Shown here piece after piece: positions 1 through 64,000 of a stretch of 64,000 nt of DNA. The number at the start of each line of letters is the position of its first letter. Positions within the stretch are counted from its first letter, which is position 1. Under the pieces are notes generated by a model. The model searched no databases and was not told the DNA's origin. It saw only the letters and a list, made by a program, of their open reading frames with translations. The DNA comes from Candidatus Daviesbacteria bacterium (GTDB lineage Bacteria > Patescibacteriota > Microgenomatia > Daviesbacterales > UBA10151), in contig DAIDIY010000048.1 in the NCBI GenBank assembly GCA_027451625.1, positions 26,917 through 90,916 on the forward strand, written 5' to 3'. The translations under genes and the position numbers were made by a program.

Positions 1-55
1 TTTTAGATTAAAACTTAAATTTTCAATTATAGTAGAATTAAAGGAGAGATTTTTT

Positions 56-805
56 ATGTATATTAATATTTTGGATCAAAACATATACTACCAAAAAACA
101 GGTCATGGCCATGATTTGATCCTACTTCATGGATGGCAACAAGATTTGTCTTCTTTTTGGCCTTTACTTGACAATCTAAGTCAGAACTTCACCGTTTGGC
201 TGATTGATTTACCCGGTTTTGGTAGGTCGGATTATCCCCGTAAGCCATTTAAAGTTTCTGACTATGCCCAAATTGTCGAATCATTCATAAAGATAAATAA
301 AATTAATAAGCCTCACCTTCTTGGACATTCTCTAGGAGGAGGAATCTCTATTAAACTAGCCGCATTTAATCCTCAATTAATAGAAAAATTAATTTTAGAA
401 GACAGTGCAGGACTAAAAAATATTTCTAACTACAAAAAGAAGATGCTCATGCTCTTTACAAAACTCTTTAAAATTTTAATTCCAAACTTGTTTAACTTAC
501 ATGAAAGAATCCGCCATCTTGGGTACAAATCTCTAAACTCAGATTATGAACATGTTGGTAAATTAAAAGAAACATTTATTCGGCTAACCTCAGAAGATGC
601 TACCTCTTATCTTCCTAAAGTAATAAACGAAACACTCATTATTTGGGGAGAGTCAGATACAACTCTTCCTTTAAATTTAGGTAAAAAAATGTATAGACTG
701 ATTCCTAATTCTAGAATTGAAACAATAGATAGGGCAGGACACTTTCCACACTTGGATAATCAAGAAATGTTTCTGTATTTCCTAAACGATTTTCTTAAAT
801 CCTAA
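56..805 (+). CDS. alpha/beta-fold hydrolase
   Basis: HGW oxyanion-hole region and a GHSLGG nucleophile elbow (GxSxG); C-terminal GHFPH histidine. RBS aaaggagag upstream. Confidence 0.75.
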   Translation: MYINILDQNIYYQKTGHGHDLILLHGWQQDLSSFWPLLDNLSQNFTVWLIDLPGFGRSDYPRKPFKVSDYAQIVESFIKINKINKPHLLGHSLGGGISIKLAAFNPQLIEKLILEDSAGLKNISNYKKKMLMLFTKLFKILIPNLFNLHERIRHLGYKSLNSDYEHVGKLKETFIRLTSEDATSYLPKVINETLIIWGESDTTLPLNLGKKMYRLIPNSRIETIDRAGHFPHLDNQEMFLYFLNDFLKS

Positions 806-818
806 AAATCTAAATTAT

Positions 819-2291
819 ATGAATTTATTAATCAAAATCTTTCCTCTACCAGACCATCTTTACATATTCCAAACGTTCGAATATGCGCCTTCGGATTTCT
901 CAAAATGGTTTTTAAGGCATTTTTTTAAACGTAATCTACAGCGGAAGCATTCCTTAAATTTAACGACTAAAGCTCTATTCCTTTTAGTAATCTCATTTAC
1001 ACTTATTTCTTTTACTTCTGTATTATCTTCCCTTTTAGTTATTAACCTATATCGAAACCTCTATCTTAATAATCTGCTCCTCTTTTTAATTTTCTTTTTT
1101 TTCTATGGACTTATATCTCCTTTATTTTTGATAACTGCATCTTTTTTAATTACTCCAATTGAGAATAATCAAAAACATCAACTAATAAAAAGGGCTCGCC
1201 AAAAACTTTATTCTCTCCCAGATTTAAAAATTGTTGCGATTGTCGGTTCTTATGGGAAAACTTCAACCAAGAATATGCTTTATACTTTACTTTGGAAAAA
1301 ATTTCGCGTAGTCAAAACCCCAAAAAGTTACAACACACCAATCTCTATCGCAAGATCAATATTAGAAGACATTAAAGACAACACCGAGATATTTTTAGTT
1401 GAGATGGATGCTTACCACCAGGGTGAGATAGATCAGTTATGTAATTTTGTTAAGCCGCACTTCGGAATAGTCACTGCAATAGCTCCTCAACATTTAGAAA
1501 GATTCGGAGATATGAAGACTTTAGCCAAAACTCAGTTTGAGTTAGTTGAATACTTATCCAAAAATGGAACAGTCTTTATAAATACAGCAGACAGCTGGAG
1601 TATGAAGCTTTTAACTCAGGATGCGACTTACCAAATAAAAAATGGTACTGGAGAAATTATTGAATTCGGAGAACGTCCAGATGATGATTTTTATGCAGAT
1701 CATATTATCCAGACACAACAAGGTTTAAAGTTTAATCTGCATATAAAATCTCCAAATAACCAACAGGCAATCACCATACCTCTATTCGGTCAACACCATA
1801 TAATAAACTTTGTATCAGCTGCAGCAATAGCTACCAAGCTAGGGATGAACCTTGCCGAGATAGCAAAAAGAGCTTCCAAAATTTTACCTACACCTCATCG
1901 TTTAGAGATAAAAAAACAATCAAACATAACTATTATAGATAATACTTATAATACTAACCCTGCCGCAGCTCAAACCTCACTTACTGTCTTATCTGCTTAT
2001 CCAGGAAATCAAAAAATCCTTATTACTCCAGGGCTTGTTGAGCTTGGGAAACAGAGTTCAACCCAAAATCAAATATTTGCCAAATCTGCAGCTAAGGTTG
2101 CTGATCTTTTTATTATAGTCGGAGAAAATTCTAAAAAAGATCTCCTCAAAGGCCTTAATGAAGCAAAATATCCAAAAAATAAAATCATATCTGCTAAAAC
2201 AATTGCTGAGGCTTTAGAAATACTACAAACTTACGCTAAACCTTTATCTGTGGTTTTACTTGAAAATGATCTTCCTGATCAATATTTCTAA
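819..2291 (+). CDS. murF: UDP-N-acetylmuramoyl-tripeptide--D-alanyl-D-alanine ligase (Mur ligase family) with a hydrophobic N-terminal extension
   Basis: Mur ligase P-loop IVGSYGKTSTK and a DNTYNTNP motif (MurF DxYNANP). Lies beside ddl. The N-terminal ~120 aa are hydrophobic, so the true start may be internal. Confidence 0.75.
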   Translation: MNLLIKIFPLPDHLYIFQTFEYAPSDFSKWFLRHFFKRNLQRKHSLNLTTKALFLLVISFTLISFTSVLSSLLVINLYRNLYLNNLLLFLIFFFFYGLISPLFLITASFLITPIENNQKHQLIKRARQKLYSLPDLKIVAIVGSYGKTSTKNMLYTLLWKKFRVVKTPKSYNTPISIARSILEDIKDNTEIFLVEMDAYHQGEIDQLCNFVKPHFGIVTAIAPQHLERFGDMKTLAKTQFELVEYLSKNGTVFINTADSWSMKLLTQDATYQIKNGTGEIIEFGERPDDDFYADHIIQTQQGLKFNLHIKSPNNQQAITIPLFGQHHIINFVSAAAIATKLGMNLAEIAKRASKILPTPHRLEIKKQSNITIIDNTYNTNPAAAQTSLTVLSAYPGNQKILITPGLVELGKQSSTQNQIFAKSAAKVADLFIIVGENSKKDLLKGLNEAKYPKNKIISAKTIAEALEILQTYAKPLSVVLLENDLPDQYF

Positions 2292-2294
2292 TAC

Positions 2295-3473
2295 TTATCT
2301 TTTTAATCCAGAATTTGCCATTTGCGATAATAACCCTGAATTAAAAGTATATTGAGTCTTCTTTTGATCTTCCCATCGTTCTAGAGCATACTGTATGATC
2401 TTATCTAATAATTCATTATATTTTATGCCCGCAGGTTCCCATAAATAAAAAGAGAGAGAACCTGGAGGAGAATTTATTTCATTAACATAAACTTTCTCTC
2501 GCTTAAGATCTACAAAATAATCTATTCTTGCTACTCCACAACCACCTAAAGATTTAAAGATATGAATTGTTATATCCTGAATTTTATCTGTCAATTTAGA
2601 AGTAATTGGTGCAGGAATCACTCTAGAAAGAGACGCCATCCCTGCTCCCTTACTCCCCTTTCCTCCTTTTTTATACTTATCCTCAAAAGACAAGATCTCT
2701 CCGGATGCTATTGGCATTTCACAGACAGATGCCTCAACATCTTTGTATCCCAATGCAGAACAATTAACCTCTTTAACACCCTCAAAAGCTTCCTCAATCA
2801 AAATTTTATCCGAATAAATTGCAGCAACTTCAATATTAAAGCTCAGTTCTTCTTCATTATTGGCTTTCCCAGCACCAATACTTGATCCTCCATTACCAGG
2901 CTTTACAAATAAAGGGAATTTTAGCCTATTATCTTTCTGTAAAATTATATTTAAACATTCCTTCGGATCCTTAATCCAGTCAGATCTTTTAATGTAACAA
3001 AATTTTGCGAAGTCTAGTCCTAAAGAACTAAAGAAAAACTTAGAGATCACTTTATCCATTGCCACAGCAGAGGCTAAAACATTAAATCCAGTGTAAGGAA
3101 TCTGGTAGACCTCAAAAAGTCCCTGGATAGAACCATCTTCTCCAAAAGACCCATGAAAAAGAGGAAAAGCCAGATCAAAAGGAATAAATTTATTAAACCA
3201 AGATGAAATTGTTACAAGAGTCGGTTTACCTTTATATCGTATGGGTATAACCTCTACCGAAGAGATAAGTAAATTATCAATATCTTTATAGTTCTTTAAA
3301 TCTAAGAATTTAGGATTGGTATAAAACCTGCTTTCTTTGCTAACATAAACTGGAATAATGTTATATTTCAGCTTATCTAAATGCTTAAAAGCTTGTAAAG
3401 CAGTAATTACTGAGACTTCATGTTCAGTAGATCTACCTCCAAAGAATAGACCCAAAGTCAACTTTCCCATCAA
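2295..3473 (-). CDS. ddl: D-alanine--D-alanine ligase
   Basis: N-terminal GGRSTEHEVSVITA matches the Ddl signature GGxSxEHEVS; ATP-grasp architecture. Confidence 0.85.
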   Translation of the reverse strand: MMGKLTLGLFFGGRSTEHEVSVITALQAFKHLDKLKYNIIPVYVSKESRFYTNPKFLDLKNYKDIDNLLISSVEVIPIRYKGKPTLVTISSWFNKFIPFDLAFPLFHGSFGEDGSIQGLFEVYQIPYTGFNVLASAVAMDKVISKFFFSSLGLDFAKFCYIKRSDWIKDPKECLNIILQKDNRLKFPLFVKPGNGGSSIGAGKANNEEELSFNIEVAAIYSDKILIEEAFEGVKEVNCSALGYKDVEASVCEMPIASGEILSFEDKYKKGGKGSKGAGMASLSRVIPAPITSKLTDKIQDITIHIFKSLGGCGVARIDYFVDLKREKVYVNEINSPPGSLSFYLWEPAGIKYNELLDKIIQYALERWEDQKKTQYTFNSGLLSQMANSGLKR

Positions 3474-3548
3474 TTTCCTATTTTAATACATAACTCATTC
3501 AAATATTAGTCATTATTTACATTGAAAAATTAAATACAATATTCCTAA

Positions 3549-4529
3549 CTAATTTAAAGCTTCAATCGTTAGTAAAGTGCCTTTTGAAAGGAACTCCAGC
3601 ATTGCTCCTCCTCCGGAAGAAACAAAATCAAACTTATCGAGGAATTGAGACAAGGATGAGATTGTGTCCCCTCCTCCTATAATAGACTTAATACTCGAAC
3701 CTGTTATTGTCTGGGCAAGCTGCAAATCAGAATAATTACCTCTTGGATCTTCATATTTTCCCATTGGTCCACCCCAAATGACTTCTTTAGAAGTCTTAAG
3801 AATAGACATAAACTCATTCATTGATTCGGCTGCTAAATCAATACCAGAGTCGTTTACTTTTCCTAGTCGAACATTACTTGGTACTTCTAAACTCTGTTCT
3901 TTAATCTTTTGTGGCAACAATCCTCCAACTAAGACATAATCAGAGAATTTACTTAAAGCTATTACTGCATCGTATTTGTCTTCAACCTTTACACCTCCAA
4001 CTAAGGAAACTAGAGGACGCTGAGGATTTCCCCTGACATTTTCTAGTGTATGGACCTCTTTAGCAAAACGAAGGCCTGCAGCGTGAGGCAATAGAGTTGG
4101 TAAAACAGTTGTGGAGGCAGCTTTATGATGTGAGGCAAAAGCCTCATTCACAAAACAATCTCCGAATTCTGCTAATTGTTTTGCATATTCTAAATCAGCT
4201 TCATCTTCACCTTTTTCAAAACGCAAGTTCTCTAATAGCTTCAACCTGCCATTATTTAAATCTCTTGCAAAACCGTACTCCATAAACCAGTCATAAATAG
4301 GTTCGATCGAAAGATCCTTAACCTCTATCCCTTTAGGTCTTCCGATATGGCCAATGACTGTTACTTCTTTTCCAAATTCAAGGCAAAGATGCAGGGTAGG
4401 TATTCCTACTTCAAGGCGGAAGCTCTCTGAAACCACCCATTTTTCTCCATCAAAATGTAATGGAACATCCAAATCCATCCTCACAAGAACTCGCTTGTCT
4501 TTTACAAATTCAGCTGAAACTATCTGCAT
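3549..4529 (-). CDS. pgk: phosphoglycerate kinase (short form)
   Basis: RVLVRMDLDVP, IGHIGRPKG, LENLRFEKGE and GGGDT/GGGA motifs in PGK order. At 326 aa it is shorter than canonical PGK. Confidence 0.8.
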   Translation of the reverse strand: MQIVSAEFVKDKRVLVRMDLDVPLHFDGEKWVVSESFRLEVGIPTLHLCLEFGKEVTVIGHIGRPKGIEVKDLSIEPIYDWFMEYGFARDLNNGRLKLLENLRFEKGEDEADLEYAKQLAEFGDCFVNEAFASHHKAASTTVLPTLLPHAAGLRFAKEVHTLENVRGNPQRPLVSLVGGVKVEDKYDAVIALSKFSDYVLVGGLLPQKIKEQSLEVPSNVRLGKVNDSGIDLAAESMNEFMSILKTSKEVIWGGPMGKYEDPRGNYSDLQLAQTITGSSIKSIIGGGDTISSLSQFLDKFDFVSSGGGAMLEFLSKGTLLTIEALN

Positions 4530-4601
4530 AAATTTATAGTAACAATATGCAGCGAATGAGGCAAGGTTCCAACTTTGCCCCTAATAGGCTAAAATACTTC
4601 G

Positions 4602-5384
4602 ATGGCAGAACAACATACTCAATCAATAAGATTAGTAAGCTATAATACAAGGCACGGTCTAGGATTAGATGATTGGGATAAACTACCTAAATCTCATATT
4701 GTTGGTTTTCAAGAAGTTCCAGAGTCAAAAATTAGCAAGTTGAATGACCAAATGAGGTCAAACGGCTATCTTTTAGCGGGGTTTGCTCCTGCGTGGACCA
4801 ACAAAGATGGGTCATCTGAAGGCGAAGTAACTTATTACCATAAAGAATCTGGGCTGAAAAAAATACAATCAAAAGTTATTCCTATCGGAAGATCTATAAT
4901 TGAATCTTGGATATTTGGGATGGATGGTTGTCGAAGTGCATTATACACAAGCTTTTACCATAGTGATTTAAATATTCCATTTAGCTTCATTAATGCACAT
5001 TTAGTGCTACTCGGATCTTTAGTATTTTTTTGGTCTATCAATAAAAGAATCTTACAGATTAAAAAGATCATATCTGAAACAAACAGCACTTCCCTTCCTA
5101 CAGTTATATTTGGAGATTTTAATACAAGCACCCTACTTCCAGAGTCAAAAAAGTTAGATGATTTCCTGTCTAGAAATGGTTTTAATAGACAGAATATTAA
5201 TCTGGCAACTCATCAATATTATATCCAAGCAGGCCCTTTTAGATTTAATATATTTAAGCATCAACTGGATTACATTTTTGCAAAGAATTGTTCAATACAA
5301 GACAGTCAGTCTTTAGAATCGCTAAACAAGTCAGACCATTATCCTATTATGGCCAAAATAATTATTCCCAGTACTTCCAAGTAG
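4602..5384 (+). CDS. endonuclease/exonuclease/phosphatase (EEP) family protein
   Basis: N-terminal VSYNTRHG and C-terminal SDHYPI motif typical of the EEP fold. Confidence 0.6.
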   Translation: MAEQHTQSIRLVSYNTRHGLGLDDWDKLPKSHIVGFQEVPESKISKLNDQMRSNGYLLAGFAPAWTNKDGSSEGEVTYYHKESGLKKIQSKVIPIGRSIIESWIFGMDGCRSALYTSFYHSDLNIPFSFINAHLVLLGSLVFFWSINKRILQIKKIISETNSTSLPTVIFGDFNTSTLLPESKKLDDFLSRNGFNRQNINLATHQYYIQAGPFRFNIFKHQLDYIFAKNCSIQDSQSLESLNKSDHYPIMAKIIIPSTSK

Positions 5385-6474
5385 CATACTTAGCTTCCAA
5401 TTGAGACTCAGTTATATTAGCAGGCGGTATGCCAAATTTTTGAAATCCTAAGTCCAGTAGTTCAGATGCCCACATATCTCGCTGCAACACTCCAGGAGCA
5501 CCGAGAGCTACTACAAGAATTCTTTTTCCACCTCTCTCTGCTGCGACAATTGATGTAAATCCAGCTTGATCAGTATTGCCAATTTTGACCCCATAAGCTC
5601 CAGGATAGACTCCCAATAGCCCATTCCAATTATATAAATCAAACTGCTTATGATTTAAATCTGCGGATAAAAACTGATAATCGCTCTTCACGTCAGTTGC
5701 GATTGTCGGATAATTTGTAATCGCATAATGCGCTAGAACAGCCAGATCAGCAGCAGAACTATAATTATTTATTGAATCTAGTCCTTCTGGGTTAGCAAAA
5801 CGAGTATCTTTTAACCCCATAACTACTGCTTTCTCGTTCATTAAAGATATAAAGATATTCCGATTATATAGATTATTAATACCCACTTTGATTGCTTCAG
5901 CAGCGTCGTTAGCTGAAGTAAGCAAGGCTCCTTTTAAAAGTTCATCTAAACTCATTCTCTGCCCTTCGACTACTCCAATTTTAGTTGGAATCATTTGTGC
6001 TGCTTGATTTGTAATAGTAAATTCCTGATCTGGAGAGGTAACATCAAGCGATACTACTGCGGTCATAAGCTTAGTGAGTGAAGCAATTGGTAATTGCTGA
6101 TGAATATTTTTTTCAGCTAGAATTTGCCCCGTACCATCGTCAATAACTATATATGATTTTAAAAATTCAAAATCTCCTGCTGCCTGTGCTTGAGGAATTA
6201 TAGATTCGCCTGTAGATCTGAACAAACTAAAATTATTCTGTTTTTGTTGTAATCTTGGCAACAATTGTTGAATGACAGACTTCTCTGACAAACTGGGAGA
6301 TGTCAAACTTTCGCTTTGAACTCTTAACGTATTCAAAGATAGCCTTTGTAAAAATAATGGTGCTTTTATACCTAATCCGAGGAGTATTGTCAAAATTAGT
6401 TGCAAACCAAATGATAAAAAAAATAATCTCCAACGTTTCTCTAAATAATCAAAAAAAAGATCAATATATTTCAT
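5362..6474 (-). CDS. D-alanyl-D-alanine carboxypeptidase (PBP5-like serine peptidase)
   Basis: SLTKLM (SxxK), SAND (SxN) and KIGNT (KTG-like) motifs in canonical order; N-terminal TM anchor. Confidence 0.75.
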   Translation of the reverse strand: MKYIDLFFDYLEKRWRLFFLSFGLQLILTILLGLGIKAPLFLQRLSLNTLRVQSESLTSPSLSEKSVIQQLLPRLQQKQNNFSLFRSTGESIIPQAQAAGDFEFLKSYIVIDDGTGQILAEKNIHQQLPIASLTKLMTAVVSLDVTSPDQEFTITNQAAQMIPTKIGVVEGQRMSLDELLKGALLTSANDAAEAIKVGINNLYNRNIFISLMNEKAVVMGLKDTRFANPEGLDSINNYSSAADLAVLAHYAITNYPTIATDVKSDYQFLSADLNHKQFDLYNWNGLLGVYPGAYGVKIGNTDQAGFTSIVAAERGGKRILVVALGAPGVLQRDMWASELLDLGFQKFGIPPANITESQLEAKYATWKYWE

Positions 6475-6486
6475 ATATTTAACTGT

Positions 6487-7818
6487 TTATCCTCTAATCT
6501 CTCGATTTAATACCGCATTATCAGCAATTTTTTTACCAAACACATCCGCAAGTTCTTGCCATAGGTCATTCCTTCCTTGGTCATTACCTAAGGCCCAAAT
6601 ACCAATACCTTCTAAATTCTTTTGCTTTGCTAAATCATACTTTAATGCCAACGATTTGGGATTATCCATAAAAACCATTCTCCAAGTTCCCAAGCTATTA
6701 TCATAATACGAAGTCCATTCCACTTGACCATTCTTGTCCCAACCTTGAGTCACATTGCCAAGTTGTCCAGAGGTCAAACTATTCATAAAATCGGAGTAAG
6801 TTTCAGAAATATTTGACCCCCACCAAGAAGAAGGCCTAACTAGCGCTAAAATTCCCGGCTGATAGACCATGTAGTTATACCCGTACCATGGAACTCCTAA
6901 GATTAATTTGTCTGCAGGAATTTTAGAAAGAAAATCATTAACAGCTGTAGTTACATCATACCAATACTGTCCATCCTGTGCTCCATTAAGAGGTGCTGTA
7001 GGAATCGCGTTGGCTGAACTTGCATTCGCAAAATCATAAGCCATCATAAAGATTCCGTCTGAAACCTGAGACAGCGCAGATACGTCATAAAGTTTAGGTT
7101 CCTTAGCTGAGGCTGCATAAACTGATACAGTAACTCTGGAATCGGGGTTTAACTGATGCATCTTTTTAGTTAAATCAGAAACAAAATTAGTAAAATTATT
7201 TCGTAGGTCATTTCCAGGATCACCTTGATATTCAAAATCAATATTAACTCCATCTATACCTCTGCTCATAACCTCCGAAACAGTCTGGTTGATTGCATTT
7301 TGAAAGGCTACGGGATCATCTAGAATACTCTCAATCGTAGAGTTATCCATCTGAATAATAGTCAAGACTACTCTTGTACCATAACTATGCGCTCTAGTAA
7401 AAAGATCCGTCGCCTGACTACTTTTAAAAGTAAGATAACCTGGATCATAACGATCTAAGCTTCCATCCGCTTCTACTGGTACTCCAAAATAAGCTAATGT
7501 AGTTAGTGTATTAAAATCAACATTATCTAATTTATCAATATTCCAGTATGGCATAAAACCGAAAACCTCTTTTTGAGTTAAATCTTCTTGTAATGGATGT
7601 AAAGCAGTTGAACTAGAGATAGCTGAGCTACTTATAGTATTCGATACTCCTAAATTAAAAGAAAAAATTACCGGCAAAATAGAGACTAAGATACTCGCAT
7701 TATTAACACGAAAAATTGATGAGATATCTATTAATCTTAATCTGAATTTAAAAATTAATATTTCTTCCGAAATATAGGATTTAATCTTACTTGGCAGTTG
7801 TGTTAGGTAATTCCCCAT
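6487..7818 (-). CDS. glycoside hydrolase family 18-like (chitinase or peptidoglycan hydrolase-like), membrane anchored
   Basis: DGVNIDFEY matches the GH18 catalytic DxxDxDxE motif; N-terminal TM segment. Confidence 0.65.
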   Translation of the reverse strand: MGNYLTQLPSKIKSYISEEILIFKFRLRLIDISSIFRVNNASILVSILPVIFSFNLGVSNTISSSAISSSTALHPLQEDLTQKEVFGFMPYWNIDKLDNVDFNTLTTLAYFGVPVEADGSLDRYDPGYLTFKSSQATDLFTRAHSYGTRVVLTIIQMDNSTIESILDDPVAFQNAINQTVSEVMSRGIDGVNIDFEYQGDPGNDLRNNFTNFVSDLTKKMHQLNPDSRVTVSVYAASAKEPKLYDVSALSQVSDGIFMMAYDFANASSANAIPTAPLNGAQDGQYWYDVTTAVNDFLSKIPADKLILGVPWYGYNYMVYQPGILALVRPSSWWGSNISETYSDFMNSLTSGQLGNVTQGWDKNGQVEWTSYYDNSLGTWRMVFMDNPKSLALKYDLAKQKNLEGIGIWALGNDQGRNDLWQELADVFGKKIADNAVLNREIRG

Positions 7819-7965
7819 CTTTTGAATTCTGAGCCAAAATTTCCCTAAAGTATTAAACGGGTGGGATTACGACAAGATAGTCTCAGATCAAGATCGCTGC
7901 GCAAGTCTACCAAGAGCAATCTGTCTTGTCAAACCCAAAAGTATTGAGTTCAAGCCTAAAAAAGT

Positions 7966-8970
7966 ATGAAAATAGTAAGAACGTCCTTTTATGCTGCTAT
8001 TTCAACCCAGCAAGGAATTTTATTATATAAAGTCTTTTATCTTTTTTTGCGATTCATATTATATTATATCTATATGATTATTCTAACCCCTTCCACTTGG
8101 ACAGACTACGATCTTTTAGATTCTGGAGATTATAAAAAACTAGAAAGATTTGGTCCTTATACAGTAGTTCGTCCTGATCCTCAAGTTATGTGGAAAAAAA
8201 ATTTATCAGAATCTTTATGGAAAAATGCTGATGCTATTTTTGAGAGAATATCTGAAGATAAAGGTATATGGAGATTTCATAAAAAAACACCTCAAAGATG
8301 GACGATCAAATATGACAATCTTACACTTTTGGTCAAGCTCTCTCCTTTTAAGCATACAGGAGTATTTCCTGAACAGGAACCTCACTGGAGGTTTATTCAA
8401 AATATACTAGCTAAGAATCATAATCAGTTAAATTCGGGTGTTTCAACAGCAAGAAAACCTTCTATATTAAATTTGTTTGGTTATACAGGGATATCCACCC
8501 TTATTACAGTCAAATCCGGAGCCAAAGTTACACATGTCGATGCATCATATCCTGCCATAGGTTGGGCAAAAGAGAATCAGAAACTATCCGGTCTGGAAAA
8601 TGAACCAATCAGATGGATAGAAGATGATGTTATCAAATTCTGTCAAAGAGAAGTAAGAAGAGGTAATAAATATGACGGTATTATCATGGACCCCCCAGCT
8701 TTTGGACATGGCCCAAAAGGTGAAGTATGGAAATTTAACACCTCTCTACCTACGCTTCTTTCAATCTGTTCTCAATTAATATCTGATAAACCACTTTTTA
8801 TAATAATAAACGCTTATGCAGTATCAATTTCGGCACTTTCCTTAAAAAACCTTCTTCAAGAGTATTTCAAAGGCTTAAATGGTTATATTGATTTTGGAGA
8901 ACTCGCATTACAAGAAAGGTCAACAAAAAGACTCCTCTCTACTGGTATTTTCGTCAAATGGAGTAAATAA
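7966..8970 (+). CDS. class I SAM-dependent RNA methyltransferase (RlmI/RlmK-like)
   Basis: Motif I LNLFGYTGISTL and a DPPAF motif (IIMDPPAFGHG) typical of RlmI-type m5C methyltransferases. The start may be the internal Met near 8073. Confidence 0.65.
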   Translation: MKIVRTSFYAAISTQQGILLYKVFYLFLRFILYYIYMIILTPSTWTDYDLLDSGDYKKLERFGPYTVVRPDPQVMWKKNLSESLWKNADAIFERISEDKGIWRFHKKTPQRWTIKYDNLTLLVKLSPFKHTGVFPEQEPHWRFIQNILAKNHNQLNSGVSTARKPSILNLFGYTGISTLITVKSGAKVTHVDASYPAIGWAKENQKLSGLENEPIRWIEDDVIKFCQREVRRGNKYDGIIMDPPAFGHGPKGEVWKFNTSLPTLLSICSQLISDKPLFIIINAYAVSISALSLKNLLQEYFKGLNGYIDFGELALQERSTKRLLSTGIFVKWSK

Positions 8971-9323
8971 ATATCCTCTATAGAAAAAAATAGCAAACCT
9001 TGAGTGGGCAGTGATGGAGTTGGACCATCCACTTCGTCATTATCAGTGACGCGTTCTACCGATGAACTAACTGCCCTTAAAGTTATATTTTATATCGATT
9101 CTCCAGATTTCTTACTCCCCTTTCAATTAACAACACCCCTGCCAAAGTTCCTATGGGAAAAATACCCATTGCAATGTATCCTAAATAAATCTCTCCTGAT
9201 GCAATTGAGATATCTTTGATAAAATTCCCTATCTGTTCTTTCATGCAATTAATAAGTTTCAATATTTTATCAAATATTCATGATTTTGTCTTCCTAGAAA
9301 TCAAATCATATAGATCAATAAAA

Positions 9324-10331
9324 TCATATTTCACCATCAGGTAAATCATATTTTATCGTTAGCGCTGAAGCTACACTCTCTAAACTAGGACGATCACTAA
9401 CACACAGTATTTCAACCTCAGGACCAACACAATCTTCAACCATTCCTACTATTCTTCGAGAAGGATCAAAAATAACTAAGGTATTCACCCCTTGAGTTGA
9501 TAGTCCTTCCAAAACAGGCTTGTGATGCACTTGACTATCCAGTAAATCAGAAACTATTCTATAAATACCCTCTCTATTTTTTACTACCGGATTCAATCCT
9601 TGAGCCTCTCTAATAGGAGATAAAATTGTTCCTACGGGGTCATTTACAGAGTTGGGTAGAATTATTTGCGGTAATCTATCACGAAATCCGTCAGCTGCTT
9701 CCTTAACAAATCCTGTATGAATCGCCCAACCTATTCCACCAATTAAAATATGTTTACTTTTTTCAAAGTAATCTTTTAATGACAAAAGATTCCCTATAGG
9801 ACCACCCACGATACTTTGTTTAGGTGAATTCCAGTTAGCATATTCAACGTTTACTCCAGCATTTCTTGCTTTAACAATCCCATTTTCAACTACTTCTTTA
9901 GATAGTCCTATAATCGTCATAAGTCCAGTTCTAGGTTCTGCGGGAAGTTTAAGAAGCTCTTCTTGCCTTGCTTTCATTGCTAGTAAAGCTGATCTTAAAT
10001 CTATTGCTCCTGATGAGACTGCAGAACTTAGTTCTCCCATGCTTAAAGCTACATGGGTTTGTGGACGCCTTTCCAAAAGACGCGTTAAAGTTACCGCCAT
10101 ACCTACAGTCACAGCAACTAAGATAACCGGCTTAAACCAAGGTTTTTCTATTTCTTCACCCAATATACTCTTCGCTTGCTCAAGAGCTCTCCCAAATGAA
10201 GTATTCCTCGAAGAAAACAGAGATTCCATTCCGTCAACACCTGCGTTTTGACCCGGGAAATAATAAGCTACTTTTGATAGAGTTTTTTTAATATCCCCAA
10301 GATTTAATTGGTCTTCTTTTTCCAAAGACAT
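9324..10331 (-). CDS. fabD: [acyl-carrier-protein] S-malonyltransferase-like acyltransferase
   Basis: YFPGQNAGVDGM (FabD FPGQGSQ region), ALSMGELSS (GHSLGE nucleophile region with Ser kept) and VEYANWNSPKQSIVGGP (IANxNSPxQ). The start is trimmed to the internal Met because the longer ORF overlaps tRNA-Cys. Confidence 0.6.
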   Translation of the reverse strand: MSLEKEDQLNLGDIKKTLSKVAYYFPGQNAGVDGMESLFSSRNTSFGRALEQAKSILGEEIEKPWFKPVILVAVTVGMAVTLTRLLERRPQTHVALSMGELSSAVSSGAIDLRSALLAMKARQEELLKLPAEPRTGLMTIIGLSKEVVENGIVKARNAGVNVEYANWNSPKQSIVGGPIGNLLSLKDYFEKSKHILIGGIGWAIHTGFVKEAADGFRDRLPQIILPNSVNDPVGTILSPIREAQGLNPVVKNREGIYRIVSDLLDSQVHHKPVLEGLSTQGVNTLVIFDPSRRIVGMVEDCVGPEVEILCVSDRPSLESVASALTIKYDLPDGEI

Positions 10332-10337
10332 ACTAAG

Positions 10338-10408
10338 AGGCCTGGACCGGACTTGAACCGGTGTGTGCGGTTTTGCAGACCGCTGGATGGCCACTCTCCC
10401 ACCAGGCC
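10338..10408 (-). tRNA. tRNA-Cys (anticodon GCA)
   Basis: Cloverleaf read on the minus strand: acceptor GGCCTGG/CCAGGCC, anticodon stem GCGGT/ACCGC with loop CTGCAAA, T-arm ACCGG-TTCAAGT-CCGGT. Confidence 0.8.
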
Positions 10409-10543
10409 CTACGCTGATTTTAGCATATTTGAAAACAAGATCCTAAGATAGAATAATACTCTTTTCGTGGTAATCTAAAAGTCCTTATGGACAAACAAAG
10501 GCTACAAAACAAATCAATAAGAATCTAATTTATGATTTCAATT

Positions 10544-11215
10544 TTACGAAGCAACAGTATTTAAATATTGTCCGCATAGTCCAGGAACTCGAGCAATAAT
10601 AAATACTATTTTTCCTAGATCTGGACTCCAGCCGAGGGTACATAGAGCTACTGCGATTGCTCCGTCAATGTTGAGAGGTAAAGTCATATTTAAAGATGAA
10701 TCAATTTTATCTTTAAACTCTGAGACAAGTTTCACGAATTCATCACTAAGTCCAAAATCATTTATTTTTTCTATAATTAACATCGCTCGAGGATCTTTAT
10801 TTTTATATATTCGATGACCAAATCCAGGAAATCTTTTCCCTTCTTTAATATATCCTTCTACTAATTCTGAAATCTTTAAGCTCCCCATTTTAATTTGATA
10901 TAGAAGTTCCATTAGTTTTTCTTGAGCTCCTCCATGAATATCATTAATTTCCTCTATACCTGCAGCAATAGATTCTGAAATCGTTTTTCCCTCCCTTGCT
11001 TTTTCTATGACTTTTTTTGTGCTTGGAGTATTTGGACCATGATCGATAGATAGATTTAATATCAATTCAAATAATTTTTTTTCTTGAGGAGAGGGTTTGC
11101 GTTCACTTAAAAGTTCAAAAACAAGTTCAGGAAAAGACCTCTGCGGAGCTATTTGAAGTAAATCTTCATCTCCAAATAAAATATCAAGATCTCGATGTAT
11201 AACTGTTTTTGCCAT
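10544..11215 (-). CDS. citrate synthase C-terminal domain-like protein (citryl-CoA lyase-like)
   Basis: HGGAQE (citrate synthase HGGANE) and GFGHRIYKNKDPRA (GFGHRVYKxxDPRA, including the catalytic His and Asp). Only 223 aa, matching the C-terminal half of citrate synthase or the AclA tail. Confidence 0.6.
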   Translation of the reverse strand: MAKTVIHRDLDILFGDEDLLQIAPQRSFPELVFELLSERKPSPQEKKLFELILNLSIDHGPNTPSTKKVIEKAREGKTISESIAAGIEEINDIHGGAQEKLMELLYQIKMGSLKISELVEGYIKEGKRFPGFGHRIYKNKDPRAMLIIEKINDFGLSDEFVKLVSEFKDKIDSSLNMTLPLNIDGAIAVALCTLGWSPDLGKIVFIIARVPGLCGQYLNTVAS

Positions 11216-11244
11216 ACTTAAAAATTAGATTTATTCATTTTATT

Positions 11245-12138
11245 CTATTTTAAAACCTCCTCTACAAGTCCAACAATTTGATCAAATTCTCTGGCCACTC
11301 GAACTCCTGCTTGAGCTAGAACTTGACGTTTATATTCAGGATTTCCTCTATTACCTTCAATTATCGCTCCAGCATGACCAAACTGAACTTCTGAAGGTAG
11401 AGTCATAGTGAACTCTCCCCCTATAAATGCTATTATCGGTTTTTTGATTTTATCAAGTTTAACAAATTCTGCTACCCTCTCTTCATAAGTTCCCCCTAAC
11501 TCTCCAAACATGACAAAGCAATCTGTTTCTTTATCATCTTCTAAATCCAGCATTAGGTCAACGAAGTCGGAGCCTATAATTCTATCTCCCCCTATCCCTA
11601 TAGCCCAAGAGATCCCCTTACCTCTTTTTTTAAGCTGTAACGAGATTTCAGCAGCCATACTCCCAGATTTAGAAAGTACAGCTATACTTCCAGGTACAAA
11701 CATCTTTTGAGGATTTCCCCCTCCCATTAATCCCATCTTTAGTTTTCTAGAAGGAGAGATAAGCCCCGCGGTATTAGGTCCTATTATTTGAGCTCCTTTT
11801 AAACGTGCATAAGACACGATGTATGTAGTATCTTTAGTAGGAACCTTCTCTGCTTGAACTATGTGGAATTTGATGCCAGCATCGATCGCCTCAATAGTAG
11901 CGTTTTTAACAAAACTAGGGGGAACGAATTGAATTGATGCATCTACAAACCCAATTTTACTAATAGCCTCAGATACTGTATTAAAAACTGGAACACCATT
12001 GACTTCTAATCCCCCTTTACCTGGGGTCACTCCCGCAACAATATCAGTCCCATAATCCATCATCCATGGTAGAGCCCTTGCTCCTTCAGAGCCTGTCATT
12101 CCTTGACCTAAAATTCTTATTCCTGATTTTGGTAGCAT
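11245..12138 (-). CDS. succinyl-CoA synthetase alpha-subunit-like / ATP-citrate lyase AclA N-terminal-like CoA ligase
   Basis: GMTGSEGARA...GVTPGKGG CoA-binding motifs and a GHAGAII phosphohistidine loop. Confidence 0.75.
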   Translation of the reverse strand: MLPKSGIRILGQGMTGSEGARALPWMMDYGTDIVAGVTPGKGGLEVNGVPVFNTVSEAISKIGFVDASIQFVPPSFVKNATIEAIDAGIKFHIVQAEKVPTKDTTYIVSYARLKGAQIIGPNTAGLISPSRKLKMGLMGGGNPQKMFVPGSIAVLSKSGSMAAEISLQLKKRGKGISWAIGIGGDRIIGSDFVDLMLDLEDDKETDCFVMFGELGGTYEERVAEFVKLDKIKKPIIAFIGGEFTMTLPSEVQFGHAGAIIEGNRGNPEYKRQVLAQAGVRVAREFDQIVGLVEEVLK

Positions 12139-12210
12139 CTTTATATTCCTTAGTAAGTTAAAAAAAACTTATCTAATTTAGGTAATAAATTCTATTTGTC
12201 TTACCCTCAA

Positions 12211-13467
12211 TTACGAATCGATTATCTTTTTATATTTATTCACTAAATCTACCATAATTTTTGCCGACTGGGAAATTGTTGCTTCCTCTCCGTATACATA
12301 AAGTTGAAAATCTTTAACTTTTCTCAGCATATCAAAGGCTTCTTCTTCTCTTGGTCCTCCTCTTCGAATTAAGATTGGAAATTTAAACTTTTTATCCAAT
12401 TTTTTTTCTACCTCACGAAGTCCTTCTATTATTCCTAGTAAAGTTTCATAAATATCGGTAAAGTTAGCAGCTACAGTTCCAATAATCCATAATCCATGAA
12501 TATTTGGCTTAGATAAGACTATTTCTGTTAACTTTACAACCTTTTCTTTAGGAGGATTACCTGAATACTCAGTGAAATTAGCGGGTTTTCCTCCATATTC
12601 AATCAGAGCATCCATAGCTGTAAGTGATACTCCTCCTCCAGAGGATAAAATAGCTATATCTCCAGGGAGATCAAAATATGTTGAACCGGCAGTTCCGCGA
12701 TAATCGAGAAGATCAATTTGTTTGGCAGCAACCTCACTATTTGTGGGCTCATGTCCAGGAACTGAACGAGGAGGGAAATTCCACTCTTTATGCCTAAATC
12801 TAGCATCATCATCTATCTTAATCTTAGCATCCAAAGCTATCCATTCTCCGGTTTTGGTTATAACTAAAGGATTTATTTCTAAAAGTAAGCAATCGTTCTC
12901 AAAAAAAATATTTATTAATTTTTGAACAAGGATAAGAAAAGATTTTTTATTTTTATTAGTCAAAAAAAGATCTAAGTCATTTAGAAATTTAGATCTACTC
13001 TTATTCACAATTTCTGTATCCGTTAAACCTTTCTGATTTAGCTTATCCCAAACAACTTGCTGTTCTAAAATATTTATAGGATACATACTCTTCTCTCTCT
13101 CCTCTACCCCTGTTCCTCCTAATAAAGATAAAGTTAGTACAGGCAGTCGAACTAATGTATCGTAAGATATAGAGATATAATATTCTTTAGCAAAACCTAC
13201 AGCATCTTCAACGAGTACTTTATTTACCCTTTCACCATTGATCTTCTTTCCAAACAAATCTATTATTTCACCTGAAACATCTTCTTCTTTTAACACTTTA
13301 ATAATTCCTCCAGAGTTAGCCCTTTTACCTGATAAGACTTGAGCCTTCAAGACTATAGGAACTTTAAGTCTTACTGGTTGATTAAGATTCTCTATAACCT
13401 CAGATCTAGGAACTTTAATCCCATTGTTTCCAAGGATCTCCTTTCCCTCAAACTCATATAAAATCAT
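12211..13467 (-). CDS. succinyl-CoA synthetase beta-subunit-like / AclB-like ATP-grasp subunit
   Basis: N-terminal MILYEFEGKEIL...VLKAQVLSGKR resembles the SucC ATP-grasp N-terminus; 418 aa. Confidence 0.7.
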   Translation of the reverse strand: MILYEFEGKEILGNNGIKVPRSEVIENLNQPVRLKVPIVLKAQVLSGKRANSGGIIKVLKEEDVSGEIIDLFGKKINGERVNKVLVEDAVGFAKEYYISISYDTLVRLPVLTLSLLGGTGVEEREKSMYPINILEQQVVWDKLNQKGLTDTEIVNKSRSKFLNDLDLFLTNKNKKSFLILVQKLINIFFENDCLLLEINPLVITKTGEWIALDAKIKIDDDARFRHKEWNFPPRSVPGHEPTNSEVAAKQIDLLDYRGTAGSTYFDLPGDIAILSSGGGVSLTAMDALIEYGGKPANFTEYSGNPPKEKVVKLTEIVLSKPNIHGLWIIGTVAANFTDIYETLLGIIEGLREVEKKLDKKFKFPILIRRGGPREEEAFDMLRKVKDFQLYVYGEEATISQSAKIMVDLVNKYKKIIDS

Positions 13468-13550
13468 ACGATCTATTCTACCCTAAAACTGGTTATTTGA
13501 CAGCATAAATGTTTACAGTGGAGGCTAATGTAAGGTAAAATTACCGGTAA

Positions 13551-13622
13551 GGCAGGGTAGCTTAGAGGAAGAGCAACACATTCATAACGTGTAGGCCATG
13601 GGTTCGAATCCCATCCCTGCTA
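13551..13622 (+). tRNA. tRNA with anticodon CAT (elongator Met, or Ile2 if lysidinylated)
   Basis: Acceptor GGCAGGG/CCCTGCT (G1-U72 wobble), anticodon loop TTCATAA, T-arm ATGGG-TTCGAAT-CCCAT. No 3-GC run in the anticodon stem, so it is not the initiator. Confidence 0.65.
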
Positions 13623-13662
13623 CTTTTTTAGTGGTATATTAACTTCAAAAATAAAATCTATG

Positions 13663-13734
13663 TTGCGGGGCTGGGATTCGAACCCAGGACCTCGAGATTA
13701 TGAGCCTCGCGAGCTGCCACTGCTCTACCCCGCG
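13663..13734 (-). tRNA. initiator tRNA-fMet (CAT)
   Basis: Minus-strand sequence CGCGGGGTAGAGCAG...CTCATAA...CCCCGCAA is near-identical to E. coli tRNA-fMet, including the C1-A72 mismatch. Confidence 0.85.
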
Positions 13735-13852
13735 GTTTTTAGATATCTATAAATTAATCCAAAAGAAAAATCTTGAGTAAACTTTTCTAAATGTATTATA
13801 TAACAAGACTGACCTGAGTGCAAAATCGATTACAAATATTATATATTCTTAA

Positions 13853-14218
13853 TCAGAAAAAACCAAAAATATTTAACCATCCCTGCCAATATGGTAGTTT
13901 CACTTGAGGAACTTTTCTCTCTTGAGCCATTATCTTGTCTAATTCACTTTGAGAGATAATCACGACTGTCTCATTAGGTTTGGCTAAATCCATTCTATCT
14001 CGTGCTTGTTCCTCAATAAAATTTAAAGAGGAAACATTCTTAAATTCAGATTTAAGTTTTAAATTATTGTCTTCTAAAGTCTGCAGTTGTGCTTGTGCAT
14101 CATACAACCTTTTCCCGGCCTGGAGTGAATCATAAATCTGCTTACTTAGGCTATAAAGCAGCAAGAAGAAAAGGCCAACTATAGCCACGAATGTAATATT
14201 TTTTCTTAAGTTATTCAT
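13853..14218 (-). CDS. ftsB: cell division protein FtsB/DivIC family (septum formation initiator)
   Basis: Single N-terminal TM, a coiled-coil, then IEEQARDRMDLAKPNETVVI, the conserved FtsB/DivIC C-terminal motif. Confidence 0.7.
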   Translation of the reverse strand: MNNLRKNITFVAIVGLFFLLLYSLSKQIYDSLQAGKRLYDAQAQLQTLEDNNLKLKSEFKNVSSLNFIEEQARDRMDLAKPNETVVIISQSELDKIMAQERKVPQVKLPYWQGWLNIFGFF

Positions 14219-14292
14219 ATATCAAAAAAAAAATTGTACATTGACTTTCACAACCTATATAAGTAATATATAAGATATAAATTTCTATTAAA

Positions 14293-15159
14293 ATGACACT
14301 TACCGAAGCCAGAACTAAATTTATTGATTTCTTAAAGACTAAAAAACGTTCCTCGAGTACTATTCTAGCTTACGGAAAGGATATAGAGCAACTTGTTTCC
14401 TATTTAGAAGAGAGAAAAGTTATTGATCCTACCAATGTGACTACCGATCAACTAAATCTTTTTATGCAGAAATTGGCTCAAGAAAACTATACAGCTAAAT
14501 CAATCTCTCGGAAAACTAACTCAACTAAAACTTTTTTTAAATATCTGAAGACAGAAAATATCATTCAAAATGATCCAGCTTCAGCCTTAGAACACCCCAA
14601 CTTTGAAAATAAGCCACCTCGGATATTAACAAAAATGGAATATCGAGCTTTGAGAGATGCTGCCAGAGGTGATATACGAATGTCAGCTGTAATAGAACTC
14701 CTATTACAAACAGGTGTAAGAATTGGAGAATTAGCTAAGATAGATCTAGAAGATTTAACTTTAAGTAGTGATAATCCCAGTTTATATATAAAACCTCAAG
14801 AAGGAGCTGTGGAGAGGCATATTCCTCTTAATAAACCTGCACTTGATGCTTTAACAAAATATTTAGATGTTAGATCCAAAACGCAAAGTAAATCTTTATT
14901 TGTGACCAAAACAGGCAGACCTCTACTAGTAAGAAATATTCGAACAGCCATAGATCGATATTTCAGACTCGCTGGTATAAAAGGTGCCAAAGTTAATGAT
15001 TTACGTCATACTTGGGTTGCTCATCAACTAGAATCTGGAATGTCACTGGTTATGGTTTCTAAACTTTCTGGGCACAAAAGAGTTTCTACTACTGAAAAGT
15101 ATCTTCAATATATCCCTTCTCGTACATCTGAAGATAAAATTAAATTAGAAGAACTTTAA
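14293..15159 (+). CDS. xerD: tyrosine site-specific recombinase, XerC/XerD family
   Basis: N-terminal SAM-like domain (ILAYGKDIEQLVSYL); catalytic LRHTWVAHQL...GHKRVSTTEKYL with the R-H-R-Y residues. Confidence 0.75.
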   Translation: MTLTEARTKFIDFLKTKKRSSSTILAYGKDIEQLVSYLEERKVIDPTNVTTDQLNLFMQKLAQENYTAKSISRKTNSTKTFFKYLKTENIIQNDPASALEHPNFENKPPRILTKMEYRALRDAARGDIRMSAVIELLLQTGVRIGELAKIDLEDLTLSSDNPSLYIKPQEGAVERHIPLNKPALDALTKYLDVRSKTQSKSLFVTKTGRPLLVRNIRTAIDRYFRLAGIKGAKVNDLRHTWVAHQLESGMSLVMVSKLSGHKRVSTTEKYLQYIPSRTSEDKIKLEEL

Positions 15160-15177
15160 ATTCATAAAAGTATAGAG

Positions 15178-15249
15178 TGCGCCTGCTTGGGATCGAACCA
15201 AGGACATCTACTTTATAAGAGTAGCGCTCTACCACTGAGCTACAGGCGC
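15178..15249 (-). tRNA. tRNA-Ile (anticodon TAT/UAU)
   Basis: Minus-strand read GCGCCTG-TA-GCTCAGTGGTAGAGC-G-CTACT-CTTATAA-AGTAG-ATGTC-CTTGG-TTCGATC-CCAAG-CAGGCGC-A. The 7-nt anticodon loop has UAU at positions 34-36. Confidence 0.7.
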
Positions 15250-15385
15250 ATCAAAACCTTTCAATTGTATCAAGATATATTTATTAAAAACATAAACTTT
15301 TTAATAAATACTATTTTAAGAAATACTCAAGTATTAAAAGACTATACGAATAGTAATATGTGCCTGTTCTTATGTCAACAAATAG

Positions 15386-15589
15386 CTATTTAAGATAGTT
15401 TAATACAAAACTAAGGATGATTGCTAAAAGTAAACCTGAAACAAATGGAATATATAATTTTATACTGTATCTATCTACAAAAATATCCCCAGGAATTGGA
15501 GGATAATTTTTTAGCACTAAGTTAGCTAAAAAAGCTATAAACAACTCACTAACAACAAATAAATAAAACCCTCTTATTATAAGATGCAT
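15386..15589 (-). CDS. small hydrophobic membrane protein (hypothetical)
   Basis: 67-aa ORF with two predicted TM helices, immediately downstream of the VirD4-like gene on the same strand. No motif. Confidence 0.3.
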   Translation of the reverse strand: MHLIIRGFYLFVVSELFIAFLANLVLKNYPPIPGDIFVDRYSIKLYIPFVSGLLLAIILSFVLNYLK

Positions 15590-15609
15590 TATTTAAACTC
15601 TTATAGCCT

Positions 15610-17952
15610 CTAAAGATTTGCCCTATGAGTAATCTCTGTTTCAACTTCTCCTACATCACGACCATATGTTAGTCGAGATAATTCCTTAATAGCTTGGGCA
15701 ATATTGGGATTTTTCATTGCATTCCAAGCATTAACATCAATTCCAACATTCATTGAAAATGGAGGGACAGGTTCTCCATGAACTTGGGTTTTAACATACA
15801 CGTGCCGAGCTTCAATATTTACCAAATCTTGTTCAGAAAATACCGGTGAGAACTCATGTTGTAAAAAGTTTGCATCTGTTACTCCTACTCGATAAGTCAT
15901 TAAAGTTCCAACATTACCAAAAATAGCATTCTTAATTTCTTCAGGCATCTGTCCTATAAACTGGTTAGCAACAATTAAGTTTAAATGGTACTTTCTAGCT
16001 TCAGACAAGATAGTAGCAAAAGTGTCCGTAGCAAAATTTTGAAACTCATCTACATACAAATAAAAATCTCTTCTTTGAGATTCTGGGACATCAGCTCTCG
16101 ACATCGCAGCAGCCAAAATTTTAGGAACTAAAATAAGTCCTAAGAAATTAGAATTTTCTTCTCCCATTCTTCCTTTCGAGAGATTAACAATTAAAATTTT
16201 TCCATTATCCATAATCTCTCGAAGATTGAACGAGGACTTACTCTGACCAATGATATTCCTTAACATTCTATTTGTGACAAAACGCCCAAATTTAGAAACT
16301 GTATAATCTAACACCTCGGATTTATGAAAATCGGCTGTATGAGCAATCTGATCAGTCCAATACCGCCTTACTATCGGATCAGTTACATAGGGTAAGAGCT
16401 CTTTAACATACTCAGGATCTTGCATTATTCTCATAACTTCAACAAAAGTATTTCCAGGAACAGACATGACTGTTAACATCGCATTTCTTACTCCATGCTC
16501 AAAACGAGGTCCAATAATTCCTGTTTTATGAGGGTCATATAGCTTATACATAAGACCTAAAATTTCAGTTGTGATGAAGTGTTTCTCATCTTCTGTTCTA
16601 GCATCAAGCATATTCATTCCAAAAGGTCGAGAAACATCACCTGGGTCAAAATAAACTACGTCTTGAGCTCTATTAGGAGGAATAAGCGATAACATCTCCT
16701 CAGCAGCATCACCGTGCGGATCGATAAAAGCTATTCCCTTACCCGATATAATATCTTGAAGCATTAAAGTCTTAAGTAGAGTGGTTTTACCTGTTCCAGT
16801 ACGTCCAATAATATACATATGTCGTTGGCGATCCTCCTCAGAGATATAAACAGGTCTTTGAGTACCTCGGAAAATAGATTTCCCTAAATAAAGACCTGAG
16901 GTAGGAATTTTCTCTGAGGCTGGAGCTGATCTTGCTGGCAACCAAGCTATATGAGGAGTTGTTATAGATTTATTGGGGAAGTGATAAATCGTGGCTATTT
17001 CTTCAGGGGTAAGAATCGGAATCTTGTGTAAAAGAGGAGTGTAGCGGTTGATAAAATCAGTAATAAACCCTTTTTCAGATGGCACTTTAGCACCACTGAA
17101 GCTATTATAAGGACCAGCAAACTGCTCAAATGAAGCCTTAATATTGGCAAGATGCGCCTTTGCACTATCCTTATTAATTGAAGAGGTAACTATCCTTATA
17201 GTCACAAAAAAACCAGGTTTAGAAATTTTATTTTCAACAGCTTCAAGTTGTTTAGTATCTGGAGGTGGTTTAGGATTATCGGGCTTACCAGGATCTTTTT
17301 CTTTTTTTATCCATTTTTTAGCTAAATCCTTCCATTTATTATCTGCAGGACTCATGATAAGCTGAACCGTAGCACCTTCCCCTTCTCCCATCTTAGCCAA
17401 GGCTGAAGTCATTGAACTTAATGGGTCTGTGGGTAAATCCTTATAAGTCTTTATTGGAAAATAATCAGATGATTTAAGATTATATTGAGCATAAGCGGTC
17501 TGTCCACCTTCTGAAAAAATATTATATTCTGGAACTTCTTTAATCTCAGCATCAGGATATGCACCATGGATCTGTTTTTCCACTAAATCTTGTAATGATT
17601 TATTAACACATATATAGAACTTTATTGACTCATGTAAAGCCACTATCTCAAAAGAAATTTGGTTTTGCATTTTTAGGCTCATAAAACCAGTATTTTTCTT
17701 TATCGAATTTAAGGCTGCAAAGAGTTGTTCCATTGCATCAATCTTAATCTCATTATCTTTAGGTACATTAACCTGGAGCACTATAGATTGCAAAGAATAC
17801 TTATCTCTACCTCGACTTCTCAACCAAGCAAAAAAATAATGGAAAAAAGAAACAGCTAGAATTACAAAAAGTCCAACCAAAAAGAATCCTCCAATAACTA
17901 AAGCTATAATAAGTGTTAAATCAGAGCCTCCTGTGGCTGTTGAAACTTCCAT
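15610..17952 (-). CDS. VirD4/TraG/TrwB-like type IV coupling-protein-family P-loop ATPase (or DUF87/HerA-like)
   Basis: N-terminal TM anchor; Walker A MYIIGRTGTGKTTLLK, then IAFIDPHGD, Walker B DFYLYVDEFQNF. 780 aa. Confidence 0.5.
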   Translation of the reverse strand: MEVSTATGGSDLTLIIALVIGGFFLVGLFVILAVSFFHYFFAWLRSRGRDKYSLQSIVLQVNVPKDNEIKIDAMEQLFAALNSIKKNTGFMSLKMQNQISFEIVALHESIKFYICVNKSLQDLVEKQIHGAYPDAEIKEVPEYNIFSEGGQTAYAQYNLKSSDYFPIKTYKDLPTDPLSSMTSALAKMGEGEGATVQLIMSPADNKWKDLAKKWIKKEKDPGKPDNPKPPPDTKQLEAVENKISKPGFFVTIRIVTSSINKDSAKAHLANIKASFEQFAGPYNSFSGAKVPSEKGFITDFINRYTPLLHKIPILTPEEIATIYHFPNKSITTPHIAWLPARSAPASEKIPTSGLYLGKSIFRGTQRPVYISEEDRQRHMYIIGRTGTGKTTLLKTLMLQDIISGKGIAFIDPHGDAAEEMLSLIPPNRAQDVVYFDPGDVSRPFGMNMLDARTEDEKHFITTEILGLMYKLYDPHKTGIIGPRFEHGVRNAMLTVMSVPGNTFVEVMRIMQDPEYVKELLPYVTDPIVRRYWTDQIAHTADFHKSEVLDYTVSKFGRFVTNRMLRNIIGQSKSSFNLREIMDNGKILIVNLSKGRMGEENSNFLGLILVPKILAAAMSRADVPESQRRDFYLYVDEFQNFATDTFATILSEARKYHLNLIVANQFIGQMPEEIKNAIFGNVGTLMTYRVGVTDANFLQHEFSPVFSEQDLVNIEARHVYVKTQVHGEPVPPFSMNVGIDVNAWNAMKNPNIAQAIKELSRLTYGRDVGEVETEITHRANL

Positions 17953-17983
17953 AATTAGTATTCTATTCTCCTTATCTACTACT

Positions 17984-18370
17984 TTACTTCTTATTTACTT
18001 CTACAATTTCCATCCCCGGATGTTTAGCTGATAAACGTTTCTTGTGCTCTATGAGAAAAACATTGGAAGGCTCAGTTCGAGGTCTGCCCATGTTACCAGC
18101 TATTATATCCTCTAGGTCAACATTATTCTGGTCTGATATTTTAAACCATTTTAAAATTTTTTCCCACAGACTAGCCTTTTTACTTTGTTCTCCAGAAGCA
18201 AGATTGTCTTCAGGAATCATTGGAGTTTGATTTTCTATAGGTACGATATTATCTAAACTAACAGCTTTACCAGTAATTTCGGTTAAGTTTTGAGATATAT
18301 TCTGATGCAGCGATTTTGTATGAGATTCAGCATCACTTCCAGGTTGGATTAAATCATATATATCTACCAT
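17984..18370 (-). CDS. hypothetical protein
   Basis: 128-aa ORF directly upstream of and co-directional with the VirD4-like gene. No recognisable motif. Confidence 0.35.
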   Translation of the reverse strand: MVDIYDLIQPGSDAESHTKSLHQNISQNLTEITGKAVSLDNIVPIENQTPMIPEDNLASGEQSKKASLWEKILKWFKISDQNNVDLEDIIAGNMGRPRTEPSNVFLIEHKKRLSAKHPGMEIVEVNKK

Positions 18371-18451
18371 ATAAAGTTATTATACTCTACATGTCACGAC
18401 AAAGAGAGAATGTTATAGAACTAAATTAAATGGTAAAACTGAGGATTCTAG

Positions 18452-19399
18452 TTACTTACTTTGTTTAATTTTAAGATTTTCTAAATAGTCTTCAACGTCT
18501 AAAGCTGCTTTACAGCCAGCTGCAGCAGCAGTAACTGCCTGTTTGTATATCCGATCAGCGACGTCTCCAGCCCAGAAGATACCATCGATGGATGTTTTAG
18601 TCTCGTCAAAAACTTTAATATATCCTTTATCATCAAGCTCTAGTTGAGATTTTAAAAACTCCGTATTAGGTTTATGTCCAATTGCTATAAAAACTCCAGC
18701 AATCGGCATAACGGAGGTAGTACCGTTTTTAATATTTTTTAATCTTACAGAGGTAAGAACATTCTCCCCAAGAAATTCTTCTATAACACTATCTATTATA
18801 AATTCAATATTAGGCTTCGACTTAACTAACTCTAAAAGTGCTGGTTGAGCACGAAATTCATTTCGTCTATGAACTATATACACTTTTGAACAGATCTTAG
18901 ATAGATGTTGAGCTTCTCTCATAGCCGTATCTCCTCCACCTATTACAAGAACCTCTTTCCCTTGAAAAAACAATCCGTCACAAACTGCACAAGCTGAAAC
19001 TCCATGACCAATAAACTTCTCCTCTGAAGGAATTCCTAACCACATAGCTGAAGCACCCGTAGCTATAATTACTGACTGAGCGATGACTTTTTCACTCTCA
19101 GTTTGAATTACAAACGGTCGTGTTGAGAAATCTACTTCAACCACATCTTCATTAATGAATCTTGTATTAAAACGTTCAGCTTGAGATCTCATTTGCATCA
19201 TCAGTTGAGGGCCTTGAATACCTTCACTAAACCCTGGGAAGTCATCAACATCTGTTGTAAGCATAAGTTGTCCTCCGGCAGATCTGCCTGCTATAACTAG
19301 TGGAGATAAACTTCCTCTTGCTGCATAGATAGCTGCTGTAAGTCCAGCTGGTCCTGAACCTATAATGACTAATTTTTTGATGTCTGTAGAATCTTTCAT
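18452..19399 (-). CDS. trxB: thioredoxin-disulfide reductase
   Basis: FAD site GSGPAG, redox-active CAVCDG, NADPH site GGGDTA, C-terminal GDV. Confidence 0.9.
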   Translation of the reverse strand: MKDSTDIKKLVIIGSGPAGLTAAIYAARGSLSPLVIAGRSAGGQLMLTTDVDDFPGFSEGIQGPQLMMQMRSQAERFNTRFINEDVVEVDFSTRPFVIQTESEKVIAQSVIIATGASAMWLGIPSEEKFIGHGVSACAVCDGLFFQGKEVLVIGGGDTAMREAQHLSKICSKVYIVHRRNEFRAQPALLELVKSKPNIEFIIDSVIEEFLGENVLTSVRLKNIKNGTTSVMPIAGVFIAIGHKPNTEFLKSQLELDDKGYIKVFDETKTSIDGIFWAGDVADRIYKQAVTAAAAGCKAALDVEDYLENLKIKQSK

Positions 19400-19423
19400 A
19401 TTTCTCCTTTTTCAAAAGATACC

Positions 19424-19729
19424 TTAAGATTTTGGAGATATCTTTACTTGGGGGATAACCTTTACAGCAGATGGTGACACTTCTTTCACTCTCATTGATG
19501 GTGTAATTATTGCTGAAGATGAAGATACTAATGGAAGAGGCGTAATGGTTGGAGTTGGTACCGACATCATAGGAGTAGGAGTTGCGGAAACAGCGACTTC
19601 CTGAGAAAATTGATTTCTAAGCCAAACGAGATATCCTGCAATAACTAATATCGTAAGTACAACAATCAGAATAGTCACATTTCGATTCATAACTTTATCG
19701 ATTTTACATGAATGTAAACATAGGTACAA
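19424..19729 (-). CDS. small secreted/membrane-anchored Ser/Pro/Thr-rich protein (hypothetical)
   Basis: N-terminal TM or signal (VTILIVVLTILVIAGYLVW), then a low-complexity S/P/T-rich tail. Confidence 0.35.
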   Translation of the reverse strand: MYLCLHSCKIDKVMNRNVTILIVVLTILVIAGYLVWLRNQFSQEVAVSATPTPMMSVPTPTITPLPLVSSSSAIITPSMRVKEVSPSAVKVIPQVKISPKS

Positions 19730-19779
19730 GAGATGATTTTTGGCTTGCTAAAAACAAAATATTAATTTAAAATTTTTTT

Positions 19780-20502
19780 ATGCATCTCTCTCTTTTTCTT
19801 AAAGAACACCGGCAAGAAACTCCAGAAATAGAATCATTCATATTTTCTTCTAATCAAAAAATAAATTACCAGCCAGGACAATTTCTAAGATGGAATCTAC
19901 CTCATCAAAATCCTGATAATAGAGGAATATGGAGATACTTTACAGTATCATCATCTCCAGCCGAAGGTATAATCATGCTGACAACCAAATTTAGTACTCC
20001 TTCAAGTACTTTTAAGACAACTTTGCATTCACTTAAGATTGGACAGGAGATTACAGTCGAAGGGCCGTTTGGTGATTTCACTTATCCAGATCCAACCGTA
20101 AAAGCTGTCTTTATAGCAGGAGGAATAGGTATAACTCCTTTCAGATCTATTCTCACTCAGTTAGATCTATTAGGAACCAACTCACCCATTATTATTCTAT
20201 ACTCCAACAGGAATGAAGAGATTCCTTTTAAAGTACTTTTAGATGATATATCTAAAAGACGCAAAACTATAAAAATTATTTATACAGTTACAGAAAAGGA
20301 CTCTCGTTATAAAGGAGAGACAGACAAGATTGATGCTAATTTTGTTAAACAATATGTTCCCAATTATCTATCAACTGGCTTACTATATTATTTATCTGGA
20401 CCTAAACCGATGGTTGAATCAATAGAAAAAGAGCTTATTTTTCTGAAAATCTCCAAGCAACAGATAAAAAAAGACTTTTTTCCAGGATATACTGAAATAT
20501 AG
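19780..20502 (+). CDS. ferredoxin-NADP reductase-like FAD/NAD(P)-binding oxidoreductase
   Basis: RYFTVSSSP (FAD-binding RxYS) and GGIGITPFRSIL (NAD-binding GGxGxxP) motifs. Confidence 0.65.
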   Translation: MHLSLFLKEHRQETPEIESFIFSSNQKINYQPGQFLRWNLPHQNPDNRGIWRYFTVSSSPAEGIIMLTTKFSTPSSTFKTTLHSLKIGQEITVEGPFGDFTYPDPTVKAVFIAGGIGITPFRSILTQLDLLGTNSPIIILYSNRNEEIPFKVLLDDISKRRKTIKIIYTVTEKDSRYKGETDKIDANFVKQYVPNYLSTGLLYYLSGPKPMVESIEKELIFLKISKQQIKKDFFPGYTEI

Positions 20503-20544
20503 TAATTTTAAAGCTAATAATAGATTATAAAGGGGGTGATAAAT

Positions 20545-20748
20545 ATGTGCTTGAATTGCGGATGTGGAATAGCTGATGATCCAATGGGAAATGATGATAA
20601 TTTAACTTTAACAGATTTAGCAAAGGCAGCAATTGCAGCGGGCCAAGACGCAGAGACAACTCTAAATAACACTAGGCAGGCACTCCAAAATATTACAGTG
20701 GAAGGACTGCAAAAAAGAATAGATGAATTAAAAGATCACCAATCTTAG
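20545..20748 (+). CDS. small Cys-rich (CxxCxC) protein, hypothetical
   Basis: ATG at 20545 preceded by agggggtg RBS; N-terminal MCLNCGCG; followed by a strong terminator. Confidence 0.4.
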   Translation: MCLNCGCGIADDPMGNDDNLTLTDLAKAAIAAGQDAETTLNNTRQALQNITVEGLQKRIDELKDHQS

Positions 20749-20761
20749 ATTGGAGTGTTTT

Positions 20762-20791
20762 CTAGCCCTCTTCTGAAGAGGGCTAGTTTTG
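20762..20791 (+). terminator. rho-independent terminator
   Basis: Perfect inverted repeat tagccctcttc ... gaagagggcta with a short loop and a TTTT run. Confidence 0.7.
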
Positions 20792-20888
20792 TTAAGTACA
20801 GTCTTTATTTTAGTATTAAAAAATCAGCTAATATCTTAATCTGTTATTAATTTTATATTTAAAGGATTAAGCCCTGCTAAATATGGAA

Positions 20889-21950
20889 CTATTGTAGAGA
20901 GAATGTAGCATCTAGTAAATCGTCTATTTGTGTAGATAGTTTTTCATTTGTAAACTTTTTCAAATCTGAATTTACCATTAATTTAACTAACTCTTCAAAC
21001 CCTACTGTCGGTGCCCACCCAAGCTCTTTTTGTGCTAAAGAATAATCACCTCTAAGCTCTCTAATCTCTGTTGGACGTAATAGGCTTTTATCGCTTATAA
21101 CATGATCCTCCCAATTTAATCCTACCAAGGAAAAAGCTATCTGACAAAAATCTTTTACAGAATGTTGAGTATTAGTTCCGATAACATAATCTTTTGGAGA
21201 TGGCTGTTGTAACATAAGCCACATTGCAAATACATAATCTTTAGCGTATCCCCAATCTCGTTTAGCATCTAAATAACCCAAGTGTAGCTTTCCATTATCA
21301 TCAATTAATGGTTCTCCTAATTCGTTCAAAGGAGGCCTTTTAACTTTATTTTTAATACAAGCTACACCTACAGAAATCTTTCTTGAAACATATTGTAGCC
21401 CTCTTCTTTCACTTTCATGATTAAATAAAAATCCTCCGCATACAAAGATATTGTAGCTTTCACGATAGCAACGAACCATCATATGTGCATAAGCCTTAGA
21501 AATTCCATATGGATTATTTGCATCAAAAGGAGTCTCCTCTGTAGCAACCTCTGCCTTTATATTTCCAAACACTTCTCTTGATGTTGCCTGATAGACTCTA
21601 GAATGAGGAGAGAAATTCTTTACTGCCTCAAGAACTCTTACAATACCTAAGCCTGTTACCTCTGCCGTATAGATAGGAGTAGACCAAGAGTCGGCAGGGA
21701 CTGCTTGAGCAGCAATATTATATACTTCATCTGGCTGGTATTTTTTTATTACTCTATTTAAACTCTCAGGGTCTATTAAATCTGCGACTTCGATTTTTAT
21801 CTTCCCATAAAGATGAGATATGTTTTCCCGATAGAAACTACTCGTACGGCGAATTGTACCTATAACTTCATAGCCTTTAGATATAAGTAAATCGGCTAAA
21901 AAAGAACCGTCTTGTGAAGTTACACCAATAATAAGAGCTTTTTTAGCCAT
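20889..21950 (-). CDS. gmd: GDP-mannose 4,6-dehydratase
   Basis: ALIIGVTSQDGSFLADLLISKGYEVIGTIRRTSSF is near-identical to the Gmd N-terminus; SDR YxxxK present. Confidence 0.85.
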   Translation of the reverse strand: MAKKALIIGVTSQDGSFLADLLISKGYEVIGTIRRTSSFYRENISHLYGKIKIEVADLIDPESLNRVIKKYQPDEVYNIAAQAVPADSWSTPIYTAEVTGLGIVRVLEAVKNFSPHSRVYQATSREVFGNIKAEVATEETPFDANNPYGISKAYAHMMVRCYRESYNIFVCGGFLFNHESERRGLQYVSRKISVGVACIKNKVKRPPLNELGEPLIDDNGKLHLGYLDAKRDWGYAKDYVFAMWLMLQQPSPKDYVIGTNTQHSVKDFCQIAFSLVGLNWEDHVISDKSLLRPTEIRELRGDYSLAQKELGWAPTVGFEELVKLMVNSDLKKFTNEKLSTQIDDLLDATFSLQ

Positions 21951-22042
21951 ATTTAAAAGATGCTTCCCAGATTACCATAGAATCAGTTGTTTTTCAATTT
22001 AAAAATCCAAAATTTAATATCTTTATTCAAAAAACAATTAAA

Positions 22043-22999
22043 TCATAAATTATCTAGTAGTGTTTGATTTTCCCAAAATTTTAATATATCTTTTAAAGAT
22101 TCATCTATTGAGATTAATGGTTTCCAGGAGAAAGTACTCTTAAATTTATTGTTATTTCCAACAATCGTAGGAATATCCTTCTTTCTTACCTTATTTGGAT
22201 CAGTCGTGACTGTAATATTTTTCAAGCTGAAACTAATTAATTTATCCAAAATCTGTTTACCTGAATAGTCTACTCCCGAGCAGAGATTAAATGCCTCTCC
22301 CCAATTCAAATCTCTTTTTTCAATAATCTTTTTATATCCCAAGGCAACATCTCGAACGTCTAAATAGTCTCGTGTCGATTTCAGATTTCCTACTCTGATA
22401 TTCCCTTCATTATTCTTCACCTCGGCTATTTGAGAAGCAATATCCGAAACTAGAAAACCTTTCTTCTGCCCTGGGCCAATATGGTTGAACGCTCTTACAA
22501 TTATAATCTTAAGATTATGACTTCTACTATATTGATAACTTAAGATATCACCAGCTGCCTTACTTGAACCATAGAAATTAACTGGATTTATGGGAAAATT
22601 TTCATCAATCGCCACTTTAGTATCAACATCTCCATAAATCTGTGCTGAGCTTACATAGATAATCTTAGGATTAATCGAAGATGCTTCTTTAAACTTAGCA
22701 ACTGCTTGATATAGATTAAATGTACCCAAAAAATTAACATTAAAATAATCTTCTGGAGAGCAATCCCAGGTCATTGAACGAGCAGCGAGATGGACAATTA
22801 CATCAGAGCTATATTTTAACAAAGAGTCATAAATCAACTTCTCATTCTTAATATCTAAGTTAAAGGAAAGTCCATTCGTTAAATGATAAGCATACTCATC
22901 AGAATGAGTTACTGCAATTAGAAAATATTCCTTTTCTAAGCAACTAATTAAATATTTTCCAACAAACCCCCCAGCACCTGTTATTAAAACTTTTTGCAT
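22043..22999 (-). CDS. NAD-dependent epimerase/dehydratase (GDP-4-keto-6-deoxymannose reductase or GDP-fucose synthase-like)
   Basis: Rossmann VLITGAGGFVGKYL; catalytic YGSSKAAGD (YxxxK); lies beside gmd. Confidence 0.65.
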   Translation of the reverse strand: MQKVLITGAGGFVGKYLISCLEKEYFLIAVTHSDEYAYHLTNGLSFNLDIKNEKLIYDSLLKYSSDVIVHLAARSMTWDCSPEDYFNVNFLGTFNLYQAVAKFKEASSINPKIIYVSSAQIYGDVDTKVAIDENFPINPVNFYGSSKAAGDILSYQYSRSHNLKIIIVRAFNHIGPGQKKGFLVSDIASQIAEVKNNEGNIRVGNLKSTRDYLDVRDVALGYKKIIEKRDLNWGEAFNLCSGVDYSGKQILDKLISFSLKNITVTTDPNKVRKKDIPTIVGNNNKFKSTFSWKPLISIDESLKDILKFWENQTLLDNL

Positions 23000-23006
23000 T
23001 AATATC

Positions 23007-23735
23007 CTATTCTATCCCTAAAAGATGTGGTAGGATAGTTCCAAGGAAATATCCTCCAATTCCTGAGGCCGCACCAATTAACAGGACCTGTAATCCACTT
23101 TTAATATAAGGCAGAGCAGCTACCCTTCCTTTAACTACTCCAATAATAAAAAGTGCTGCAAAAGTAAATAGAATTGAAGCTATGATAGCTAATCTTCCAG
23201 AAATAAAAAAATAAGGGAAAAGAGGCACCATAGCTGATCCTAAGTAAGATGCACCTACAAACAAAGCATCTTTTTTAGGCGTTCCTGTAGGTTCAGGATC
23301 TATTCCCAATTCTTTCTGTATCATAGTATATAAAAAAGATTTTGGGCTAGAGCTTATTTTTTGAGTAACAATATGCGCACTTTCAGTAGATAAACCTTCT
23401 CTCTCAAATATTTTCTTTAACTCTTCATTTTCATAAGATGGCTTATTTTCAATCTCCTTCTTCTCTTTACTAATTTCGAAATCATGAACTTGTCTTTCGG
23501 CCTGAGAAGATAAATAAGCCCCAGTCGCCATCGAAAAAGCCCCTGCCAAAGCCTCGGAAATACCAGCCACAATAACAATATGATTATTATTAAACGCTCC
23601 CGCCACGGATGAAACAACTCCTAGAGGAACCAATAATCCGTCTTGGGCTCCAAGAACAATTTCTCTTATTTGCGATAATTTTCCAATCCTTTCCTTCTCC
23701 GCAAAGATTGCTTCTTTATTTAAATTTTGAGCCAT
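23007..23735 (-). CDS. VIT1/CCC1 family (DUF125) membrane transporter-like protein
   Basis: LGAQDGLLVPLGVVSSVAGAF matches the VIT-family LGANDGL helix; hydrophobic C-terminal half. Confidence 0.6.
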   Translation of the reverse strand: MAQNLNKEAIFAEKERIGKLSQIREIVLGAQDGLLVPLGVVSSVAGAFNNNHIVIVAGISEALAGAFSMATGAYLSSQAERQVHDFEISKEKKEIENKPSYENEELKKIFEREGLSTESAHIVTQKISSSPKSFLYTMIQKELGIDPEPTGTPKKDALFVGASYLGSAMVPLFPYFFISGRLAIIASILFTFAALFIIGVVKGRVAALPYIKSGLQVLLIGAASGIGGYFLGTILPHLLGIE

Positions 23736-23959
23736 CTTTTTATTATACCAATATTTAACAAAATTCCATTAATACATAACTGGATTAAATTTTTAAATAA
23801 GGTGCTCTTTTCATATAATTTTAGCAGGGATATCCTCAAATAATTCTATCTTTATATTTTTATAAAAATTCGAATAAAAACATTACTATATTTACAATTT
23901 AAGAGAGACATTATTTTTTGTAAACTCTTCGCTACAATATTCGCAATGACCGCGCTGAT

Positions 23960-24330
23960 TATTTTAATGGTCCTACTTATAATACTCATATTCAACAGAT
24001 CATTTCTTATGGAGCTCCATATGTACTTTTAGAACCATTAGTCATACACCATCTAATCAAACAAACGGAAATTAAAAAAGATAATATTTTTTACGAGCTT
24101 GGATCTGGAGACGGAAGAATTGTTATTGCTGCTGCTCTACCCCCTAAGAATTCTCTATTCTAGATTAGGTTATTAACTATTAAATAATAAAGCTAAAATT
24201 TTATCTAAAAATTTGATACTGATCTAAGCAATGCTGACATAGCTTACATGTATTTATTGCCTAAAACTACGTCTAATTTAGAATTGAAATTAGAAAAAAT
24301 TGAAGAAGAGATCTAAAATTATTAATGTTT
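23960..24330 (+). pseudogene. degraded class I SAM-dependent methyltransferase
   Basis: Frame fragments ...YGAPYVLLEPLVIHHLIKQTEIKKDNIFYELGSGDGRIVIAAALPP then an in-frame stop. The next fragment ...NADIAYMYLLPK is in another frame and also stops. No intact ORF spans the region. Confidence 0.45.
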
Positions 24331-24590
24331 TGCTTCCATTTCCGCTTTGGAAACCTATAGAGATAGAACTTCACAGACCAATATATGGACCTACCTATAT
24401 CTATCAGAGATAATTTGTCTTTTTCAGTTAATATTATTCCTACCCAAGGAGAAAAGCTTTCGGTAATATATTACTAGAAACTACTTAAGTGTTATAATTA
24501 CGTTCTAAAAGAAAATAACAACTCATAAAGTAGCTATTTTCAAAATACTCGAAGTTATTTAATATAAAGTGTACTTTCAAAATTAAATAT

Positions 24591-24888
24591 TCCTCGATAG
24601 CTCAACGGTAGAGCGGCTCGCTGTAAGCTATAGAAATATTTCGTATAGAGATATACAATTTGCAGCTTCCAAGAGAAATTTTGGAATGATAACTGGGTTA
24701 ATTGCGAAAAGCCTATAAAAATGGTAATCCGCAGCCAAGGGATAAGTTATTTATTCAAGGTTCAGAGACTATACGCCCGGATCCTAAGTCTGGTAAATAT
24801 AGATAAGGATAAGAGATAGTCCAAGCCTTAAGGAAACTTAGGGGCACTTGTAACGAGAAGGTTCCTGGTTCGAATCCAGGTCGAGGAG
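24591..24888 (+). tRNA. tRNA-Asn (GUU) interrupted by a group I intron in the anticodon loop
   Basis: 5' exon TCCTCGA-TA-GCTC-AACGGTA-GAGC-G-GCTCG-CTGT (24591-24624). 3' exon TAA-CGAGA-AGGTT-CCTGG-TTCGAAT-CCAGG-TCGAGGA-G followed by CCA (24851-24888). Acceptor stem is a perfect 7 bp with G73 discriminator; ends match E. coli tRNA-Asn. The spliced loop would be CTGTTAA. Confidence 0.8.
24625..24850 (+). ncRNA. group I self-splicing intron (IC3-like) within tRNA-Asn
   Basis: 226 nt. 5' exon ends in U and the intron ends in G. P-like AATTGCGAAAAGCC (~24699-24713); Q AATCCGCAGC (24726-24735); R GGTTCAGAGACTA (24759-24771); S AAGAGATAGTCC (24811-24822), giving P7 GACUA/UAGUC. A candidate IGS GCAGC (~24657) can pair with exon GCUGU using a U-G pair. 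Confidence 0.75.
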
Positions 24889-25345
24889 CCAAGCTTGACG
24901 ATCAGCGAAATTTAAGATCGTATCAAAGGGTTTTATAGCGTCATATCGGACTAATTTGCTTTATACCCTTAGGTTCGATAGTACAAGATTGATCAACTAC
25001 CTTCTTTCTTCAACTTCAGCACTTTTGAATAATTCATAAGCATTGTTTGCCAGTTCCAAAAGGTATTTAGACGTGATGTAGTAGTTATCCTCAGCTTCTT
25101 GCAGTAAAGCAATTCGGGTATCAATATCTGCTAACTGATCACGGAAAATTGATAAAATCTGTCATACTCATTGTCAGTAATTCTCCAAAGTATCTTACAT
25201 CCGGAAACTCTTGAATTATTAAAGAGAAATCCAAGGCTAGGGGAGCAAAAGTATAAAAAGATCTCTCAAACCCCCTAAAGTCTTTTTAATTATAAGCATT
25301 TTTCCTTGACACAAACTTTTAGTAGAGTAATACTAAATAGAGAAG

Positions 25346-25561
25346 GTGAGTTTTATGCTTTCTGCAAAAACATTTCTTCAGCTTGTCGGAACAATTTTCA
25401 CTATTATTGGAACTCTACATCTATTACGTCTCCTTACAGGCTGGCAAGTGGTTCTAGTCGGGTGGGCTGTACCGCTTTGGATAAGTCTCTTTGGAGCAGT
25501 AATTGGTTGGTATTTAGCATATACAGCATTTTCGCTTGCAAAAAAGAAAAACAAGAAGTAA
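25346..25561 (+). CDS. small two-TM membrane protein (hypothetical)
   Basis: 71 aa, two hydrophobic helices and a Lys-rich tail. A GGTGAG-like RBS lies upstream (aGAAGGTGAGtttt ATG). Confidence 0.45.
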   Translation: MSFMLSAKTFLQLVGTIFTIIGTLHLLRLLTGWQVVLVGWAVPLWISLFGAVIGWYLAYTAFSLAKKKNKK

Positions 25562-25575
25562 AGGAAGTGAGCTAT

Positions 25576-25824
25576 ATGAAATTGGAAATAAAACGAGTAG
25601 CAATTGCTGGTGGAATTATGTGGGCACTCTGTTTATTCGTAACAACACTTGTAAGTGTATTTGTGGGAGGATTTGCCAAGGCTTTTCTTGACGGAATAGC
25701 CAGTATTTATCCCGGATATTCAATTTCTATAGTTGGGAGTTTTATTGGACTAATTTACGGATTTCTTGATGTATTTATTGGAGTGTACATCTTTGCATGG
25801 ATATACAAAATGGTTAGAAAATAA
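25576..25824 (+). CDS. small multi-TM membrane protein (hypothetical)
   Basis: ATG at 25576 preceded by aaggaagtga RBS; 82 aa, very hydrophobic. The 172-aa track ORF 25306..25824 fuses an out-of-frame read-through of the previous gene onto this one. Confidence 0.45.
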   Translation: MKLEIKRVAIAGGIMWALCLFVTTLVSVFVGGFAKAFLDGIASIYPGYSISIVGSFIGLIYGFLDVFIGVYIFAWIYKMVRK

Positions 25825-25842
25825 AATCTAAAACAAAATTAA

Positions 25843-26013
25843 TGGATAACGTTCATTTAATTACAGTAGTTGGATTAGTATTGATGATCGCACTTATCGT
25901 TGCCATGGATGTTCTATTCTTTAGAAATCACTTTTGGGAACGTCTATTAATGAATATAGGAATTGTTCTTGTGTTTTTAGCTTTTTACTTAAGATTTTTT
26001 AGACATCCATAAA
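25843..26013 (+). CDS. small membrane protein (hypothetical, 56 aa)
   Basis: Manual translation MDNVHLITVVGLVLMIALIVAMDVLFFRNHFWERLLMNIGIVLVFLAFYLRFFRHP. Third of three consecutive small hydrophobic ORFs on the same strand. Confidence 0.3.
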
Positions 26014-26337
26014 AAACAATATGAAAAGACCAAAATTTCTAACTGTATAGTTATTTTATTACCATTATTTACTTTAATTATAACAATTAATTCTTTTTCA
26101 CATCTTCCTTTTCTTTTATATCCTTACTAAAAGTTATGTCAGTTTTTTGGGAATTATTGCTGGTAAGATATGCGCAGTAGTCCAAATTTTAAGATTGAAA
26201 AAGATAGGAACTACGATTTTAGTATCCTTAGCAATATAGTTTTAAGTATGTTAGCTGTATTAGGAGTCAACATCATTATGTTTGGGGTTTTATAGTTACC
26301 AGTATGGAAAAATTTCAAATAGAAAAAACATTTATCC

Positions 26338-26646
26338 TCATTTTATCTTTTGTTTATTTAGCACATATTGTACAGAAGGACTTATTGGCTTGTCCTTACG
26401 ATGGAAACAACCAATCCAACAACAAGGCCTTCGCATTCCTTCTTTAAGTTCAGAAATTACTCTTTCGACATGCTGCTTTCTGGTTTCCTCCCTTTTAACT
26501 AAGGTTGCCCAGCATATCCATTCATTGCGTGCAAGTGGTGTAAGGCTTTCCCATACTGTAAGAGCTTTTGAGTCAGAAGTCAAAGCCTCACGCAAATCTA
26601 TTGGAACTTTGTGTACTGTACCGTCTGAAATATTTGTTTTTATCAT
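26338..26646 (-). CDS. YdeI/OmpD-associated (OmdA-like) family protein
   Basis: PIDLREALTSDSKALTVWESLTPLARNEWICWATLVKREETRKQHVERVISELKEG matches the YdeI/OmdA pattern. Start taken at the internal Met (MIKTN). Confidence 0.45.
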   Translation of the reverse strand: MIKTNISDGTVHKVPIDLREALTSDSKALTVWESLTPLARNEWICWATLVKREETRKQHVERVISELKEGMRRPCCWIGCFHRKDKPISPSVQYVLNKQKIK

Positions 26647-26760
26647 AAAATAATGATAACAAACCTGAGAGTAAAAATAATAGACTAAGATTAGCGTATA
26701 GAACTTTGACAGTGAGTATGCGGATAGTATCACTTAATGAAAACCAATTTTAATAATCAA

Positions 26761-27828
26761 TTAATTGAAAAACTGAATAGGTAAATAAATAGAAAAGATT
26801 GATCCTTTTCCAGGAGTACTCTTTACAGAAACTGTTCCTTTATGTCGATATATTATTTGTTGAGTTATATATAAACCTAGTCCAAGTCCCCTTATATATG
26901 ATGTGGAAGGTCTTTTTTCTCTGAAGTGTTGATTAAATATTTTATGTAAATTATTTCTCTCTATACCAAAACCAAAATCTTGTACTGAAATACGAATTCT
27001 TCTCTTAGAAGAAGTTAAACTTACCTTTATATCACTATCTTTAGGGGAATATTTAGCAGCATTTGCCACTAAATTAATTAAAGTTTGACTTAGACGATAC
27101 TTATCTCCATATACAAAAATATCTGCTTTTTCTAGATCTGTTTTAAATATTATTTTGTGATCCTTAATAACTAAACGCAAGTTTTCAATAATGCTTTTCA
27201 CAAATCTAAGAATATTAATAGATTCATCTCTATAAGTAAATTTTCCACCTTCTATTTTATTTAGATCTAATAAATCATTGATAAGATTCGTTGCTCGGTC
27301 AGATTGTTCAATTATATCTGATGAATATTCGGCAAGTTTAGGAAAATTTTTCTGTACTAATTTTTTATTTAAAATTTCCGCAAATCCCCTTATCGAAGCT
27401 AGTGGATTTTTTAATTCATGAGATGCAAAATTAATAAAACTTATTTTTTGCATATTAGCCCTTATCAGAGATTCGCTTACTAAGCTAATAAAAAAACCTT
27501 CTATTATAAATATGACTAACAGAATTAGATCTTCAGCTATTCCTAAACGAATATTATGGGTTTGAAAAAAATACGTATTTATAAGACCCAGCGACAAAGT
27601 CGTAATAACCCCAGGAATTAATCCTCCATACCAAGCGCTTAACATAACTCCTAACAGTGCTAAATGTAATGAGATATATTTTCCTAAAAATACTTGTGCC
27701 AAAGTTCTTGTAAGGATGAATGAAATGGTAATAATAAAGACAAATCCATATCTAGCCCAATAGCTTTTATTCTGGGAAAAAATATATTTATTAATTAAGC
27801 GTTGTATCTGCTCTTTCCTTAAAAACAT
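26761..27828 (-). CDS. sensor histidine kinase (membrane bound)
   Basis: Four N-terminal TM helices; H-box FASHELKNPLASIRGF; N-box LINLVANAAKYS; G-boxes DFGFGIE and GLGLGLYI. Confidence 0.85.
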   Translation of the reverse strand: MFLRKEQIQRLINKYIFSQNKSYWARYGFVFIITISFILTRTLAQVFLGKYISLHLALLGVMLSAWYGGLIPGVITTLSLGLINTYFFQTHNIRLGIAEDLILLVIFIIEGFFISLVSESLIRANMQKISFINFASHELKNPLASIRGFAEILNKKLVQKNFPKLAEYSSDIIEQSDRATNLINDLLDLNKIEGGKFTYRDESINILRFVKSIIENLRLVIKDHKIIFKTDLEKADIFVYGDKYRLSQTLINLVANAAKYSPKDSDIKVSLTSSKRRIRISVQDFGFGIERNNLHKIFNQHFREKRPSTSYIRGLGLGLYITQQIIYRHKGTVSVKSTPGKGSIFSIYLPIQFFN

Positions 27829-27883
27829 CGTCGGGTTATATACAAAATACTAAACGCCTAAAAAGGCTTTTATATAATTTTTA

Positions 27884-28978
27884 TTACTCTAAATAATCGC
27901 GCAGCTTTTTTGCTCGAGTGGGATGACGAAGTTTTCTTATAGCCTTAGCTTCAATCTGTCTGATTCTCTCTCTTGTGACCCCGAACTCTTTGCCTACTTC
28001 TTCCAGAGTTCGTTGTTTACCATCTTCCAGTCCAAATCTTAGCTGCAAAACTCTTTTTTCTCTTGGCGAGAGTGAGTCTAACACCTCATCTAAATCTCCT
28101 CGCAGTAATTCCTGAGCTGCTTGTTGGTCTGGTTTCAATCCTTGAGCTTCAATGAAATCTCCCAGTTCTGAATCTTCTTCATCTCCAATTTTTGTCGCAA
28201 GAGATGTCGGTTCTTGTGATACTTTAATAATCTCACGAGCTTTAGTAGCGTCTATTCCTAAGGCTTTTGCAACCTCTTCAGGTGTTGGTTCTCTACCTAA
28301 ATCTTGCATCAATTTTCTCTGTGCTCGATTAAAACGATTAATAGTCTCAACCATATGTACTGGAATCCTAATAGTTCTGGCTTGGTCCGCTAAAGCACGA
28401 GTAATAGCTTGTCTTATCCACCAAGTAGCATAAGTTGAGAACTTAAAACCTCGTCTCCAATCATATTTCTCAACGGCCCTCATAAGCCCCATATTCCCCT
28501 CTTCAATTAAATCTAGCAGACTCATTCCTCGACCTACATATTTTTTGGCAATTGAAACAACCAGCCTTAAATTAGCACTAATAAGCCTATCTTTAGCTCT
28601 CCTATCTCCTTTTTCACTTTTTTTAGCAAGCTCTATCTCTTCTGCAGCAGTCAACAAAGATACTCTTCCAATCTCTCTTAAATATTGCCTAACCGGATCT
28701 GAAACATATCCTTCCTCAAGAGAAGCTAGCATTTCTAGTTCTTTTTCTAAATCTGTTGCACCTTTCTCATCGTCAGCAACCTCTTCTGCAGTACTCTCGA
28801 AGACATCAACACCTGAATCAATTAGCTTGAGATAAAAATTATCTAGTTCTTCAATCTTTTCTTCAGGCTTAGGGAAAATCTGCAAAATCTCTTCTTGAGT
28901 CACGAAACCTCGGTCTCTTCCCATTTGTAATAGTTTTTTTTCATCTAGTTGTGCACTTCTTTGTTGACTTTTATTCAT
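27884..28978 (-). CDS. rpoD: RNA polymerase sigma-70 factor
   Basis: Region 1.2 [11 protein letters not shown], region 2 [13 protein letters not shown]...[13 protein letters not shown], region 3 [11 protein letters not shown], region 4 TLEEVG...[18 protein letters not shown]. Confidence 0.9.
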
Positions 28979-28982
28979 ATAA

Positions 28983-30746
28983 TTAACTCTTTAATTTTAA
29001 AGATAAATCACGGAAACGTTTATTCAACGCTTCAAGTTGCTCTATTTTACCAAATGTTTGAGCATTTTTAATATCGGCAGCTAATTTTTCTAAAGACGAC
29101 TTCACTAAGGCTTTTTTCAACTCTGATACTACAACTTGAACTTCATCTTGCCAAGCCTTTGACTGCAAGATCTTTTCATTAATTTCCATTAAGTATAGCT
29201 TATCTACGATACCAATAAACTCCTGAGGCAGTGTTTTAACAAAATCAGCAATCGAAAATACTCTCCCTTTAAAAGAAATCGAATCTAAATATAGCACACA
29301 AAGGACATATATGGAACGGTTAATATTAGATTGAAATAAAGTCTCAGGGAAATTTGGTACAAATGTAAGCTCATCAGGTATATGCAAGAGTAAAGAGAGA
29401 AGATATTCTTCCAGTAGTTCTCGTCTACTCCTAAGAGTTTTTTCTGATTCTTCTACACTATCTATTTTTTTATAACTTATTTTATCTACTTTTATCTTTT
29501 TTATTTCATTCTTCAAAATTTCTTCCGAAAGGCCTAATAAAGCAGAAAGTTTTTGCAAATAATGATCAAATACTAAAGGATCTGAGATCTTTCTCCAGAT
29601 TGGAAATAGCTCTTCACTCATCTTGCGTCTATCTTCTACCTTATTTCTATTAAAGCGGTCTGCTGCCGAACGTAAATAATAATCATAGATAGGTTCTGCC
29701 TCCTCTACCACTTTATGCCATTTAGATTGGTCTTTCTTCGCCAATTCTGCCGGATCTTTACCTTCCTCAATTCGAATAACCTTAATATTCATTCCTGCTT
29801 CATCCGCAATTTCAATTCCCCGTCGAGAAGCAATTTCACCCGCTTTATCCATGTCAAAACTTAAAATTAAAGTCTGTGTATAATTCTTTAATAAATCTAT
29901 TTGGCCAGAAGTCAGCGCAGTCCCTTTGGAAGCAACTACATTTTTAACTCCACTTTGATAAGATAAAATCATATCCATCTCGCCTTCTGTTAAGATAGCA
30001 GAACCTTGAGATCTAATTTCATTTTTAGTTAGATTAAGACCAAACAAAAAATGACTTTTATCAAAAATTAAGGTCTGAGGAGTATTTACATATTTAGGTT
30101 CACCTTTATCTAACACTCTTCCCGCAAAACCTATGACCAAACCTTTTTGGTCGATAAGAGGAAAAATTATACGTCCTCTAAAACGATCATAGCATCCTCT
30201 TTTTGAAGGCACCGCAAGTCCTGAATCTATTAATTCATCATTAGAAAACCCCCGTTTGTTAGCAAAAAGGGTTAATGAATCCCAGGAGTTAGGCGCATAA
30301 CCTAATTGAAAAGTTTCTATTGTTTCTTTGGTTAATCCTCGATCCAATAAATAAGCTAAAGCCTTTTTGCCTAGCTTATGATTTAAAAGAAGATAATTAA
30401 AAAACTCTACTGCTTTAAGATTAAGGTCTAATAATTTACTCTTTTTGTCTTTACTAATATCCTTAGATCTTTTTAAAACTACTCCAGACTTTTTAGCTAA
30501 AATTTCCAACGCTTCTGGAAAGGTTAGAGCTTCTTTCTCCATTAAGAACTTAAAGACATCTCCGCCCTTACTACAACCAAAACAATGCCAAATAGCTCTT
30601 TCGGGGGAGACCACAAATGAGGGTGTATTTTCTTGATGAAAAGGACAGTTTGCTTTAAAATTAACTCCAGATTTTTTAAGAGGAAAGTACTCCTGGATAA
30701 AATCAACAATATTTATCCTTTTTTTTATTTCTTCGAGGTCATCCAT
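28983..30746 (-). CDS. dnaG: DNA primase
   Basis: Zinc-binding [13 protein letters not shown]...[14 protein letters not shown] and a TOPRIM domain ([14 protein letters not shown]). Immediately upstream of rpoD. Confidence 0.9.
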
Positions 30747-30997
30747 AGCATTACAATGATCTTATCGCCCGCTTTGCAAAGCCATAAGGTATTGTGGGCA
30801 GATTTTACACCTAACAAAGCCCGAAGTCAACGCAATCAATATAAGTAATTAGCACAGACAGACAAGCTGATTTAAAATTTCTAACAAAAATATTCAAATC
30901 CAGATATTTGCTCAAAAATAAACATTACGTTATCATAACGGGTAATTGAGTCCAAAATTCAAAATTGTTTAAAATTAAATAATCTTAAATTTTTAAT

Positions 30998-31084
30998 GGA
31001 GAGATGCAAGAGTGGTTTAATTGGCAGTCCTGGAAAGACTGTGTGCGGGTGACCGTACCGTGGGTTCGAATCCCACTCTCTCCG
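30998..31084 (+). tRNA. tRNA-Ser (GGA), type II
   Basis: Acceptor GGAGAGA/TCTCTCC, anticodon stem-loop CAGTC-CTGGAAA-GACTG, long variable arm, T-arm GTGGG-TTCGAAT-CCCAC, discriminator G, encoded CCA. Confidence 0.8.
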
Positions 31085-31129
31085 CCAGGTATAATTGTGA
31101 ATTAATACTTAATTTATTATAATTTTTAT

Positions 31130-31690
31130 TTAAAAAGAAATAGAAATTTTTAAAAGGTATTCTTTATTACCCGAACCTCCTCTAATAGGAGAATCCATCA
31201 CCTTTTCTACTTCAAAATTAAGTTCTTTTATTTTCCTTAAGCTTTCATCTTTTATTTCCTCCGCCACATCATCTGCCAATAACCCTTTTTTCAACAAATT
31301 TACACGGGCTTCATACTGGGGTTTAAGTAATGCAATAATAATAGCTTTAGACTTAACGAAATTTTTTATAACTGGAAGAACCTTTTCCATCCTCGTCCAG
31401 CCTGCATCTATTGTAACTAGATCTACCTTTTCTGGTAAGGTTGTTAAATGCAATATATTAGTCCGTTCCAGAACTGTAACTTTTGGATTTGTTCTTAATT
31501 TCCATGACAGTTCTCCGTAAGAGGTATCCACTGCATAAACCCTGGATGCTCCGTACTGAATCAGACAATCAACAAAACCACCAGTCGAAGATCCAATATC
31601 CAAACAAAGTAGATTATTGATATCTAATTTCCATTTTTCAATTGCCCCTTGGAGTTTGATTCCCCCTCTAGAAACAAAAACTTTATTCAT
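31130..31690 (-). CDS. tlyA: TlyA-family rRNA 2'-O-methyltransferase (FtsJ-like), lacking the S4 domain
   Basis: RGGIKLQGAIEKWKLDINNLLCLDIGSSTGGFVDCLIQYGASRVYAVD aligns closely with the TlyA core. Confidence 0.7.
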   Translation of the reverse strand: MNKVFVSRGGIKLQGAIEKWKLDINNLLCLDIGSSTGGFVDCLIQYGASRVYAVDTSYGELSWKLRTNPKVTVLERTNILHLTTLPEKVDLVTIDAGWTRMEKVLPVIKNFVKSKAIIIALLKPQYEARVNLLKKGLLADDVAEEIKDESLRKIKELNFEVEKVMDSPIRGGSGNKEYLLKISISF

Positions 31691-32111
31691 TTAAGATTTC
31701 CTTTGCCAGCCTTAAAAATTCTTTATCCTTGGAAAAACTTAAGGTCTGTAATGCCTCATCAAAAGACAACCAGACGGCTTCAGAGATCTCTTCTTCCTGA
31801 CGTTTAACATCACCACCTGCATACTCCATTAGAAAGATTATCACTATTTTAAATATTTTTTGACCTTCCCTCTCAAAAACATATTTTGACTCTCCTAATT
31901 TAGAAACTACTGTTGCCTCCACTCCAGTTTCTTCTCTAACTTCTCTATTTGCAGCTCCTTCGCTGGATTCGTTTTCTTCTATATGACCTTTAGGAAACCC
32001 CCAATAACTAACTCCCGCATGTGCTATCGAAGAATTTTTTATCAACAAAAAATAGAACTTATCTCCTTTTTTATAAAAAACTACACCCCCAGCAGAAACT
32101 TCTCTTCTCAT
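31683..32111 (-). CDS. NUDIX hydrolase
   Basis: Nudix box GHIEENESSEGAANREVREETGV. Start trimmed to the internal Met (MRREVSAGG) because the longer ORF overlaps tRNA-Arg. Confidence 0.8.
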   Translation of the reverse strand: MRREVSAGGVVFYKKGDKFYFLLIKNSSIAHAGVSYWGFPKGHIEENESSEGAANREVREETGVEATVVSKLGESKYVFEREGQKIFKIVIIFLMEYAGGDVKRQEEEISEAVWLSFDEALQTLSFSKDKEFLRLAKEILNE

Positions 32112-32141
32112 ATAGTCCTTATTAGATTTATAACTATCCAG

Positions 32142-32213
32142 TGCCCCTGGCGGGAATCGAACCCGCATATCGGGATCCGGAATCCCGTGGTCTATCCATT
32201 AGCCTACAGAGGC
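32142..32213 (-). tRNA. tRNA-Arg (CCG)
   Basis: Minus strand: acceptor GCCTCTG/CAGGGGC, anticodon stem-loop CGGGA-TTCCGGA-TCCCG, T-arm GCGGG-TTCGATT-CCCGC. Confidence 0.7.
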
Positions 32214-32220
32214 AAAAAAG

Positions 32221-32309
32221 CGGAGGAGGTGGGATTCGAACCCACGGTCACCTAAAAGGCGACAGCCGCTTTCGAAACGGCCCCGTTACAACCACTTCGG
32301 TACTCCTCC
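32221..32309 (-). tRNA. tRNA-Ser (CGA), type II
   Basis: Minus strand: acceptor GGAGGAG/CTCCTCC, anticodon stem-loop GCCGT-TTCGAAA-GCGGC, long variable arm, T-arm GTGGG-TTCGAAT-CCCAC. Confidence 0.7.
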
Positions 32310-32609
32310 AAGAACTATCTAAGTTTACCATAAGCTTAAAACTAACAAGCCGTCTTTTGAGAAACTCCGATAGAATCTGTTTTGAGAAACTAAGTAGAGA
32401 CTACAATTTTTTTATTTTTATAATGAAGCGCAAACCCTATATAGCAATGTTAGATCAGGCTAATAAGATAGTATATAAATTTATGTACAGATTTTCTCAT
32501 CGAGAACATATTGATCTCTTTATTGATACTTGCTAAATACTTTAAATTCCGTATCTGTAAACTGTAATTACTACTATTCGTATAGTTATAATAAGACCAT
32601 CCAATCCTG

Positions 32610-32682
32610 TGCGCCCGGCGGGAGTCGAACCCACAACCGTCAGATCCGCAATCTGATGCTCTATCCATTAAGCTACGGGCGC
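32610..32682 (-). tRNA. tRNA-Arg (anticodon GCG as read)
   Basis: Minus strand: acceptor GCGCCCG/CGGGCGC, D-arm GCTT/GAGC, anticodon stem-loop TCAGA-TTGCGGA-TCTGA, T-arm GTGGG-TTCGACT-CCCGC. Confidence 0.65.
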
Positions 32683-32744
32683 CAACAGGGACAATTTTAG
32701 CATAAAAGTAGATCAAAATAGAATTTCAAATAATCTTAATTTAT

Positions 32745-33323
32745 TTATACGCTGACTCGATGGGGATTTTCCAGGGGAAAATGCTTTTGAATGCTTTCCG
32801 CCCATCTATCAAACATTGTTTTAGGAGGAATTTCGTGAAAAGGGATAAACCGAGCAATAATCTCTTTGACAGCATCTTCATTTAAATCTCCAGGCATTAA
32901 AATTAGCTCTCCAGGAAAGCGTAAGTGAGTCCAAATGTGTATTAATCTATATCCATCTTTATCAGCAAACCAAAATGAATCAAGAACTTCCCAAAGATAA
33001 AAATGGTCTCCGATTGTCACCCCTTGAGTTGATACTTTATAAGGGATACTCTCAGGTTGCACATATGCTAAAACAAAAGTTATGAATGCAACCGCAAGGA
33101 TTGCTCCTATCAAAAGCATCTCATTAATTAAAAACGAAATTAGAGTTAGCAGTACTACAATTATCATAATAGTAGTGTAGTAAGATCTGTCCTTCCTACG
33201 ATAAGGTCTTGCTGGTGCTTGCCAGGAGAGGAGTGTTCTAACTGGCAAATCTGAGGCATAGCTGCTTATTTGTATCGAGGAGGGCAAAGAAGATTTGTTT
33301 TCTTTAACAAAGACTTTGGGCAT
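32745..33323 (-). CDS. hypothetical membrane protein
   Basis: 192-aa ORF with two central TM helices. No motif recognised. Confidence 0.4.
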   Translation of the reverse strand: MPKVFVKENKSSLPSSIQISSYASDLPVRTLLSWQAPARPYRRKDRSYYTTIMIIVVLLTLISFLINEMLLIGAILAVAFITFVLAYVQPESIPYKVSTQGVTIGDHFYLWEVLDSFWFADKDGYRLIHIWTHLRFPGELILMPGDLNEDAVKEIIARFIPFHEIPPKTMFDRWAESIQKHFPLENPHRVSV

Positions 33324-33416
33324 ATCCTTAGTGTACTTTGGATAACAGCTAGTGTACAGAGACTACTTGAATACAAACACTAAATCTTAAGTTAAAGTTA
33401 ACTGACAATTATCATG

Positions 33417-33803
33417 TGGAGACGGAGGGAGTGACCCTCGTGTGAACTTACAAAATAAAAACACCTACAAGCTTAGCTGATATATTTATAAGTAAAAGAT
33501 GTAACCTATCAGCAGGAAATCATTTACTTGATTCAATATTCTTAATAATCTCAGTTGAATCTGACCAAAATTACTGCATTCTGACTGTTGTACGTATTCT
33601 AAGCTTCCGCCAGAAAAGAAATTCTTAGAATACCGTTATGCTGCTAACGCGTATCCAACTTGAGGCTGGACTAACGCCGCAAACATTTCGGATGCTTTAT
33701 TTTTTAGATTAGCATCTATTTTTGAAACAATATTTTACGAATAATGTTTCCTGTTCGGCTTGCAGTTTTTAAAGTGCGAAGTACATCGAATCTGTACGTC
33801 CCC
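33417..33803 (-). ncRNA. ssrA: tmRNA (transfer-messenger RNA)
   Basis: Minus strand. 5' end GGGGACGTACAGATTCGATG matches the tmRNA 5' consensus (GGGG...GATTCGAC). 3' end has a T-arm-like GAGGGTCACTCCCTC, and an acceptor 3' strand CGTCTCC that pairs with the 5' GGGGACG. Internal tag ORF ...GCA TCC GAA ATG TTT GCG GCG TTA GTC CAG CCT CAA GTT GGA TAC GCG TTA GCA GCA TAA ends in YALAA-stop. smpB lies 1.1 kb away. Confidence 0.75.
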
Positions 33804-33855
33804 GTAAGCATATTTTAACATATAAACAGCTGCACCTCAAGTAAATCTTGTAGTG

Positions 33856-34533
33856 TCACGACTTTTGATACAGTTTAACAAACTCAAATGGTGTTTTGTA
33901 ATCTAAAGCTTGATGAGGTCTCCACGTATTGTAGCTGTTAATGAATTCTTGTATCCACTGATTAAGCTGTCCAATATGCTCAGGTCTATTCTCCAGCCAG
34001 TAGTAGAACTCATCTTGATCAGTCCTGAATGACCTTTCAATGACTGCATATTCGAAAACTGTAAAAGGTAATCCACCTAGCTCTGGAGTAACATGTTTAG
34101 TATCCATTTGTAGATAACCTAATGATTTAGTATTTCTTGGCCTCATAGCATGACCATTCTGGAATTTAGGTCTTCTGTATTGTACCTGTTTTGTTATTAA
34201 GTTTTTGTTTTTTAGCAGTCTATGGATTGTTCTCCATGAAGCAGATACACCATCTACATAAGCTAGCTCTCTTGCTGCTACATGTTTTCTACTTCTGATT
34301 TTGATCAACTTTTCAGCCTCCAAAACAGATATTTTGTAATTGATAGTTTTGGGTCTGGTAGATCTTCTCCTCAATCCTCTAGTAGTCAAATGTAATCTGT
34401 TATGAACAGATTTAGCTCTTTTGATCCATCTGTAAACAGTCGGTCTTGATATACCGAGATCTCTGGAAGTTTTAGTAATGGAATTACTCTCTTTAAATGA
34501 ATAAATAATTTCTTTAACTTCAATTCGTTTCAT
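33856..34533 (-). mobile_element. IS-family transposase (HTH plus rve/DDE integrase core; possibly truncated)
   Basis: N-terminal HTH (SRDLGISRPTVYRWIKR); C-terminal rve signature YNTWRPHQALDYKTPFEF. 225 aa is short for IS481/IS3/IS30-type enzymes. I found no clear terminal inverted repeats. Confidence 0.55.
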
Positions 34534-34709
34534 ACATTCATTACTAGTGTAACAAATGTCATGTCACCTTAAGGGAAATTGGAAGCTGAATCCGACACAG
34601 GATCATAAGATAAAACAATTAGCCTTAATAATAACTTAGATAAAGCAGTCCACGGCTAGCGAATATCATTAAGCGATGATATACTAAAGAATGTCATTTA
34701 GGCGTAACA

Positions 34710-34794
34710 GGAGGGGTCGCATAGTGGTCTAGTGCGGCGGTCTTGAAAACCGCTGTGTCGTAAGGCACCGTGAGTTCGAATCTCACCCCCTCCG
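34710..34794 (+). tRNA. tRNA-Ser (UGA), type II
   Basis: Acceptor GGAGGGG/CCCCTCC, anticodon stem-loop GCGGT-CTTGAAA-ACCGC, long variable arm, T-arm GTGAG-TTCGAAT-CTCAC, discriminator G. Confidence 0.8.
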
Positions 34795-34847
34795 CCTAAA
34801 AAAGACTTTTGGTTGAAAATACTAGTTGGAGTAAATTTGTAGAATCA

Positions 34848-34935
34848 GGAGAGGTCGCATAGTTGGTCTAGTGCGGCGCAGTGCTAATGCGCTGTCCGAG
34901 AAATCGGACCGTGGGTTCGAATCCCACCCTCTCCG
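34848..34935 (+). tRNA. tRNA-Ser (GCU), type II
   Basis: Acceptor GGAGAGG/CCTCTCC, anticodon stem-loop GCGCA-GTGCTAA-TGCGC, long variable arm, T-arm GTGGG-TTCGAAT-CCCAC. Confidence 0.8.
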
Positions 34936-34958
34936 CTTTGATATTGAATTTTCTCAAT

Positions 34959-35399
34959 TTATATTTTACCTCTCAATTCTTGCTCAATTCGACGCAAATG
35001 GTCGCGATCTTTAAGTGCTTTTCTTTTATCAAATTCCCTTTTGCTTTTACCTACCCCTAACTGTAATTTAATAAAATTATTCTTATCGTAGAAAGATAAG
35101 GGAACAAGGACCATCTTACCTCCAGATATTTTACCAATAAGAGTCTTAATTTGATCTTCATGTAATAATAATTTACGACTCCTACTTGGGGTATAACCTT
35201 CAATATGAGAGTTTTTATAAAGAGGTATATTCGCATTAACTAAAAATACTTCCCCACTAATAATTCGAGCAAAACTCTGGCCTAGATCAGCTCGACCTTG
35301 TCTTAAAGATTTCACTTCTGAACCAAGTAAGACAACTCCTGTCTCTATTGATTCTAGAATATGATAATTCCTATAAGCTTCTTTGTTAACGATTCGCAT
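34959..35399 (-). CDS. smpB: SsrA-binding protein
   Basis: NKEAYRNYHILE...GVVLLGSEVKSLR and C-terminal GKSKREFDKRKALKDRD are characteristic of SmpB. Confidence 0.9.
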   Translation of the reverse strand: MRIVNKEAYRNYHILESIETGVVLLGSEVKSLRQGRADLGQSFARIISGEVFLVNANIPLYKNSHIEGYTPSRSRKLLLHEDQIKTLIGKISGGKMVLVPLSFYDKNNFIKLQLGVGKSKREFDKRKALKDRDHLRRIEQELRGKI

Positions 35400-35408
35400 A
35401 GTAATATT

Positions 35409-37232
35409 TTACTGCAAATCGATCCGGAATATCTTGCTGCCTTTAAGAAGATAGATTTTTTTATTATCTTCATCTACAGCTAAATCTGTAAAAGTTGCGA
35501 ATTTATCTCCTCTATATTGAGATTGGTAAACTCCTTTTTTGTCAACAATTAATAATCTGCTGTTCCCGCTATCCAGGATATAGACGTTATCACCATTTTC
35601 TGAAACAAAAAAACTAACAGGATGGTTGACATCTTTATCTAACCCTTGATAGGAGAAAAAATCAGATCCTCCTTCAGTAAATTTATCAATTCCTCCGTTG
35701 GCTTTTAAAACCCATATAGAAGAGTCAATTTGCATCTTTTTGCTCCCTAAGAATTGATCAGTAACTCCATTTAAATAACCAATTTTATCCGAATAACCAT
35801 CAGCAACAGGAACATACTTCCATATTTGATTCTTTAGCTCATCTAACAAATAGATGTTGTTTGCAAACCCAACCATATTGACTATTCCTCCCCAATCTTT
35901 ATCAAGTTTGATTGGATTCGAGATCTGATCATTCCCTAAATCAATATTTAACAATCCTTTTTGCTGTGAATATACCCATGCAGTACTACCATTTAAAGAT
36001 GCAAGAGAGGCATCACCTAATTTATCTTTTCCGGCTAAGATTTGAGGTGATTTGGTAGCAAGATCGACAGAGATAAGGTCACCATGGGTTGGATCTAAAA
36101 GCAGGAGATTACCATGAGATAAAGACATTTGCTGAGCCTCAAAGTTTGGTTTTAAAAGTGAGAGATCCAACCAGAGTGGAAAATTATTAACTTGATATAT
36201 CTTTAAAATCTGAGGAAACTTTTGATTAATTTCTGATTTTAATTCTTGTGCTTGCGAATTTTTTGGATCTATTACTGCTATTTGAGTTAATAATTTTTGA
36301 GCATTTTTTAAATCAGATAAAGCTTGCGCCTTACTCTCAGCTTTATTATTTGTTTTATTAATAGATATAGTAGCTGCTTTTATTAAATTAGAAATCTGAA
36401 TTTCTTTGTTTTTTTCAGCTTTATACTTTTTAAATCCTAAATACCCTCCCCCACAAATTATCAACAAAATAGCTACGATGATAGGTATTATTTTTTTTGG
36501 TTTAGAAGCTGGAATAAGAGTATCTGCTAGTACTGTAGGAAATTTTTGCATACCAGAGAAAACTTTCTCTGTTTTTGGTTGAGTTTCCATCCATTGAGCT
36601 ACTGGAACTTCATTATTCTCCTCTGAAGACTCTTCAATGATAATAGCTGTGATTGGATGAATTTCACCTTTAGGCAGTAGTTCTAAAGTCGCGTCTTCTA
36701 TCTCTTCTAATGGTATCTGTCTAATCTCTTCTAAACCATTTTTGAACAAAGGTAAAAAATCCTCGGTAGCCAAAACAATTCTATCTCCAGGGTGAATAAA
36801 TCCAGACAGAAGTTGTCCTTCTGGAGTCATCTCTGATAAGTTTGATGATTGATTTATCTTAGTAAGAAATATTTTTAAGCTTGTTCCAAATCTTAAAACA
36901 TACAATACTCGATCCAAAAGGTCTTCTTTTATAGTTGCCGCAACTACGAACTCCAGTTTGTCTACTTCCGGTAAATTTTGCTTAATAATCTCTTGCAACG
37001 CCGATAATCGCTCGGGGATAGACCTAGTCTCATCCAAATAGAACGATTCTTCTAGTAGAGGTAGCAGCTGACGAGTCTTTACAAATGCTTCCTCACCAGA
37101 AACTTTAGTTAAAAAGAACAACCTAATATCTAATTGCTTCCCCGAAGAATTAGATACTTGTTTTTGAAAAATATGAGACAAAGCTACTTCGAAGTCTGAA
37201 TTTAAACCAACAATCTTTTCTGCTCTTAACAT
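35409..37232 (-). CDS. hypothetical membrane protein with C-terminal beta-propeller-like repeats
   Basis: 607 aa; central TM; the C-terminal half has repeated hydrophobic motifs (NNIYLLDELKNQIWKY, DNVYILDSGNSRLLIVD, KKIYLLKGSKIFRID) suggestive of NHL/YVTN-type blades. Confidence 0.4.
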   Translation of the reverse strand: MLRAEKIVGLNSDFEVALSHIFQKQVSNSSGKQLDIRLFFLTKVSGEEAFVKTRQLLPLLEESFYLDETRSIPERLSALQEIIKQNLPEVDKLEFVVAATIKEDLLDRVLYVLRFGTSLKIFLTKINQSSNLSEMTPEGQLLSGFIHPGDRIVLATEDFLPLFKNGLEEIRQIPLEEIEDATLELLPKGEIHPITAIIIEESSEENNEVPVAQWMETQPKTEKVFSGMQKFPTVLADTLIPASKPKKIIPIIVAILLIICGGGYLGFKKYKAEKNKEIQISNLIKAATISINKTNNKAESKAQALSDLKNAQKLLTQIAVIDPKNSQAQELKSEINQKFPQILKIYQVNNFPLWLDLSLLKPNFEAQQMSLSHGNLLLLDPTHGDLISVDLATKSPQILAGKDKLGDASLASLNGSTAWVYSQQKGLLNIDLGNDQISNPIKLDKDWGGIVNMVGFANNIYLLDELKNQIWKYVPVADGYSDKIGYLNGVTDQFLGSKKMQIDSSIWVLKANGGIDKFTEGGSDFFSYQGLDKDVNHPVSFFVSENGDNVYILDSGNSRLLIVDKKGVYQSQYRGDKFATFTDLAVDEDNKKIYLLKGSKIFRIDLQ

Positions 37233-37290
37233 GATTAGTTTTTAAAAATAAACTTTTAATTCATACAGTTTATAAGAATATTCCTTCGAT

Positions 37291-37572
37291 TTACCTTTTA
37301 CCTGATAAATGTAAAAAATACAATATCTGAGAAGCGTCAAAGAAAAATCCTATAAATAACACGGTAACAAATACTGCAAGCGCTACATTAGCTAAGGCAA
37401 GGTTACGCAAAACACCTTTTGAATCAGTCTCTACAGTTTCTGTCATTCTATCTACTTCTGTAACAACTAATAAACTAAATAGAAAATATAAAAAAGCCAT
37501 AAGAATTGATACTAACCTTAATCCCGTCCAAGTATCTATAAGTAAGACCGAAAACACAGATGTAGTCTCCAT
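37291..37572 (-). CDS. small membrane protein (hypothetical)
   Basis: 93 aa, three hydrophobic segments. Confidence 0.3.
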   Translation of the reverse strand: METTSVFSVLLIDTWTGLRLVSILMAFLYFLFSLLVVTEVDRMTETVETDSKGVLRNLALANVALAVFVTVLFIGFFFDASQILYFLHLSGKR

Positions 37573-37576
37573 TATT

Positions 37577-38134
37577 TTATTTTTTCATACTCTCCTTAAG
37601 GCTTTGAATTCTATCCGCAACAAAAACGGGATCAGGAATTTTTACAAACTCTACACTCTGATTCTCTGCAGCTGTTTCCATAATTACATCACCAAAATTT
37701 AAAAAAGTCTCATTAAAGCCTTGTTGAACAGATTTTACACTTTGAATATCAGAGAGTTCAGCTTGAGTAATCTCCCTACGGAACAAATTATAAAAATGTA
37801 CTTGAATAATATGAAGGTTAGTCACAATATAACAATTGAAATACCAGTGCAGAAAACTTTGGAGTAAATAAAACATACTTAATAAATACCAGAGGATTGT
37901 TGCAGATATAATTATGTCCAAGGGTATAAATCGTAGTTCTGGCTTAAAAAAAATCCAAGCTAAATCTAATCCCAAAACTGGAATTAAAGACATAAATAGA
38001 AAACCAATAATCCAGTTAAGATTTGTTATCCAATATTGTCGTAAAAATATTTCAACTGTTTCACTATCCTCTACTTCAGAAAAATGAACTGAATCTGGTT
38101 TATCAAAAAGCGCAGGGAAAAAGGATAGATTCAT
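37577..38134 (-). CDS. membrane protein with bacterial PH-like (YdbT/bPH_2-like) domain
   Basis: Two N-terminal TM helices, then a soluble domain (FLNFGDVIMETAAENQSVEFVKIPDP) resembling membrane-flanked bPH domains. Confidence 0.35.
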   Translation of the reverse strand: MNLSFFPALFDKPDSVHFSEVEDSETVEIFLRQYWITNLNWIIGFLFMSLIPVLGLDLAWIFFKPELRFIPLDIIISATILWYLLSMFYLLQSFLHWYFNCYIVTNLHIIQVHFYNLFRREITQAELSDIQSVKSVQQGFNETFLNFGDVIMETAAENQSVEFVKIPDPVFVADRIQSLKESMKK

Positions 38135-38192
38135 CCTAATATGGATAATACCACTCTTGGTTTAAGGATTACAGCCACACAACCATTAATTG

Positions 38193-40031
38193 TCATTTAA
38201 TACGAACGTCAAAAAGTCGACTTTTAATCGAAATATTACCAGGAGCCCGAAGAGCAAAAATTGTCCAAAAATCTTTACACCCTCCACCTGGATGTGAGCA
38301 GTTAACATCAAACCCGGGAAGGGTAAGATCTCCTCGATCAGTTTGAAAAGTTACATCTGCTGTATATCCTCCTCCATTTTGAGAAACACTTACACCATTC
38401 ACACTACTATATGCCCCGCCTAATGCATTTGCTCTATCCTTCATTTGTGAAATTGAATACGGTGAACCTCCACCACAATTATCTGCAGGAAGGATATGGC
38501 TTTGGTCATCGCTTGTACCTTTAGTATAAACCACCCAAGCATTTAAAATATCGGTAATGTCTTCTTGTGAAAGCCATGGATTATTACGATCACATGTAGA
38601 AAATCCGCTTCCATAGCGATAATTGCTATACCATGCTTTATAGAACCAAGGGCTGGAAGAATCGTATGCCCCTCCTGATAAACAACCGCCGTTATTACAG
38701 GTTGTATCCCAACCTTTTGTATCCAAATATCCTCCAGGAGTAGAGACATATTGAGCCGAGACTCCATCGGGCAGAATCATCCCTTTTGTTTGATCAACAG
38801 CGTCTTTCCATGCTTGAGGAGGGTTTGCACCCTTACTTGCATCATATACTTGGCAGTGATCGCTGGTACATATAGTAGATCCACTTTGAATATAGTGGTA
38901 AGCATATGTTCGCGCAGCTATTGCTTGAGCTTTAAGAGCCGCTAAATTATTATCTGTCCAGGAAGCAGGCATCTCAGCTATACCATATAAATACTGTGTC
39001 TCAAAAGGCATAGTCCCTTGATCTGTATTAATTGTAGCTGGCATACTTCGCTGTATAGGAGTAGATCCGTAATATGCCTGAAGTATTGCATTATAGTCTT
39101 GGCCTGCCTTAGCTCTTGCCCAAGCTCCATACTGACTCATTCCATTTCTGCGGAAATTAGAACCATTTCCAGCATAAGCTCCAAAAGAAAATACAGTCAC
39201 AGAGCCAGAAGGTGCATTAGATTGCCAGCCAGACAATGATGCATTTGGGTCATCAGCCAAAGCCGCACTCCCTACAGAAACATTAAAATTTCCTGATTTA
39301 GCTGCTATTAAAGATTGTTGTTGTGCTGTAAGACTCGCTATCTTTGTTTCTAAATCCTTTTGGTATGCCTTAGCTGTAGTAATTACACCTCCCAAATACT
39401 GAGCATTTTTATCTACTTGAGCTTGAAAGGAAGCAAGACTTGCTTTGTCTTTTTCCAGTTTAGCCTTTTCATTTGCTAAATTAACCATATCTAAGGTTAC
39501 ACTGCCAATGACTCTTTGATCTTCTGCTGTCGTTGCTTGACTATAAGTCATCTCTCTTATTAGATCACCTGTATTATTAGATGAAAGAAGCATTATTAGT
39601 GGGTTAACTAAAAAAGATTGAATATAATATGCTCTAACCCTAGAATCAAGGAGTACTTGCTGTGTTGCCAGTTTATCCTCACGAACTTTAATATCCTCTT
39701 CCCTTTGACCTATCTGATCTGACAGATTATTTAATCTGATCTGTATTTGATTGAGTTGAACTTTTATCGCTTCCAGTTGACCTTCTAAAGGTTTGGTTGC
39801 ATTTATAGAATTTTGCAGATTGGTATTTAGTTGGTTAATTTCTTGTCCAATCGATTGTATGCATTGATCTGATGTATCGTTACATGTTGTATCAGCCCAA
39901 ATTAAATGGATAGGTGTAAAAAAAGAAATCAAGCCGATCATTAAGGAGAAAGCAAATATGGTTACAATTCTTTTTTTATATATTTTAGAAAACAACTTAT
40001 CTAGATGCATAAAAGACAAATGAGGATGCAT
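38193..40031 (-). CDS. SpoIID/LytB-domain protein with N-terminal coiled-coil (EnvC-like architecture); probable cell-wall remodelling enzyme
   Basis: N-terminal signal/TM, a long coiled-coil (aa 60-230), then NGMSQYGAWARAKAGQDYNAILQAYYGS matching the SpoIID/LytB signature (GMSQxGAxxMAxxGxxYxxILxHYYxG). Confidence 0.5.
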   Translation of the reverse strand: MHPHLSFMHLDKLFSKIYKKRIVTIFAFSLMIGLISFFTPIHLIWADTTCNDTSDQCIQSIGQEINQLNTNLQNSINATKPLEGQLEAIKVQLNQIQIRLNNLSDQIGQREEDIKVREDKLATQQVLLDSRVRAYYIQSFLVNPLIMLLSSNNTGDLIREMTYSQATTAEDQRVIGSVTLDMVNLANEKAKLEKDKASLASFQAQVDKNAQYLGGVITTAKAYQKDLETKIASLTAQQQSLIAAKSGNFNVSVGSAALADDPNASLSGWQSNAPSGSVTVFSFGAYAGNGSNFRRNGMSQYGAWARAKAGQDYNAILQAYYGSTPIQRSMPATINTDQGTMPFETQYLYGIAEMPASWTDNNLAALKAQAIAARTYAYHYIQSGSTICTSDHCQVYDASKGANPPQAWKDAVDQTKGMILPDGVSAQYVSTPGGYLDTKGWDTTCNNGGCLSGGAYDSSSPWFYKAWYSNYRYGSGFSTCDRNNPWLSQEDITDILNAWVVYTKGTSDDQSHILPADNCGGGSPYSISQMKDRANALGGAYSSVNGVSVSQNGGGYTADVTFQTDRGDLTLPGFDVNCSHPGGGCKDFWTIFALRAPGNISIKSRLFDVRIK

Positions 40032-40097
40032 ATTAAAATTTTACCACAGTAATCACTTACTAGACACTTATATCCAGCCTGAGATATTCTATTATTA

Positions 40098-42041
40098 ATG
40101 ATTCCCATTAAAAAGTACTTAAAAGTATCTGCTATATTAATCGTTCTTATGATGTTTTTTTCGATCTTTCCCAAAAAAGTTAAAGCTGATAATAATTTTA
40201 GTTATTCTCAATACTTTGGGACTCTCAATCAAATCTCAACTTCTGGAATAAAGGTTACAATTACAAATAATGCTGGCGACTTTGCATCTGGTTCAGATAT
40301 TTCTTATGCATGGGGTTTGTCTTATAATGGATCCCCGATTGATGTAGAAAACTCTATTCCCCAGATAAGTGGTAACACAATTACTGTTGATATTTATTCA
40401 TCATATTTTCAATGGTACGGCGCTGGGAACTACCAATTTTCATTATGGGTTGGAAAGTTTGGACAACCTCCTGATTATAATTCATCAAGTGCAAGTTATA
40501 TTATTCACAATAAAACAATCGTCTTCAAACAAGTTTGTCCTTCCAATACAGGATGTAGTGATGATGCGACTTTTAGCAACAACTCTTCTCCAATAAAAGT
40601 AGTTATTGGAGAAAATACAATGCCTAAGATAACAGTCAACAACCTTTATGATTACAATAGCTATTATTTTTGGTGGATTGATGGAAATAATAATTTAGAA
40701 AATTCTGGTTATAGCCTTGTAAATCCAGGTGAACAAACCGAACAAGTAGTAGGGGTTAACGCACCCAATTCTTTGCTTTCAAATGCATATGAAAATAGTA
40801 GCAATGCAAAATCTGTGACTTTATATCTTTGTATAACAACAGATTCGACAGGCATTCCTCCAACTTCTTCTGGATGTATAAATAAACAACAATTTGAATT
40901 TGATCCTCCATCAATCTACCCCTACCCCAACCCCATACAGATAAATCAACCTGCACAAGTATTAATCAGTTTTGGGGGAGTAGGAACTAATTACACATTC
41001 GTGCCGACATCTGGGTTCGGGTATCTCCTAAACTCAAACTCTCCAACACGAGATGGATCCTTTGTGATCCCAATAGGCACATTTTCTCAACCGGGGAATC
41101 CTTCATATTGTATGATTATAAATTCTGGAGCAAATCAAATAGGCGATGATCAAAATTGTCAATTTAAAGTAACATTTAATGTTCAGGCGTCTCCAAGCAC
41201 ATCTACAAATCTTCCTTGTGGACCCACAAGTTCGGCTTCTATATCTTTATACTCAGATGGTCAACAAACATCAACTCTAGAAATAAACAAATCAGGGAGT
41301 ATTGACTGGAATAATATTTGCATTCCCTCTCCGCAAGATGTAATTAAAATCTTTAAAACAGATTCTTCTGGGAATAATTTAGGTGACCCAGTCTTTTATA
41401 CCTATGTTGATTGTAAAAATGTGACAACAGGGCAACAAGACGATCCAAACATAGGTGATAGTCCCCTACCTTCAGGAAATTGTTCAGTAGGACCTTTTAC
41501 AGACACAGGAAACTATAAAGCTTATTATGTGTCTATTTTCTATCAAAACAACCCTCTAGCTTCTTTTCCATTCGTAGTTACCTTACCTAATACGCCTACA
41601 GTAACTACATCTCCTCAGTCTTTAACATCAGCTCCTCCTGCTCCAGTTGTTTCTAATTCTACCGGACAATTATGTAATGTAAAAACAGGTAAGTATTATA
41701 ATGGCTCACCAAGTAACCCAACTCCTCTGACTTTAGACGATATACCAAATCCAGCAGATAGAGGAGTTTATACTGCAGTAGGATGTGTTCCAACAGATCC
41801 AGCTATTTTTATAAATAACCTATTAAGAGTAGCAATTGGAGCGGGAGGTGGAATAGCACTTCTACTTATGGTAAGAGGTGTGTTTGAGATTATGGGTTCA
41901 GCTGGCAATCAAGAAGCAGTACATAAAGGTCGAGATCAACTTATTTCAGCGGGTATTGGACTCCTATTTATAATTTTTGCAGTCCTCCTTCTCAAATTCA
42001 TCGGAATTAATATATTGCAAATTCCGGGATTTTCTTCTTAA
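40098..42041 (+). CDS. large secreted Ser/Thr/Asn-rich protein ending in a VirB2/TrbC-like pilin module (pilin-fusion adhesin candidate)
   Basis: Signal peptide MIPIKKYLKVSAILIVLMMFFSIFPKKVKA. About 560 aa of low-complexity extracellular sequence. C-terminal 75 aa (LRVAIGAGGGIALLLMVRGVFEIMGSAGNQEAVHKGRDQLISAGIGLLFIIFAVLLL) has the same helix/GxxxE charged loop/helix pattern as the next four genes. Confidence 0.55.
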   Translation: MIPIKKYLKVSAILIVLMMFFSIFPKKVKADNNFSYSQYFGTLNQISTSGIKVTITNNAGDFASGSDISYAWGLSYNGSPIDVENSIPQISGNTITVDIYSSYFQWYGAGNYQFSLWVGKFGQPPDYNSSSASYIIHNKTIVFKQVCPSNTGCSDDATFSNNSSPIKVVIGENTMPKITVNNLYDYNSYYFWWIDGNNNLENSGYSLVNPGEQTEQVVGVNAPNSLLSNAYENSSNAKSVTLYLCITTDSTGIPPTSSGCINKQQFEFDPPSIYPYPNPIQINQPAQVLISFGGVGTNYTFVPTSGFGYLLNSNSPTRDGSFVIPIGTFSQPGNPSYCMIINSGANQIGDDQNCQFKVTFNVQASPSTSTNLPCGPTSSASISLYSDGQQTSTLEINKSGSIDWNNICIPSPQDVIKIFKTDSSGNNLGDPVFYTYVDCKNVTTGQQDDPNIGDSPLPSGNCSVGPFTDTGNYKAYYVSIFYQNNPLASFPFVVTLPNTPTVTTSPQSLTSAPPAPVVSNSTGQLCNVKTGKYYNGSPSNPTPLTLDDIPNPADRGVYTAVGCVPTDPAIFINNLLRVAIGAGGGIALLLMVRGVFEIMGSAGNQEAVHKGRDQLISAGIGLLFIIFAVLLLKFIGINILQIPGFSS

Positions 42042-42102
42042 TAAAATACTAATTTCTCTTTACTGTCTTGCCTAGAAAAATTTAAAAGATTAGTATGTTC
42101 TT

Positions 42103-42786
42103 ATGTTATCATTTTTGAGTAATACAGCTTACGCTCAGACATTAAAAATTCCTGGACTAGATCAAATTAAAGGTCCCCTAACTAATACAAATCGACCTTT
42201 TGATACTCCGGGAGGAGTTATCACAACAGGTTTAGATATTTTTTTTACAGTCATGACTTTTATTGCCTTTTTATGGATGATCTGGGGAGCTATTGCATAC
42301 ATATTTGCTGCTGGGGAGAAGGAAGCATTATCTAAAGCTAAAAATCGAATATTCGCTGCTTTAATAGGATTGTTTATAATTGCTTTATCTTATACAGCCA
42401 CCCAATTAATTTTTCAAATACTACAGCCTAATGTTCCTAATCCACTATCTCTTAGCATTATTCAACCTGTTTATGCACAAGCATCAACAGGTTATGGTTC
42501 AGATTTGAGTAAAACATATGCTTTTGGTAATTTCTTAGATTTTGGTAGCATTACTGCATTAATTATGCCTTTTATTTTCTCTATAGCTACTACTGGAGTA
42601 GTTATATACTTTCTAATTGGAGCTTTTAGATTTGTTATCTCAGCTGGTAATAAAGAATCAATAAGTAAAGCACAGTCAATGATTACCCATGCAGTAATTG
42701 GATTCTTTATTTTGATATTTATTTTTCTGATATTTCAATTTATTCCGCAATTTTTCGGTTTTAAGTTTAGTGTATTTGGCCAGTAG
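42103..42786 (+). CDS. VirB2/TrbC-like pilin-fold protein, internal tandem duplication (two modules)
   Basis: Module 1 FFTVMTFIAFLWMIWGAIAYIFAAGEKEALSKAKNRIFAALIGLFIIALSY. Module 2 FIFSIATTGVVIYFLIGAFRFVISAGNKESISKAQSMITHAVIGFFILIFIFLIF. Confidence 0.55.
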   Translation: MLSFLSNTAYAQTLKIPGLDQIKGPLTNTNRPFDTPGGVITTGLDIFFTVMTFIAFLWMIWGAIAYIFAAGEKEALSKAKNRIFAALIGLFIIALSYTATQLIFQILQPNVPNPLSLSIIQPVYAQASTGYGSDLSKTYAFGNFLDFGSITALIMPFIFSIATTGVVIYFLIGAFRFVISAGNKESISKAQSMITHAVIGFFILIFIFLIFQFIPQFFGFKFSVFGQ

Positions 42787-42834
42787 TTAACTTAAATATT
42801 TTATAAACAAAAATGTTAAGATTTAAAATCTAAA

Positions 42835-43371
42835 ATGACAAAAAAACTTTTAGTTTTATCTGTTTTTATAGTAGTCTTTTTTTTGGCTATTCCAAACAAC
42901 GTTTATGCTTGCAGTGGGCCTGGAGATTGTCCTGCTGGTGAATATTGCAACACTAGTAACCCTCCGGGAGAATGCCAGTCTGTCTTAGGACATATTAGTC
43001 CTCCCCAAGCTATTTCGAATATAGGTTACGGGTCTCAGGGTATTGGACACTTCTTAAGCCAGCTTATTCAACTTTTATATGTTGCTGCAGCAATTGTCTT
43101 TGTTTTTATGATCCTTTGGAGTGCATTTCAATGGATAATGTCAGCAGGAGATAAAGAAAAGCTAAACGCAGTAAGGAGCAGAATGATACATGCTATTATC
43201 GGTATAGCTCTTCTTGCAGCCGCTTTTGTAATAATTAGATTTTTCGGACAGGTTACAGGGTTTCATTTCTTCCAAGGACAAGAAAATCCAGACTTCTCTC
43301 TTCCTACACCTACTCCTTGTTTAATGTTTGTTCCAGGAGCAGGTCAATTGACTCCTCAGCCTTGTTCCTAA
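42835..43371 (+). CDS. VirB2/TrbC-like pilin-fold protein with Cys-rich N-terminal segment
   Basis: Signal peptide; CSGPGDCPAGEYCNTSNPPGEC; then LLYVAAAIVFVFMILWSAFQWIMSAGDKEKLNAVRSRMIHAIIGIALLAAAFVII. Confidence 0.55.
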   Translation: MTKKLLVLSVFIVVFFLAIPNNVYACSGPGDCPAGEYCNTSNPPGECQSVLGHISPPQAISNIGYGSQGIGHFLSQLIQLLYVAAAIVFVFMILWSAFQWIMSAGDKEKLNAVRSRMIHAIIGIALLAAAFVIIRFFGQVTGFHFFQGQENPDFSLPTPTPCLMFVPGAGQLTPQPCS

Positions 43372-43450
43372 ATTAAGTTTATATGCCTAATCTTTAGGTT
43401 CACTAGGACGAACTATTGACAAGGTACGTTAATCAATCTAAGATTAAATC

Positions 43451-43804
43451 ATGACTCCTACACCTACAGAATCACCAGCAACCACCATAGCAATTCAACC
43501 CCCAAGTGGTGTTGGAATAAGTCCTACTTATTCTATTAGCAGTTTATTCCACAATATCATAGGTTTATTTTTCGTAGTAGGTGCAATACTTGTAATATAC
43601 AATTTAATCATGGGTGCTTTTGATTGGATATTATCAGGTGGAGATAAGGAAAAAATAAGTGCTGCGAGAAATAAAATTATAAATGCTTTAATTGGTTTTG
43701 CCATACTTGCCGTTGCTTTTGTAATACTCAACTTTACTGGAAAATTAATTAATATTGATATTTCAAATCTTAATGTACCTAAATTAGGAAATCCTCCCTC
43801 TTAA
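43451..43804 (+). CDS. VirB2/TrbC-like pilin-fold protein
   Basis: IIGLFFVVGAILVIYNLIMGAFDWILSGGDKEKISAARNKIINALIGFAILAVAFVIL. Confidence 0.55.
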   Translation: MTPTPTESPATTIAIQPPSGVGISPTYSISSLFHNIIGLFFVVGAILVIYNLIMGAFDWILSGGDKEKISAARNKIINALIGFAILAVAFVILNFTGKLINIDISNLNVPKLGNPPS

Positions 43805-43870
43805 ATTTCTTCAACGATATAAACTAAGTTAGTTGTCAAAAATAAATATCTAATTTATTATTATTGTGAT

Positions 43871-44179
43871 ATGCAAGCCGCAGCAGGAATCGAGGATTTA
43901 CAAGCTTTAATTCAAAGAATTCTAGGATTAGTAGTAATTGGAGCATTCTTAGTTCTCTTATTCCTCTTCCTTTCAGCTGGATTCAAATATTTAACTTCAG
44001 GAGGAGAACCCAAAGGAGTTCAGTCAGCCCATAACACATATACATGGGCATTAATAGGTATCGCCCTTTTACTAATCGTATTTGTAGCCTTACGGTTAAT
44101 TTCTTCCTTTACCGGAGTAGATGTTACCAAGTTTTGTTTAGGTTTCCCTGGCTTGGAGAGTACTACTTCATGCTTTTAA
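43871..44179 (+). CDS. VirB2/TrbC-like pilin-fold protein
   Basis: LVVIGAFLVLLFLFLSAGFKYLTSGGEPKGVQSAHNTYTWALIGIALLLIVFVAL. Confidence 0.5.
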   Translation: MQAAAGIEDLQALIQRILGLVVIGAFLVLLFLFLSAGFKYLTSGGEPKGVQSAHNTYTWALIGIALLLIVFVALRLISSFTGVDVTKFCLGFPGLESTTSCF

Positions 44180-44970
44180 AATTAATTTCATCTGTAGTAA
44201 TAATAATTTTTATTTTTATTCCCCTTACAGTCTTTGCAGATCAAGCAAGCTCTCCATATAGTTCTCCTGGACCGACACAAGAATCACTTCCAAGCCCGAC
44301 TCTTCCCCCCGTCGATGCTTCAAAATTAGATAACGATTTTGTACTTACCAAAGTAGTTAACAAAGCTACTCTCCCTAATCTAGCAGATAGCATCACTCCA
44401 TCTTTATTTCCTTCTCCTGCTACTCAAATAGGTCTTGAAGAAAATAGTAGCTTCTTATCTTGGATAAACCAGTTTGCCTGTAGTATAGGAACTTTTATAG
44501 ATCAAATTATAGGAGGAACATTCTGCCGAGATCAATTAATCCTAGCCGCAAACAAAGGAGATCAATTTGCATCCAATGCAAGTATTGAAGCTCAATCTCA
44601 AAGGCCGTTTGATATAACGATTACTCCGATCTGGAAAAATCCTGGTCTAAAAGATTCTCCCAACCAAACAACTGGAGATAAAGATCTAACTAATATCAAT
44701 AATTCACAGGGAACATCCGTGGGTATTTATTCGCTAAACATGCCTCAACTAAAAGGAATTGATTGCCCAACTCCTCCATCCCCAGATACAAACTCACTTA
44801 ACAACGATAGTCAATATTATGCTTCTAATGGAGCTCTAACAGTTGGTGGTAATATAATTTCAGACTGTAGACTACCTGACACAAATGCTAGACGGAACGA
44901 GTACAATCAAGCAAACTTTCCTCCAGGGGTTGATCCAACTAATAAATTCATAACTCCTACACCTCCTTAG
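44170..44970 (+). CDS. secreted hypothetical protein (signal peptide)
   Basis: Start moved to the internal ATG at 44170 (MLLKLISSVVIIIFIFIPLTVFADQ...). The track ORF from 44044 would overlap the preceding pilin gene by 136 nt in another frame. Confidence 0.45.
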   Translation: MLLKLISSVVIIIFIFIPLTVFADQASSPYSSPGPTQESLPSPTLPPVDASKLDNDFVLTKVVNKATLPNLADSITPSLFPSPATQIGLEENSSFLSWINQFACSIGTFIDQIIGGTFCRDQLILAANKGDQFASNASIEAQSQRPFDITITPIWKNPGLKDSPNQTTGDKDLTNINNSQGTSVGIYSLNMPQLKGIDCPTPPSPDTNSLNNDSQYYASNGALTVGGNIISDCRLPDTNARRNEYNQANFPPGVDPTNKFITPTPP

Positions 44971-45058
44971 ATTTTGATTTAAACTCTTAGATACTTAACT
45001 CATCAAAAAATATGATTTTCCTTCTACACAAAAAATACAAATTATGTACAATTAAATT

Positions 45059-46792
45059 ATGCTTTCTGCCCGAGTATTAATTCTTTTATTCCTAACATTT
45101 ATATATTTAGTATTTACCAAAAATATTTATGCTGTCTCTCCTATCCCAACTCCGACAGATGATATAGCTCCAGGATCTATAATATTTAATAATTTTTCTC
45201 AAGATGCTTCAAAATATACGGTTCCTCCAACCCCAACACCGAATAGTACTTCAAGTTCTACCAACTCTGTTCCTGCTACATCTCAAAATTGGGGAGCAGC
45301 GCAACAAGCTCCTTTTACTCTAGACAATATGATGGGCGGAACTATTTGTTTCTTAGGAGGATTTGATCCATACGGCGCATGTCCAGTACAAAATGGTCCT
45401 TTAGTAAATGGACGAATTCAAGTTATGCTTTATAATCAAATTCCTGGAGATGGTGCTATTGGAGCTGCCAATAACTTAATGATCTCTTTATATAATCATC
45501 CTCCGACCTCAACCTCTTATTATTTAGCAAACTTGGGTAATTCAATCGGCATTACGAATACAGCTTATGCTGCATCTGGACCTGATCAAGGTTCTGGTTC
45601 GAGCCTAATTGTTCCTGTTTATAAAATATGGACATTCACCAGAAATATGGCTTACGTATTGATTATTTTTATAATTATAGCTGTTGGATTTATGATTATG
45701 TTCAGAAGCAAGATAAACCCGCAAACTACAATATCTATACAGTCAGCGATACCACGAATAGTAATAAGCTTGGCACTTATCACTTTCAGCTATTTCATTG
45801 CATCTTTATTAATTGACATATCTTTTTTTGGTGTTCAAATAATAGCTCAACTTTTTCTTCAAGCTCAGAATCAAGCAGGCGCTAATAATGCTTTTGATGT
45901 GAATAGTGTAGCTAACAATTCTAACATATTTCAATTATTGTCGATCGCTCAATCTCAGAGCTGGAATGTGGGTGAGATTATGACAGCTATCTGGAATGTA
46001 ACTTTAAATGCAGCCGGAAATAATTTTGCACAGATCGGTCATACAGGGAACATCGCTGGAGCAATAGGTTCAATTGTCACTGGATTAATTTTAGGAGTCG
46101 GAGGGTTAATAGGAGGAACTTTGGGAGGAATACTTATACCTCTTATACTTATGATAGTATTTTTTATTCAGACATTCAGACTTTTATGGAGCCTCCTTAA
46201 TGCATACATTACTATTCTTATATACACAGTGATTGGCCCGTTCCTAATTCTATATTCTGCTATTCCTGGGAAAGGAGGAGTTTTGACAAACTGGTGGAAA
46301 ACCATTTTAGGAAATTCGCTAATTTTTCCAGCTGTTATAGCCGTATTTTTATTTTCCGGTGTCATTCTAGGAACGCCTTCTACTGATTGGAATGGTGCTC
46401 GTCCTCCACTTTTGAATTTTGACAGCGGAGAGATATTAAGACTGGTAATCTCATACGGACTTCTTATCGGTCTACCTGCTATTCCCGGGATGGTCAAAGA
46501 ATTACTAGGTATTAAAGATATTCAAGGTATCCCTGGAGCAGCTATGGCTGGAGCTATGGCTGGGGTTGGAGTAGTTCAAGCGGGAGTCAATCTAACACAA
46601 ATTCCAGCTACTATTCAACAACGAAGACTTGCATGGAGTAGATACAACGCTGGAGTCGATAACGCTCCCGCTCCAAGAACTAGAACTGGTGCGACAGGTA
46701 GATATGCATTTATAAGGAATCTTCCATCCAACATTGTTGACTTGTTCGGTGGACAAGGTAATGGAACTGGTGGTGGCGGTGCGTCACACTAA
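45059..46792 (+). CDS. VirB6/TrbL-like polytopic membrane protein (candidate T4SS channel component)
   Basis: Signal peptide, ~150-aa extracellular segment, then at least six TM helices (aa 190-470), then a Gly-rich tail. Size and topology resemble VirB6/TrbL. No sequence motif, so assignment is by architecture and context. Confidence 0.4.
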   Translation: MLSARVLILLFLTFIYLVFTKNIYAVSPIPTPTDDIAPGSIIFNNFSQDASKYTVPPTPTPNSTSSSTNSVPATSQNWGAAQQAPFTLDNMMGGTICFLGGFDPYGACPVQNGPLVNGRIQVMLYNQIPGDGAIGAANNLMISLYNHPPTSTSYYLANLGNSIGITNTAYAASGPDQGSGSSLIVPVYKIWTFTRNMAYVLIIFIIIAVGFMIMFRSKINPQTTISIQSAIPRIVISLALITFSYFIASLLIDISFFGVQIIAQLFLQAQNQAGANNAFDVNSVANNSNIFQLLSIAQSQSWNVGEIMTAIWNVTLNAAGNNFAQIGHTGNIAGAIGSIVTGLILGVGGLIGGTLGGILIPLILMIVFFIQTFRLLWSLLNAYITILIYTVIGPFLILYSAIPGKGGVLTNWWKTILGNSLIFPAVIAVFLFSGVILGTPSTDWNGARPPLLNFDSGEILRLVISYGLLIGLPAIPGMVKELLGIKDIQGIPGAAMAGAMAGVGVVQAGVNLTQIPATIQQRRLAWSRYNAGVDNAPAPRTRTGATGRYAFIRNLPSNIVDLFGGQGNGTGGGGASH

Positions 46793-46797
46793 ATAAA

Positions 46798-49110
46798 CTA
46801 ATGATGTCTCGCAGCAGGGGCGCTACCCATTGATGACCTAATCATAGCCCATATAAGTTCGAATAAGACGCCTCTTAAATTTAACCTTGTTGCAAGAATA
46901 TCTAGAGCGATCAATGATTCAAATCCTTTATTCTCAATGACTTTATCCCAGGCATTTCTAATTTCAGTTTCATCAAGTCTCATCTGTCGCCCTCTTTGAG
47001 CAACCATTAAATCCAGAGAAGACATCGAAGGTCTGGCGATATGCATGACGTGCTGACCCTCGTGAGTCTGCTCAAATCCTGCTAAATTAACCAGCATGTT
47101 CCGTATATTGCTAAACTGACCTGCACCTTGGTTAAAAAACAATCCCCCAAATTTAACCATTCCTTCTTCGCTGGGATTTGCTAAATAACCTTCACCTGAC
47201 TCTGCTTGTGACCTTATCTGATCAGGAATCAGAACCCGAGGAGCTAGTTTAAAAGAAGGTCCTTCAATAAGCTTAAAATCAAAAAGTCTAATTCTACCAT
47301 CATCAGATTTAAATGCCGAATTTATTGATGAATCCTCTATTACTTCTTCAATAAAGCTTTTCCTTTCTTTCAGATCATCTGGAGATATATTTAAAGAATT
47401 AAGATCTTCTATACGAAAAATTGTATTTTGTAAAGATAAAGATATACCTGAAGGCCATTTATAATCACCCCCATCCATTCTTCCTTTCACACCAAATATA
47501 GCATAGGTATAATTGGCTGCCATCTCAGCAGGATTCTTTTTACCAGCAACTGCAAACCTTTTTGATAAACTTTTATATAAGTCTTCAGGCAAAAGACTAA
47601 AAAAATCTCTATTATTAAAATCTACACCTTTTACTAATTCATAATACATTCTATATTTTGAATGTCCAGCACGATATCCTAATCTTGCTTTAATATTTAA
47701 ATTTCTAGCAGTATAAGAACCAGTGCCTTCCATCTCTACTCCGTACCAATCTAAGCTTCTTCCTGTATTTAAAAATTTAATCATTTCCTCTTCAGCTTTT
47801 GGATCATTGGGATCAAAAATGCGAGTAACTCCCTTTTCATCCACTCCAACCAATTTTTCATGATAATATTTTCTAAAATCCATCTCCCATTTTCTCTCAG
47901 CTATTCTCATAGCTGACTCTAAAGCAGCTTTCATATAAAATGCATGTCTGCTTTTCTCTTTATCAGATAGGTCTTTATCCGGTCTCCCTTTCTCCCAATT
48001 AGCAAAAACCTCATTTTCTATCTCTTCTCTCATCTTCTCCTTTGCACTGTTATCTTTTTTAATAAAATCTCCAGCATGCCTTTCTAAAGCTTGATAGAAA
48101 TGGAACACTAGAAGAGGTGAATTATTAGTAAGGTCATAATTTTTTTTATTACCTTCCGAATCTTTATAGCTGAACTTATATGCATCAGGAGCATCGACCA
48201 TTAAAAAATTAAGCTGATCATTATATTGTGAACCTATCGCACCGACTATTCCTTGTGTGTCTTTAGCTTGATAAAACTGAACGTACGCTTGATGAAAATG
48301 AAGTCTCCTATAAAATTCTCTATACATTGCATCACCTAAATGCTTCAACCGATAGCGGCGTTCATCATACTCATCATCACTTTCTTCGTTTTGTATAGGT
48401 TCTCCATCAGGACCGGATCTTTCACCAGGCTTAAATTTAGGAACAACCTCTGTTGTTCCTGATCCAATAGATACAGTTTTTTCACCTAGACCGGGAAGTC
48501 TTATCTTTTCTTCTACTTTAAGACTTTGCATAAGAGGTAAAACCAAAATAAATTCATTCAATCTCCTCCTATTAGATTGATCTCCTTCGGGAGCTAGACT
48601 CGACTCAATTTTATTCAATAACTCTCTCATCTCCGCAATTTTTGCCTCATCATCTCTTGGAAGATAGATATCTCGCGGGTAACCCACTTCAGACACAATA
48701 GTAAATCTTTCCCATTCTCCCTCTCTCATCTCCTCTGCAGATTTTGTCGCTTCGGAAGAAATTGACCTCGTAAAAGATTGTGCTAAAGCGGAAGCCTGTT
48801 GTTGTCTTCTAAAAGCTTCTGTCAATCGTAACTGTATCTCACTTTGTGCTTGCTGTTGTATCTGTTGGCGTAAAGCTATATCTGCTTGCATTTGTTGCTC
48901 TGCAGTCATCTCACTCATTCGATTCCGATATTCAGGAGTAGAAGTATGTTGTTGATATAATTGATCCACTCTACTATTTAAACTCCCGAATGCATCAATA
49001 TTTTCAAAAGTTTCAGACTCCTCTCTCCCCACATTCTCTTGAGGATTAGTATGCTCTGCGGGGTTAGGTGGATTCGATTCAGGATTATCCATTGGTCGTT
49101 CTAAAGACAT
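46798..49110 (-). CDS. hypothetical large soluble protein (770 aa)
   Basis: Acidic, no TM, N-terminal coiled-coil or Gln-rich region. No recognisable catalytic motif. Sits on the opposite strand inside the T4SS-like locus. Confidence 0.4.
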   Translation of the reverse strand: MSLERPMDNPESNPPNPAEHTNPQENVGREESETFENIDAFGSLNSRVDQLYQQHTSTPEYRNRMSEMTAEQQMQADIALRQQIQQQAQSEIQLRLTEAFRRQQQASALAQSFTRSISSEATKSAEEMREGEWERFTIVSEVGYPRDIYLPRDDEAKIAEMRELLNKIESSLAPEGDQSNRRRLNEFILVLPLMQSLKVEEKIRLPGLGEKTVSIGSGTTEVVPKFKPGERSGPDGEPIQNEESDDEYDERRYRLKHLGDAMYREFYRRLHFHQAYVQFYQAKDTQGIVGAIGSQYNDQLNFLMVDAPDAYKFSYKDSEGNKKNYDLTNNSPLLVFHFYQALERHAGDFIKKDNSAKEKMREEIENEVFANWEKGRPDKDLSDKEKSRHAFYMKAALESAMRIAERKWEMDFRKYYHEKLVGVDEKGVTRIFDPNDPKAEEEMIKFLNTGRSLDWYGVEMEGTGSYTARNLNIKARLGYRAGHSKYRMYYELVKGVDFNNRDFFSLLPEDLYKSLSKRFAVAGKKNPAEMAANYTYAIFGVKGRMDGGDYKWPSGISLSLQNTIFRIEDLNSLNISPDDLKERKSFIEEVIEDSSINSAFKSDDGRIRLFDFKLIEGPSFKLAPRVLIPDQIRSQAESGEGYLANPSEEGMVKFGGLFFNQGAGQFSNIRNMLVNLAGFEQTHEGQHVMHIARPSMSSLDLMVAQRGRQMRLDETEIRNAWDKVIENKGFESLIALDILATRLNLRGVLFELIWAMIRSSMGSAPAARHH

Positions 49111-49255
49111 AGGCTTATCTCCTTTTACAACAATATTCTTTATAGGATATTATACCATTTTGAGTTAAGCTTAGCCTAATTCAAACTATAATCTCTTTCA
49201 AATTTCTTGTCAATTTTATCTAACCGATTTCTATCAAAAATCTAAAAATAAAAGT

Positions 49256-50629
49256 TTATCTAAATATTTTTTCCATACGTTCTTTTATTTTTACCATTCT
49301 AGCTGCTTCATCATATCTGGTTTGGCATTCTCTACAAATATTGCATTGTGCAACTTCTACACTTTTTTTTCCACAGCCATTAGTACAATCTCCAATTCTC
49401 CATACAAGCTCCGGATGAGAGATGTCTACCACATCATACACAGACCCTCCATTAATAAATGGTAAAATGTTTCGTCTCTCTAGACCAGAGTAATTAGTGA
49501 AAGATCGTCCTTTACTTAATAACTGTCTCTGTCCCCAATCTCCACAAAAATCACCATTAGAGCCGCTGTAAACCATTAATTCCGCTCCAATAAAAGATTC
49601 TTGATACCTTCTTCCTCCTAAGAGCTCTACCTCTCTGTTTTTTTCCAGCCAGTACATAGAAAGAGCTTCTTTAGTTGCGTTAATATATTCTTGACGGACT
49701 TTTGCCTGAAGTTCATCTGGGCTCTGACCGGATTCTATTCGTGACAAAATCCATTCAGCAACAGATGGAGCTGCAAATTCTTTTATTAGCTGATGTAATC
49801 TTTTATCTTGTACAGCTTGAATTGTATCTGCTGACAAGTTAAATATTTTGTTATCCTTTCCTGCTTCGTTTTTTGCCTCACCTAATAGCCTCCAGACTTC
49901 GCCGACGTTAAAATCGTATTTCGTTTTTGCAATTGTGGTCATAGATCTATCAAGGTCAGGTTTAATCTCCGATTCTTTATCTATAAAAAACTCAGTCCCG
50001 ACTTTCTTAAGGAAGATATTAAACGCATCCCTCTGCAAATCCATTTTGAAATCATATACCACCATTCTTCGGGCTTCTCCTTCTCCGTAAATTTTTGCCA
50101 TATAGGCATATCCATAGCTACCGTTATACTTTTGGATAAGAGGGTCTTCCCAATCTTCAGCTTTTAAACTCCCCCAAAACAGCACATTCTCATCTTGGCT
50201 GTTTAGAAACTGATTTCTAACTTCTGTCATTGCTGTCCGGTCCAAACTTCTTCTCCAATCAGAAAATGTACTTAAAACATCTTTTTCTAAAAACAAATAC
50301 TCTGGAGCAGTCATGTACGGTTCTGTTGTTTGTGAATAGCGTGCCTTGATATATGTATGTTGAGGTGGAGTCAATTGAAGTCTTACTCTCGATTCAGTAT
50401 CAAAAATAAAATTACCGTTCTCCTTTTCAGAAGATATTTTTTCAGTTATTAAACCTACCCCATCATTTATAAGAGATGTTCTAACTACATTTCTAGCTCC
50501 GTTTGAACCCAGCTTCTGAACAGCTTCTTGATATAAATGATAGTATCTACTGACGTCAAAGACTCTCAGGTCTGAAGTTGATGTATAAGTGTGTTGAAAA
50601 TCAGCTAAAGATGATAAAGTTCGTTCCAT
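49256..50629 (-). CDS. hypothetical protein with C-terminal Cys4 zinc-ribbon
   Basis: 457 aa; C-terminal CTNGCGKK...CNICRECQ (CxxxC...CxxC). Co-directional with the 770-aa gene. Confidence 0.4.
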   Translation of the reverse strand: MERTLSSLADFQHTYTSTSDLRVFDVSRYYHLYQEAVQKLGSNGARNVVRTSLINDGVGLITEKISSEKENGNFIFDTESRVRLQLTPPQHTYIKARYSQTTEPYMTAPEYLFLEKDVLSTFSDWRRSLDRTAMTEVRNQFLNSQDENVLFWGSLKAEDWEDPLIQKYNGSYGYAYMAKIYGEGEARRMVVYDFKMDLQRDAFNIFLKKVGTEFFIDKESEIKPDLDRSMTTIAKTKYDFNVGEVWRLLGEAKNEAGKDNKIFNLSADTIQAVQDKRLHQLIKEFAAPSVAEWILSRIESGQSPDELQAKVRQEYINATKEALSMYWLEKNREVELLGGRRYQESFIGAELMVYSGSNGDFCGDWGQRQLLSKGRSFTNYSGLERRNILPFINGGSVYDVVDISHPELVWRIGDCTNGCGKKSVEVAQCNICRECQTRYDEAARMVKIKERMEKIFR

Positions 50630-50988
50630 GCTTTCTCCTGCTCGGGATATAAATATCTTTAGAAAACTTCCAGCACAAAATTTTAATCTTCTATCTTTGT
50701 TTTCTAAAAATGATGGTCGGTCTCCGGACTTATCAAAATAAATTGAATTACCGTTGCGGCACAGTTCTCGAATTACACGAGATTCCCTTCTTTGAATCTT
50801 ATCTGTTGTCTACAGACGATTCACCACAACTGAAATTTACTCCAACTTTTTTTGAAAAACAAGAGGGTAAACACGTTCATACTAACTTGCTAAGTTGTAC
50901 ATCCAAATAAGTCTTATTAATGAGTAATTGATCTACTTTGAACTTCTTGTCACGTATTTTTTCACGCTGTATAAAGATGGAGTAAAGT

Positions 50989-52146
50989 ATGGATGCACAT
51001 CCTGTCCCACAAAATGTGACTTCTTTTGAGTTCCACCTGGTTGGAGATATGACTCTAAAGCAATTTGGATATCTTGCAACGGGGTTAATTATTGCCTATA
51101 TCACATTCTTATTTTTTTTTAATAACCTTCCGTATGTAGCAACTCCAATTATTGCTATCTCTGCTGGATTAGGAGCAGCTTTTGCCTTTTTGCCCATCTA
51201 TAATCGTCCTTTAGATCACTGGGTAAACGTCTTCTTTCATGCTATATTCTCTCCTACCCAGAGAGCATGGAGAACCCCAACAGACAAACCAATACCAAAT
51301 GACCTAAGAGCTGAATTAATTAAAAACCGCCTTCATCTTTTTATGCAAAGCACTGCCATACCCCAATCCTCCTATGGAACACCATTTCCTTCTAACTCTG
51401 CATCTATTAATTTAAGACGTCTACCTATAAATACCCACCCAAACTTAAATTTTCCTTCACACCCTAACTCTTCTAATAAACCTGAACCATCTCAAAATCA
51501 AACCTTAAAACCGACTAAAACAGGCTCGACAACCTCTAAGATGCCTACCCCTGAGGAACTAAACCACTTAGTAGAAATGGCCCGACAGACCCAAATGCTT
51601 CAGAGTAAAACTCTCGAATTGGAAAAAGAGCTCTCCCAACTTAAGTCTTTGCTTGCATTACAATCTACAAAAGGATCTTCTCCTGTTCAGCTGTCACAAA
51701 CAGGATCAGTAGTTCAGCAAGCTGGATCACAATTAAATCAATTGCAAAAACAGGCCATACAAGTTGCACAGCAAAAAGTTCAACCTCCAATCCCTAACCC
51801 AACTCCTCCTGCTAAACCCCCTAAAGTCGTGATAATAGAGCCTCCAAAACAAACAAAAACAGTAATTGCCTTAACATCGCTACCCAATATTATTAACGGT
51901 ATTATTACAGATACAGTCGGAAATTATCTCGAAAATGTAATTGTCATAATTCATAATCAGGATAACCTACCAGTCAGGGCTTTAAAAACCAATAAACTTG
52001 GCCAGTTCACAGGAGCCACGCCGTTACCTTCTGGTGTTTACACTATTACAATGGAAAAGGAAGGATTTGATTTTGACACATTACAAATAACTCTAAACAA
52101 CCAGATTGTTCCACCAATTAAAGTTACGGCAAAAAAAGGAGGTTAA
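50989..52146 (+). CDS. VirB10/TrbI-like architecture: TM anchor, Pro-rich linker, coiled-coil, C-terminal beta domain
   Basis: Two TM helices (aa 35-75); Pro-rich aa 100-290; coiled-coil (LEKELSQLKSLLALQ); C-terminal domain GIITDTVGNYLENVIVIIHN...GVYTITMEKEGF resembling a carboxypeptidase-regulatory or Cna-B-like beta-sandwich. Directly precedes VirB4. Confidence 0.35.
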   Translation: MDAHPVPQNVTSFEFHLVGDMTLKQFGYLATGLIIAYITFLFFFNNLPYVATPIIAISAGLGAAFAFLPIYNRPLDHWVNVFFHAIFSPTQRAWRTPTDKPIPNDLRAELIKNRLHLFMQSTAIPQSSYGTPFPSNSASINLRRLPINTHPNLNFPSHPNSSNKPEPSQNQTLKPTKTGSTTSKMPTPEELNHLVEMARQTQMLQSKTLELEKELSQLKSLLALQSTKGSSPVQLSQTGSVVQQAGSQLNQLQKQAIQVAQQKVQPPIPNPTPPAKPPKVVIIEPPKQTKTVIALTSLPNIINGIITDTVGNYLENVIVIIHNQDNLPVRALKTNKLGQFTGATPLPSGVYTITMEKEGFDFDTLQITLNNQIVPPIKVTAKKGG

Positions 52147-53136
52147 ATGTTCTCTACTCAACAAGCTATATTAATCGAGGACATTAAAGATGATCTAATA
52201 TTTTTAAAAGATGGCGGCGCATCCTTAATTCTCAATACTACTGCTGTTAATTTCGGTTTACTTTTTGAGACAGAGCAAATGGCTATTATCGATGCTTTCG
52301 CTCAACTGTTAAACTCTCTTTCATTCCCAATACAAATTGTTATTCGCTCAAAAAAAATGGATATCTCTTCATACCTTAGCACACTTGAGAGAGCTTTAAA
52401 GTCACAAACTAACCAACTCCTCGCTCAACTAACTCTAGATTACCGGAATTTTGTTGAAGGATTAATTAAGGAAAACGATGTACTCGATAAACAATTCTAT
52501 GTTTGCCTTTATGTTTCAGCAATCGAAATGGGAATTTTACCTAAACAACAAACTGATAGGAGTAGAAAAGCTAAAGCAATGCTAGAAACAAGAAGAGATT
52601 TAATATTAAGGCAACTGAACAGAATTGGGCTCAAAGCGAGACAGCTTGCAACAGCTGAGTTAATTAATCTCTTTTATGATATCTATAACCCAGATAATTG
52701 GTACTTCTCCACTGATGACGAAAGTGTAGTCGATCCTGAAGCAGAAAGAAAAGAAAACGAATTACAAACGTCAACTCCCAACATACCTTCACAACTCAAA
52801 CGAATTGTTCCTCAAACACCTATTGTTCAACACACACTTCAAAGTAACCTCCAATTAAGACCGATACCTCAACTCGTTCAACATCAATCACATCTAGAAC
52901 CTAGATCTCCACTACAACAAAATTCTACCCCTCTTTCTCAAAACAACCCACAAGCTACAAATATATTTCAAAAACCTCAAATTCCATTTCAAATACCAGT
53001 TAATGGGCCTACAGTAAATCCTTTACCTCCAATAAAACAAAATCCACCAAATAGCCAACAGCCATCGCAGAACAATTCGATAAATAGGGCCTCTCCGTTT
53101 ATAGTTGAAGAACTAAAAGATGACTTTGGATCCTAA
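52147..53136 (+). CDS. VirB4/TrbE/CagE N-terminal domain protein (first part of a split VirB4) with Gln/Pro-rich tail
   Basis: N-terminus AILIEDIKDDLIFLKDGGASLILNTTAVNFGLLFETEQMAIIDAFAQLLNSLSFPIQIVIRS matches the VirB4/CagE_TrbE_VirB N-domain. Residues ~230-329 are Q/P-rich. Overlaps the next ORF by 17 nt in another frame. Confidence 0.6.
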   Translation: MFSTQQAILIEDIKDDLIFLKDGGASLILNTTAVNFGLLFETEQMAIIDAFAQLLNSLSFPIQIVIRSKKMDISSYLSTLERALKSQTNQLLAQLTLDYRNFVEGLIKENDVLDKQFYVCLYVSAIEMGILPKQQTDRSRKAKAMLETRRDLILRQLNRIGLKARQLATAELINLFYDIYNPDNWYFSTDDESVVDPEAERKENELQTSTPNIPSQLKRIVPQTPIVQHTLQSNLQLRPIPQLVQHQSHLEPRSPLQQNSTPLSQNNPQATNIFQKPQIPFQIPVNGPTVNPLPPIKQNPPNSQQPSQNNSINRASPFIVEELKDDFGS

Positions 53137-54850
53137 ACCTAAAATAGATCTTACATTGCAAGATGTCGTTGCCCCTGCTGAATGGGAGGTAGATTTTTCA
53201 CACCTACGGATCAATCAAACTCTTTTTAGAAGCTTTATAGTTACTTCATATCCAAGATTCGTTGATCCAAATTGGTTAGAACCACTAATTGCGTTTGACC
53301 ATTCACTTACCATTTCTATGTTTATTTATCCAACTAACTCCGCTGGTGTTATGGATGACTTAAAAAGAAAAATTGCAGAGATGGAGGCAACTCTCCAATC
53401 AGATTTAGATAGAGGCAGAGCTGTTGATCCGTCTGTTGAAGTTGCCTTAGAAGACGCAGAAGCTCTACAAGACCAATTGGCAAGAGGTACAGAGAGATTC
53501 TTTCAATATTCTTTGTATGTAACAGTACCTGCAAAAAATAAAACTGAACTTAATAACATATCACAGCTTGTAACATCAACTTTGAGAAGCATTTCAATTA
53601 CGGCATATCCATCTGTTTTGGAAATGGAAGATGGTTTCAAGTCAACTCTTCCAGTAGGAGAAGATATGCTATATGTTCCTCATAATATGGATACCACTTC
53701 TTTAGCCACTACGTTTCCATTTACTTCCTCTGAATTAACATCGCCCCAAGGAGTAGTTTATGGAATTAATGAGCATAATGATTCCTTAATAATCTTTGAT
53801 AGATTCAGCCAAGAAAATGCTAATTCAACAATTCTTGCTACCTCTGGAGCTGGAAAATCGTATCTGGTCAAACTAGAAACACTGCGATCTCTAATGTTAG
53901 GTACAGAGGTCATTGTTATTGATCCTGAGCGTGAATACTTAAAACTTGCTCAAGCTGTCGGAGGAGATTATATAAATTTCTCCACGAACTCTCCCATAAA
54001 GATTAATCCATTTGATCTTCCAGAAGTCGCAGACCAAGGAGAAAACGAACTGGGGAGAAAGATACTGTCATTAAGTGGCTTCCTAAAACTAGTATTAGGA
54101 GAACTTACCCCCCAAGAGTCAGCCATTTTAGATCGAGCTTTAAATACTACATATAGAATTAAAGGTATTACTGAAGATACTAGAACACAAATGGGAAAAA
54201 AGGATACTGAAATGCCACTAATGGAAGATCTATATAAAGTACTTTTGGGCATGGAGGATCAAGTATCAACAGGACTGGCGGTCCGACTTGAAAGATTCAT
54301 CAGAGGATCGCTTGCGGGAATTTTCTCTGCTCCATCAAATTTAAGAATTTCCAACCTACTGACAATCTTTTCTGTCCGTGATTTACCAGAACAACTTCGG
54401 CCTCTAGCAATGCATCTAATTTTAGATTACATTTGGACTAAGATTAGGAAGGAACAAAAAAAGCGGATATTGGTTGTTGATGAAGCATGGTATCTGATGA
54501 AATATCCTGACTCTGCCAGCTTTCTAGTTGAAATGGTAAAAAGGGCTAGAAAGTATTTTCTTGGAGTAACTACAATCAGCCAGGATGTTGAAGATTTCTT
54601 AGAAAGAGATCATGGAAAAGAGGTTATCTCAAACTCATCAATGCAAGTTTTACTTAAACAAGCGCCTGCATCAATTGAAAGGATAGGTGAAACATTCAAT
54701 CTCTCTCAAGGAGAAAAAAGGCTATTACTTTCATCTGGAGTCGGACAGGGCTTATTTTTTGCTGGTAATACTCATGTCGCGATGAGAGTAGTTGCTTCTC
54801 CAAAGGAACACCAATTAGTTACAACTAATCCCACTGAATATCAAAACTAA
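53120..54850 (+). CDS. virB4: VirB4-family type IV secretion ATPase (C-terminal catalytic part)
   Basis: Walker A ILATSGAGKSYLVK; Walker B RILVVDEAWYLM; downstream GVTTISQDVEDF; upstream FRSFIVTSYPRFVDPNWL. Confidence 0.8.
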   Translation: MTLDPKPKIDLTLQDVVAPAEWEVDFSHLRINQTLFRSFIVTSYPRFVDPNWLEPLIAFDHSLTISMFIYPTNSAGVMDDLKRKIAEMEATLQSDLDRGRAVDPSVEVALEDAEALQDQLARGTERFFQYSLYVTVPAKNKTELNNISQLVTSTLRSISITAYPSVLEMEDGFKSTLPVGEDMLYVPHNMDTTSLATTFPFTSSELTSPQGVVYGINEHNDSLIIFDRFSQENANSTILATSGAGKSYLVKLETLRSLMLGTEVIVIDPEREYLKLAQAVGGDYINFSTNSPIKINPFDLPEVADQGENELGRKILSLSGFLKLVLGELTPQESAILDRALNTTYRIKGITEDTRTQMGKKDTEMPLMEDLYKVLLGMEDQVSTGLAVRLERFIRGSLAGIFSAPSNLRISNLLTIFSVRDLPEQLRPLAMHLILDYIWTKIRKEQKKRILVVDEAWYLMKYPDSASFLVEMVKRARKYFLGVTTISQDVEDFLERDHGKEVISNSSMQVLLKQAPASIERIGETFNLSQGEKRLLLSSGVGQGLFFAGNTHVAMRVVASPKEHQLVTTNPTEYQN

Positions 54851-54855
54851 ACAAC

Positions 54856-57387
54856 ATGGCTCAAGATACGGAACAAAAGCAAGATCTTTCAGACTTAGAG
54901 CAAGCCTTAAGTTGTGTAAACCCCTTTCGTCGTAAAACTTTACAAGTACTCTACAAATCACATCCTAAAACATATCAAAAGATAATTGAACAAACAATTA
55001 AGATTTTAATTAAAAATGAACCTTCTTTAAAAAATATTTTTGAATATTTACATAAACAGGAAAATGGTAATGAAATCTTTTTAAATCATCTTTACAAAGA
55101 TAATTTCTACTACACAAATCTTTGGAAAAAAGCTCATCCCGACCTGACTAGTCAGGGGGTTATAAATAATAAAATTGAAGAAATAAATAAAACAGCCATC
55201 GCAACTCGAGAACAAAAACAAAAGGTTTTGTCCGAAAAAAGTGTTTTTGAACCTCTCAATATCCAAAATGAGGTAAAAAATACAGATACAAAGAAAAATG
55301 TTCAGACAGAAAAAGAAGAAACATCGAAGGCCAGCCGACCTCCATCTCAACCCGAAAAAATTTTGTCTGGATCTAAAAAAACAACTCTTCCTAATGCTGC
55401 TTTCCCTCCTTATTCAGCAGCTCCTATAACTAACCCCGTTAACCAAACCTCAGATTCCCTTATAGACTCATCAAAAATTTCTCCCTCGGAAGATAAGATA
55501 TCCAGAGAAGCTAATATTAATATAGTCCCAATAGACCTTCAGGAAATAACCGTTCCAAAGGTTGCCCCATTAATTTCTTCTACTAAAAAAGTTGCTGGGT
55601 CCTCAGTTACCAAAAACATTCTTTCCAATGCAGCTATCTTAATAAAAAAAACAGTTGGTAAGATTTTGATCCCTGAAAACATTATTTATTTGCCCGCTGT
55701 TTTAGCCAGCGCTGCTGTAGGTGGAGCAGCTGCACCTATTATAGGTATCTCTCCAGCTGTTGGTATGGCCCTTGGCGGAGGTGCAGGCGCTACTATTATT
55801 CCGCAAGGTACTAAACGAGGTTGGTTTAACAACACCCTTAATATGGCTTTAAACTTTATACCGGGACCGGAGGGGACAGCAATTAATCTGGGAAGAAGAG
55901 TCTTAGGTAGCAGACTCGGAGTCAAGCAAGTTGCTCAAAAAGGTCTGATTGCATTTTTTAGTACTCCTCTTGGATGGGGAACTATTGGAGTTATTATTTT
56001 TTTATTTATCGTTATCTTAATTACCCAACAGAGCTCTGCCATGCTTCCTCCTTACCAGGTAGAAGGAATTTCTGAAGTCTCTGTGGCAAATTCCACACCA
56101 GGAGCTTCACTATCTCCAACAAACACTCCTGGCAGCGGAGAATCTCCAATTGGTTATGCTATACCCATAAGAGATACATCTGTTATTCCAAATACAAGTA
56201 ACACAATCGCACAAGCTGTTCAAAGTCTTTGTGGTGGTCAAGGGTATGGTGAGCCTCACTTGGAACTTTGGCAAGACCTCATTCAAGCAAGTGTTGATAA
56301 GGGTTGGAATCCATCATTTGTATCTGCGCTATGGATAGAAGAAACAGGTGCTCAATGTCCTGCTGTATATGACGATGCAGTAGGGTGTGGAAATGATCCA
56401 AATAAAAGTTCTCCTGATGCAAAAAAACGATTATTTAATTATGCTCTACCTTGTTTAGATAGTTTTTTTACTAATTGGTTTCCGAGAGGTTATAGTAATG
56501 ATCAGTTTCAAAAATTTATGTGTATTTATGCTGATGGCCCTAGCGGGTATCCGGCATGTAACTCCTCAAAATATACTGGGTTTATTTCTAGAGTAAGTTA
56601 TTGGTATACAAAACTATCTGGAAATAATTCTAGTATATCTCCTACCCCCACAACAGAATCTATCCCAAACGATATTACAGGGAAAATAAACACTATAAAT
56701 CAGCAATTTCATATCGATTTTAGTAAGTTTGATTTTCAGAGTGCGGGGTTAACTACATCTCAATATAACCAAGATCTTCAATGGGCCTGGGCGGATTTAA
56801 ATCTTGCAAAACAAGTTGCTCCTAAATTTGATACACTTCTTGGAAATGTACAGATAGAACTAGGATCCCTGCCGTATAATTACAGGAGCGGCCAAACTGT
56901 TAACTTCTCTAAAAACTACTATTTCTTCACTACAGAAAATTTTTTCAAACAGAATTTCATTCACGAGTTAACCCATGTTATAAACGATGGCCAACCTGGA
57001 AAATATGGAGTCGATTTATGGAACCAAGCCATCACAAAAGAAGGATACATTAGTCAATACTCTTCCGCTGCCACCCCTGGAGATGTTTCTCAAATTTGTA
57101 CATATAGTTATCCATTAGCAGATGAAGAACAATATATGTCAGCTGGAAACACAAACCCAAACGATACAATCCTTCAATACATTGATGCAAGAGACGACGA
57201 GGATTTCTCAGAATCTGTAGCTTATTATATTACCAGCTTTTATGATCCTCCTATTGTAGAAATGCCTTATGGTAACAGCGCTACAAGTCCTTCCTGTGCA
57301 GGTGTAGAAAATTCTACCAATCCGTTTACTGGTGGAGGGCACCCCTACCATACAGAATTTATAAAAAAGATATTAGGCGGGCAGTAA
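54856..57387 (+). CDS. large multi-domain protein: Gly-rich TM segment, lysozyme/transglycosylase-like region and HExxH metallopeptidase-like motif (candidate T4SS-associated cell-wall hydrolase or effector)
   Basis: 843 aa. Central Gly/Ala-rich hydrophobic block (AAVGGAAAPIIGISPAVGMALGGGAGA), then ITQQ. GQGYGEPHLELWQDLIQASVDKGWNPSFVSALWIEETG resembles lysozyme/SLT-type active-site regions. FIHELTHVINDG carries HExxH. Confidence 0.35.
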   Translation: MAQDTEQKQDLSDLEQALSCVNPFRRKTLQVLYKSHPKTYQKIIEQTIKILIKNEPSLKNIFEYLHKQENGNEIFLNHLYKDNFYYTNLWKKAHPDLTSQGVINNKIEEINKTAIATREQKQKVLSEKSVFEPLNIQNEVKNTDTKKNVQTEKEETSKASRPPSQPEKILSGSKKTTLPNAAFPPYSAAPITNPVNQTSDSLIDSSKISPSEDKISREANINIVPIDLQEITVPKVAPLISSTKKVAGSSVTKNILSNAAILIKKTVGKILIPENIIYLPAVLASAAVGGAAAPIIGISPAVGMALGGGAGATIIPQGTKRGWFNNTLNMALNFIPGPEGTAINLGRRVLGSRLGVKQVAQKGLIAFFSTPLGWGTIGVIIFLFIVILITQQSSAMLPPYQVEGISEVSVANSTPGASLSPTNTPGSGESPIGYAIPIRDTSVIPNTSNTIAQAVQSLCGGQGYGEPHLELWQDLIQASVDKGWNPSFVSALWIEETGAQCPAVYDDAVGCGNDPNKSSPDAKKRLFNYALPCLDSFFTNWFPRGYSNDQFQKFMCIYADGPSGYPACNSSKYTGFISRVSYWYTKLSGNNSSISPTPTTESIPNDITGKINTINQQFHIDFSKFDFQSAGLTTSQYNQDLQWAWADLNLAKQVAPKFDTLLGNVQIELGSLPYNYRSGQTVNFSKNYYFFTTENFFKQNFIHELTHVINDGQPGKYGVDLWNQAITKEGYISQYSSAATPGDVSQICTYSYPLADEEQYMSAGNTNPNDTILQYIDARDDEDFSESVAYYITSFYDPPIVEMPYGNSATSPSCAGVENSTNPFTGGGHPYHTEFIKKILGGQ

Positions 57388-57409
57388 ATTATTTGTTAAT
57401 ATAATAATT

Positions 57410-57856
57410 ATGAAGTATTTAGATTTAAAAATAACAGCTTCATTAATAATAGCTGTTGTTGTTTTAGGAATAATTTATATTAGCTTTATACACAAAAAGG
57501 TAAACATAGAAAAACCGATTTCTTTCAATATCACTCCCAACATAGTTTCCACAGATCCTAACCCGCTAGATAATGCAGTCATATTTTCAAAGGAATCTTT
57601 TAGTATTACTTTCAACTTACCTATTCAAAATGTAGGTGAGTTAAAACATACAATTACACCTAAAATGGATTATTCATTAAAACTCTCTGATGATCGAAAA
57701 ACTGCAATTTTTACACCCAACAAACCTTTACCTATAGGAAAAGAGTATACTCTTCAAATCACAGGAGACACAAAGATGGATGGACCTTCTGGAATGATTC
57801 TTTTAGATCAAACCTTAATTTACCATATTAGAACAATTCCATATAATGGAGTTTAA
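57410..57856 (+). CDS. small membrane-anchored protein with Ig-like beta domain (hypothetical)
   Basis: N-terminal TM; the remainder is beta-rich. Last gene of the plus-strand block before dnaN. Confidence 0.35.
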   Translation: MKYLDLKITASLIIAVVVLGIIYISFIHKKVNIEKPISFNITPNIVSTDPNPLDNAVIFSKESFSITFNLPIQNVGELKHTITPKMDYSLKLSDDRKTAIFTPNKPLPIGKEYTLQITGDTKMDGPSGMILLDQTLIYHIRTIPYNGV

Positions 57857-57866
57857 TTGTTAACGA

Positions 57867-58967
57867 TTAGCTTAAGTTAATCGGCATAATAATATATTCA
57901 AGACTTGAGTCCTGCAAAGGCCTAACCAAAACAGCAGACAAGGAGCCAGAAAGCTGCATCTCTACTTCCGAATCAGGGAATGCGCCTAAGACATCCATCA
58001 AAAATTTTGCATTAAAAGCAATCTGAATCTCTTCTCCTAATACTTTGGCTGAAATTTCTTTTTTTTGGCCACCCAATTCTTTAGTCTCAGAGGTTAAGGT
58101 AATACCTTGGTTTCCCACAAAAAACTTTATAACATTAGCCTCTCCTCGAGCAAAAACAGAAGCCAACTTGACAGCCTTTAGAAGCTCATTTCTATCAAAA
58201 TTTACTGTTGTTTTTTTGTCAGTAGGTATAATTTTCTCCCAGGAAGGAAATTGTCCTTCAATCAAGCGTGATGAAAGTTTGGTATTACCAAAGCTAAAAA
58301 TTATTTGATTCTGATTATCAGAGGTTGAGATATTAACTTGCAGAGGTTTCTCTTCCGAAATTAATCTCAAGATTTCTTCTAAAGTTCTTCTTGGCACAAG
58401 AGCCTTAAAAGAGGAATCTTCATCAATCTCTACAACCTTGTGTGCTAATCTATACCCGTCAGTGGCCACAAACTGAAGTTTTTTATCTTTTATTTCAGTC
58501 AACACCCCAGTCAGAACTGGCCTTCCTTCATCCAAAGCCGAAGCAAAACTAACCTGAGGCAGACATGAATGGAGTGTATCTGCTTTCACTAGCGCAGTCT
58601 CTTTACCGCTTAAAGGAATCGCAGGAAACTCAGACGAGTCAATTCCATTAATAGTTGAAGAGAATGTTGGAGTTTTTATTTCCATTAAATTTGAATTAGC
58701 TGTAAATTCTATCTTTTCTCCTTGTAAATTAGAAACTAAATCCACAAGAGTACGTGCTGGCACACTAACAGCTCCTTCCTCGATAACTTCAGTCTTTATT
58801 GTTCTTACAACACCTACCTCTAAGTTTGTCGCTGAAACTTTCAGAGAGCCACTCTCTGCCTCTATAAGTATATTTCCCAGCACAGGAAGTTGAGCTTTCA
58901 TCCCCACAGATCTTGATGCTGAGTTTAATATGGGCATTATGTCTTGTTGAAGAATCGAAAATTTCAT
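57867..58967 (-). CDS. dnaN: DNA polymerase III beta sliding clamp
   Basis: N-terminus MKFSILQQDIMPILNSASRSVG...QLPVLGNILIEA and three-domain length (366 aa); downstream of dnaA. Confidence 0.9.
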   Translation of the reverse strand: MKFSILQQDIMPILNSASRSVGMKAQLPVLGNILIEAESGSLKVSATNLEVGVVRTIKTEVIEEGAVSVPARTLVDLVSNLQGEKIEFTANSNLMEIKTPTFSSTINGIDSSEFPAIPLSGKETALVKADTLHSCLPQVSFASALDEGRPVLTGVLTEIKDKKLQFVATDGYRLAHKVVEIDEDSSFKALVPRRTLEEILRLISEEKPLQVNISTSDNQNQIIFSFGNTKLSSRLIEGQFPSWEKIIPTDKKTTVNFDRNELLKAVKLASVFARGEANVIKFFVGNQGITLTSETKELGGQKKEISAKVLGEEIQIAFNAKFLMDVLGAFPDSEVEMQLSGSLSAVLVRPLQDSSLEYIIMPINLS

Positions 58968-58975
58968 TTTTTAAA

Positions 58976-59431
58976 TCATTGTTCTTTTCGTTGTGCGGAT
59001 ACAAACTTCTGAATCTCTTCCTCTCTAACTCTTATCAGACGAAAACTAACTCTTCCGCTTTGTATTAGGTTTTTAATGTGTTTTTCTTCTTCTGTCAAGA
59101 GAGCAGAATCTCCTGATTTAACCTCAATAAAATCTATCCTATCGTTATTTTTAATACCAATGAAGTCAATCGGCCAACCTAAAGGAACAATTCGATCGTA
59201 GTCGTAGCGCAGTTCAGCATAGGTTAGAAGTTCGGCCATTTTTCCTTTTTGTGGATTAATTGAACCTTGAATTGTTTGCAAAATCTTTACTGGAAGTTCC
59301 TGAACTCCACGATAAAGATCTATTAAATCTGTGGGGATATCTCCTCTTGGTTTTTGATGAACCCTTCCTAAAAGATATGCAATAAGTAAAGCAGATGCTC
59401 CAAGAAGACAATAAACTATTATTGGATTCAT
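58976..59431 (-). CDS. membrane-anchored PD-(D/E)xK-like nuclease-fold protein (YraN/Hjc-like), hypothetical
   Basis: N-terminal TM; core GWPIDFIGIKNNDRIDFIEVKSGDSALLTEEEK shows a D...(D/E)VK arrangement typical of the restriction-endonuclease-like fold. Confidence 0.35.
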   Translation of the reverse strand: MNPIIVYCLLGASALLIAYLLGRVHQKPRGDIPTDLIDLYRGVQELPVKILQTIQGSINPQKGKMAELLTYAELRYDYDRIVPLGWPIDFIGIKNNDRIDFIEVKSGDSALLTEEEKHIKNLIQSGRVSFRLIRVREEEIQKFVSAQRKEQ

Positions 59432-59439
59432 TGATTTGA

Positions 59440-59702
59440 TTATAACATGTGTTATTAAGTTATCCCCTATGGTTTGTTCTATTTTTTATTTATATATTAA
59501 ACAATAGTCGTATTAATAAGCGGGGTTGATATGTGGAATTTATAAAGTGAGCAGGCTTAAAATATGTGTGGATATCTTTTTAAAGCTAACTTAAATGTTT
59601 ATAGATTTTTTGATCTTGGTTTTTGGGTTTGATTAGTGTGTATAAAACAGGACCTTTTGTGGATAAGTTTGTGGATAAGTTGATAAGTATTTGTGGATAG
59701 TT
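59440..59702. promoter_or_regulatory. oriC candidate: DnaA-box cluster plus AT-rich unwinding region
   Basis: Perfect TGTGGATAA at 59658-59666 and 59670-59678; TGTGGATAG at 59692-59700; TGTGGATAT at 59567-59575; TGTGGAATT near 59532. AT-rich tract 59585-59640. Confidence 0.7.
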
Positions 59703-61022
59703 TTATCCTTGAGTAATAATTTGGCGAATCTCTATAATCATCCTTTGAAGTTCTCGATCTCTGTTAATAGTTGATCTCATCTTTTCCACTCCATGAAGAA
59801 TTGTGGTATGATCGCGTCCTCCTAAGATATCCCCTATTCTTTCATATGGAAGTTTACACTCTTCATATAAAAAGTACATTACAATTTGTCTGGGGATAAC
59901 CAGATCTCTTTTTCGCCTCGGACCGATTAGATCGCTTGTCTTAACATGGAAGTATTGATTAACACCTGTTATTACTTTTTTATAATCGGGAGCCTTTGCC
60001 GTATGAGAAGGTGTCCCGAGGTATTTATGAACAACGTCTTCTGATAATATTTGGTTCGTTAGTTTTGCTGCCTGCACTATCTGAATAAGCTTACCTTCTA
60101 ACTCCCTTGCGTTTGTATCCTGAGACTGCGCTATTATGGTGAGTATTTCATCCGAAATGTGCTCATTTCTTTCCATGCATTTTGCTCTTAAAATAGCAAC
60201 TCTAGTATCGAAGTCGGGATTTTGAATATCAACCATCAGTCCACCTTGAAATCTAGATCTTAACCTAGACTCCAAATCCTTCATTTGGTCCGGAGTTCTA
60301 TCGGAGGTTAAAATTATTTGTGAATTTTTAGTATGCAGCTCATTAAAGGTGTGGAAAAACTCCTCTTGAGTAGAATCCCTTCCTGAAATAAATTGAATAT
60401 CGTCTACTAAAAAAAGGTCGCAATTTCGATACTTTGCTCTAAATTCGCTGGTTTTTTTATTTTGTATAGATTGAATAAAGTCATTTGTATACTTTTCCGA
60501 TGTGCAGTAGATAATTTTTAAACCAGGATTTTTTTTAAATAATTCATTGCCGATGGCTTGCATAAGATGAGTTTTCCCGACGCCTGTTCCACCATAGATA
60601 AAAAGAGGGTTATAAGTTGTCCCTGGGGTCTGAACGACAGCTCTGGCCGCAGCGAAGGCTAAATTATTTGAGAGTCCGACTACAAAATTTTCTAAATTAT
60701 ACTTTGGATTTAATCCTACAGTAGGAACCTTGACCGTTGGTGTGGTAAACTCAAATTCAACTTCTGTTTCTTTAAGAGATTGTTTTACTTCGATAGAGAT
60801 TTCAGCCTCATCAGGGTAGACTTCTTTAAATGTATTACTTAATAGTGTAGGATACTTAGCCAGAATATTTTGCTTGATGAATGAAGATTCGACGTAAACA
60901 ATAAAGTGGTTTTTATCTTTTTGCTCTAAAGCCGTTTTCCCAAACCATATCCTAAAGTTAGCTTCAGATAACTGTGGGCGTATTCTTTCTAGAACGTTTT
61001 TCCATAGTTTTTGAGAGTCCAT
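59703..61022 (-). CDS. dnaA: chromosomal replication initiator protein
   Basis: Walker A GGTGVGKTHLMQA; Walker B LFLVDDIQFI; C-terminal DNA-binding signature RRKRDLVIPRQIVMYFLYE...GGRDHTTILHGVEKM. Confidence 0.95.
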   Translation of the reverse strand: MDSQKLWKNVLERIRPQLSEANFRIWFGKTALEQKDKNHFIVYVESSFIKQNILAKYPTLLSNTFKEVYPDEAEISIEVKQSLKETEVEFEFTTPTVKVPTVGLNPKYNLENFVVGLSNNLAFAAARAVVQTPGTTYNPLFIYGGTGVGKTHLMQAIGNELFKKNPGLKIIYCTSEKYTNDFIQSIQNKKTSEFRAKYRNCDLFLVDDIQFISGRDSTQEEFFHTFNELHTKNSQIILTSDRTPDQMKDLESRLRSRFQGGLMVDIQNPDFDTRVAILRAKCMERNEHISDEILTIIAQSQDTNARELEGKLIQIVQAAKLTNQILSEDVVHKYLGTPSHTAKAPDYKKVITGVNQYFHVKTSDLIGPRRKRDLVIPRQIVMYFLYEECKLPYERIGDILGGRDHTTILHGVEKMRSTINRDRELQRMIIEIRQIITQG

Positions 61023-61041
61023 CCAGCAATATTAGTGTAAA

Positions 61042-61050
61042 AGTTATCCA
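61042..61050 (+). promoter_or_regulatory. consensus DnaA box (TTATCCACA) in the dnaA upstream/rpmH divergent intergenic region
   Basis: Exact 9-mer match, 20 nt upstream of the dnaA start on the opposite strand. Confidence 0.6.
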
Positions 61051-61246
61051 CATTAAATAGGGGTAAAATACTACATAATAGGTCAGGACTTGTTACGGTA
61101 GAGTTTTAAAGAGAATTAGTTAGTATTAACATGCAAAAGCTATTATGGGAAGGTCTTTGTAAATTTACTTTTGGAAGCATCTGTTTTGACAGATATCAAC
61201 AGAGTCATTGAATTTTAGTTTAAAAATTAGTAAACTTCTTTCTACA

Positions 61247-61390
61247 ATGGCTAAAACTAAAAGGACCTACCAACCAAAGAAAATGAAACGTTTGCGGAAA
61301 CACGGGTTTTTAGAACGAAATTCTACTAGGGATGGTCGAAAAGTAATGAAGAGGCGAATTGCTAAAGGGCGAAGTAGAATTACTATTTAA
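61247..61390 (+). CDS. rpmH: 50S ribosomal protein L34
   Basis: [47 protein letters not shown] matches L34. Start taken at the internal Met. Confidence 0.85.
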
Positions 61391-61752
61391 TGCTATCAAA
61401 AGAAAAACGCCTTAATCTGAACTTAAGCTTCCGCTGGACAGCATCTGGAGAAAAAATATCACTTCCTTTTGTAAAGATATTTTATAGAACAGGTCATAAT
61501 AGTAACCCCCTTATAGGAGTATCTCTTTCAAAAACAAATTTTAAAACAGCCATTGAGCGTAATAGAGCGAAAAGGCTTTTAAGTGAAGCGTTTAACGAGC
61601 TTTACCCTAAAATAGAGCCTCATCTTAATATAGTAGCTATTCCCTATACTCAAGTGTTAAAATTATCTTCAAAAGAAATTCTGAAGGTTTTAAAAGATAA
61701 TTTTAATAGAAAAAGTTTATTGAGGATGTATAACGAAAGACCTTTTAAATAA
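61390..61752 (+). CDS. rnpA: ribonuclease P protein component
   Basis: RLNLNLSFRW...NPLIGVSLSK...AIERNRAKRLLSEAF (RNR motif); canonical position after rpmH. Confidence 0.8.
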   Translation: MLSKEKRLNLNLSFRWTASGEKISLPFVKIFYRTGHNSNPLIGVSLSKTNFKTAIERNRAKRLLSEAFNELYPKIEPHLNIVAIPYTQVLKLSSKEILKVLKDNFNRKSLLRMYNERPFK

Positions 61753-61758
61753 ATTGAA

Positions 61759-61959
61759 ATGAAAAGCTTAGTTGTTTTTGTTATTAATTTTTACCAATTT
61801 TTCCTTTCTTTTGATAGAGGGATGTTATCTGTTTTGGCTCCTGGTGGAGCTTGTAAATATTCCCCAACATGTTCTGAATATACAAAACAGATGATTCTAA
61901 AGTATGGTATCATAAAAGGCCTTATCCTTGGAGGAAAGAGAATTCTGTCATGTCGATAA
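61759..61959 (+). CDS. yidD: membrane protein insertion efficiency factor YidD
   Basis: CKYSPTCSEYTKQMILKYGIIKG matches YidD (CxFxPSCSxY...HG). Confidence 0.8.
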   Translation: MKSLVVFVINFYQFFLSFDRGMLSVLAPGGACKYSPTCSEYTKQMILKYGIIKGLILGGKRILSCR

Positions 61960-62753
61960 TAAGCCTAATAGGAGCACTTTTTAATTTAGTTTTTTTTGGG
62001 CCAATTGTTAATCTCTTGGTTTTAATTTTGCGTACGTTAGAGATCCTACATATTCCAGGAGCATTAGGTTTTTCAATAATTATTTTATCTGTATTAATTA
62101 GAATGTTGGTTTGGCCGTTTATGTCTTCTCAGCTTAAGGCTGCAAGAAAGATGGCGGAGCTTAAACCGCATTTGGATGAGCTAAAAAGAAAGCACGGTAG
62201 TGACAAGCAGGCTTTTGCTTCTGCTCAAATGGAGCTATATAAAGAGCATGGGGTCAATCCAGCAGCGGGTTGTTTGCCATCACTAGTCCAAATGCCTGTA
62301 CTTTGGGCGCTATATAGATCTATATTTGCTTTTTTTAGCGGACAGTCAGGATTGAGTCAGATAAATTCAATTTTATATATTCCAGCCTGGCACCTTAAAT
62401 CTGTGCCTAACCTCACATTTTTTGGCTTGAATTTAGCTACCAAACCTTCAGATTTTATGCATTTAGGATATCTTCTTCTTTTAATACCTTTAGTTACCGC
62501 TGGACTGCAGTTTATTCAGAGTAGAATGATGACTCCAAAACCAATTCAAGCTTATCCGAAGGACACTAAAAAGGAAGAAAAAGAGAAGGAATCTCTAGAT
62601 GAATCAATGGCGGCGATGCAGACCCAAATGATGTATATGATGCCTCTCATGATAGGTTATTTTGCATTTCAGTTTCCAATCGGATTATCAATCTATTGGA
62701 ATACAGTAACTATCTTTAGTATCCTCCAGCAAAAAATTCTATTTAAGGATTGA
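61950..62753 (+). CDS. yidC: membrane protein insertase YidC/Oxa1 family (short form)
   Basis: GFSIIILSVLIRMLVWPF...QLKAARKMAELKPHLDELKRKHG...NPAAGCLPSLVQMPVLWALY is conserved YidC core TM2-TM3. Confidence 0.85.
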   Translation: MSIISLIGALFNLVFFGPIVNLLVLILRTLEILHIPGALGFSIIILSVLIRMLVWPFMSSQLKAARKMAELKPHLDELKRKHGSDKQAFASAQMELYKEHGVNPAAGCLPSLVQMPVLWALYRSIFAFFSGQSGLSQINSILYIPAWHLKSVPNLTFFGLNLATKPSDFMHLGYLLLLIPLVTAGLQFIQSRMMTPKPIQAYPKDTKKEEKEKESLDESMAAMQTQMMYMMPLMIGYFAFQFPIGLSIYWNTVTIFSILQQKILFKD

Positions 62754-62789
62754 CTCTAACTCTATCTTCTTTTATACTTAGCCAAGCTT

Positions 62790-63287
62790 ATGGAATCACA
62801 AGTCTCAGAAATCTTAGAAAATATATTAGGAATGCTAGCTTTAGAGGGTAATTTTGAGGTTGTAGAAGGACCAGAAGAGGTTACGGTTACGATAGAAACT
62901 GCTGATGCGGGGAGGCTGATAGGCTTTAAAGGAGAGACACTTGACTCCCTCCAGCTGCTTGCTAATCAAATTTTAGGTAAAAAATCAGAAAAATTTAAAA
63001 GGGTGGTTATAGATGTTGCTGGATGGAGAAAAAACAAAGAAGGTGACTTAGAGAATAGGGCAAGATATTGGGCAGATGAAGTTAAGGAATCTAAAAAAGA
63101 GATTGAATTAGATCCGATGCCTGCATGGCAGAGAAGAATTGTACATATGGTGATTTCAGAGATAGGCGGAGTCGAAACGGAAAGTGTTGGTGAAGGTGCA
63201 GAAAGACATTTGATAATAAAGCCTACTGGAGGTTTGGTCAAGAGTGAGGAAGAAACCTCCACGGACGATCCTTCTTCTAAAGAATAA
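62790..63287 (+). CDS. jag: Jag/KhpB RNA-binding protein (KH plus R3H)
   Basis: KH-like GRLIGFKGETLDSLQLL and R3H MPAWQRRIVHMVISEIGGVETESVG; canonical position after yidC. Confidence 0.8.
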   Translation: MESQVSEILENILGMLALEGNFEVVEGPEEVTVTIETADAGRLIGFKGETLDSLQLLANQILGKKSEKFKRVVIDVAGWRKNKEGDLENRARYWADEVKESKKEIELDPMPAWQRRIVHMVISEIGGVETESVGEGAERHLIIKPTGGLVKSEEETSTDDPSSKE

Positions 63288-63363
63288 CTTGCTAACGATA
63301 CTTACTGTTGCATTAAAGGATCTCTTTTAATTGATTGTTTTTGAATATATACTTCTTAAGATA

Positions 63364-64000
63364 GTGAAGGATTTTTTTTCAAGTTCGATAGTCTCCAAGG
63401 TTACAATTCAAACGTTCTGGCAGCTCTTAGCAAAGCTAATATCTTCTTTTGCAACACTCATCCTTCTGGGGATAATAACCAGAAACTTTTATGAAAGCGG
63501 TACGGGGATATACACCTTATCCTCTACAACAATATCTTTTATATACCTCGCGATAGACTTCGGGATTAATGCCCATCTCGTATCTGAAATCATAAGAAAT
63601 AAAAATTATGGAGAATGGCAAGAAGTCTTAGGTAGTAGGGTTATACTAGTCACTCTCTTGCTTTTAATTATAGATTTAATGTTTTTATTAATACCCGGTA
63701 TTAACGAATTATTTAGAATGTCCGTATTAATTGGAGATATTTCAGCACTAGGTTATTCCCTTTTTATAACCTCTCAAGTCGTTTTTCAAGTTGAAGGAAG
63801 ATTTGATCTCTATTTTATCTCATCTTTGGTAGCATCTCTTTTTACTCTCGCCCTAACCATCATTATTATATATTTAACTCGGTTTATTCCAGGATTATTT
63901 ATAGCAACTGCATTTTCATGGGGCGTTGCTGGGCTTCTTTCACTTATTCTTGTAAAACGGTACGTTAAAATTAAACCTTTGTTTAATATCAATTTTTTAA
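63364..64000 (+). CDS. polysaccharide/lipid-linked oligosaccharide flippase-like multi-TM protein (Wzx/MurJ-like), 5' partial running off the window
   Basis: Open frame from GTG 63364 (alternative TTG 63331) to the window end, with six hydrophobic helices. Not in the ORF track because there is no stop inside the window. Confidence 0.4.
   Translation, partial: MKDFFSSSIVSKVTIQTFWQLLAKLISSFATLILLGIITRNFYESGTGIYTLSSTTISFIYLAIDFGINAHLVSEIIRNKNYGEWQEVLGSRVILVTLLLLIIDLMFLLIPGINELFRMSVLIGDISALGYSLFITSQVVFQVEGRFDLYFISSLVASLFTLALTIIIIYLTRFIPGLFIATAFSWGVAGLLSLILVKRYVKIKPLFNINFL

Follow-up and report, generated by a model that had tools for sequence, protein, structure and literature searches.

The locus raises the question of why a VirB4-type ATPase is spread over two overlapping open reading frames (ORFs). 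It lies in a window of 64,000 nucleotides from a Candidatus Daviesbacteria bacterium, which is the whole stretch of DNA that was analyzed. The initial annotation reported ORFs of 329 and 576 amino acids that share 17 nt in different frames, and these coordinates were confirmed (Table 1). ORF2 is in the +1 frame relative to ORF1, because (53120-52147) mod 3 = 1. It was proposed that the pair might represent a genuinely split two-subunit VirB4, programmed frameshifting, a recent inactivating frameshift or a sequencing error. The evidence assembled below makes it very likely that the locus is the normal two-gene VirB4-type ATPase of a patescibacterial (monoderm, pGO1-like) type IV secretion system (T4SS).

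Organization of the locus

ORF2 sits in a T4SS gene cluster, with a PrgI/VirB3-like gene and an array of five VirB2-like pilin genes on its 5' side. Three of the five pilin ORFs score above the 26.6-bit gathering score of PF18895 and two fall slightly under it. The PrgI/VirB3-like gene is also found 5' of the ORF1/ORF2 pair in the related locus L082 (GCA_009712145.1). Closely 3' in the window are dnaN and dnaA. The 843-residue protein encoded immediately downstream has no match in Pfam or NCBIfam. Scanning of the + strand between the operon genes detected no terminator-like sites, and promoter-like sites were no commoner than expected by chance. The Shine-Dalgarno-like sequence 5' of ORF2 in the window, GAAGAA, is weak.

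Table 1. Features of the split virB4 locus and its neighborhood, numbered from the first nucleotide of the window.
Feature	Position	Strand	Remarks
Five VirB2-like T4SS pilin genes, array	40098..44179	+	PF18895 on five consecutive ORFs
PrgI/VirB3-like membrane protein	50989..52146	+	Pro-rich linker and CarboxypepD_reg beta-sandwich; stop abuts ORF1 start
ORF1, TrsD-like protein	52147..53136	+	329 aa; homologous to first ~185 residues of fused VirB4
Folded N-domain of ORF1	52147..52704	+	Residues ~1-186; HMM and BLAST matches, AlphaFold
Pro/Gln/Asn-rich hypervariable tail of ORF1	52705..53094	+	Residues ~187-316; composition, unalignable, low pLDDT
Conserved C-terminal peptide P-F-I-V-E-E-L of ORF1	53095..53115	+	Codons 5-25 nt 5' of ORF2 start
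ORF1/ORF2 overlap	53120..53136	+	17 nt; ORF2 ATG within ORF1 codons GAT-GAC, runs to ORF1 stop TAA
ORF2, predicted VirB4/TrsE-type T4SS ATPase	53120..54850	+	576 aa; without first N-terminal subdomain
Second half of classical VirB4 N-terminal region	53120..53728	+	ORF2 residues 1-203; 5' of 4AG5-like domain
ATPase domain of ORF2	53729..54823	+	Residues 204-568; match to 4AG5
Walker A of ORF2	53837-53860	+	ATSGAGKS, residues 240-247
Walker B of ORF2	54467-54484	+	ILVVDE, residues 450-455
Gene for 843-aa protein	54856..57387	+	Starts 5 nt past ORF2 end

The ATPase and the TrsD-like protein

ORF2 is predicted to be a VirB4/TrsE-type type IV secretion ATPase. Over positions 184-734 of the NCBIfam model NF045971 (conju_CD1110) it scores 378.9 bits (E = 5e-113), where the cut-off is 325, and it reaches 84.5 bits with the Pfam model P-loop_TraG, where the cut-off is 25.8. 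The Walker A and Walker B motifs attributed to it earlier were both located (Table 1). In a sequence search, residues 204-568 matched the solved VirB4 C-terminal domain 4AG5 with E = 2.7e-49, and a Foldseek comparison of the modeled ATPase domain with 4AG6 and 4AG5 gave E = 1.7e-15 for the best chain and target-normalized TM-scores of 0.65-0.78. The best 120 homologues of ORF2 are all 523-603 amino acids long. Identity to its relatives ranges from 59 to 95%, and internal stops are absent. The alignment with TrsE of the staphylococcal plasmid pGO1 is collinear from residue 15 onward, with residues 15-566 on 36-626 of TrsE at 25% identity (E = 1e-48).

ORF1 was initially credited with a clear VirB4 N-domain. 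The homology is real, and "clear" is too generous, because the scores of ORF1 against the VirB4-type models all lie under the curated cut-offs. Profile searches place the N-terminal part of these models on residues ~3-200, with E = 6e-10 for VirB4_plasma, 2.4e-6 for conju_CD1110 (model positions 2-188) and 5.9e-5 for TraC_F_IV. In a BLASTP comparison residues 3-185 align with 33-220 of pGO1 TrsD (E = 2e-7), so that the homology with the prototype TrsD, as with the VirB4 N-terminus, is detectable and collinear. The stand-alone TrsD/TraD family NF041427 is matched over positions 15-200 of 201 (E = 2e-6). Since the score is 27.7 bits and the curated cut-off for membership is 200, ORF1 is a distant TrsD relative that falls outside this narrow staphylococcal subfamily. 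The best 120 homologues of ORF1 are all stand-alone proteins (222-405 amino acids), and ORF1 homologues carry the precomputed Pfam family PF26593, 'TraC-like'. Identity of the N-domain to relatives is 40-86%, again with no internal stops. AlphaFold assigns pLDDT values of ~64-94 per 10-residue block to residues 11-160, where strands alternate with helices. A search of solved structures with the ORF1 sequence gave no matches up to E = 1.

Position and distribution of the split

The break does not coincide with the border of the N-terminal domain and the ATPase domain but falls inside the classical VirB4 N-terminal region. The Pfam model TraC_F_IV is accordingly shared out between the two proteins, with positions 38-186 in ORF1 and 272-350 in ORF2 (residues 74-156). 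Coverage of conju_CD1110 is likewise complementary, the two matches overlapping by five positions at the seam.

The arrangement was compared among species-level loci from Daviesbacteria and other Microgenomates-group lineages, of which 80 were fetched and 77 had enough upstream DNA. None of the 77 was fused; in each, the N-domain gene is a separate ORF directly 5' of a virB4 gene without the corresponding N-terminal segment, as in the window and in pGO1. When the window is included, the frame offset in the 78 pairs is +2 in 45, +1 in 27 and 0 in 6. The two ORFs overlap in 52 pairs, are spaced by 0-10 nt in 11 and by more than 10 nt in 15, and the junctions of the related loci range from 29-nt overlaps to 182-nt gaps. 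In every locus examined an ATG is found at or slightly 5' of the start of homology of ORF2. The same 17-nt overlap geometry as in the window occurs in loci L001, L002, L006, L008 and L082. The last of these comes from an independent assembly, and its ORF2 is 95% identical. Among 143 representative relatives of ORF1 there is one natural fusion, P0305 (787 amino acids), in which a linker of ~10 residues joins the two parts and the Pro/Gln-rich tail is missing. These comparisons show that the split is ancestral and that selection has maintained it in the Microgenomates-group lineages sampled, with the break point as in pGO1. The first of the explanations proposed for the locus, a genuinely split VirB4, is thus strongly supported.

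Alternative explanations

Programmed +1 frameshifting at the ORF1 stop (GGA UCC UAA A) would yield a fused, full-length VirB4 besides the two products or in their place. When the window is read by eye, a +1 slip after UCC lands exactly in the ORF2 frame (AAA CCU AAA...), and this UCC-stop context resembles the antizyme shift site UCC-UGA. The frame relation varies among the related loci, however, 15 of which have gaps of 23-182 nt between the ORFs, and the ATG of ORF2 is conserved. Nor does the overlap hold a slippery heptamer (X XXY YYZ) of the kind that the initial annotation suggested looking for, and a -1 slip would in any case give the wrong frame. In pGO1, TrsD and TrsE are encoded by separate genes. 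With neither a conserved shift site nor a conserved frame, and with a downstream ORF that has its own start codon, the locus does not resemble those of the prfB or dnaX type, and frameshifting is very improbable. A recent inactivating frameshift, which would make virB4 a pseudogene in this genome, has in its favor only the first impression of two overlapping ORFs. The disruption is not private to this genome but is common to Daviesbacteria and the other sampled lineages, at the break point of pGO1; both halves are under purifying selection, as seen in their levels of identity and their lack of internal stops, and in a cultivated relative the gene proved essential (PMC12102498). This explanation has hardly any probability left. 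The same holds for an assembly or sequencing indel as the origin of the split. Low-complexity DNA is error-prone, but the junction itself is not of low complexity. It aligns without gaps across four genomes, including those of L082, L002 and L006, and L082 shares the identical overlap. Moreover, the tail stays in the ORF1 frame as far as the conserved PFIVEEL, and a stray indel in the tail would have destroyed this end. Frameshifting, pseudogenization and assembly error are therefore excluded, because all comparable loci are split, their frames vary, the homologues stand alone and the overlap recurs in L082.

A different reading accepts two separate genes and holds that ORF1 encodes an independent accessory protein or adaptor, for example one that recruits substrates or a partner by its tail, which shares only ancestry with the VirB4 N-terminus and is not a stoichiometric subunit. 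The long tether and conserved terminal peptide do recall adaptor proteins, TrsD homologues of Gracilibacteria are not beside virB4, and no confident packing of ORF1 on ORF2 was seen in the AlphaFold model, which was built from an unpaired alignment. Against this, the genes adjoin in every comparable locus and overlap in two thirds of the pairs (52/78), they match complementary parts of a single VirB4 model, and in P0305 the two parts are joined by only a short linker. The adaptor reading is therefore considered unlikely.

Proposed assembly of the two products

In the two-gene reading preferred here, ORF1 is the TrsD-like equivalent of the first ~185 residues of a fused VirB4, and ORF2 is the TrsE-like remainder, in which the second half of that N-terminal region is followed by the ATPase domain. 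They would be made as separate polypeptides from one operon with the order PrgI/VirB3-like protein, TrsD-like protein, VirB4 and 843-aa protein. The overlap of stop and start makes it reasonably probable that translation of ORF2 is coupled to that of ORF1. We infer that both proteins come together at the membrane to form a VirB4-like unit.

Structure models of the concatenated pair were a weak test of this unit. In the absence of an alignment AlphaFold gave a mean pLDDT of 35.7. With an unpaired alignment the pLDDT was 66 and the pTM 0.49, and the individual domains were good. This alignment, in which P0305 served as bridging row, placed the N-domains correctly, but tails and motifs from ORF1 homologues ended up on ORF2 columns near 750. 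The model is no reliable guide to how ORF1 packs on ORF2 or to docking of the motif. When compared with full-length TrwK, the model built from the unpaired alignment had an rmsd of 16-24 Å, and the overall arrangement was not superposable. A Foldseek search of the model against the PDB gave support limited to the ATPase domain.

The tail of ORF1 and its conserved end

The initial annotation noted a Gln/Pro-rich stretch ending in EELKDDFGS. This description is accurate: ORF1 residues ~187-313 consist of 17% P, 16% Q and 11% N, and the protein ends in PFIVEELKDDFGS, followed by the stop codon, the last residues being VEELKDDFGS. The stretch was also called an insertion, and this term does not fit. 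Rather, a separate TrsD-like protein carries the stretch as a C-terminal tail, and the fused P0305 does without it. The tail resists alignment among relatives, varies in length from 45 to 157 amino acids in the Daviesbacteria-like clade, and is modeled with pLDDT values below 50 (residues 172-332 of the concatenated pair). It is probably disordered.

In contrast to the tail that precedes it, where conservation at positions more than two residues before the motif is at most 48%, the end of ORF1 carries the peptide P-F-[VI]-V-E-E-L in 42 of the 42 loci of the clade. Conservation reaches 98-100% at each of P, F, the second V, E, E and L, and the first hydrophobic position holds V in 83% and otherwise I or M. 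Synonymous codons differ at every position of the motif, which is also kept in 12 loci that have 30-182 nt between the stop of ORF1 and the start of ORF2. By this comparison of codons, the predicted peptide is conserved as amino acids and not as nucleotides. Outside this clade the tail reaches up to ~525 amino acids, and L-P-P-L-P-E-I occurs as a terminal peptide. GAG is used for the EE codons of the motif in 69% of cases versus a background of 39%, and equally where ORF2 starts far away. Because the enrichment is similar with or without a nearby ORF2 start, a ribosome-binding role of the motif is not demonstrated. The idea that these codons exist only as a Shine-Dalgarno sequence was neither confirmed nor needed.

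It is possible, though somewhat short of an even chance, that the disordered tail acts as a flexible tether whose invariant end docks with the ATPase or a different partner in the secretion system, which would make P-F-[VI]-V-E-E-L a candidate docking peptide. In the AlphaFold model the peptide is undocked (pLDDT <50), a result that derives from the alignment with misaligned tails. A more specific and still more tentative proposal is that the TrsD-like subunit carries a lineage-specific 'tether and plug', in which a hypervariable disordered linker and a short invariant peptide (PFVVEEL in the Daviesbacteria-like clade, LPPLPEI in another) might dock the detached N-domain on the VirB4 hexamer or recruit a partner. 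The codons GTG-GAG-GAR, which read GGAGGA, might in most genomes also serve as the ribosome-binding region of virB4. If true, this would add a hitherto undescribed element of assembly or regulation to a secretion system that the one cultivated relative tested cannot do without. The conserved peptide on its disordered tether would provide a concrete, mutable handle on TrsD function.

Comparison with known systems

The two-gene TrsD-VirB4 arrangement in Patescibacteria has already been described. TrsD is the commonest T4SS component in this group, with 2,272 homologues of which 1,664 are beside virB4 (Quinonero-Coronel et al., 2025; PMC12102498). It is essential in Southlakia epibionticum ML1, and patescibacterial T4SS loci tend to sit near dnaA and dnaN (PMC12102498). 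The published pairs and that of the window belong to the same system and show no difference in kind, as they share the adjacent genes, the PrgI/VirB3-like gene, the VirB2-like pilin array and the vicinity of dnaA, dnaN and rnpA (PMC12102498). Apart from the tail peptide, the two-gene finding is ordinary. The conserved C-terminal peptide is not mentioned in the 2025 survey, and a search of its text by terms found TrsD nowhere linked to disorder, low complexity or proline (PMC12102498). For annotation, the split VirB4 of Patescibacteria should be recorded as a TrsD-like and VirB4 pair and not as a pseudogene, a frameshift or an assembly error. Biologically, the T4SS is among the small number of machines with a demonstrated essential role in the epibiotic life of these ultra-small bacteria.

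The closest prototype outside the group is the MPF-FATA system of pGO1 from Staphylococcus aureus, whose TrsD and TrsE (TraD and TraE of pSK41) are likewise a ~200-residue homologue of the VirB4 N-terminus and an adjacent ATPase. As seen from the alignments of both proteins given above, the break point coincides, and so does the gene order of a VirB3-like protein, TrsD, TrsE and then a membrane protein. In the series trsC-trsD-trsE-trsF-trsG of pGO1, the PrgI/VirB3-like gene of the window occupies the position of trsC and the 843-aa gene that of trsF/trsG. In contrast to ORF1, TrsD ends ~7 residues past the folded domain and has neither a Pro/Gln-rich tail nor a PFVVEEL end. Furthermore, trsD and trsE are 14 nt apart rather than overlapping, and identity is only 22-25%. 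While pGO1 is a conjugative plasmid, the system of the window is chromosomal and lies beside the replication origin. A further comparison is offered by the fused monoderm VirB4 of the CD1110 family (NF045971, 752 positions), of which ORF1 and ORF2 jointly cover positions 2-734, the difference being one polypeptide there and two here. For the tail, an analogy may be drawn with TraD, the coupling ATPase of the F plasmid, in which the final residues of a flexible C-terminal tail (Asp710-Phe717) are used for docking on TraM (PMC7555446). Like ORF1, F TraD is an ATPase component of a T4SS with a flexible C-terminal extension and a short acidic/aromatic end. F TraD is of the VirD4-type family and not of VirB4/TrsD, so the resemblance is a matter of functional speculation and not of homology.

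A divided VirB4 in a compact operon

The N-terminal piece of VirB4 (ORF1, a TrsD-like protein) and the VirB4/TrsE-type ATPase body (ORF2) overlap by 17 nt, with ORF2 in the +1 frame and its ATG within the ORF1 codons GAT-GAC. Coordinates and lengths are exactly those of the initial annotation. ORF1 residues ~3-200 match the N-terminal part only of the VirB4-type models conju_CD1110 (model positions 2-188), VirB4_plasma and F-type TraC, and ORF1 covers 15-200 of the 201 positions of the stand-alone TrsD/TraD family. The VirB4 N-domain proposed for ORF1 is thus backed by significant matches, but all of them fall below the curated cut-offs. The match of ORF2 to conju_CD1110 spans positions 184-734 and scores 378.9 bits (cut-off 325), so that the two proteins together cover a single VirB4 model and meet in a seam of 5 positions. 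Pfam TraC_F_IV is divided as well, with positions 38-186 in ORF1 and 272-350 in ORF2. The seam lies within the classical VirB4 N-terminal region, away from the edge of the ATPase domain. The Walker A and B motifs noted earlier were located at ORF2 residues 240-247 and 450-455, and residues 204-568 match the solved VirB4 C-terminal domain 4AG5. The Q/P-rich tail of ORF1 was likewise recovered, with P, Q and N abundant in residues ~187-313.

The two genes form part of a single tightly packed operon, with intergenic distances of 0, -17, 5 and 22 nt. A scan found no terminator-like sites between its genes on the + strand and promoter-like sites at chance level only. Both ORF1 and ORF2 are under purifying selection.

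Genes and gene clusters of the secretion locus and its surroundings
Feature	Position	Strand	Description
T4SS_pilin (PF18895) array	40098-44179	+	five consecutive ORFs: 647, 227, 178, 117, 102 aa
Large ORF	45059-46792	+	577 aa
Large ORF	46798-49110	-	770 aa
Large ORF	49256-50629	-	457 aa
PrgI/VirB3-like protein	50989-52146	+	Pro/Gln-rich linker, then CarboxypepD_reg-type beta-sandwich
ORF1	52147-53136	+	329 aa
ORF2	53120-54850	+	576 aa
843-aa protein	54856-57387	+	hydrophobic Gly/Ala-rich segments
dnaN (-), Holliday-junction-resolvase-like endonuclease (-), dnaA (-), rnpA, yidC, jag/KhpB	57867-63287		after the secretion operon

Conservation of the split

Homologues were sought among 5.8 billion proteins. 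All of the best 120 ORF1 hits are stand-alone proteins of 222-405 aa, and all of the best 120 ORF2 hits measure 523-603 aa. Most source-named hits are labelled Candidatus Daviesbacteria, and many ORF1 and ORF2 hits share a contig. Additionally, 80 species-level loci, each with an ORF2 relative at 59-77% identity, were fetched from Daviesbacteria, Gottesmanbacteria, Shapirobacteria, Roizmanbacteria, Beckwithbacteria and other Microgenomates-group bacteria. The comparison of fused and split orthologs called for by the initial annotation gave the split form throughout, as a separate, stop-closed ORF with an ORF1-type N-domain lies directly upstream in 77/77 loci with enough upstream DNA. In a representative library of 1.84 billion proteins, ORF1 N-domain relatives number 1,977; among the best 150 of these, one of 143 new representatives is fused to the ATPase. 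This protein (P0305, 787 aa) joins the domains by a ~10-residue linker and the tail is absent; it may be either a true re-fusion or the product of an indel at a junction with a 4-nt overlap.

Among the four explanations offered initially, a genuinely split VirB4 is the sole correct interpretation. A recent inactivating frameshift or a sequencing error could not be so widely shared. Moreover, the closest independent assembly (L082, GCA_009712145.1; ORF2 95% identical) has the same order of PrgI-like, 325-aa and ATPase genes and the same 17-nt overlap, and the junction alignment is gap-free in four genomes, this assembly included. Programmed frameshifting is geometrically possible in the window, as a +1 shift at UCC UAA A, a site with no comparative support among 78 pairs (window included). 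In these pairs neither frame nor spacing is conserved, so a frameshift signal could not survive: ORF2 lies in frame +2 in 45, +1 in 27 and 0 in 6, and the ORFs overlap in 52, stand 0-10 nt apart in 11 and 23-182 nt apart in 15. The overlap is 4 nt (ATGA) in 26 pairs and 1, 7, 8, 14, 17, 20, 26 or 29 nt in others.

With VirB4 genuinely split, the two products would associate into a rebuilt VirB4-like unit, as suggested by their complementary model coverage and the one natural fusion, and the overlap of stop and start probably couples their translation. Separately, the VirB4 ORF in L082 (3723-5294) is called at just 523 aa, followed after a 164-nt gap by another ORF at 5459-6187, which could reflect truncation of the C-terminus or a mistake in the assembly.

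The ORF1 tail and its terminal peptide

In 42 Daviesbacteria-like loci, the tails are 45-157 aa long, abundant in P, Q, T and A, and not alignable between genomes. All 42 end in P-F-[VI]-V-E-E-L and a further 1-9 residues, most of them acidic. Conservation reaches 98-100% at six of the seven motif positions; the exception is the first hydrophobic position, with V in 83% and otherwise I or M. More than two residues upstream of the motif, no tail position exceeds 48%. Every motif codon varies synonymously (four Pro, four Val, GAA/GAG and five Leu codons), and the motif persists in 12 loci whose ORF2 begins 30-182 nt beyond the ORF1 stop; selection therefore bears on the peptide itself and not merely on the ORF2 translation-initiation region. 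Where the two ORFs overlap, the motif's first Glu codon precedes the ORF2 ATG by 10-29 nt and the sequence often reads GGAGGA, so a secondary ribosome-binding role of these codons is plausible.

The tail may be interpreted as a flexible tether with a putative docking peptide. The tail of F TraD, which binds TraM through residues Asp710-Phe717 (PMC7555446), offers a parallel in principle. In an AlphaFold model of concatenated ORF1 and ORF2, for which the unpaired alignment was faulty over the tail, residues 172-332 have pLDDT <50 and the peptide is undocked. A term search of the survey of type IV secretion in Patescibacteria (PMC12102498) found no mention of a conserved C-terminal peptide on a disordered tether, which represents a modest new lead.

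A second TrsD-like clade in the library (P0288-P0383) has very long low-complexity tails, which are P/T/Q/A/S-rich, measure 170-525 aa and terminate in L-P-P-L-P-E-I or P-P-I-[PA]-E-I. A basic peptide such as M-K-L-P-N-L-F-K-K opens the VirB4 protein, within its first 16 residues, in 29 of the 78 loci (among L009-L042 and many of L043-L080); it is conceivably the counterpart of the acidic terminus of the TrsD-like protein. The window's ORF2 starts MTLDPKPK, without this peptide.

Genomic setting and known systems

The pilin genes form a VirB2-like array of the kind reported as common in Microgenomatia (PMC12102498). The three large ORFs between the array and the PrgI-like gene have no Pfam hit at E <=0.01. 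The linker and CarboxypepD_reg-type extension, also found in L082, are unusual for a VirB3-like protein. The cumulative GC-skew minimum at ~58-60 kb indicates that the secretion operon adjoins the replication origin; dnaA, dnaN and rnpA are often near the Patescibacteria system (PMC12102498). Elsewhere, 9004-34936 contains 11 tRNA genes, including four tRNA-Ser and two each of tRNA-Arg, tRNA-Met and tRNA-Ile (GAT and TAT anticodons).

The order PrgI/VirB3-like, ORF1, ORF2 and 843-aa protein matches trsC, trsD (227 aa), trsE (672 aa), trsF and trsG of the Staphylococcus aureus conjugative plasmid pGO1. TrsD 33-220 aligns with ORF1 residues 3-185 (22% identity, E 2e-7) and TrsE 36-626 with ORF2 residues 15-566 (25%, E 1e-48), and these collinear alignments indicate homologous break points. 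The 843-aa protein, which has no Pfam or NCBIfam match, occupies the position of trsF (VirB6-like) and trsG (hydrolase) and may be a diverged fusion of their functions. In Patescibacteria, 2,272 TrsD homologues are reported, 1,664 of them virB4-associated, and that of Southlakia epibionticum ML1 is essential (PMC12102498). Overall, the split TrsD/VirB4 arrangement is already described from Patescibacteria and pGO1, and the window fits the survey's description in every respect, so its locus is a further instance of a known arrangement.

Follow-up and report, generated by a model that had tools for sequence, protein, structure and literature searches.

A putative bifunctional wall-opening enzyme encoded directly after virB4 in a type IV secretion cluster of Candidatus Daviesbacteria

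Introduction

Much of bacterial diversity belongs to the Patescibacteria (CPR). In the sole species tested so far, Candidatus Southlakia epibionticum, their type IV secretion system (T4SS) is essential for epibiotic growth (PMC12102498, PMC10633639). Since a 2025 survey found canonical VirB1-type hydrolases to be mostly unlinked to virB4 in this phylum, the way in which the machine crosses the cell wall was left open (PMC12102498). In a 64,000-nucleotide stretch of DNA from an ultra-small Candidatus Daviesbacteria (CPR) bacterium (hereafter the window), the VirB4 ATPase gene is directly followed by an ORF for an 843-aa protein. A preliminary description, made from the DNA letters, had attributed to this protein a Gly/Ala-rich membrane segment, a lysozyme- or transglycosylase-like neighbourhood and an HExxH motif, and had suggested either a bifunctional wall-breaching enzyme or a secreted toxin-like effector.

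Genomic context of the 843-aa protein

The ORF (54856–57387, + strand, ATG to stop) starts 5 nt past the stop codon that ends the ORF of the VirB4 ATPase (53120–54850), i.e., exactly where the preliminary description had placed it. The latter ORF matches the NCBIfam model conju_CD1110 (5e-113) and also the Pfam TraG P-loop, and together with a separately encoded VirB4 N-terminal domain (52147–53136) it forms a VirB4 that is split over two ORFs (52147–54850, + strand). A sequencing frameshift as the cause of this split was rejected, since VirB4 is divided in this way in 77 of 80 related loci. Further members of the cluster on the + strand are a PrgI/VirB3-like protein that carries a CarboxypepD_reg domain at its C-terminus (50989–52146), an array of five T4SS_pilin genes (PF18895, VirB2-like; 40098–44179), and a 148-aa Big_5 (bacterial Ig-like) protein (57410–57856), which in 37 related loci is likewise encoded directly behind the hydrolase slot. 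Moreover, a separate polytopic VirB6 candidate is located upstream (45059–46792), and the cluster adjoins dnaN/dnaA. The 843-aa protein is thus encoded inside a T4SS cluster beside core components, and the gene order (PrgI-like, VirB4 N-terminal domain, VirB4 ATPase, hydrolase slot, Big_5, dnaN) is kept in dozens of Microgenomates loci.

Searches with the full-length protein against Pfam (E up to 10) and NCBIfam gave nothing meaningful, and a PDB sequence search yielded only aspartate aminotransferase, matched by chance over 27 residues (E 0.39). The protein is the sole member of its 90% identity cluster, and a word-indexed homologue search returned only the protein itself, with one further protein being found when the alignment of domain B (see below) was used as query. 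Exhaustive HMMER searching, on the other hand, yielded at least 165 relatives (counted as cluster representatives) and resolved two conserved ectodomains behind a membrane anchor. The refuting outcome named in the preliminary description, that no hydrolase domain would be found, thus applies at the Pfam level, and the putative hydrolase domains emerged only through family profiles and structure prediction. AF2 models were made for trimmed segments of proteins from this exhaustive search, and conservation was read from alignments trimmed per domain (149 full-length homologues stacked unrelated C-terminal domains onto domain B).

Membrane topology

The N-terminal region (aa 1–269; 54856–55662, + strand) is hydrophilic, rich in Lys, Glu and Gln, and without a signal peptide, with a Ser/Pro/Thr/Lys-rich stretch of low complexity at aa ~130–260, and is predicted to be cytoplasmic. 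No homologues of this region were found: no homologue match begins before aa ~240, iterated searches with aa 1–410 in four pieces against the ORFs of related loci gave no match, and an HMM built from the N-termini of the closest relatives did not score the window protein.

This region is followed by the expected Gly/Ala-rich hydrophobic segment (aa 270–320; 55663–55815, + strand), which was delimited by hydropathy and which, since both its flanks are K/R-rich, is likely a membrane hairpin or membrane-associated stretch instead of a single span. A basic loop (aa 321–362; 55816–55941, + strand; six K/R and one D/E), probably cytoplasmic, then leads into the main transmembrane (TM) segment (aa 363–399; 55942–56052, + strand; mean hydropathy up to 2.6), the equivalent of which is seen as a single TM in relatives. 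Because the flank before this TM is K/R-rich and the one after it K/R-free, the positive-inside rule points to an N-in/C-out topology, with an anchor that is internal and not N-terminal. Behind the TM starts a Ser/Thr/Pro/Gly-rich linker, predicted to be extracellular (start at 56053–56082, + strand; pLDDT below 50 at model residues 11–20), that runs to about aa 430, inside the domain A homology region and at low model confidence. The charge distribution favours an extracytoplasmic placement of the C-terminal domains, and their conserved Cys pairs also fit it.

Domain A is a putative lysozyme-like glycosidase

Domain A (aa 410–600; 56083–56655, + strand), delimited by family conservation and an AF2 model (pLDDT 76.6), is the region matched by most of the at least 165 homologues. 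It contains the invariant residues N485, L492, W493, A499, G510, C511, L531, C533 and Y584 (with C511/C533 as an invariant Cys pair), as well as the nearly invariant E495 and E496. The lysozyme-like neighbourhood of the preliminary description corresponds to NPSFVSALWIEETGAQ (aa 485–500), the most conserved motif of the family. Within its W-I-E-E-T-G stretch, E495-E496 (codons at 56338–56343, + strand) are placed at the C-terminal end of a helix by the model. An alignment without statistical significance (hhalign, E 0.44) of domain A with the SLT domains of relatives sets WIEETG on RVESP, i.e., the E-S catalytic motif of those domains. E496, followed by Thr/Ser-Gly, is proposed as the catalytic acid.

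No curated family model scored domain A above threshold. The Pfam SLT profile (PF01464) did not match, the E-[ST] motif at the helix end being present, and Pfam Glucosaminidase (PF01832)/GH73 gave no significant sequence or profile match. A Foldseek comparison with the PDB likewise remained below significance (best E 0.09, TM about 0.35–0.42). Nevertheless, the model suggests an all-helical lysozyme-like fold in common with GH73 (LytB, FlgJ, AtlE, Acp) and GH23/g-type lysozyme, in which the helix-end Glu with Ser/Thr-Gly compares with the E-S-G of GH73 and the E-S of SLT, and an invariant Tyr near the C-terminus is shared as well. Unlike these enzymes, domain A has its own conserved Cys pair and an L-G-C motif. 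In proteins with a domain B, it holds the place that is taken by a Pfam SLT domain in others. On this fold-level evidence, domain A may be a lysozyme-superfamily glycosidase, acting either as a hydrolase or as a lytic transglycosylase, and either as a muramidase or as a glucosaminidase.

Domain B has the features of a gluzincin-fold metallopeptidase

Domain B (aa 607–843; 56674–57384, + strand) was delimited by family conservation, an AF2 model (pLDDT 91.2, pTM 0.90) and structure comparison, and has W643, H703, E704, H707, Y735, E782 and C814 as invariant residues. It harbours the only HExxH of the protein, H703-E-L-T-H707 in FIHELTHVINDG (56962–56976, + strand), putatively providing two zinc ligands and the catalytic base. 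While such a motif is estimated from typical His and Glu frequencies to occur by chance in about 2% of proteins of 843 residues, its invariance in 35/35 homologous domains makes it meaningful, the H, E, H, Y and E of domain B all being kept in these 35. The motif is located on an active-site helix (model helix 95–111) of a globular domain, and the refuting case that had been named beforehand, i.e., an HExxH in a non-globular region, does not apply. The third zinc ligand that had been asked for downstream has a candidate in the invariant E782, which the model puts at the following long helix (model helix 172–194), in E782-D-F-S-E786 (D-E-D-F-x-E motif; 57199–57213, + strand), and which HMMER sets on E735 of anthrax lethal factor. 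In the model a small beta-sheet precedes two successive long helices, of which the first bears the HExxH and the second E782, and this is the arrangement of a gluzincin (clan MA(E)). A second Cys pair is formed by C814 (invariant) and C748 (nearly invariant).

The closest folds are those of PPEP-3, PPEP-2 and anthrax lethal factor, i.e., M34 enzymes, and the fold also resembles botulinum light chains and the metallopeptidase of the T6SS effector VgrG2b. In common with M34/ATLF-like zincins (lethal factor, PPEP-1/2/3) and Mx1, domain B has a helix with HExxH, a Glu on the next helix that forms part of E-x-F-[AS]-E (EDFSE in the window protein and EFFAE in lethal factor), and a conserved Tyr between both motifs. 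However, identities are only 12–18%, and zincin profile matches, albeit consistent, are weak and all under curated cut-offs, so that no curated family model scores domain B above threshold. More specifically, its sub-threshold Pfam matches are Peptidase_Mx1, eCIS_core, ATLF, M91 and WLM: Peptidase_Mx1 (PF15890) reached 15 bits against a gathering threshold of 25.6 bits, while ATLF (PF07737, M34) left the window protein unmatched and matched four of 35 relatives at E 0.039 or higher, with one relative (L035) at E 0.017 and 15.3 bits, below the 27.4-bit cut-off. The Tyr-to-Glu spacing is also different, being 47 residues in the window protein and about 22 in relatives versus a much shorter 7 in lethal factor and PPEP-1. 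Finally, domain B differs from both families in being fused to a putative wall glycosidase.

Ectodomains are exchanged at the slot after virB4

VirB4 is immediately followed in 80 related loci by a gene for a membrane-anchored protein. The architecture of this protein, in which a long N-terminal region precedes a TM segment and then an ectodomain, is kept, but the ectodomains are swapped. Among 67 such slot proteins, Pfam identified Peptidase_M23 in 15, SLT in five, CHAP in three, and Amidase_3, Amidase_2, C39_2 and SLT_3 in two each. Similarity of any kind to the 843-aa protein was found in only seven of the 80 loci, and ectodomain similarity in only 41% of Daviesbacteria pairs, whereas VirB4 stays 67–77% identical. 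In the 34 representatives with a domain B, this domain directly follows the TM segment plus either domain A (17 cases) or another region of ~200 aa, in which Pfam SLT was detected in five out of ten scanned. The Big_5 gene downstream is kept whatever the type of cassette, and the slot–Big_5 synteny is repeated at the locus of a distant homologue (P0005), while those of three others (P0003, P0063 and P0142) are on contigs too short for such a comparison. Related genomes thus exchange many cassette combinations at this locus, and the ectodomain of the 843-aa protein is one of them.

Comparison with T4SS wall hydrolases

Hydrolases of monoderm MPF-FATA T4SSs, i.e., PrgK (pCF10), TraG (pIP501), CwlT (ICEBs1) and TcpG (pCW3), are also encoded in their T4SS clusters, and share with the 843-aa protein a membrane anchor and predicted extracytoplasmic catalytic domains; with PrgK, TraG and CwlT it further has in common the pairing of a (here putative) lysozyme-superfamily glycosidase with a peptidase. 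Moreover, the gene order prgI-prgJ-prgK of pCF10 is mirrored by the PrgI-like, VirB4 and 843-aa genes, and PrgK is of a similar length (871 aa). In contrast to these hydrolases, the window protein has no SLT, GH73, CHAP, NlpC/P60 or M23 domain that is detectable by sequence, and a gluzincin domain stands in the place of the CHAP, NlpC/P60 or M23 peptidase: an HExxH enzyme versus a Cys peptidase or M23 in the known proteins. The anchor sits 270–400 aa into the protein, after an orphan region that is predicted to be cytoplasmic, whereas theirs is N-terminal, and the system as a whole has VirB2-like pilins and no relaxase (PMC12102498).

In S. epibionticum, peptidase and lysozyme homologues directly downstream of virB4 are described as essential for epibiotic growth (PMC12102498, citing PMC10633639). 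Going by that description, the pair of Candidatus Southlakia epibionticum ML1 resembles the 843-aa protein in its phylum-level T4SS type, virB4 position and pair of activities; here, however, a single membrane-anchored polypeptide combines both putative activities, and their families are unclassified.

Proposed function and alternatives

We consider it probable that the 843-aa protein is a bifunctional, PrgK/CwlT-like cell-wall-opening enzyme of a Patescibacteria T4SS or pilus machine, and its best explanation is that of a functional counterpart of PrgK, TraG (pIP501), CwlT and VirB1. Three independent lines, among them the slot position with the hydrolase ectodomains of relatives and the fold of the HExxH domain, support the wall-breaching role that had first been suggested; that the protein is enzymatically active, what the zincin cuts, and whether the wall concerned is the cell's own or the host's are inferences. 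The gene is co-transcribed with the PrgI-like and VirB4 genes, to which it is tightly coupled. Judging from charge distribution and hydropathy, the orphan N-terminal region of ~270 aa would reside in the cytoplasm, and the Gly/Ala-rich hairpin and one strong TM helix would form the N-in/C-out anchor. The Ser/Thr/Pro linker would then hold the two putative catalytic domains, as recognised by fold and conservation, outside the membrane. Domain A might cut glycan strands via the helix-end Glu of W-I-E-E-[ST]-G (E496, perhaps with E495). In domain B, invariance and fold suggest that zinc would be held by H703, H707 and E782, with E704 as base. Other T4SS hydrolases have CHAP, NlpC/P60 and M23 domains as partners, and by analogy with these domain B may cut peptide stems or cross-bridges. 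Both domains could in this way open the wall of the cell itself locally, so that the channel and VirB2-like pilus could assemble.

The enzymes structurally closest to domain B (PPEPs, lethal factor) nevertheless cut proteins and not peptidoglycan, and to our knowledge no T4SS wall hydrolase has an HExxH zincin as its established peptidase partner, both of which count against a wall-opening enzyme. Pro-Pro endopeptidases release LPXTG adhesins, and domain B could similarly be a protein-directed protease that processes or sheds VirB2-like pilins, adhesins or S-layer proteins, with domain A cutting or docking to the wall. We regard this as a tentative possibility: the closest folds are protein endopeptidases, the sub-threshold Pfam matches include no peptidoglycan enzyme, the cluster also contains five pilin genes, and domain B is also found outside a T4SS context (e.g., in P0142, beside a sigma-70 gene), but it is almost always fused directly behind a glycosidase-type domain (A or SLT), in the position of the wall peptidase of known T4SS hydrolases. 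That same fold likeness, extending to botulinum light chains and VgrG2b, as well as the possibility that a T4SS without relaxase may export proteins (PMC12102498), could be taken to favour the secreted or injected toxin-like effector of the preliminary description. This option is highly improbable and was rejected, because the protein has no N-terminal signal peptide, its catalytic domains lie behind an internal anchor, and the slot of relatives holds housekeeping-type wall hydrolase cassettes; moreover, no immunity-like gene is evident, and the downstream Big_5 is kept regardless of cassette type. Scarcely credible, too, is a structural VirB6- or VirB8-like scaffold with catalytically dead enzyme-like domains. 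The long orphan N-terminal region and membrane segments beside VirB4 would fit it, as would the one relative (P0017) with a domain A copy lacking the Glu pair, but E495/E496, H703, E704, H707 and E782 are kept here and in nearly all relatives, and the cluster has its own VirB6 candidate.

Two further observations run against the preferred reading. Cassette turnover is very fast among close relatives with a conserved VirB4, which one would not expect if the enzyme acted on the cell's own, conserved wall, and the 270-aa cytoplasmic extension contrasts with the short N-terminal anchor of known T4SS hydrolases. The domains might instead act on the wall or surface of a host bacterium, with a cassette matched to its wall chemistry. 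The differing cassettes, the low number of similar loci and Daviesbacteria pairs, and the flexible linker, which could lend the enzyme reach, speak for such a role, and so does the relaxase-free Patescibacteria T4SS being essential for epibiotic growth in S. epibionticum (PMC12102498, PMC10633639). We nonetheless deem it unlikely, given that the strong TM helix tethers the enzyme to its own membrane with no evidence of release, that ordinary autolysins and T4SS hydrolases typically shuffle domains fast as well, and that no host is known for this organism. A more elaborate version, to which we attach little probability, would make the post-virB4 slot of Microgenomates a hypervariable wall-enzyme cassette that sets host range: T4SS-tethered enzymes, the lysozyme-like domain and the M34-like zincin described here among them, would be aimed at the wall or surface proteins of the host at the epibiont–host contact, cassettes would be exchanged between genomes to track host wall chemistry, and the link from the enzyme to the split VirB4 ATPase would be made by the orphan cytoplasmic N-terminal region.

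Implications

With an enzyme that probably opens the cell wall as the preferred reading, the gene that comes next after virB4 in Daviesbacteria and related Microgenomates would encode a wall hydrolase, often built from domain families that are missed by current profile libraries. Two such families are delimited here together with their putative catalytic residues, i.e., a lysozyme-like family that holds most of the at least 165 cluster representatives, and an M34/Mx1-like zincin family with 34 representatives, and both offer direct targets for annotation and testable mutants. Finally, the way in which cassettes are swapped as a mosaic while their position stays constant may provide a handle on whether these enzymes are directed at the wall of the cell itself or at that of a host.

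A two-module protein encoded directly after VirB4

The gene following the VirB4 ATPase ORF (53120–54850) is an 843-codon ORF running from ATG to stop on the + strand (54856–57387), with its ATG located 5 nt past the VirB4 stop codon; position and length agree exactly with the preliminary description. All the elements named there were found in the protein, i.e., a single HExxH motif (H703-E-L-T-H707), a Gly/Ala-rich membrane element (the hydrophobic stretch aa 270–320) and a lysozyme-like region. A strongly hydrophobic segment spans aa 363–399.

The protein yielded no match in Pfam (E up to 10), NCBIfam or the PDB sequence set, and a word-indexed protein search returned only the protein itself. 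Nevertheless, domains could be resolved by HMM searches and AF2 modelling. Local iterated HMM searches in related loci, together with HMMER run exhaustively over 1.84 billion representatives (E ≤ 1e-3; 165 matches), delimited two independent conserved modules, referred to as domain A (aa ~410–600) and domain B (aa ~607–843). Most of the 165 matches cover domain A, while domain B was matched by 34 representatives and the order A then B was found in 17. Residues 1–240 gave no match in the iterated locus searches, in the exhaustive scan or with an HMM of the relatives' N-termini.

Domain A resembles the lysozyme superfamily

Alignment of 46 domain A sequences revealed N485, L492, W493, A499, G510, C511, L531, C533 and Y584 to be invariant, with the consensus GWNPAFVLALWIEE[TS]GAQG...LGC...C...WY. 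E495 and E496 are conserved in all but one sequence, the first of two tandem domain A copies (aa 256–412 and 410–562) in the homologue P0017. This copy reads WIVASKA rather than WIEE[ST]GA; without the Glu pair proposed to be catalytic, it is probably inactive and serves for binding.

The AF2 model (pLDDT 76.6, pTM 0.73) is built of six helices only, and helix 82–93 carries the E-E pair at its C-terminal end. Its fold-neighbour list (scores in brackets) is headed by the LytB GH73 glucosaminidase (8.8), MltF (7.8) and a C. difficile endolysin glucosaminidase (7.7), and includes other lytic transglycosylases (Slt, MltC and MltE; 7.3–6.1), goose-type lysozyme (6.5) and FlgJ (6.4), after which come lysozyme-like chitinases and endolysins. 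Apart from one uncharacterised phage protein, the best 29 neighbours are all lysozyme-superfamily or related glycoside hydrolases. Foldseek ranked the same families first, though not significantly (best E 0.09, TM about 0.35–0.42). At the sequence level, Pfam gave a single Glucosaminidase match (0.16) over the 46 members, PDB profile searches found nothing relevant, and an hhalign comparison with relatives' SLT regions recognised by Pfam was likewise negative (E 0.44), the only segment aligned being WIEETG with the SLT catalytic motif RVESP. The lysozyme- or transglycosylase-like character proposed earlier is supported at fold level by the fold-neighbour list, but not at significance by Foldseek or the sequence-level tests.

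Based on its model, domain A is very probably a divergent lysozyme-superfamily domain that cuts glycan strands, and we consider it likely to be a wall glycosidase. No assignment to GH23 or GH73 could be made, and it may act either as a hydrolase or as a lytic transglycosylase, and as a muramidase or a glucosaminidase.

Domain B is a predicted gluzincin

In the 35-sequence alignment of domain B, W643, H703, E704, H707, Y735, E782 and C814 are invariant and L705, C748, D783, Y790 and others nearly so (consensus FKQxLIHELGHxI...EGYLTxY...C...DEDFAESVSYYIN...C...NP). A ~25-residue insertion (aa ~750–776) between C748 and the DEDF motif is shared only with the closest relative, P0003. AF2 modelled domain B with confidence (pLDDT 91.2, pTM 0.90), the HExxH motif sitting in a well-folded globular domain; the model combines a small beta-sheet (strands 66–85) with the HExxH on helix 95–111 and E782 and E786 on a long helix (172–194). 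This modelled layout is that of a gluzincin, with the invariant E782 as candidate for the third zinc ligand sought downstream of HExxH.

The fold-neighbour list of domain B contains PPEP-3 (ATLF-like; 8.5), anthrax lethal factor (LF; 7.9), PPEP-2 (7.8), the LF-like domains of edema factor and Certhrax (7.4 and 7.2), the Bacteroides putative zinc peptidase 4l7a (7.1), and MtfA, M1 aminopeptidases and thermolysin (6.9–6.8), with botulinum light chains, Wss1 and the metallopeptidase of the T6SS effector VgrG2b lower down. Profile searches gave weak but mutually consistent zincin matches, i.e., to Wss1 WLM (6e-4 to 1e-3) and to lethal factor (0.05, with E782 aligned to LF E735). The 843-aa protein itself scored 15 bits against Pfam Peptidase_Mx1, below the 25.6-bit cut-off, and sub-threshold matches to this family occurred in 10 of the 35 members; eCIS_core (8), ATLF (4), M91 (4) and WLM (3) were also matched among them. 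Because no curated family threshold was reached, domain B is best placed in an unclassified gluzincin family, with M34 and Mx1 as its nearest neighbours. It is very likely an active zinc peptidase.

Separate small domain B ORFs lie downstream of the post-VirB4 gene in two related loci (L020:12010–12753, 247 aa; L036:9190–9729, 179 aa); they represent split genes or, alternatively, frameshifts introduced in assembly. In proteins of 868–1032 aa (P0142 in L084, P0063 in L082), domain B directly follows an N-terminal signal or TM segment; at least one such protein has no visible T4SS context and adjoins a sigma-70 gene, indicating that this zincin family is not restricted to the position after virB4.

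Domain pairing and membrane topology

The 34 domain B representatives present a TM segment, then either domain A (17) or another ~200-aa region, and then domain B. Among ten scanned, the latter region corresponds to Pfam SLT in P0098, P0123, P0080 and P0135 (E 2e-6 to 2e-5) and in P0044 (E 0.0033); SLT was also seen in L021 and L025. Domain B thus appears habitually fused behind a wall glycosidase. A pairing of SLT with CHAP has been described for T4SS hydrolases in a 2025 survey (PMC12102498), and the present protein would share this glycosidase-plus-peptidase logic with the monoderm T4SS hydrolases.

Charge counts suggest an N-in/C-out orientation of the TM segment 363–399, as aa 230–269 (7 K/R, 1 D/E) and 321–362 (6 K/R, 1 D/E) read as cytoplasmic and aa 400–440 (1 K/R, 4 D/E) as outside. 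Because both its flanks read as cytoplasmic, the Gly/Ala-rich stretch 270–320 would be a hairpin or peripheral element rather than a single span. The Cys pairs conserved in domains A and B fit an extracytoplasmic location. We predict, with high confidence, that this gene of the T4SS operon encodes an anchored enzyme with its two domains outside the cytoplasm.

The position after VirB4 is a hydrolase slot

The ORF directly following VirB4 was taken in 80 related loci from GTDB genomes, whose VirB4 is 60–77% identical to that of the window (G+C 35%) and whose informative record titles are nearly all Candidatus Daviesbacteria, Gottesmanbacteria, Shapirobacteria, Microgenomates or 'Patescibacteria group' MAGs. 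Almost all these slot ORFs measure 450–1000 aa and share a single architecture, in which an N-terminal region of 250–500 residues devoid of a signal peptide precedes one or, in some cases, several hydrophobic segments and a C-terminal part of 200–500 aa. Among the 67 slot proteins scanned, Pfam identified Peptidase_M23 (15), SLT (5), CHAP (3), and Amidase_3, Amidase_2, Peptidase_C39_2 and SLT_3 (2 each). These matches and the common architecture indicate that the slot encodes a peptidoglycan hydrolase anchored in the membrane, with catalytic domains that genomes exchange among each other. Similarity to the 843-aa protein was detectable in only 7 of the 80 loci, and across 39 Daviesbacteria-like loci just 41% of pairs had any ectodomain similarity (E < 1e-5), although VirB4 remains about 67–77% identical; by these comparisons, ectodomain exchange is fast. 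The flanks are conserved, i.e., a PrgI-like gene (75 loci), the VirB4 N-terminal ORF (77), Big_5 (37) and dnaN (66).

The surrounding T4SS cluster opens with five T4SS_pilin genes (PF18895; 40098–44179), in the first of which (40098–42041, 647 aa) the pilin domain is confined to the C-terminus (aa 571–635). A polytopic membrane protein of 577 aa (45059–46792), whose N-terminus is signal-like, is kept upstream of virB4 in 16 loci; it matches neither Pfam nor NCBIfam and is a candidate divergent VirB6, which the 2025 survey describes as scarce in Microgenomatia (PMC12102498). Two minus-strand ORFs between this gene and the PrgI-like gene (46798–49110, 770 aa; 49256–50629, 457 aa, ending with CxxC...CxxC) likewise lack Pfam and NCBIfam matches; their homologues are confined to 2 and 1 of the 80 loci, respectively, and they look like a variable insertion. 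The 385-aa PrgI/VirB3-like protein (50989–52146), conserved in 75 loci, joins an N-terminal PrgI TM domain via a Pro/Gln-rich linker to a CarboxypepD_reg-like beta-sandwich (E 1.4e-7, slightly below cut-off), an extracellular appendage unusual for a VirB3.

VirB4 is divided over a 329-aa N-terminal ORF (52147–53136), with a Pro/Gln-rich tail of ~100 aa, and the 576-aa ATPase ORF (NCBIfam conju_CD1110, 5e-113; Pfam TraG P-loop, 8e-24), which overlap by 17 nt in different frames. A sequencing frameshift was rejected because the same split, overlapping or abutting, recurs in 77 of the 80 related Microgenomates loci, so that VirB4 is a genuine two-gene protein.

Following the slot, a 148-aa Big_5 (bacterial Ig-like) protein (57410–57856) recurs in 37 related loci regardless of cassette, and also on the metagenomic contig L083; its position is equivalent to that of prgL (VirB8-like) after prgK in pCF10. 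The cluster abuts the replication-origin gene set (57867–63287). Here the minus strand carries dnaN, the gene of a Holliday-junction-resolvase-like endonuclease, and dnaA; the + strand then carries rnpA, yidC and jag, the last encoding a Jag-like KH/R3H protein. Directly upstream of the pilin array, a 612-aa minus-strand protein (38193–40031) has a SpoIID domain (E 3.8e-16) and a weak PcsB coiled-coil match. SpoIID is a lytic-transglycosylase family, and this protein counts as the second wall-remodelling enzyme close to the cluster. The cluster, including its origin-proximal location, matches published Patescibacteria T4SS, which are related to the monoderm MPF-FATA class, lack a relaxase, have VirB2-like pilin arrays and lie near dnaA/dnaN (PMC12102498).

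Proposed function

With two enzyme-like ectodomains and a hydrolase slot in relatives, the bifunctional cell-wall-breaching enzyme envisaged in the preliminary description is the best reading. The protein would be made together with the PrgI-like protein and VirB4, its orphan N-terminal region staying cytoplasmic and, speculatively, touching the VirB4 ATPase. A Ser/Thr/Pro tether would hold both enzymes just outside the membrane, where the glycosidase, using E496, and the peptidase, its zinc bound by H703/H707/E782 and E704 acting as base, may open the wall locally and let the channel and a VirB2-like pilus through.

The wall in question is somewhat more probably the cell's own than that of a host. 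Rapid cassette turnover and an epibiotic lifestyle favour a host-directed enzyme, but tethering in the membrane speaks against it. The secreted toxin-like effector proposed as the other option is disfavoured by the absent signal peptide, the internal anchor and the housekeeping-type cassettes of relatives, and a dead structural subunit by the retained catalytic residues. That domain B cuts peptidoglycan peptides rather than proteins is suggested only tentatively. Its closest folds favour a protein-directed protease (PPEP-like processing of pilins or adhesins), whereas its habitual fusion to glycosidases speaks against this.

A possible use of non-canonical glycosidases and peptidases encoded just behind virB4 by Patescibacteria is noted for S. 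epibionticum in the survey (PMC12102498, citing PMC10633639), so that this kind of system is already known. New here are two putative catalytic families missed by every curated library and now delimited with candidate catalytic residues, an HExxH gluzincin in place of the usual CHAP, NlpC/P60 or M23 partner, and a long orphan extension, predicted to be cytoplasmic, ahead of the membrane anchor. Also new is that the slot after virB4 in Microgenomates is a conserved, mosaic hydrolase position.
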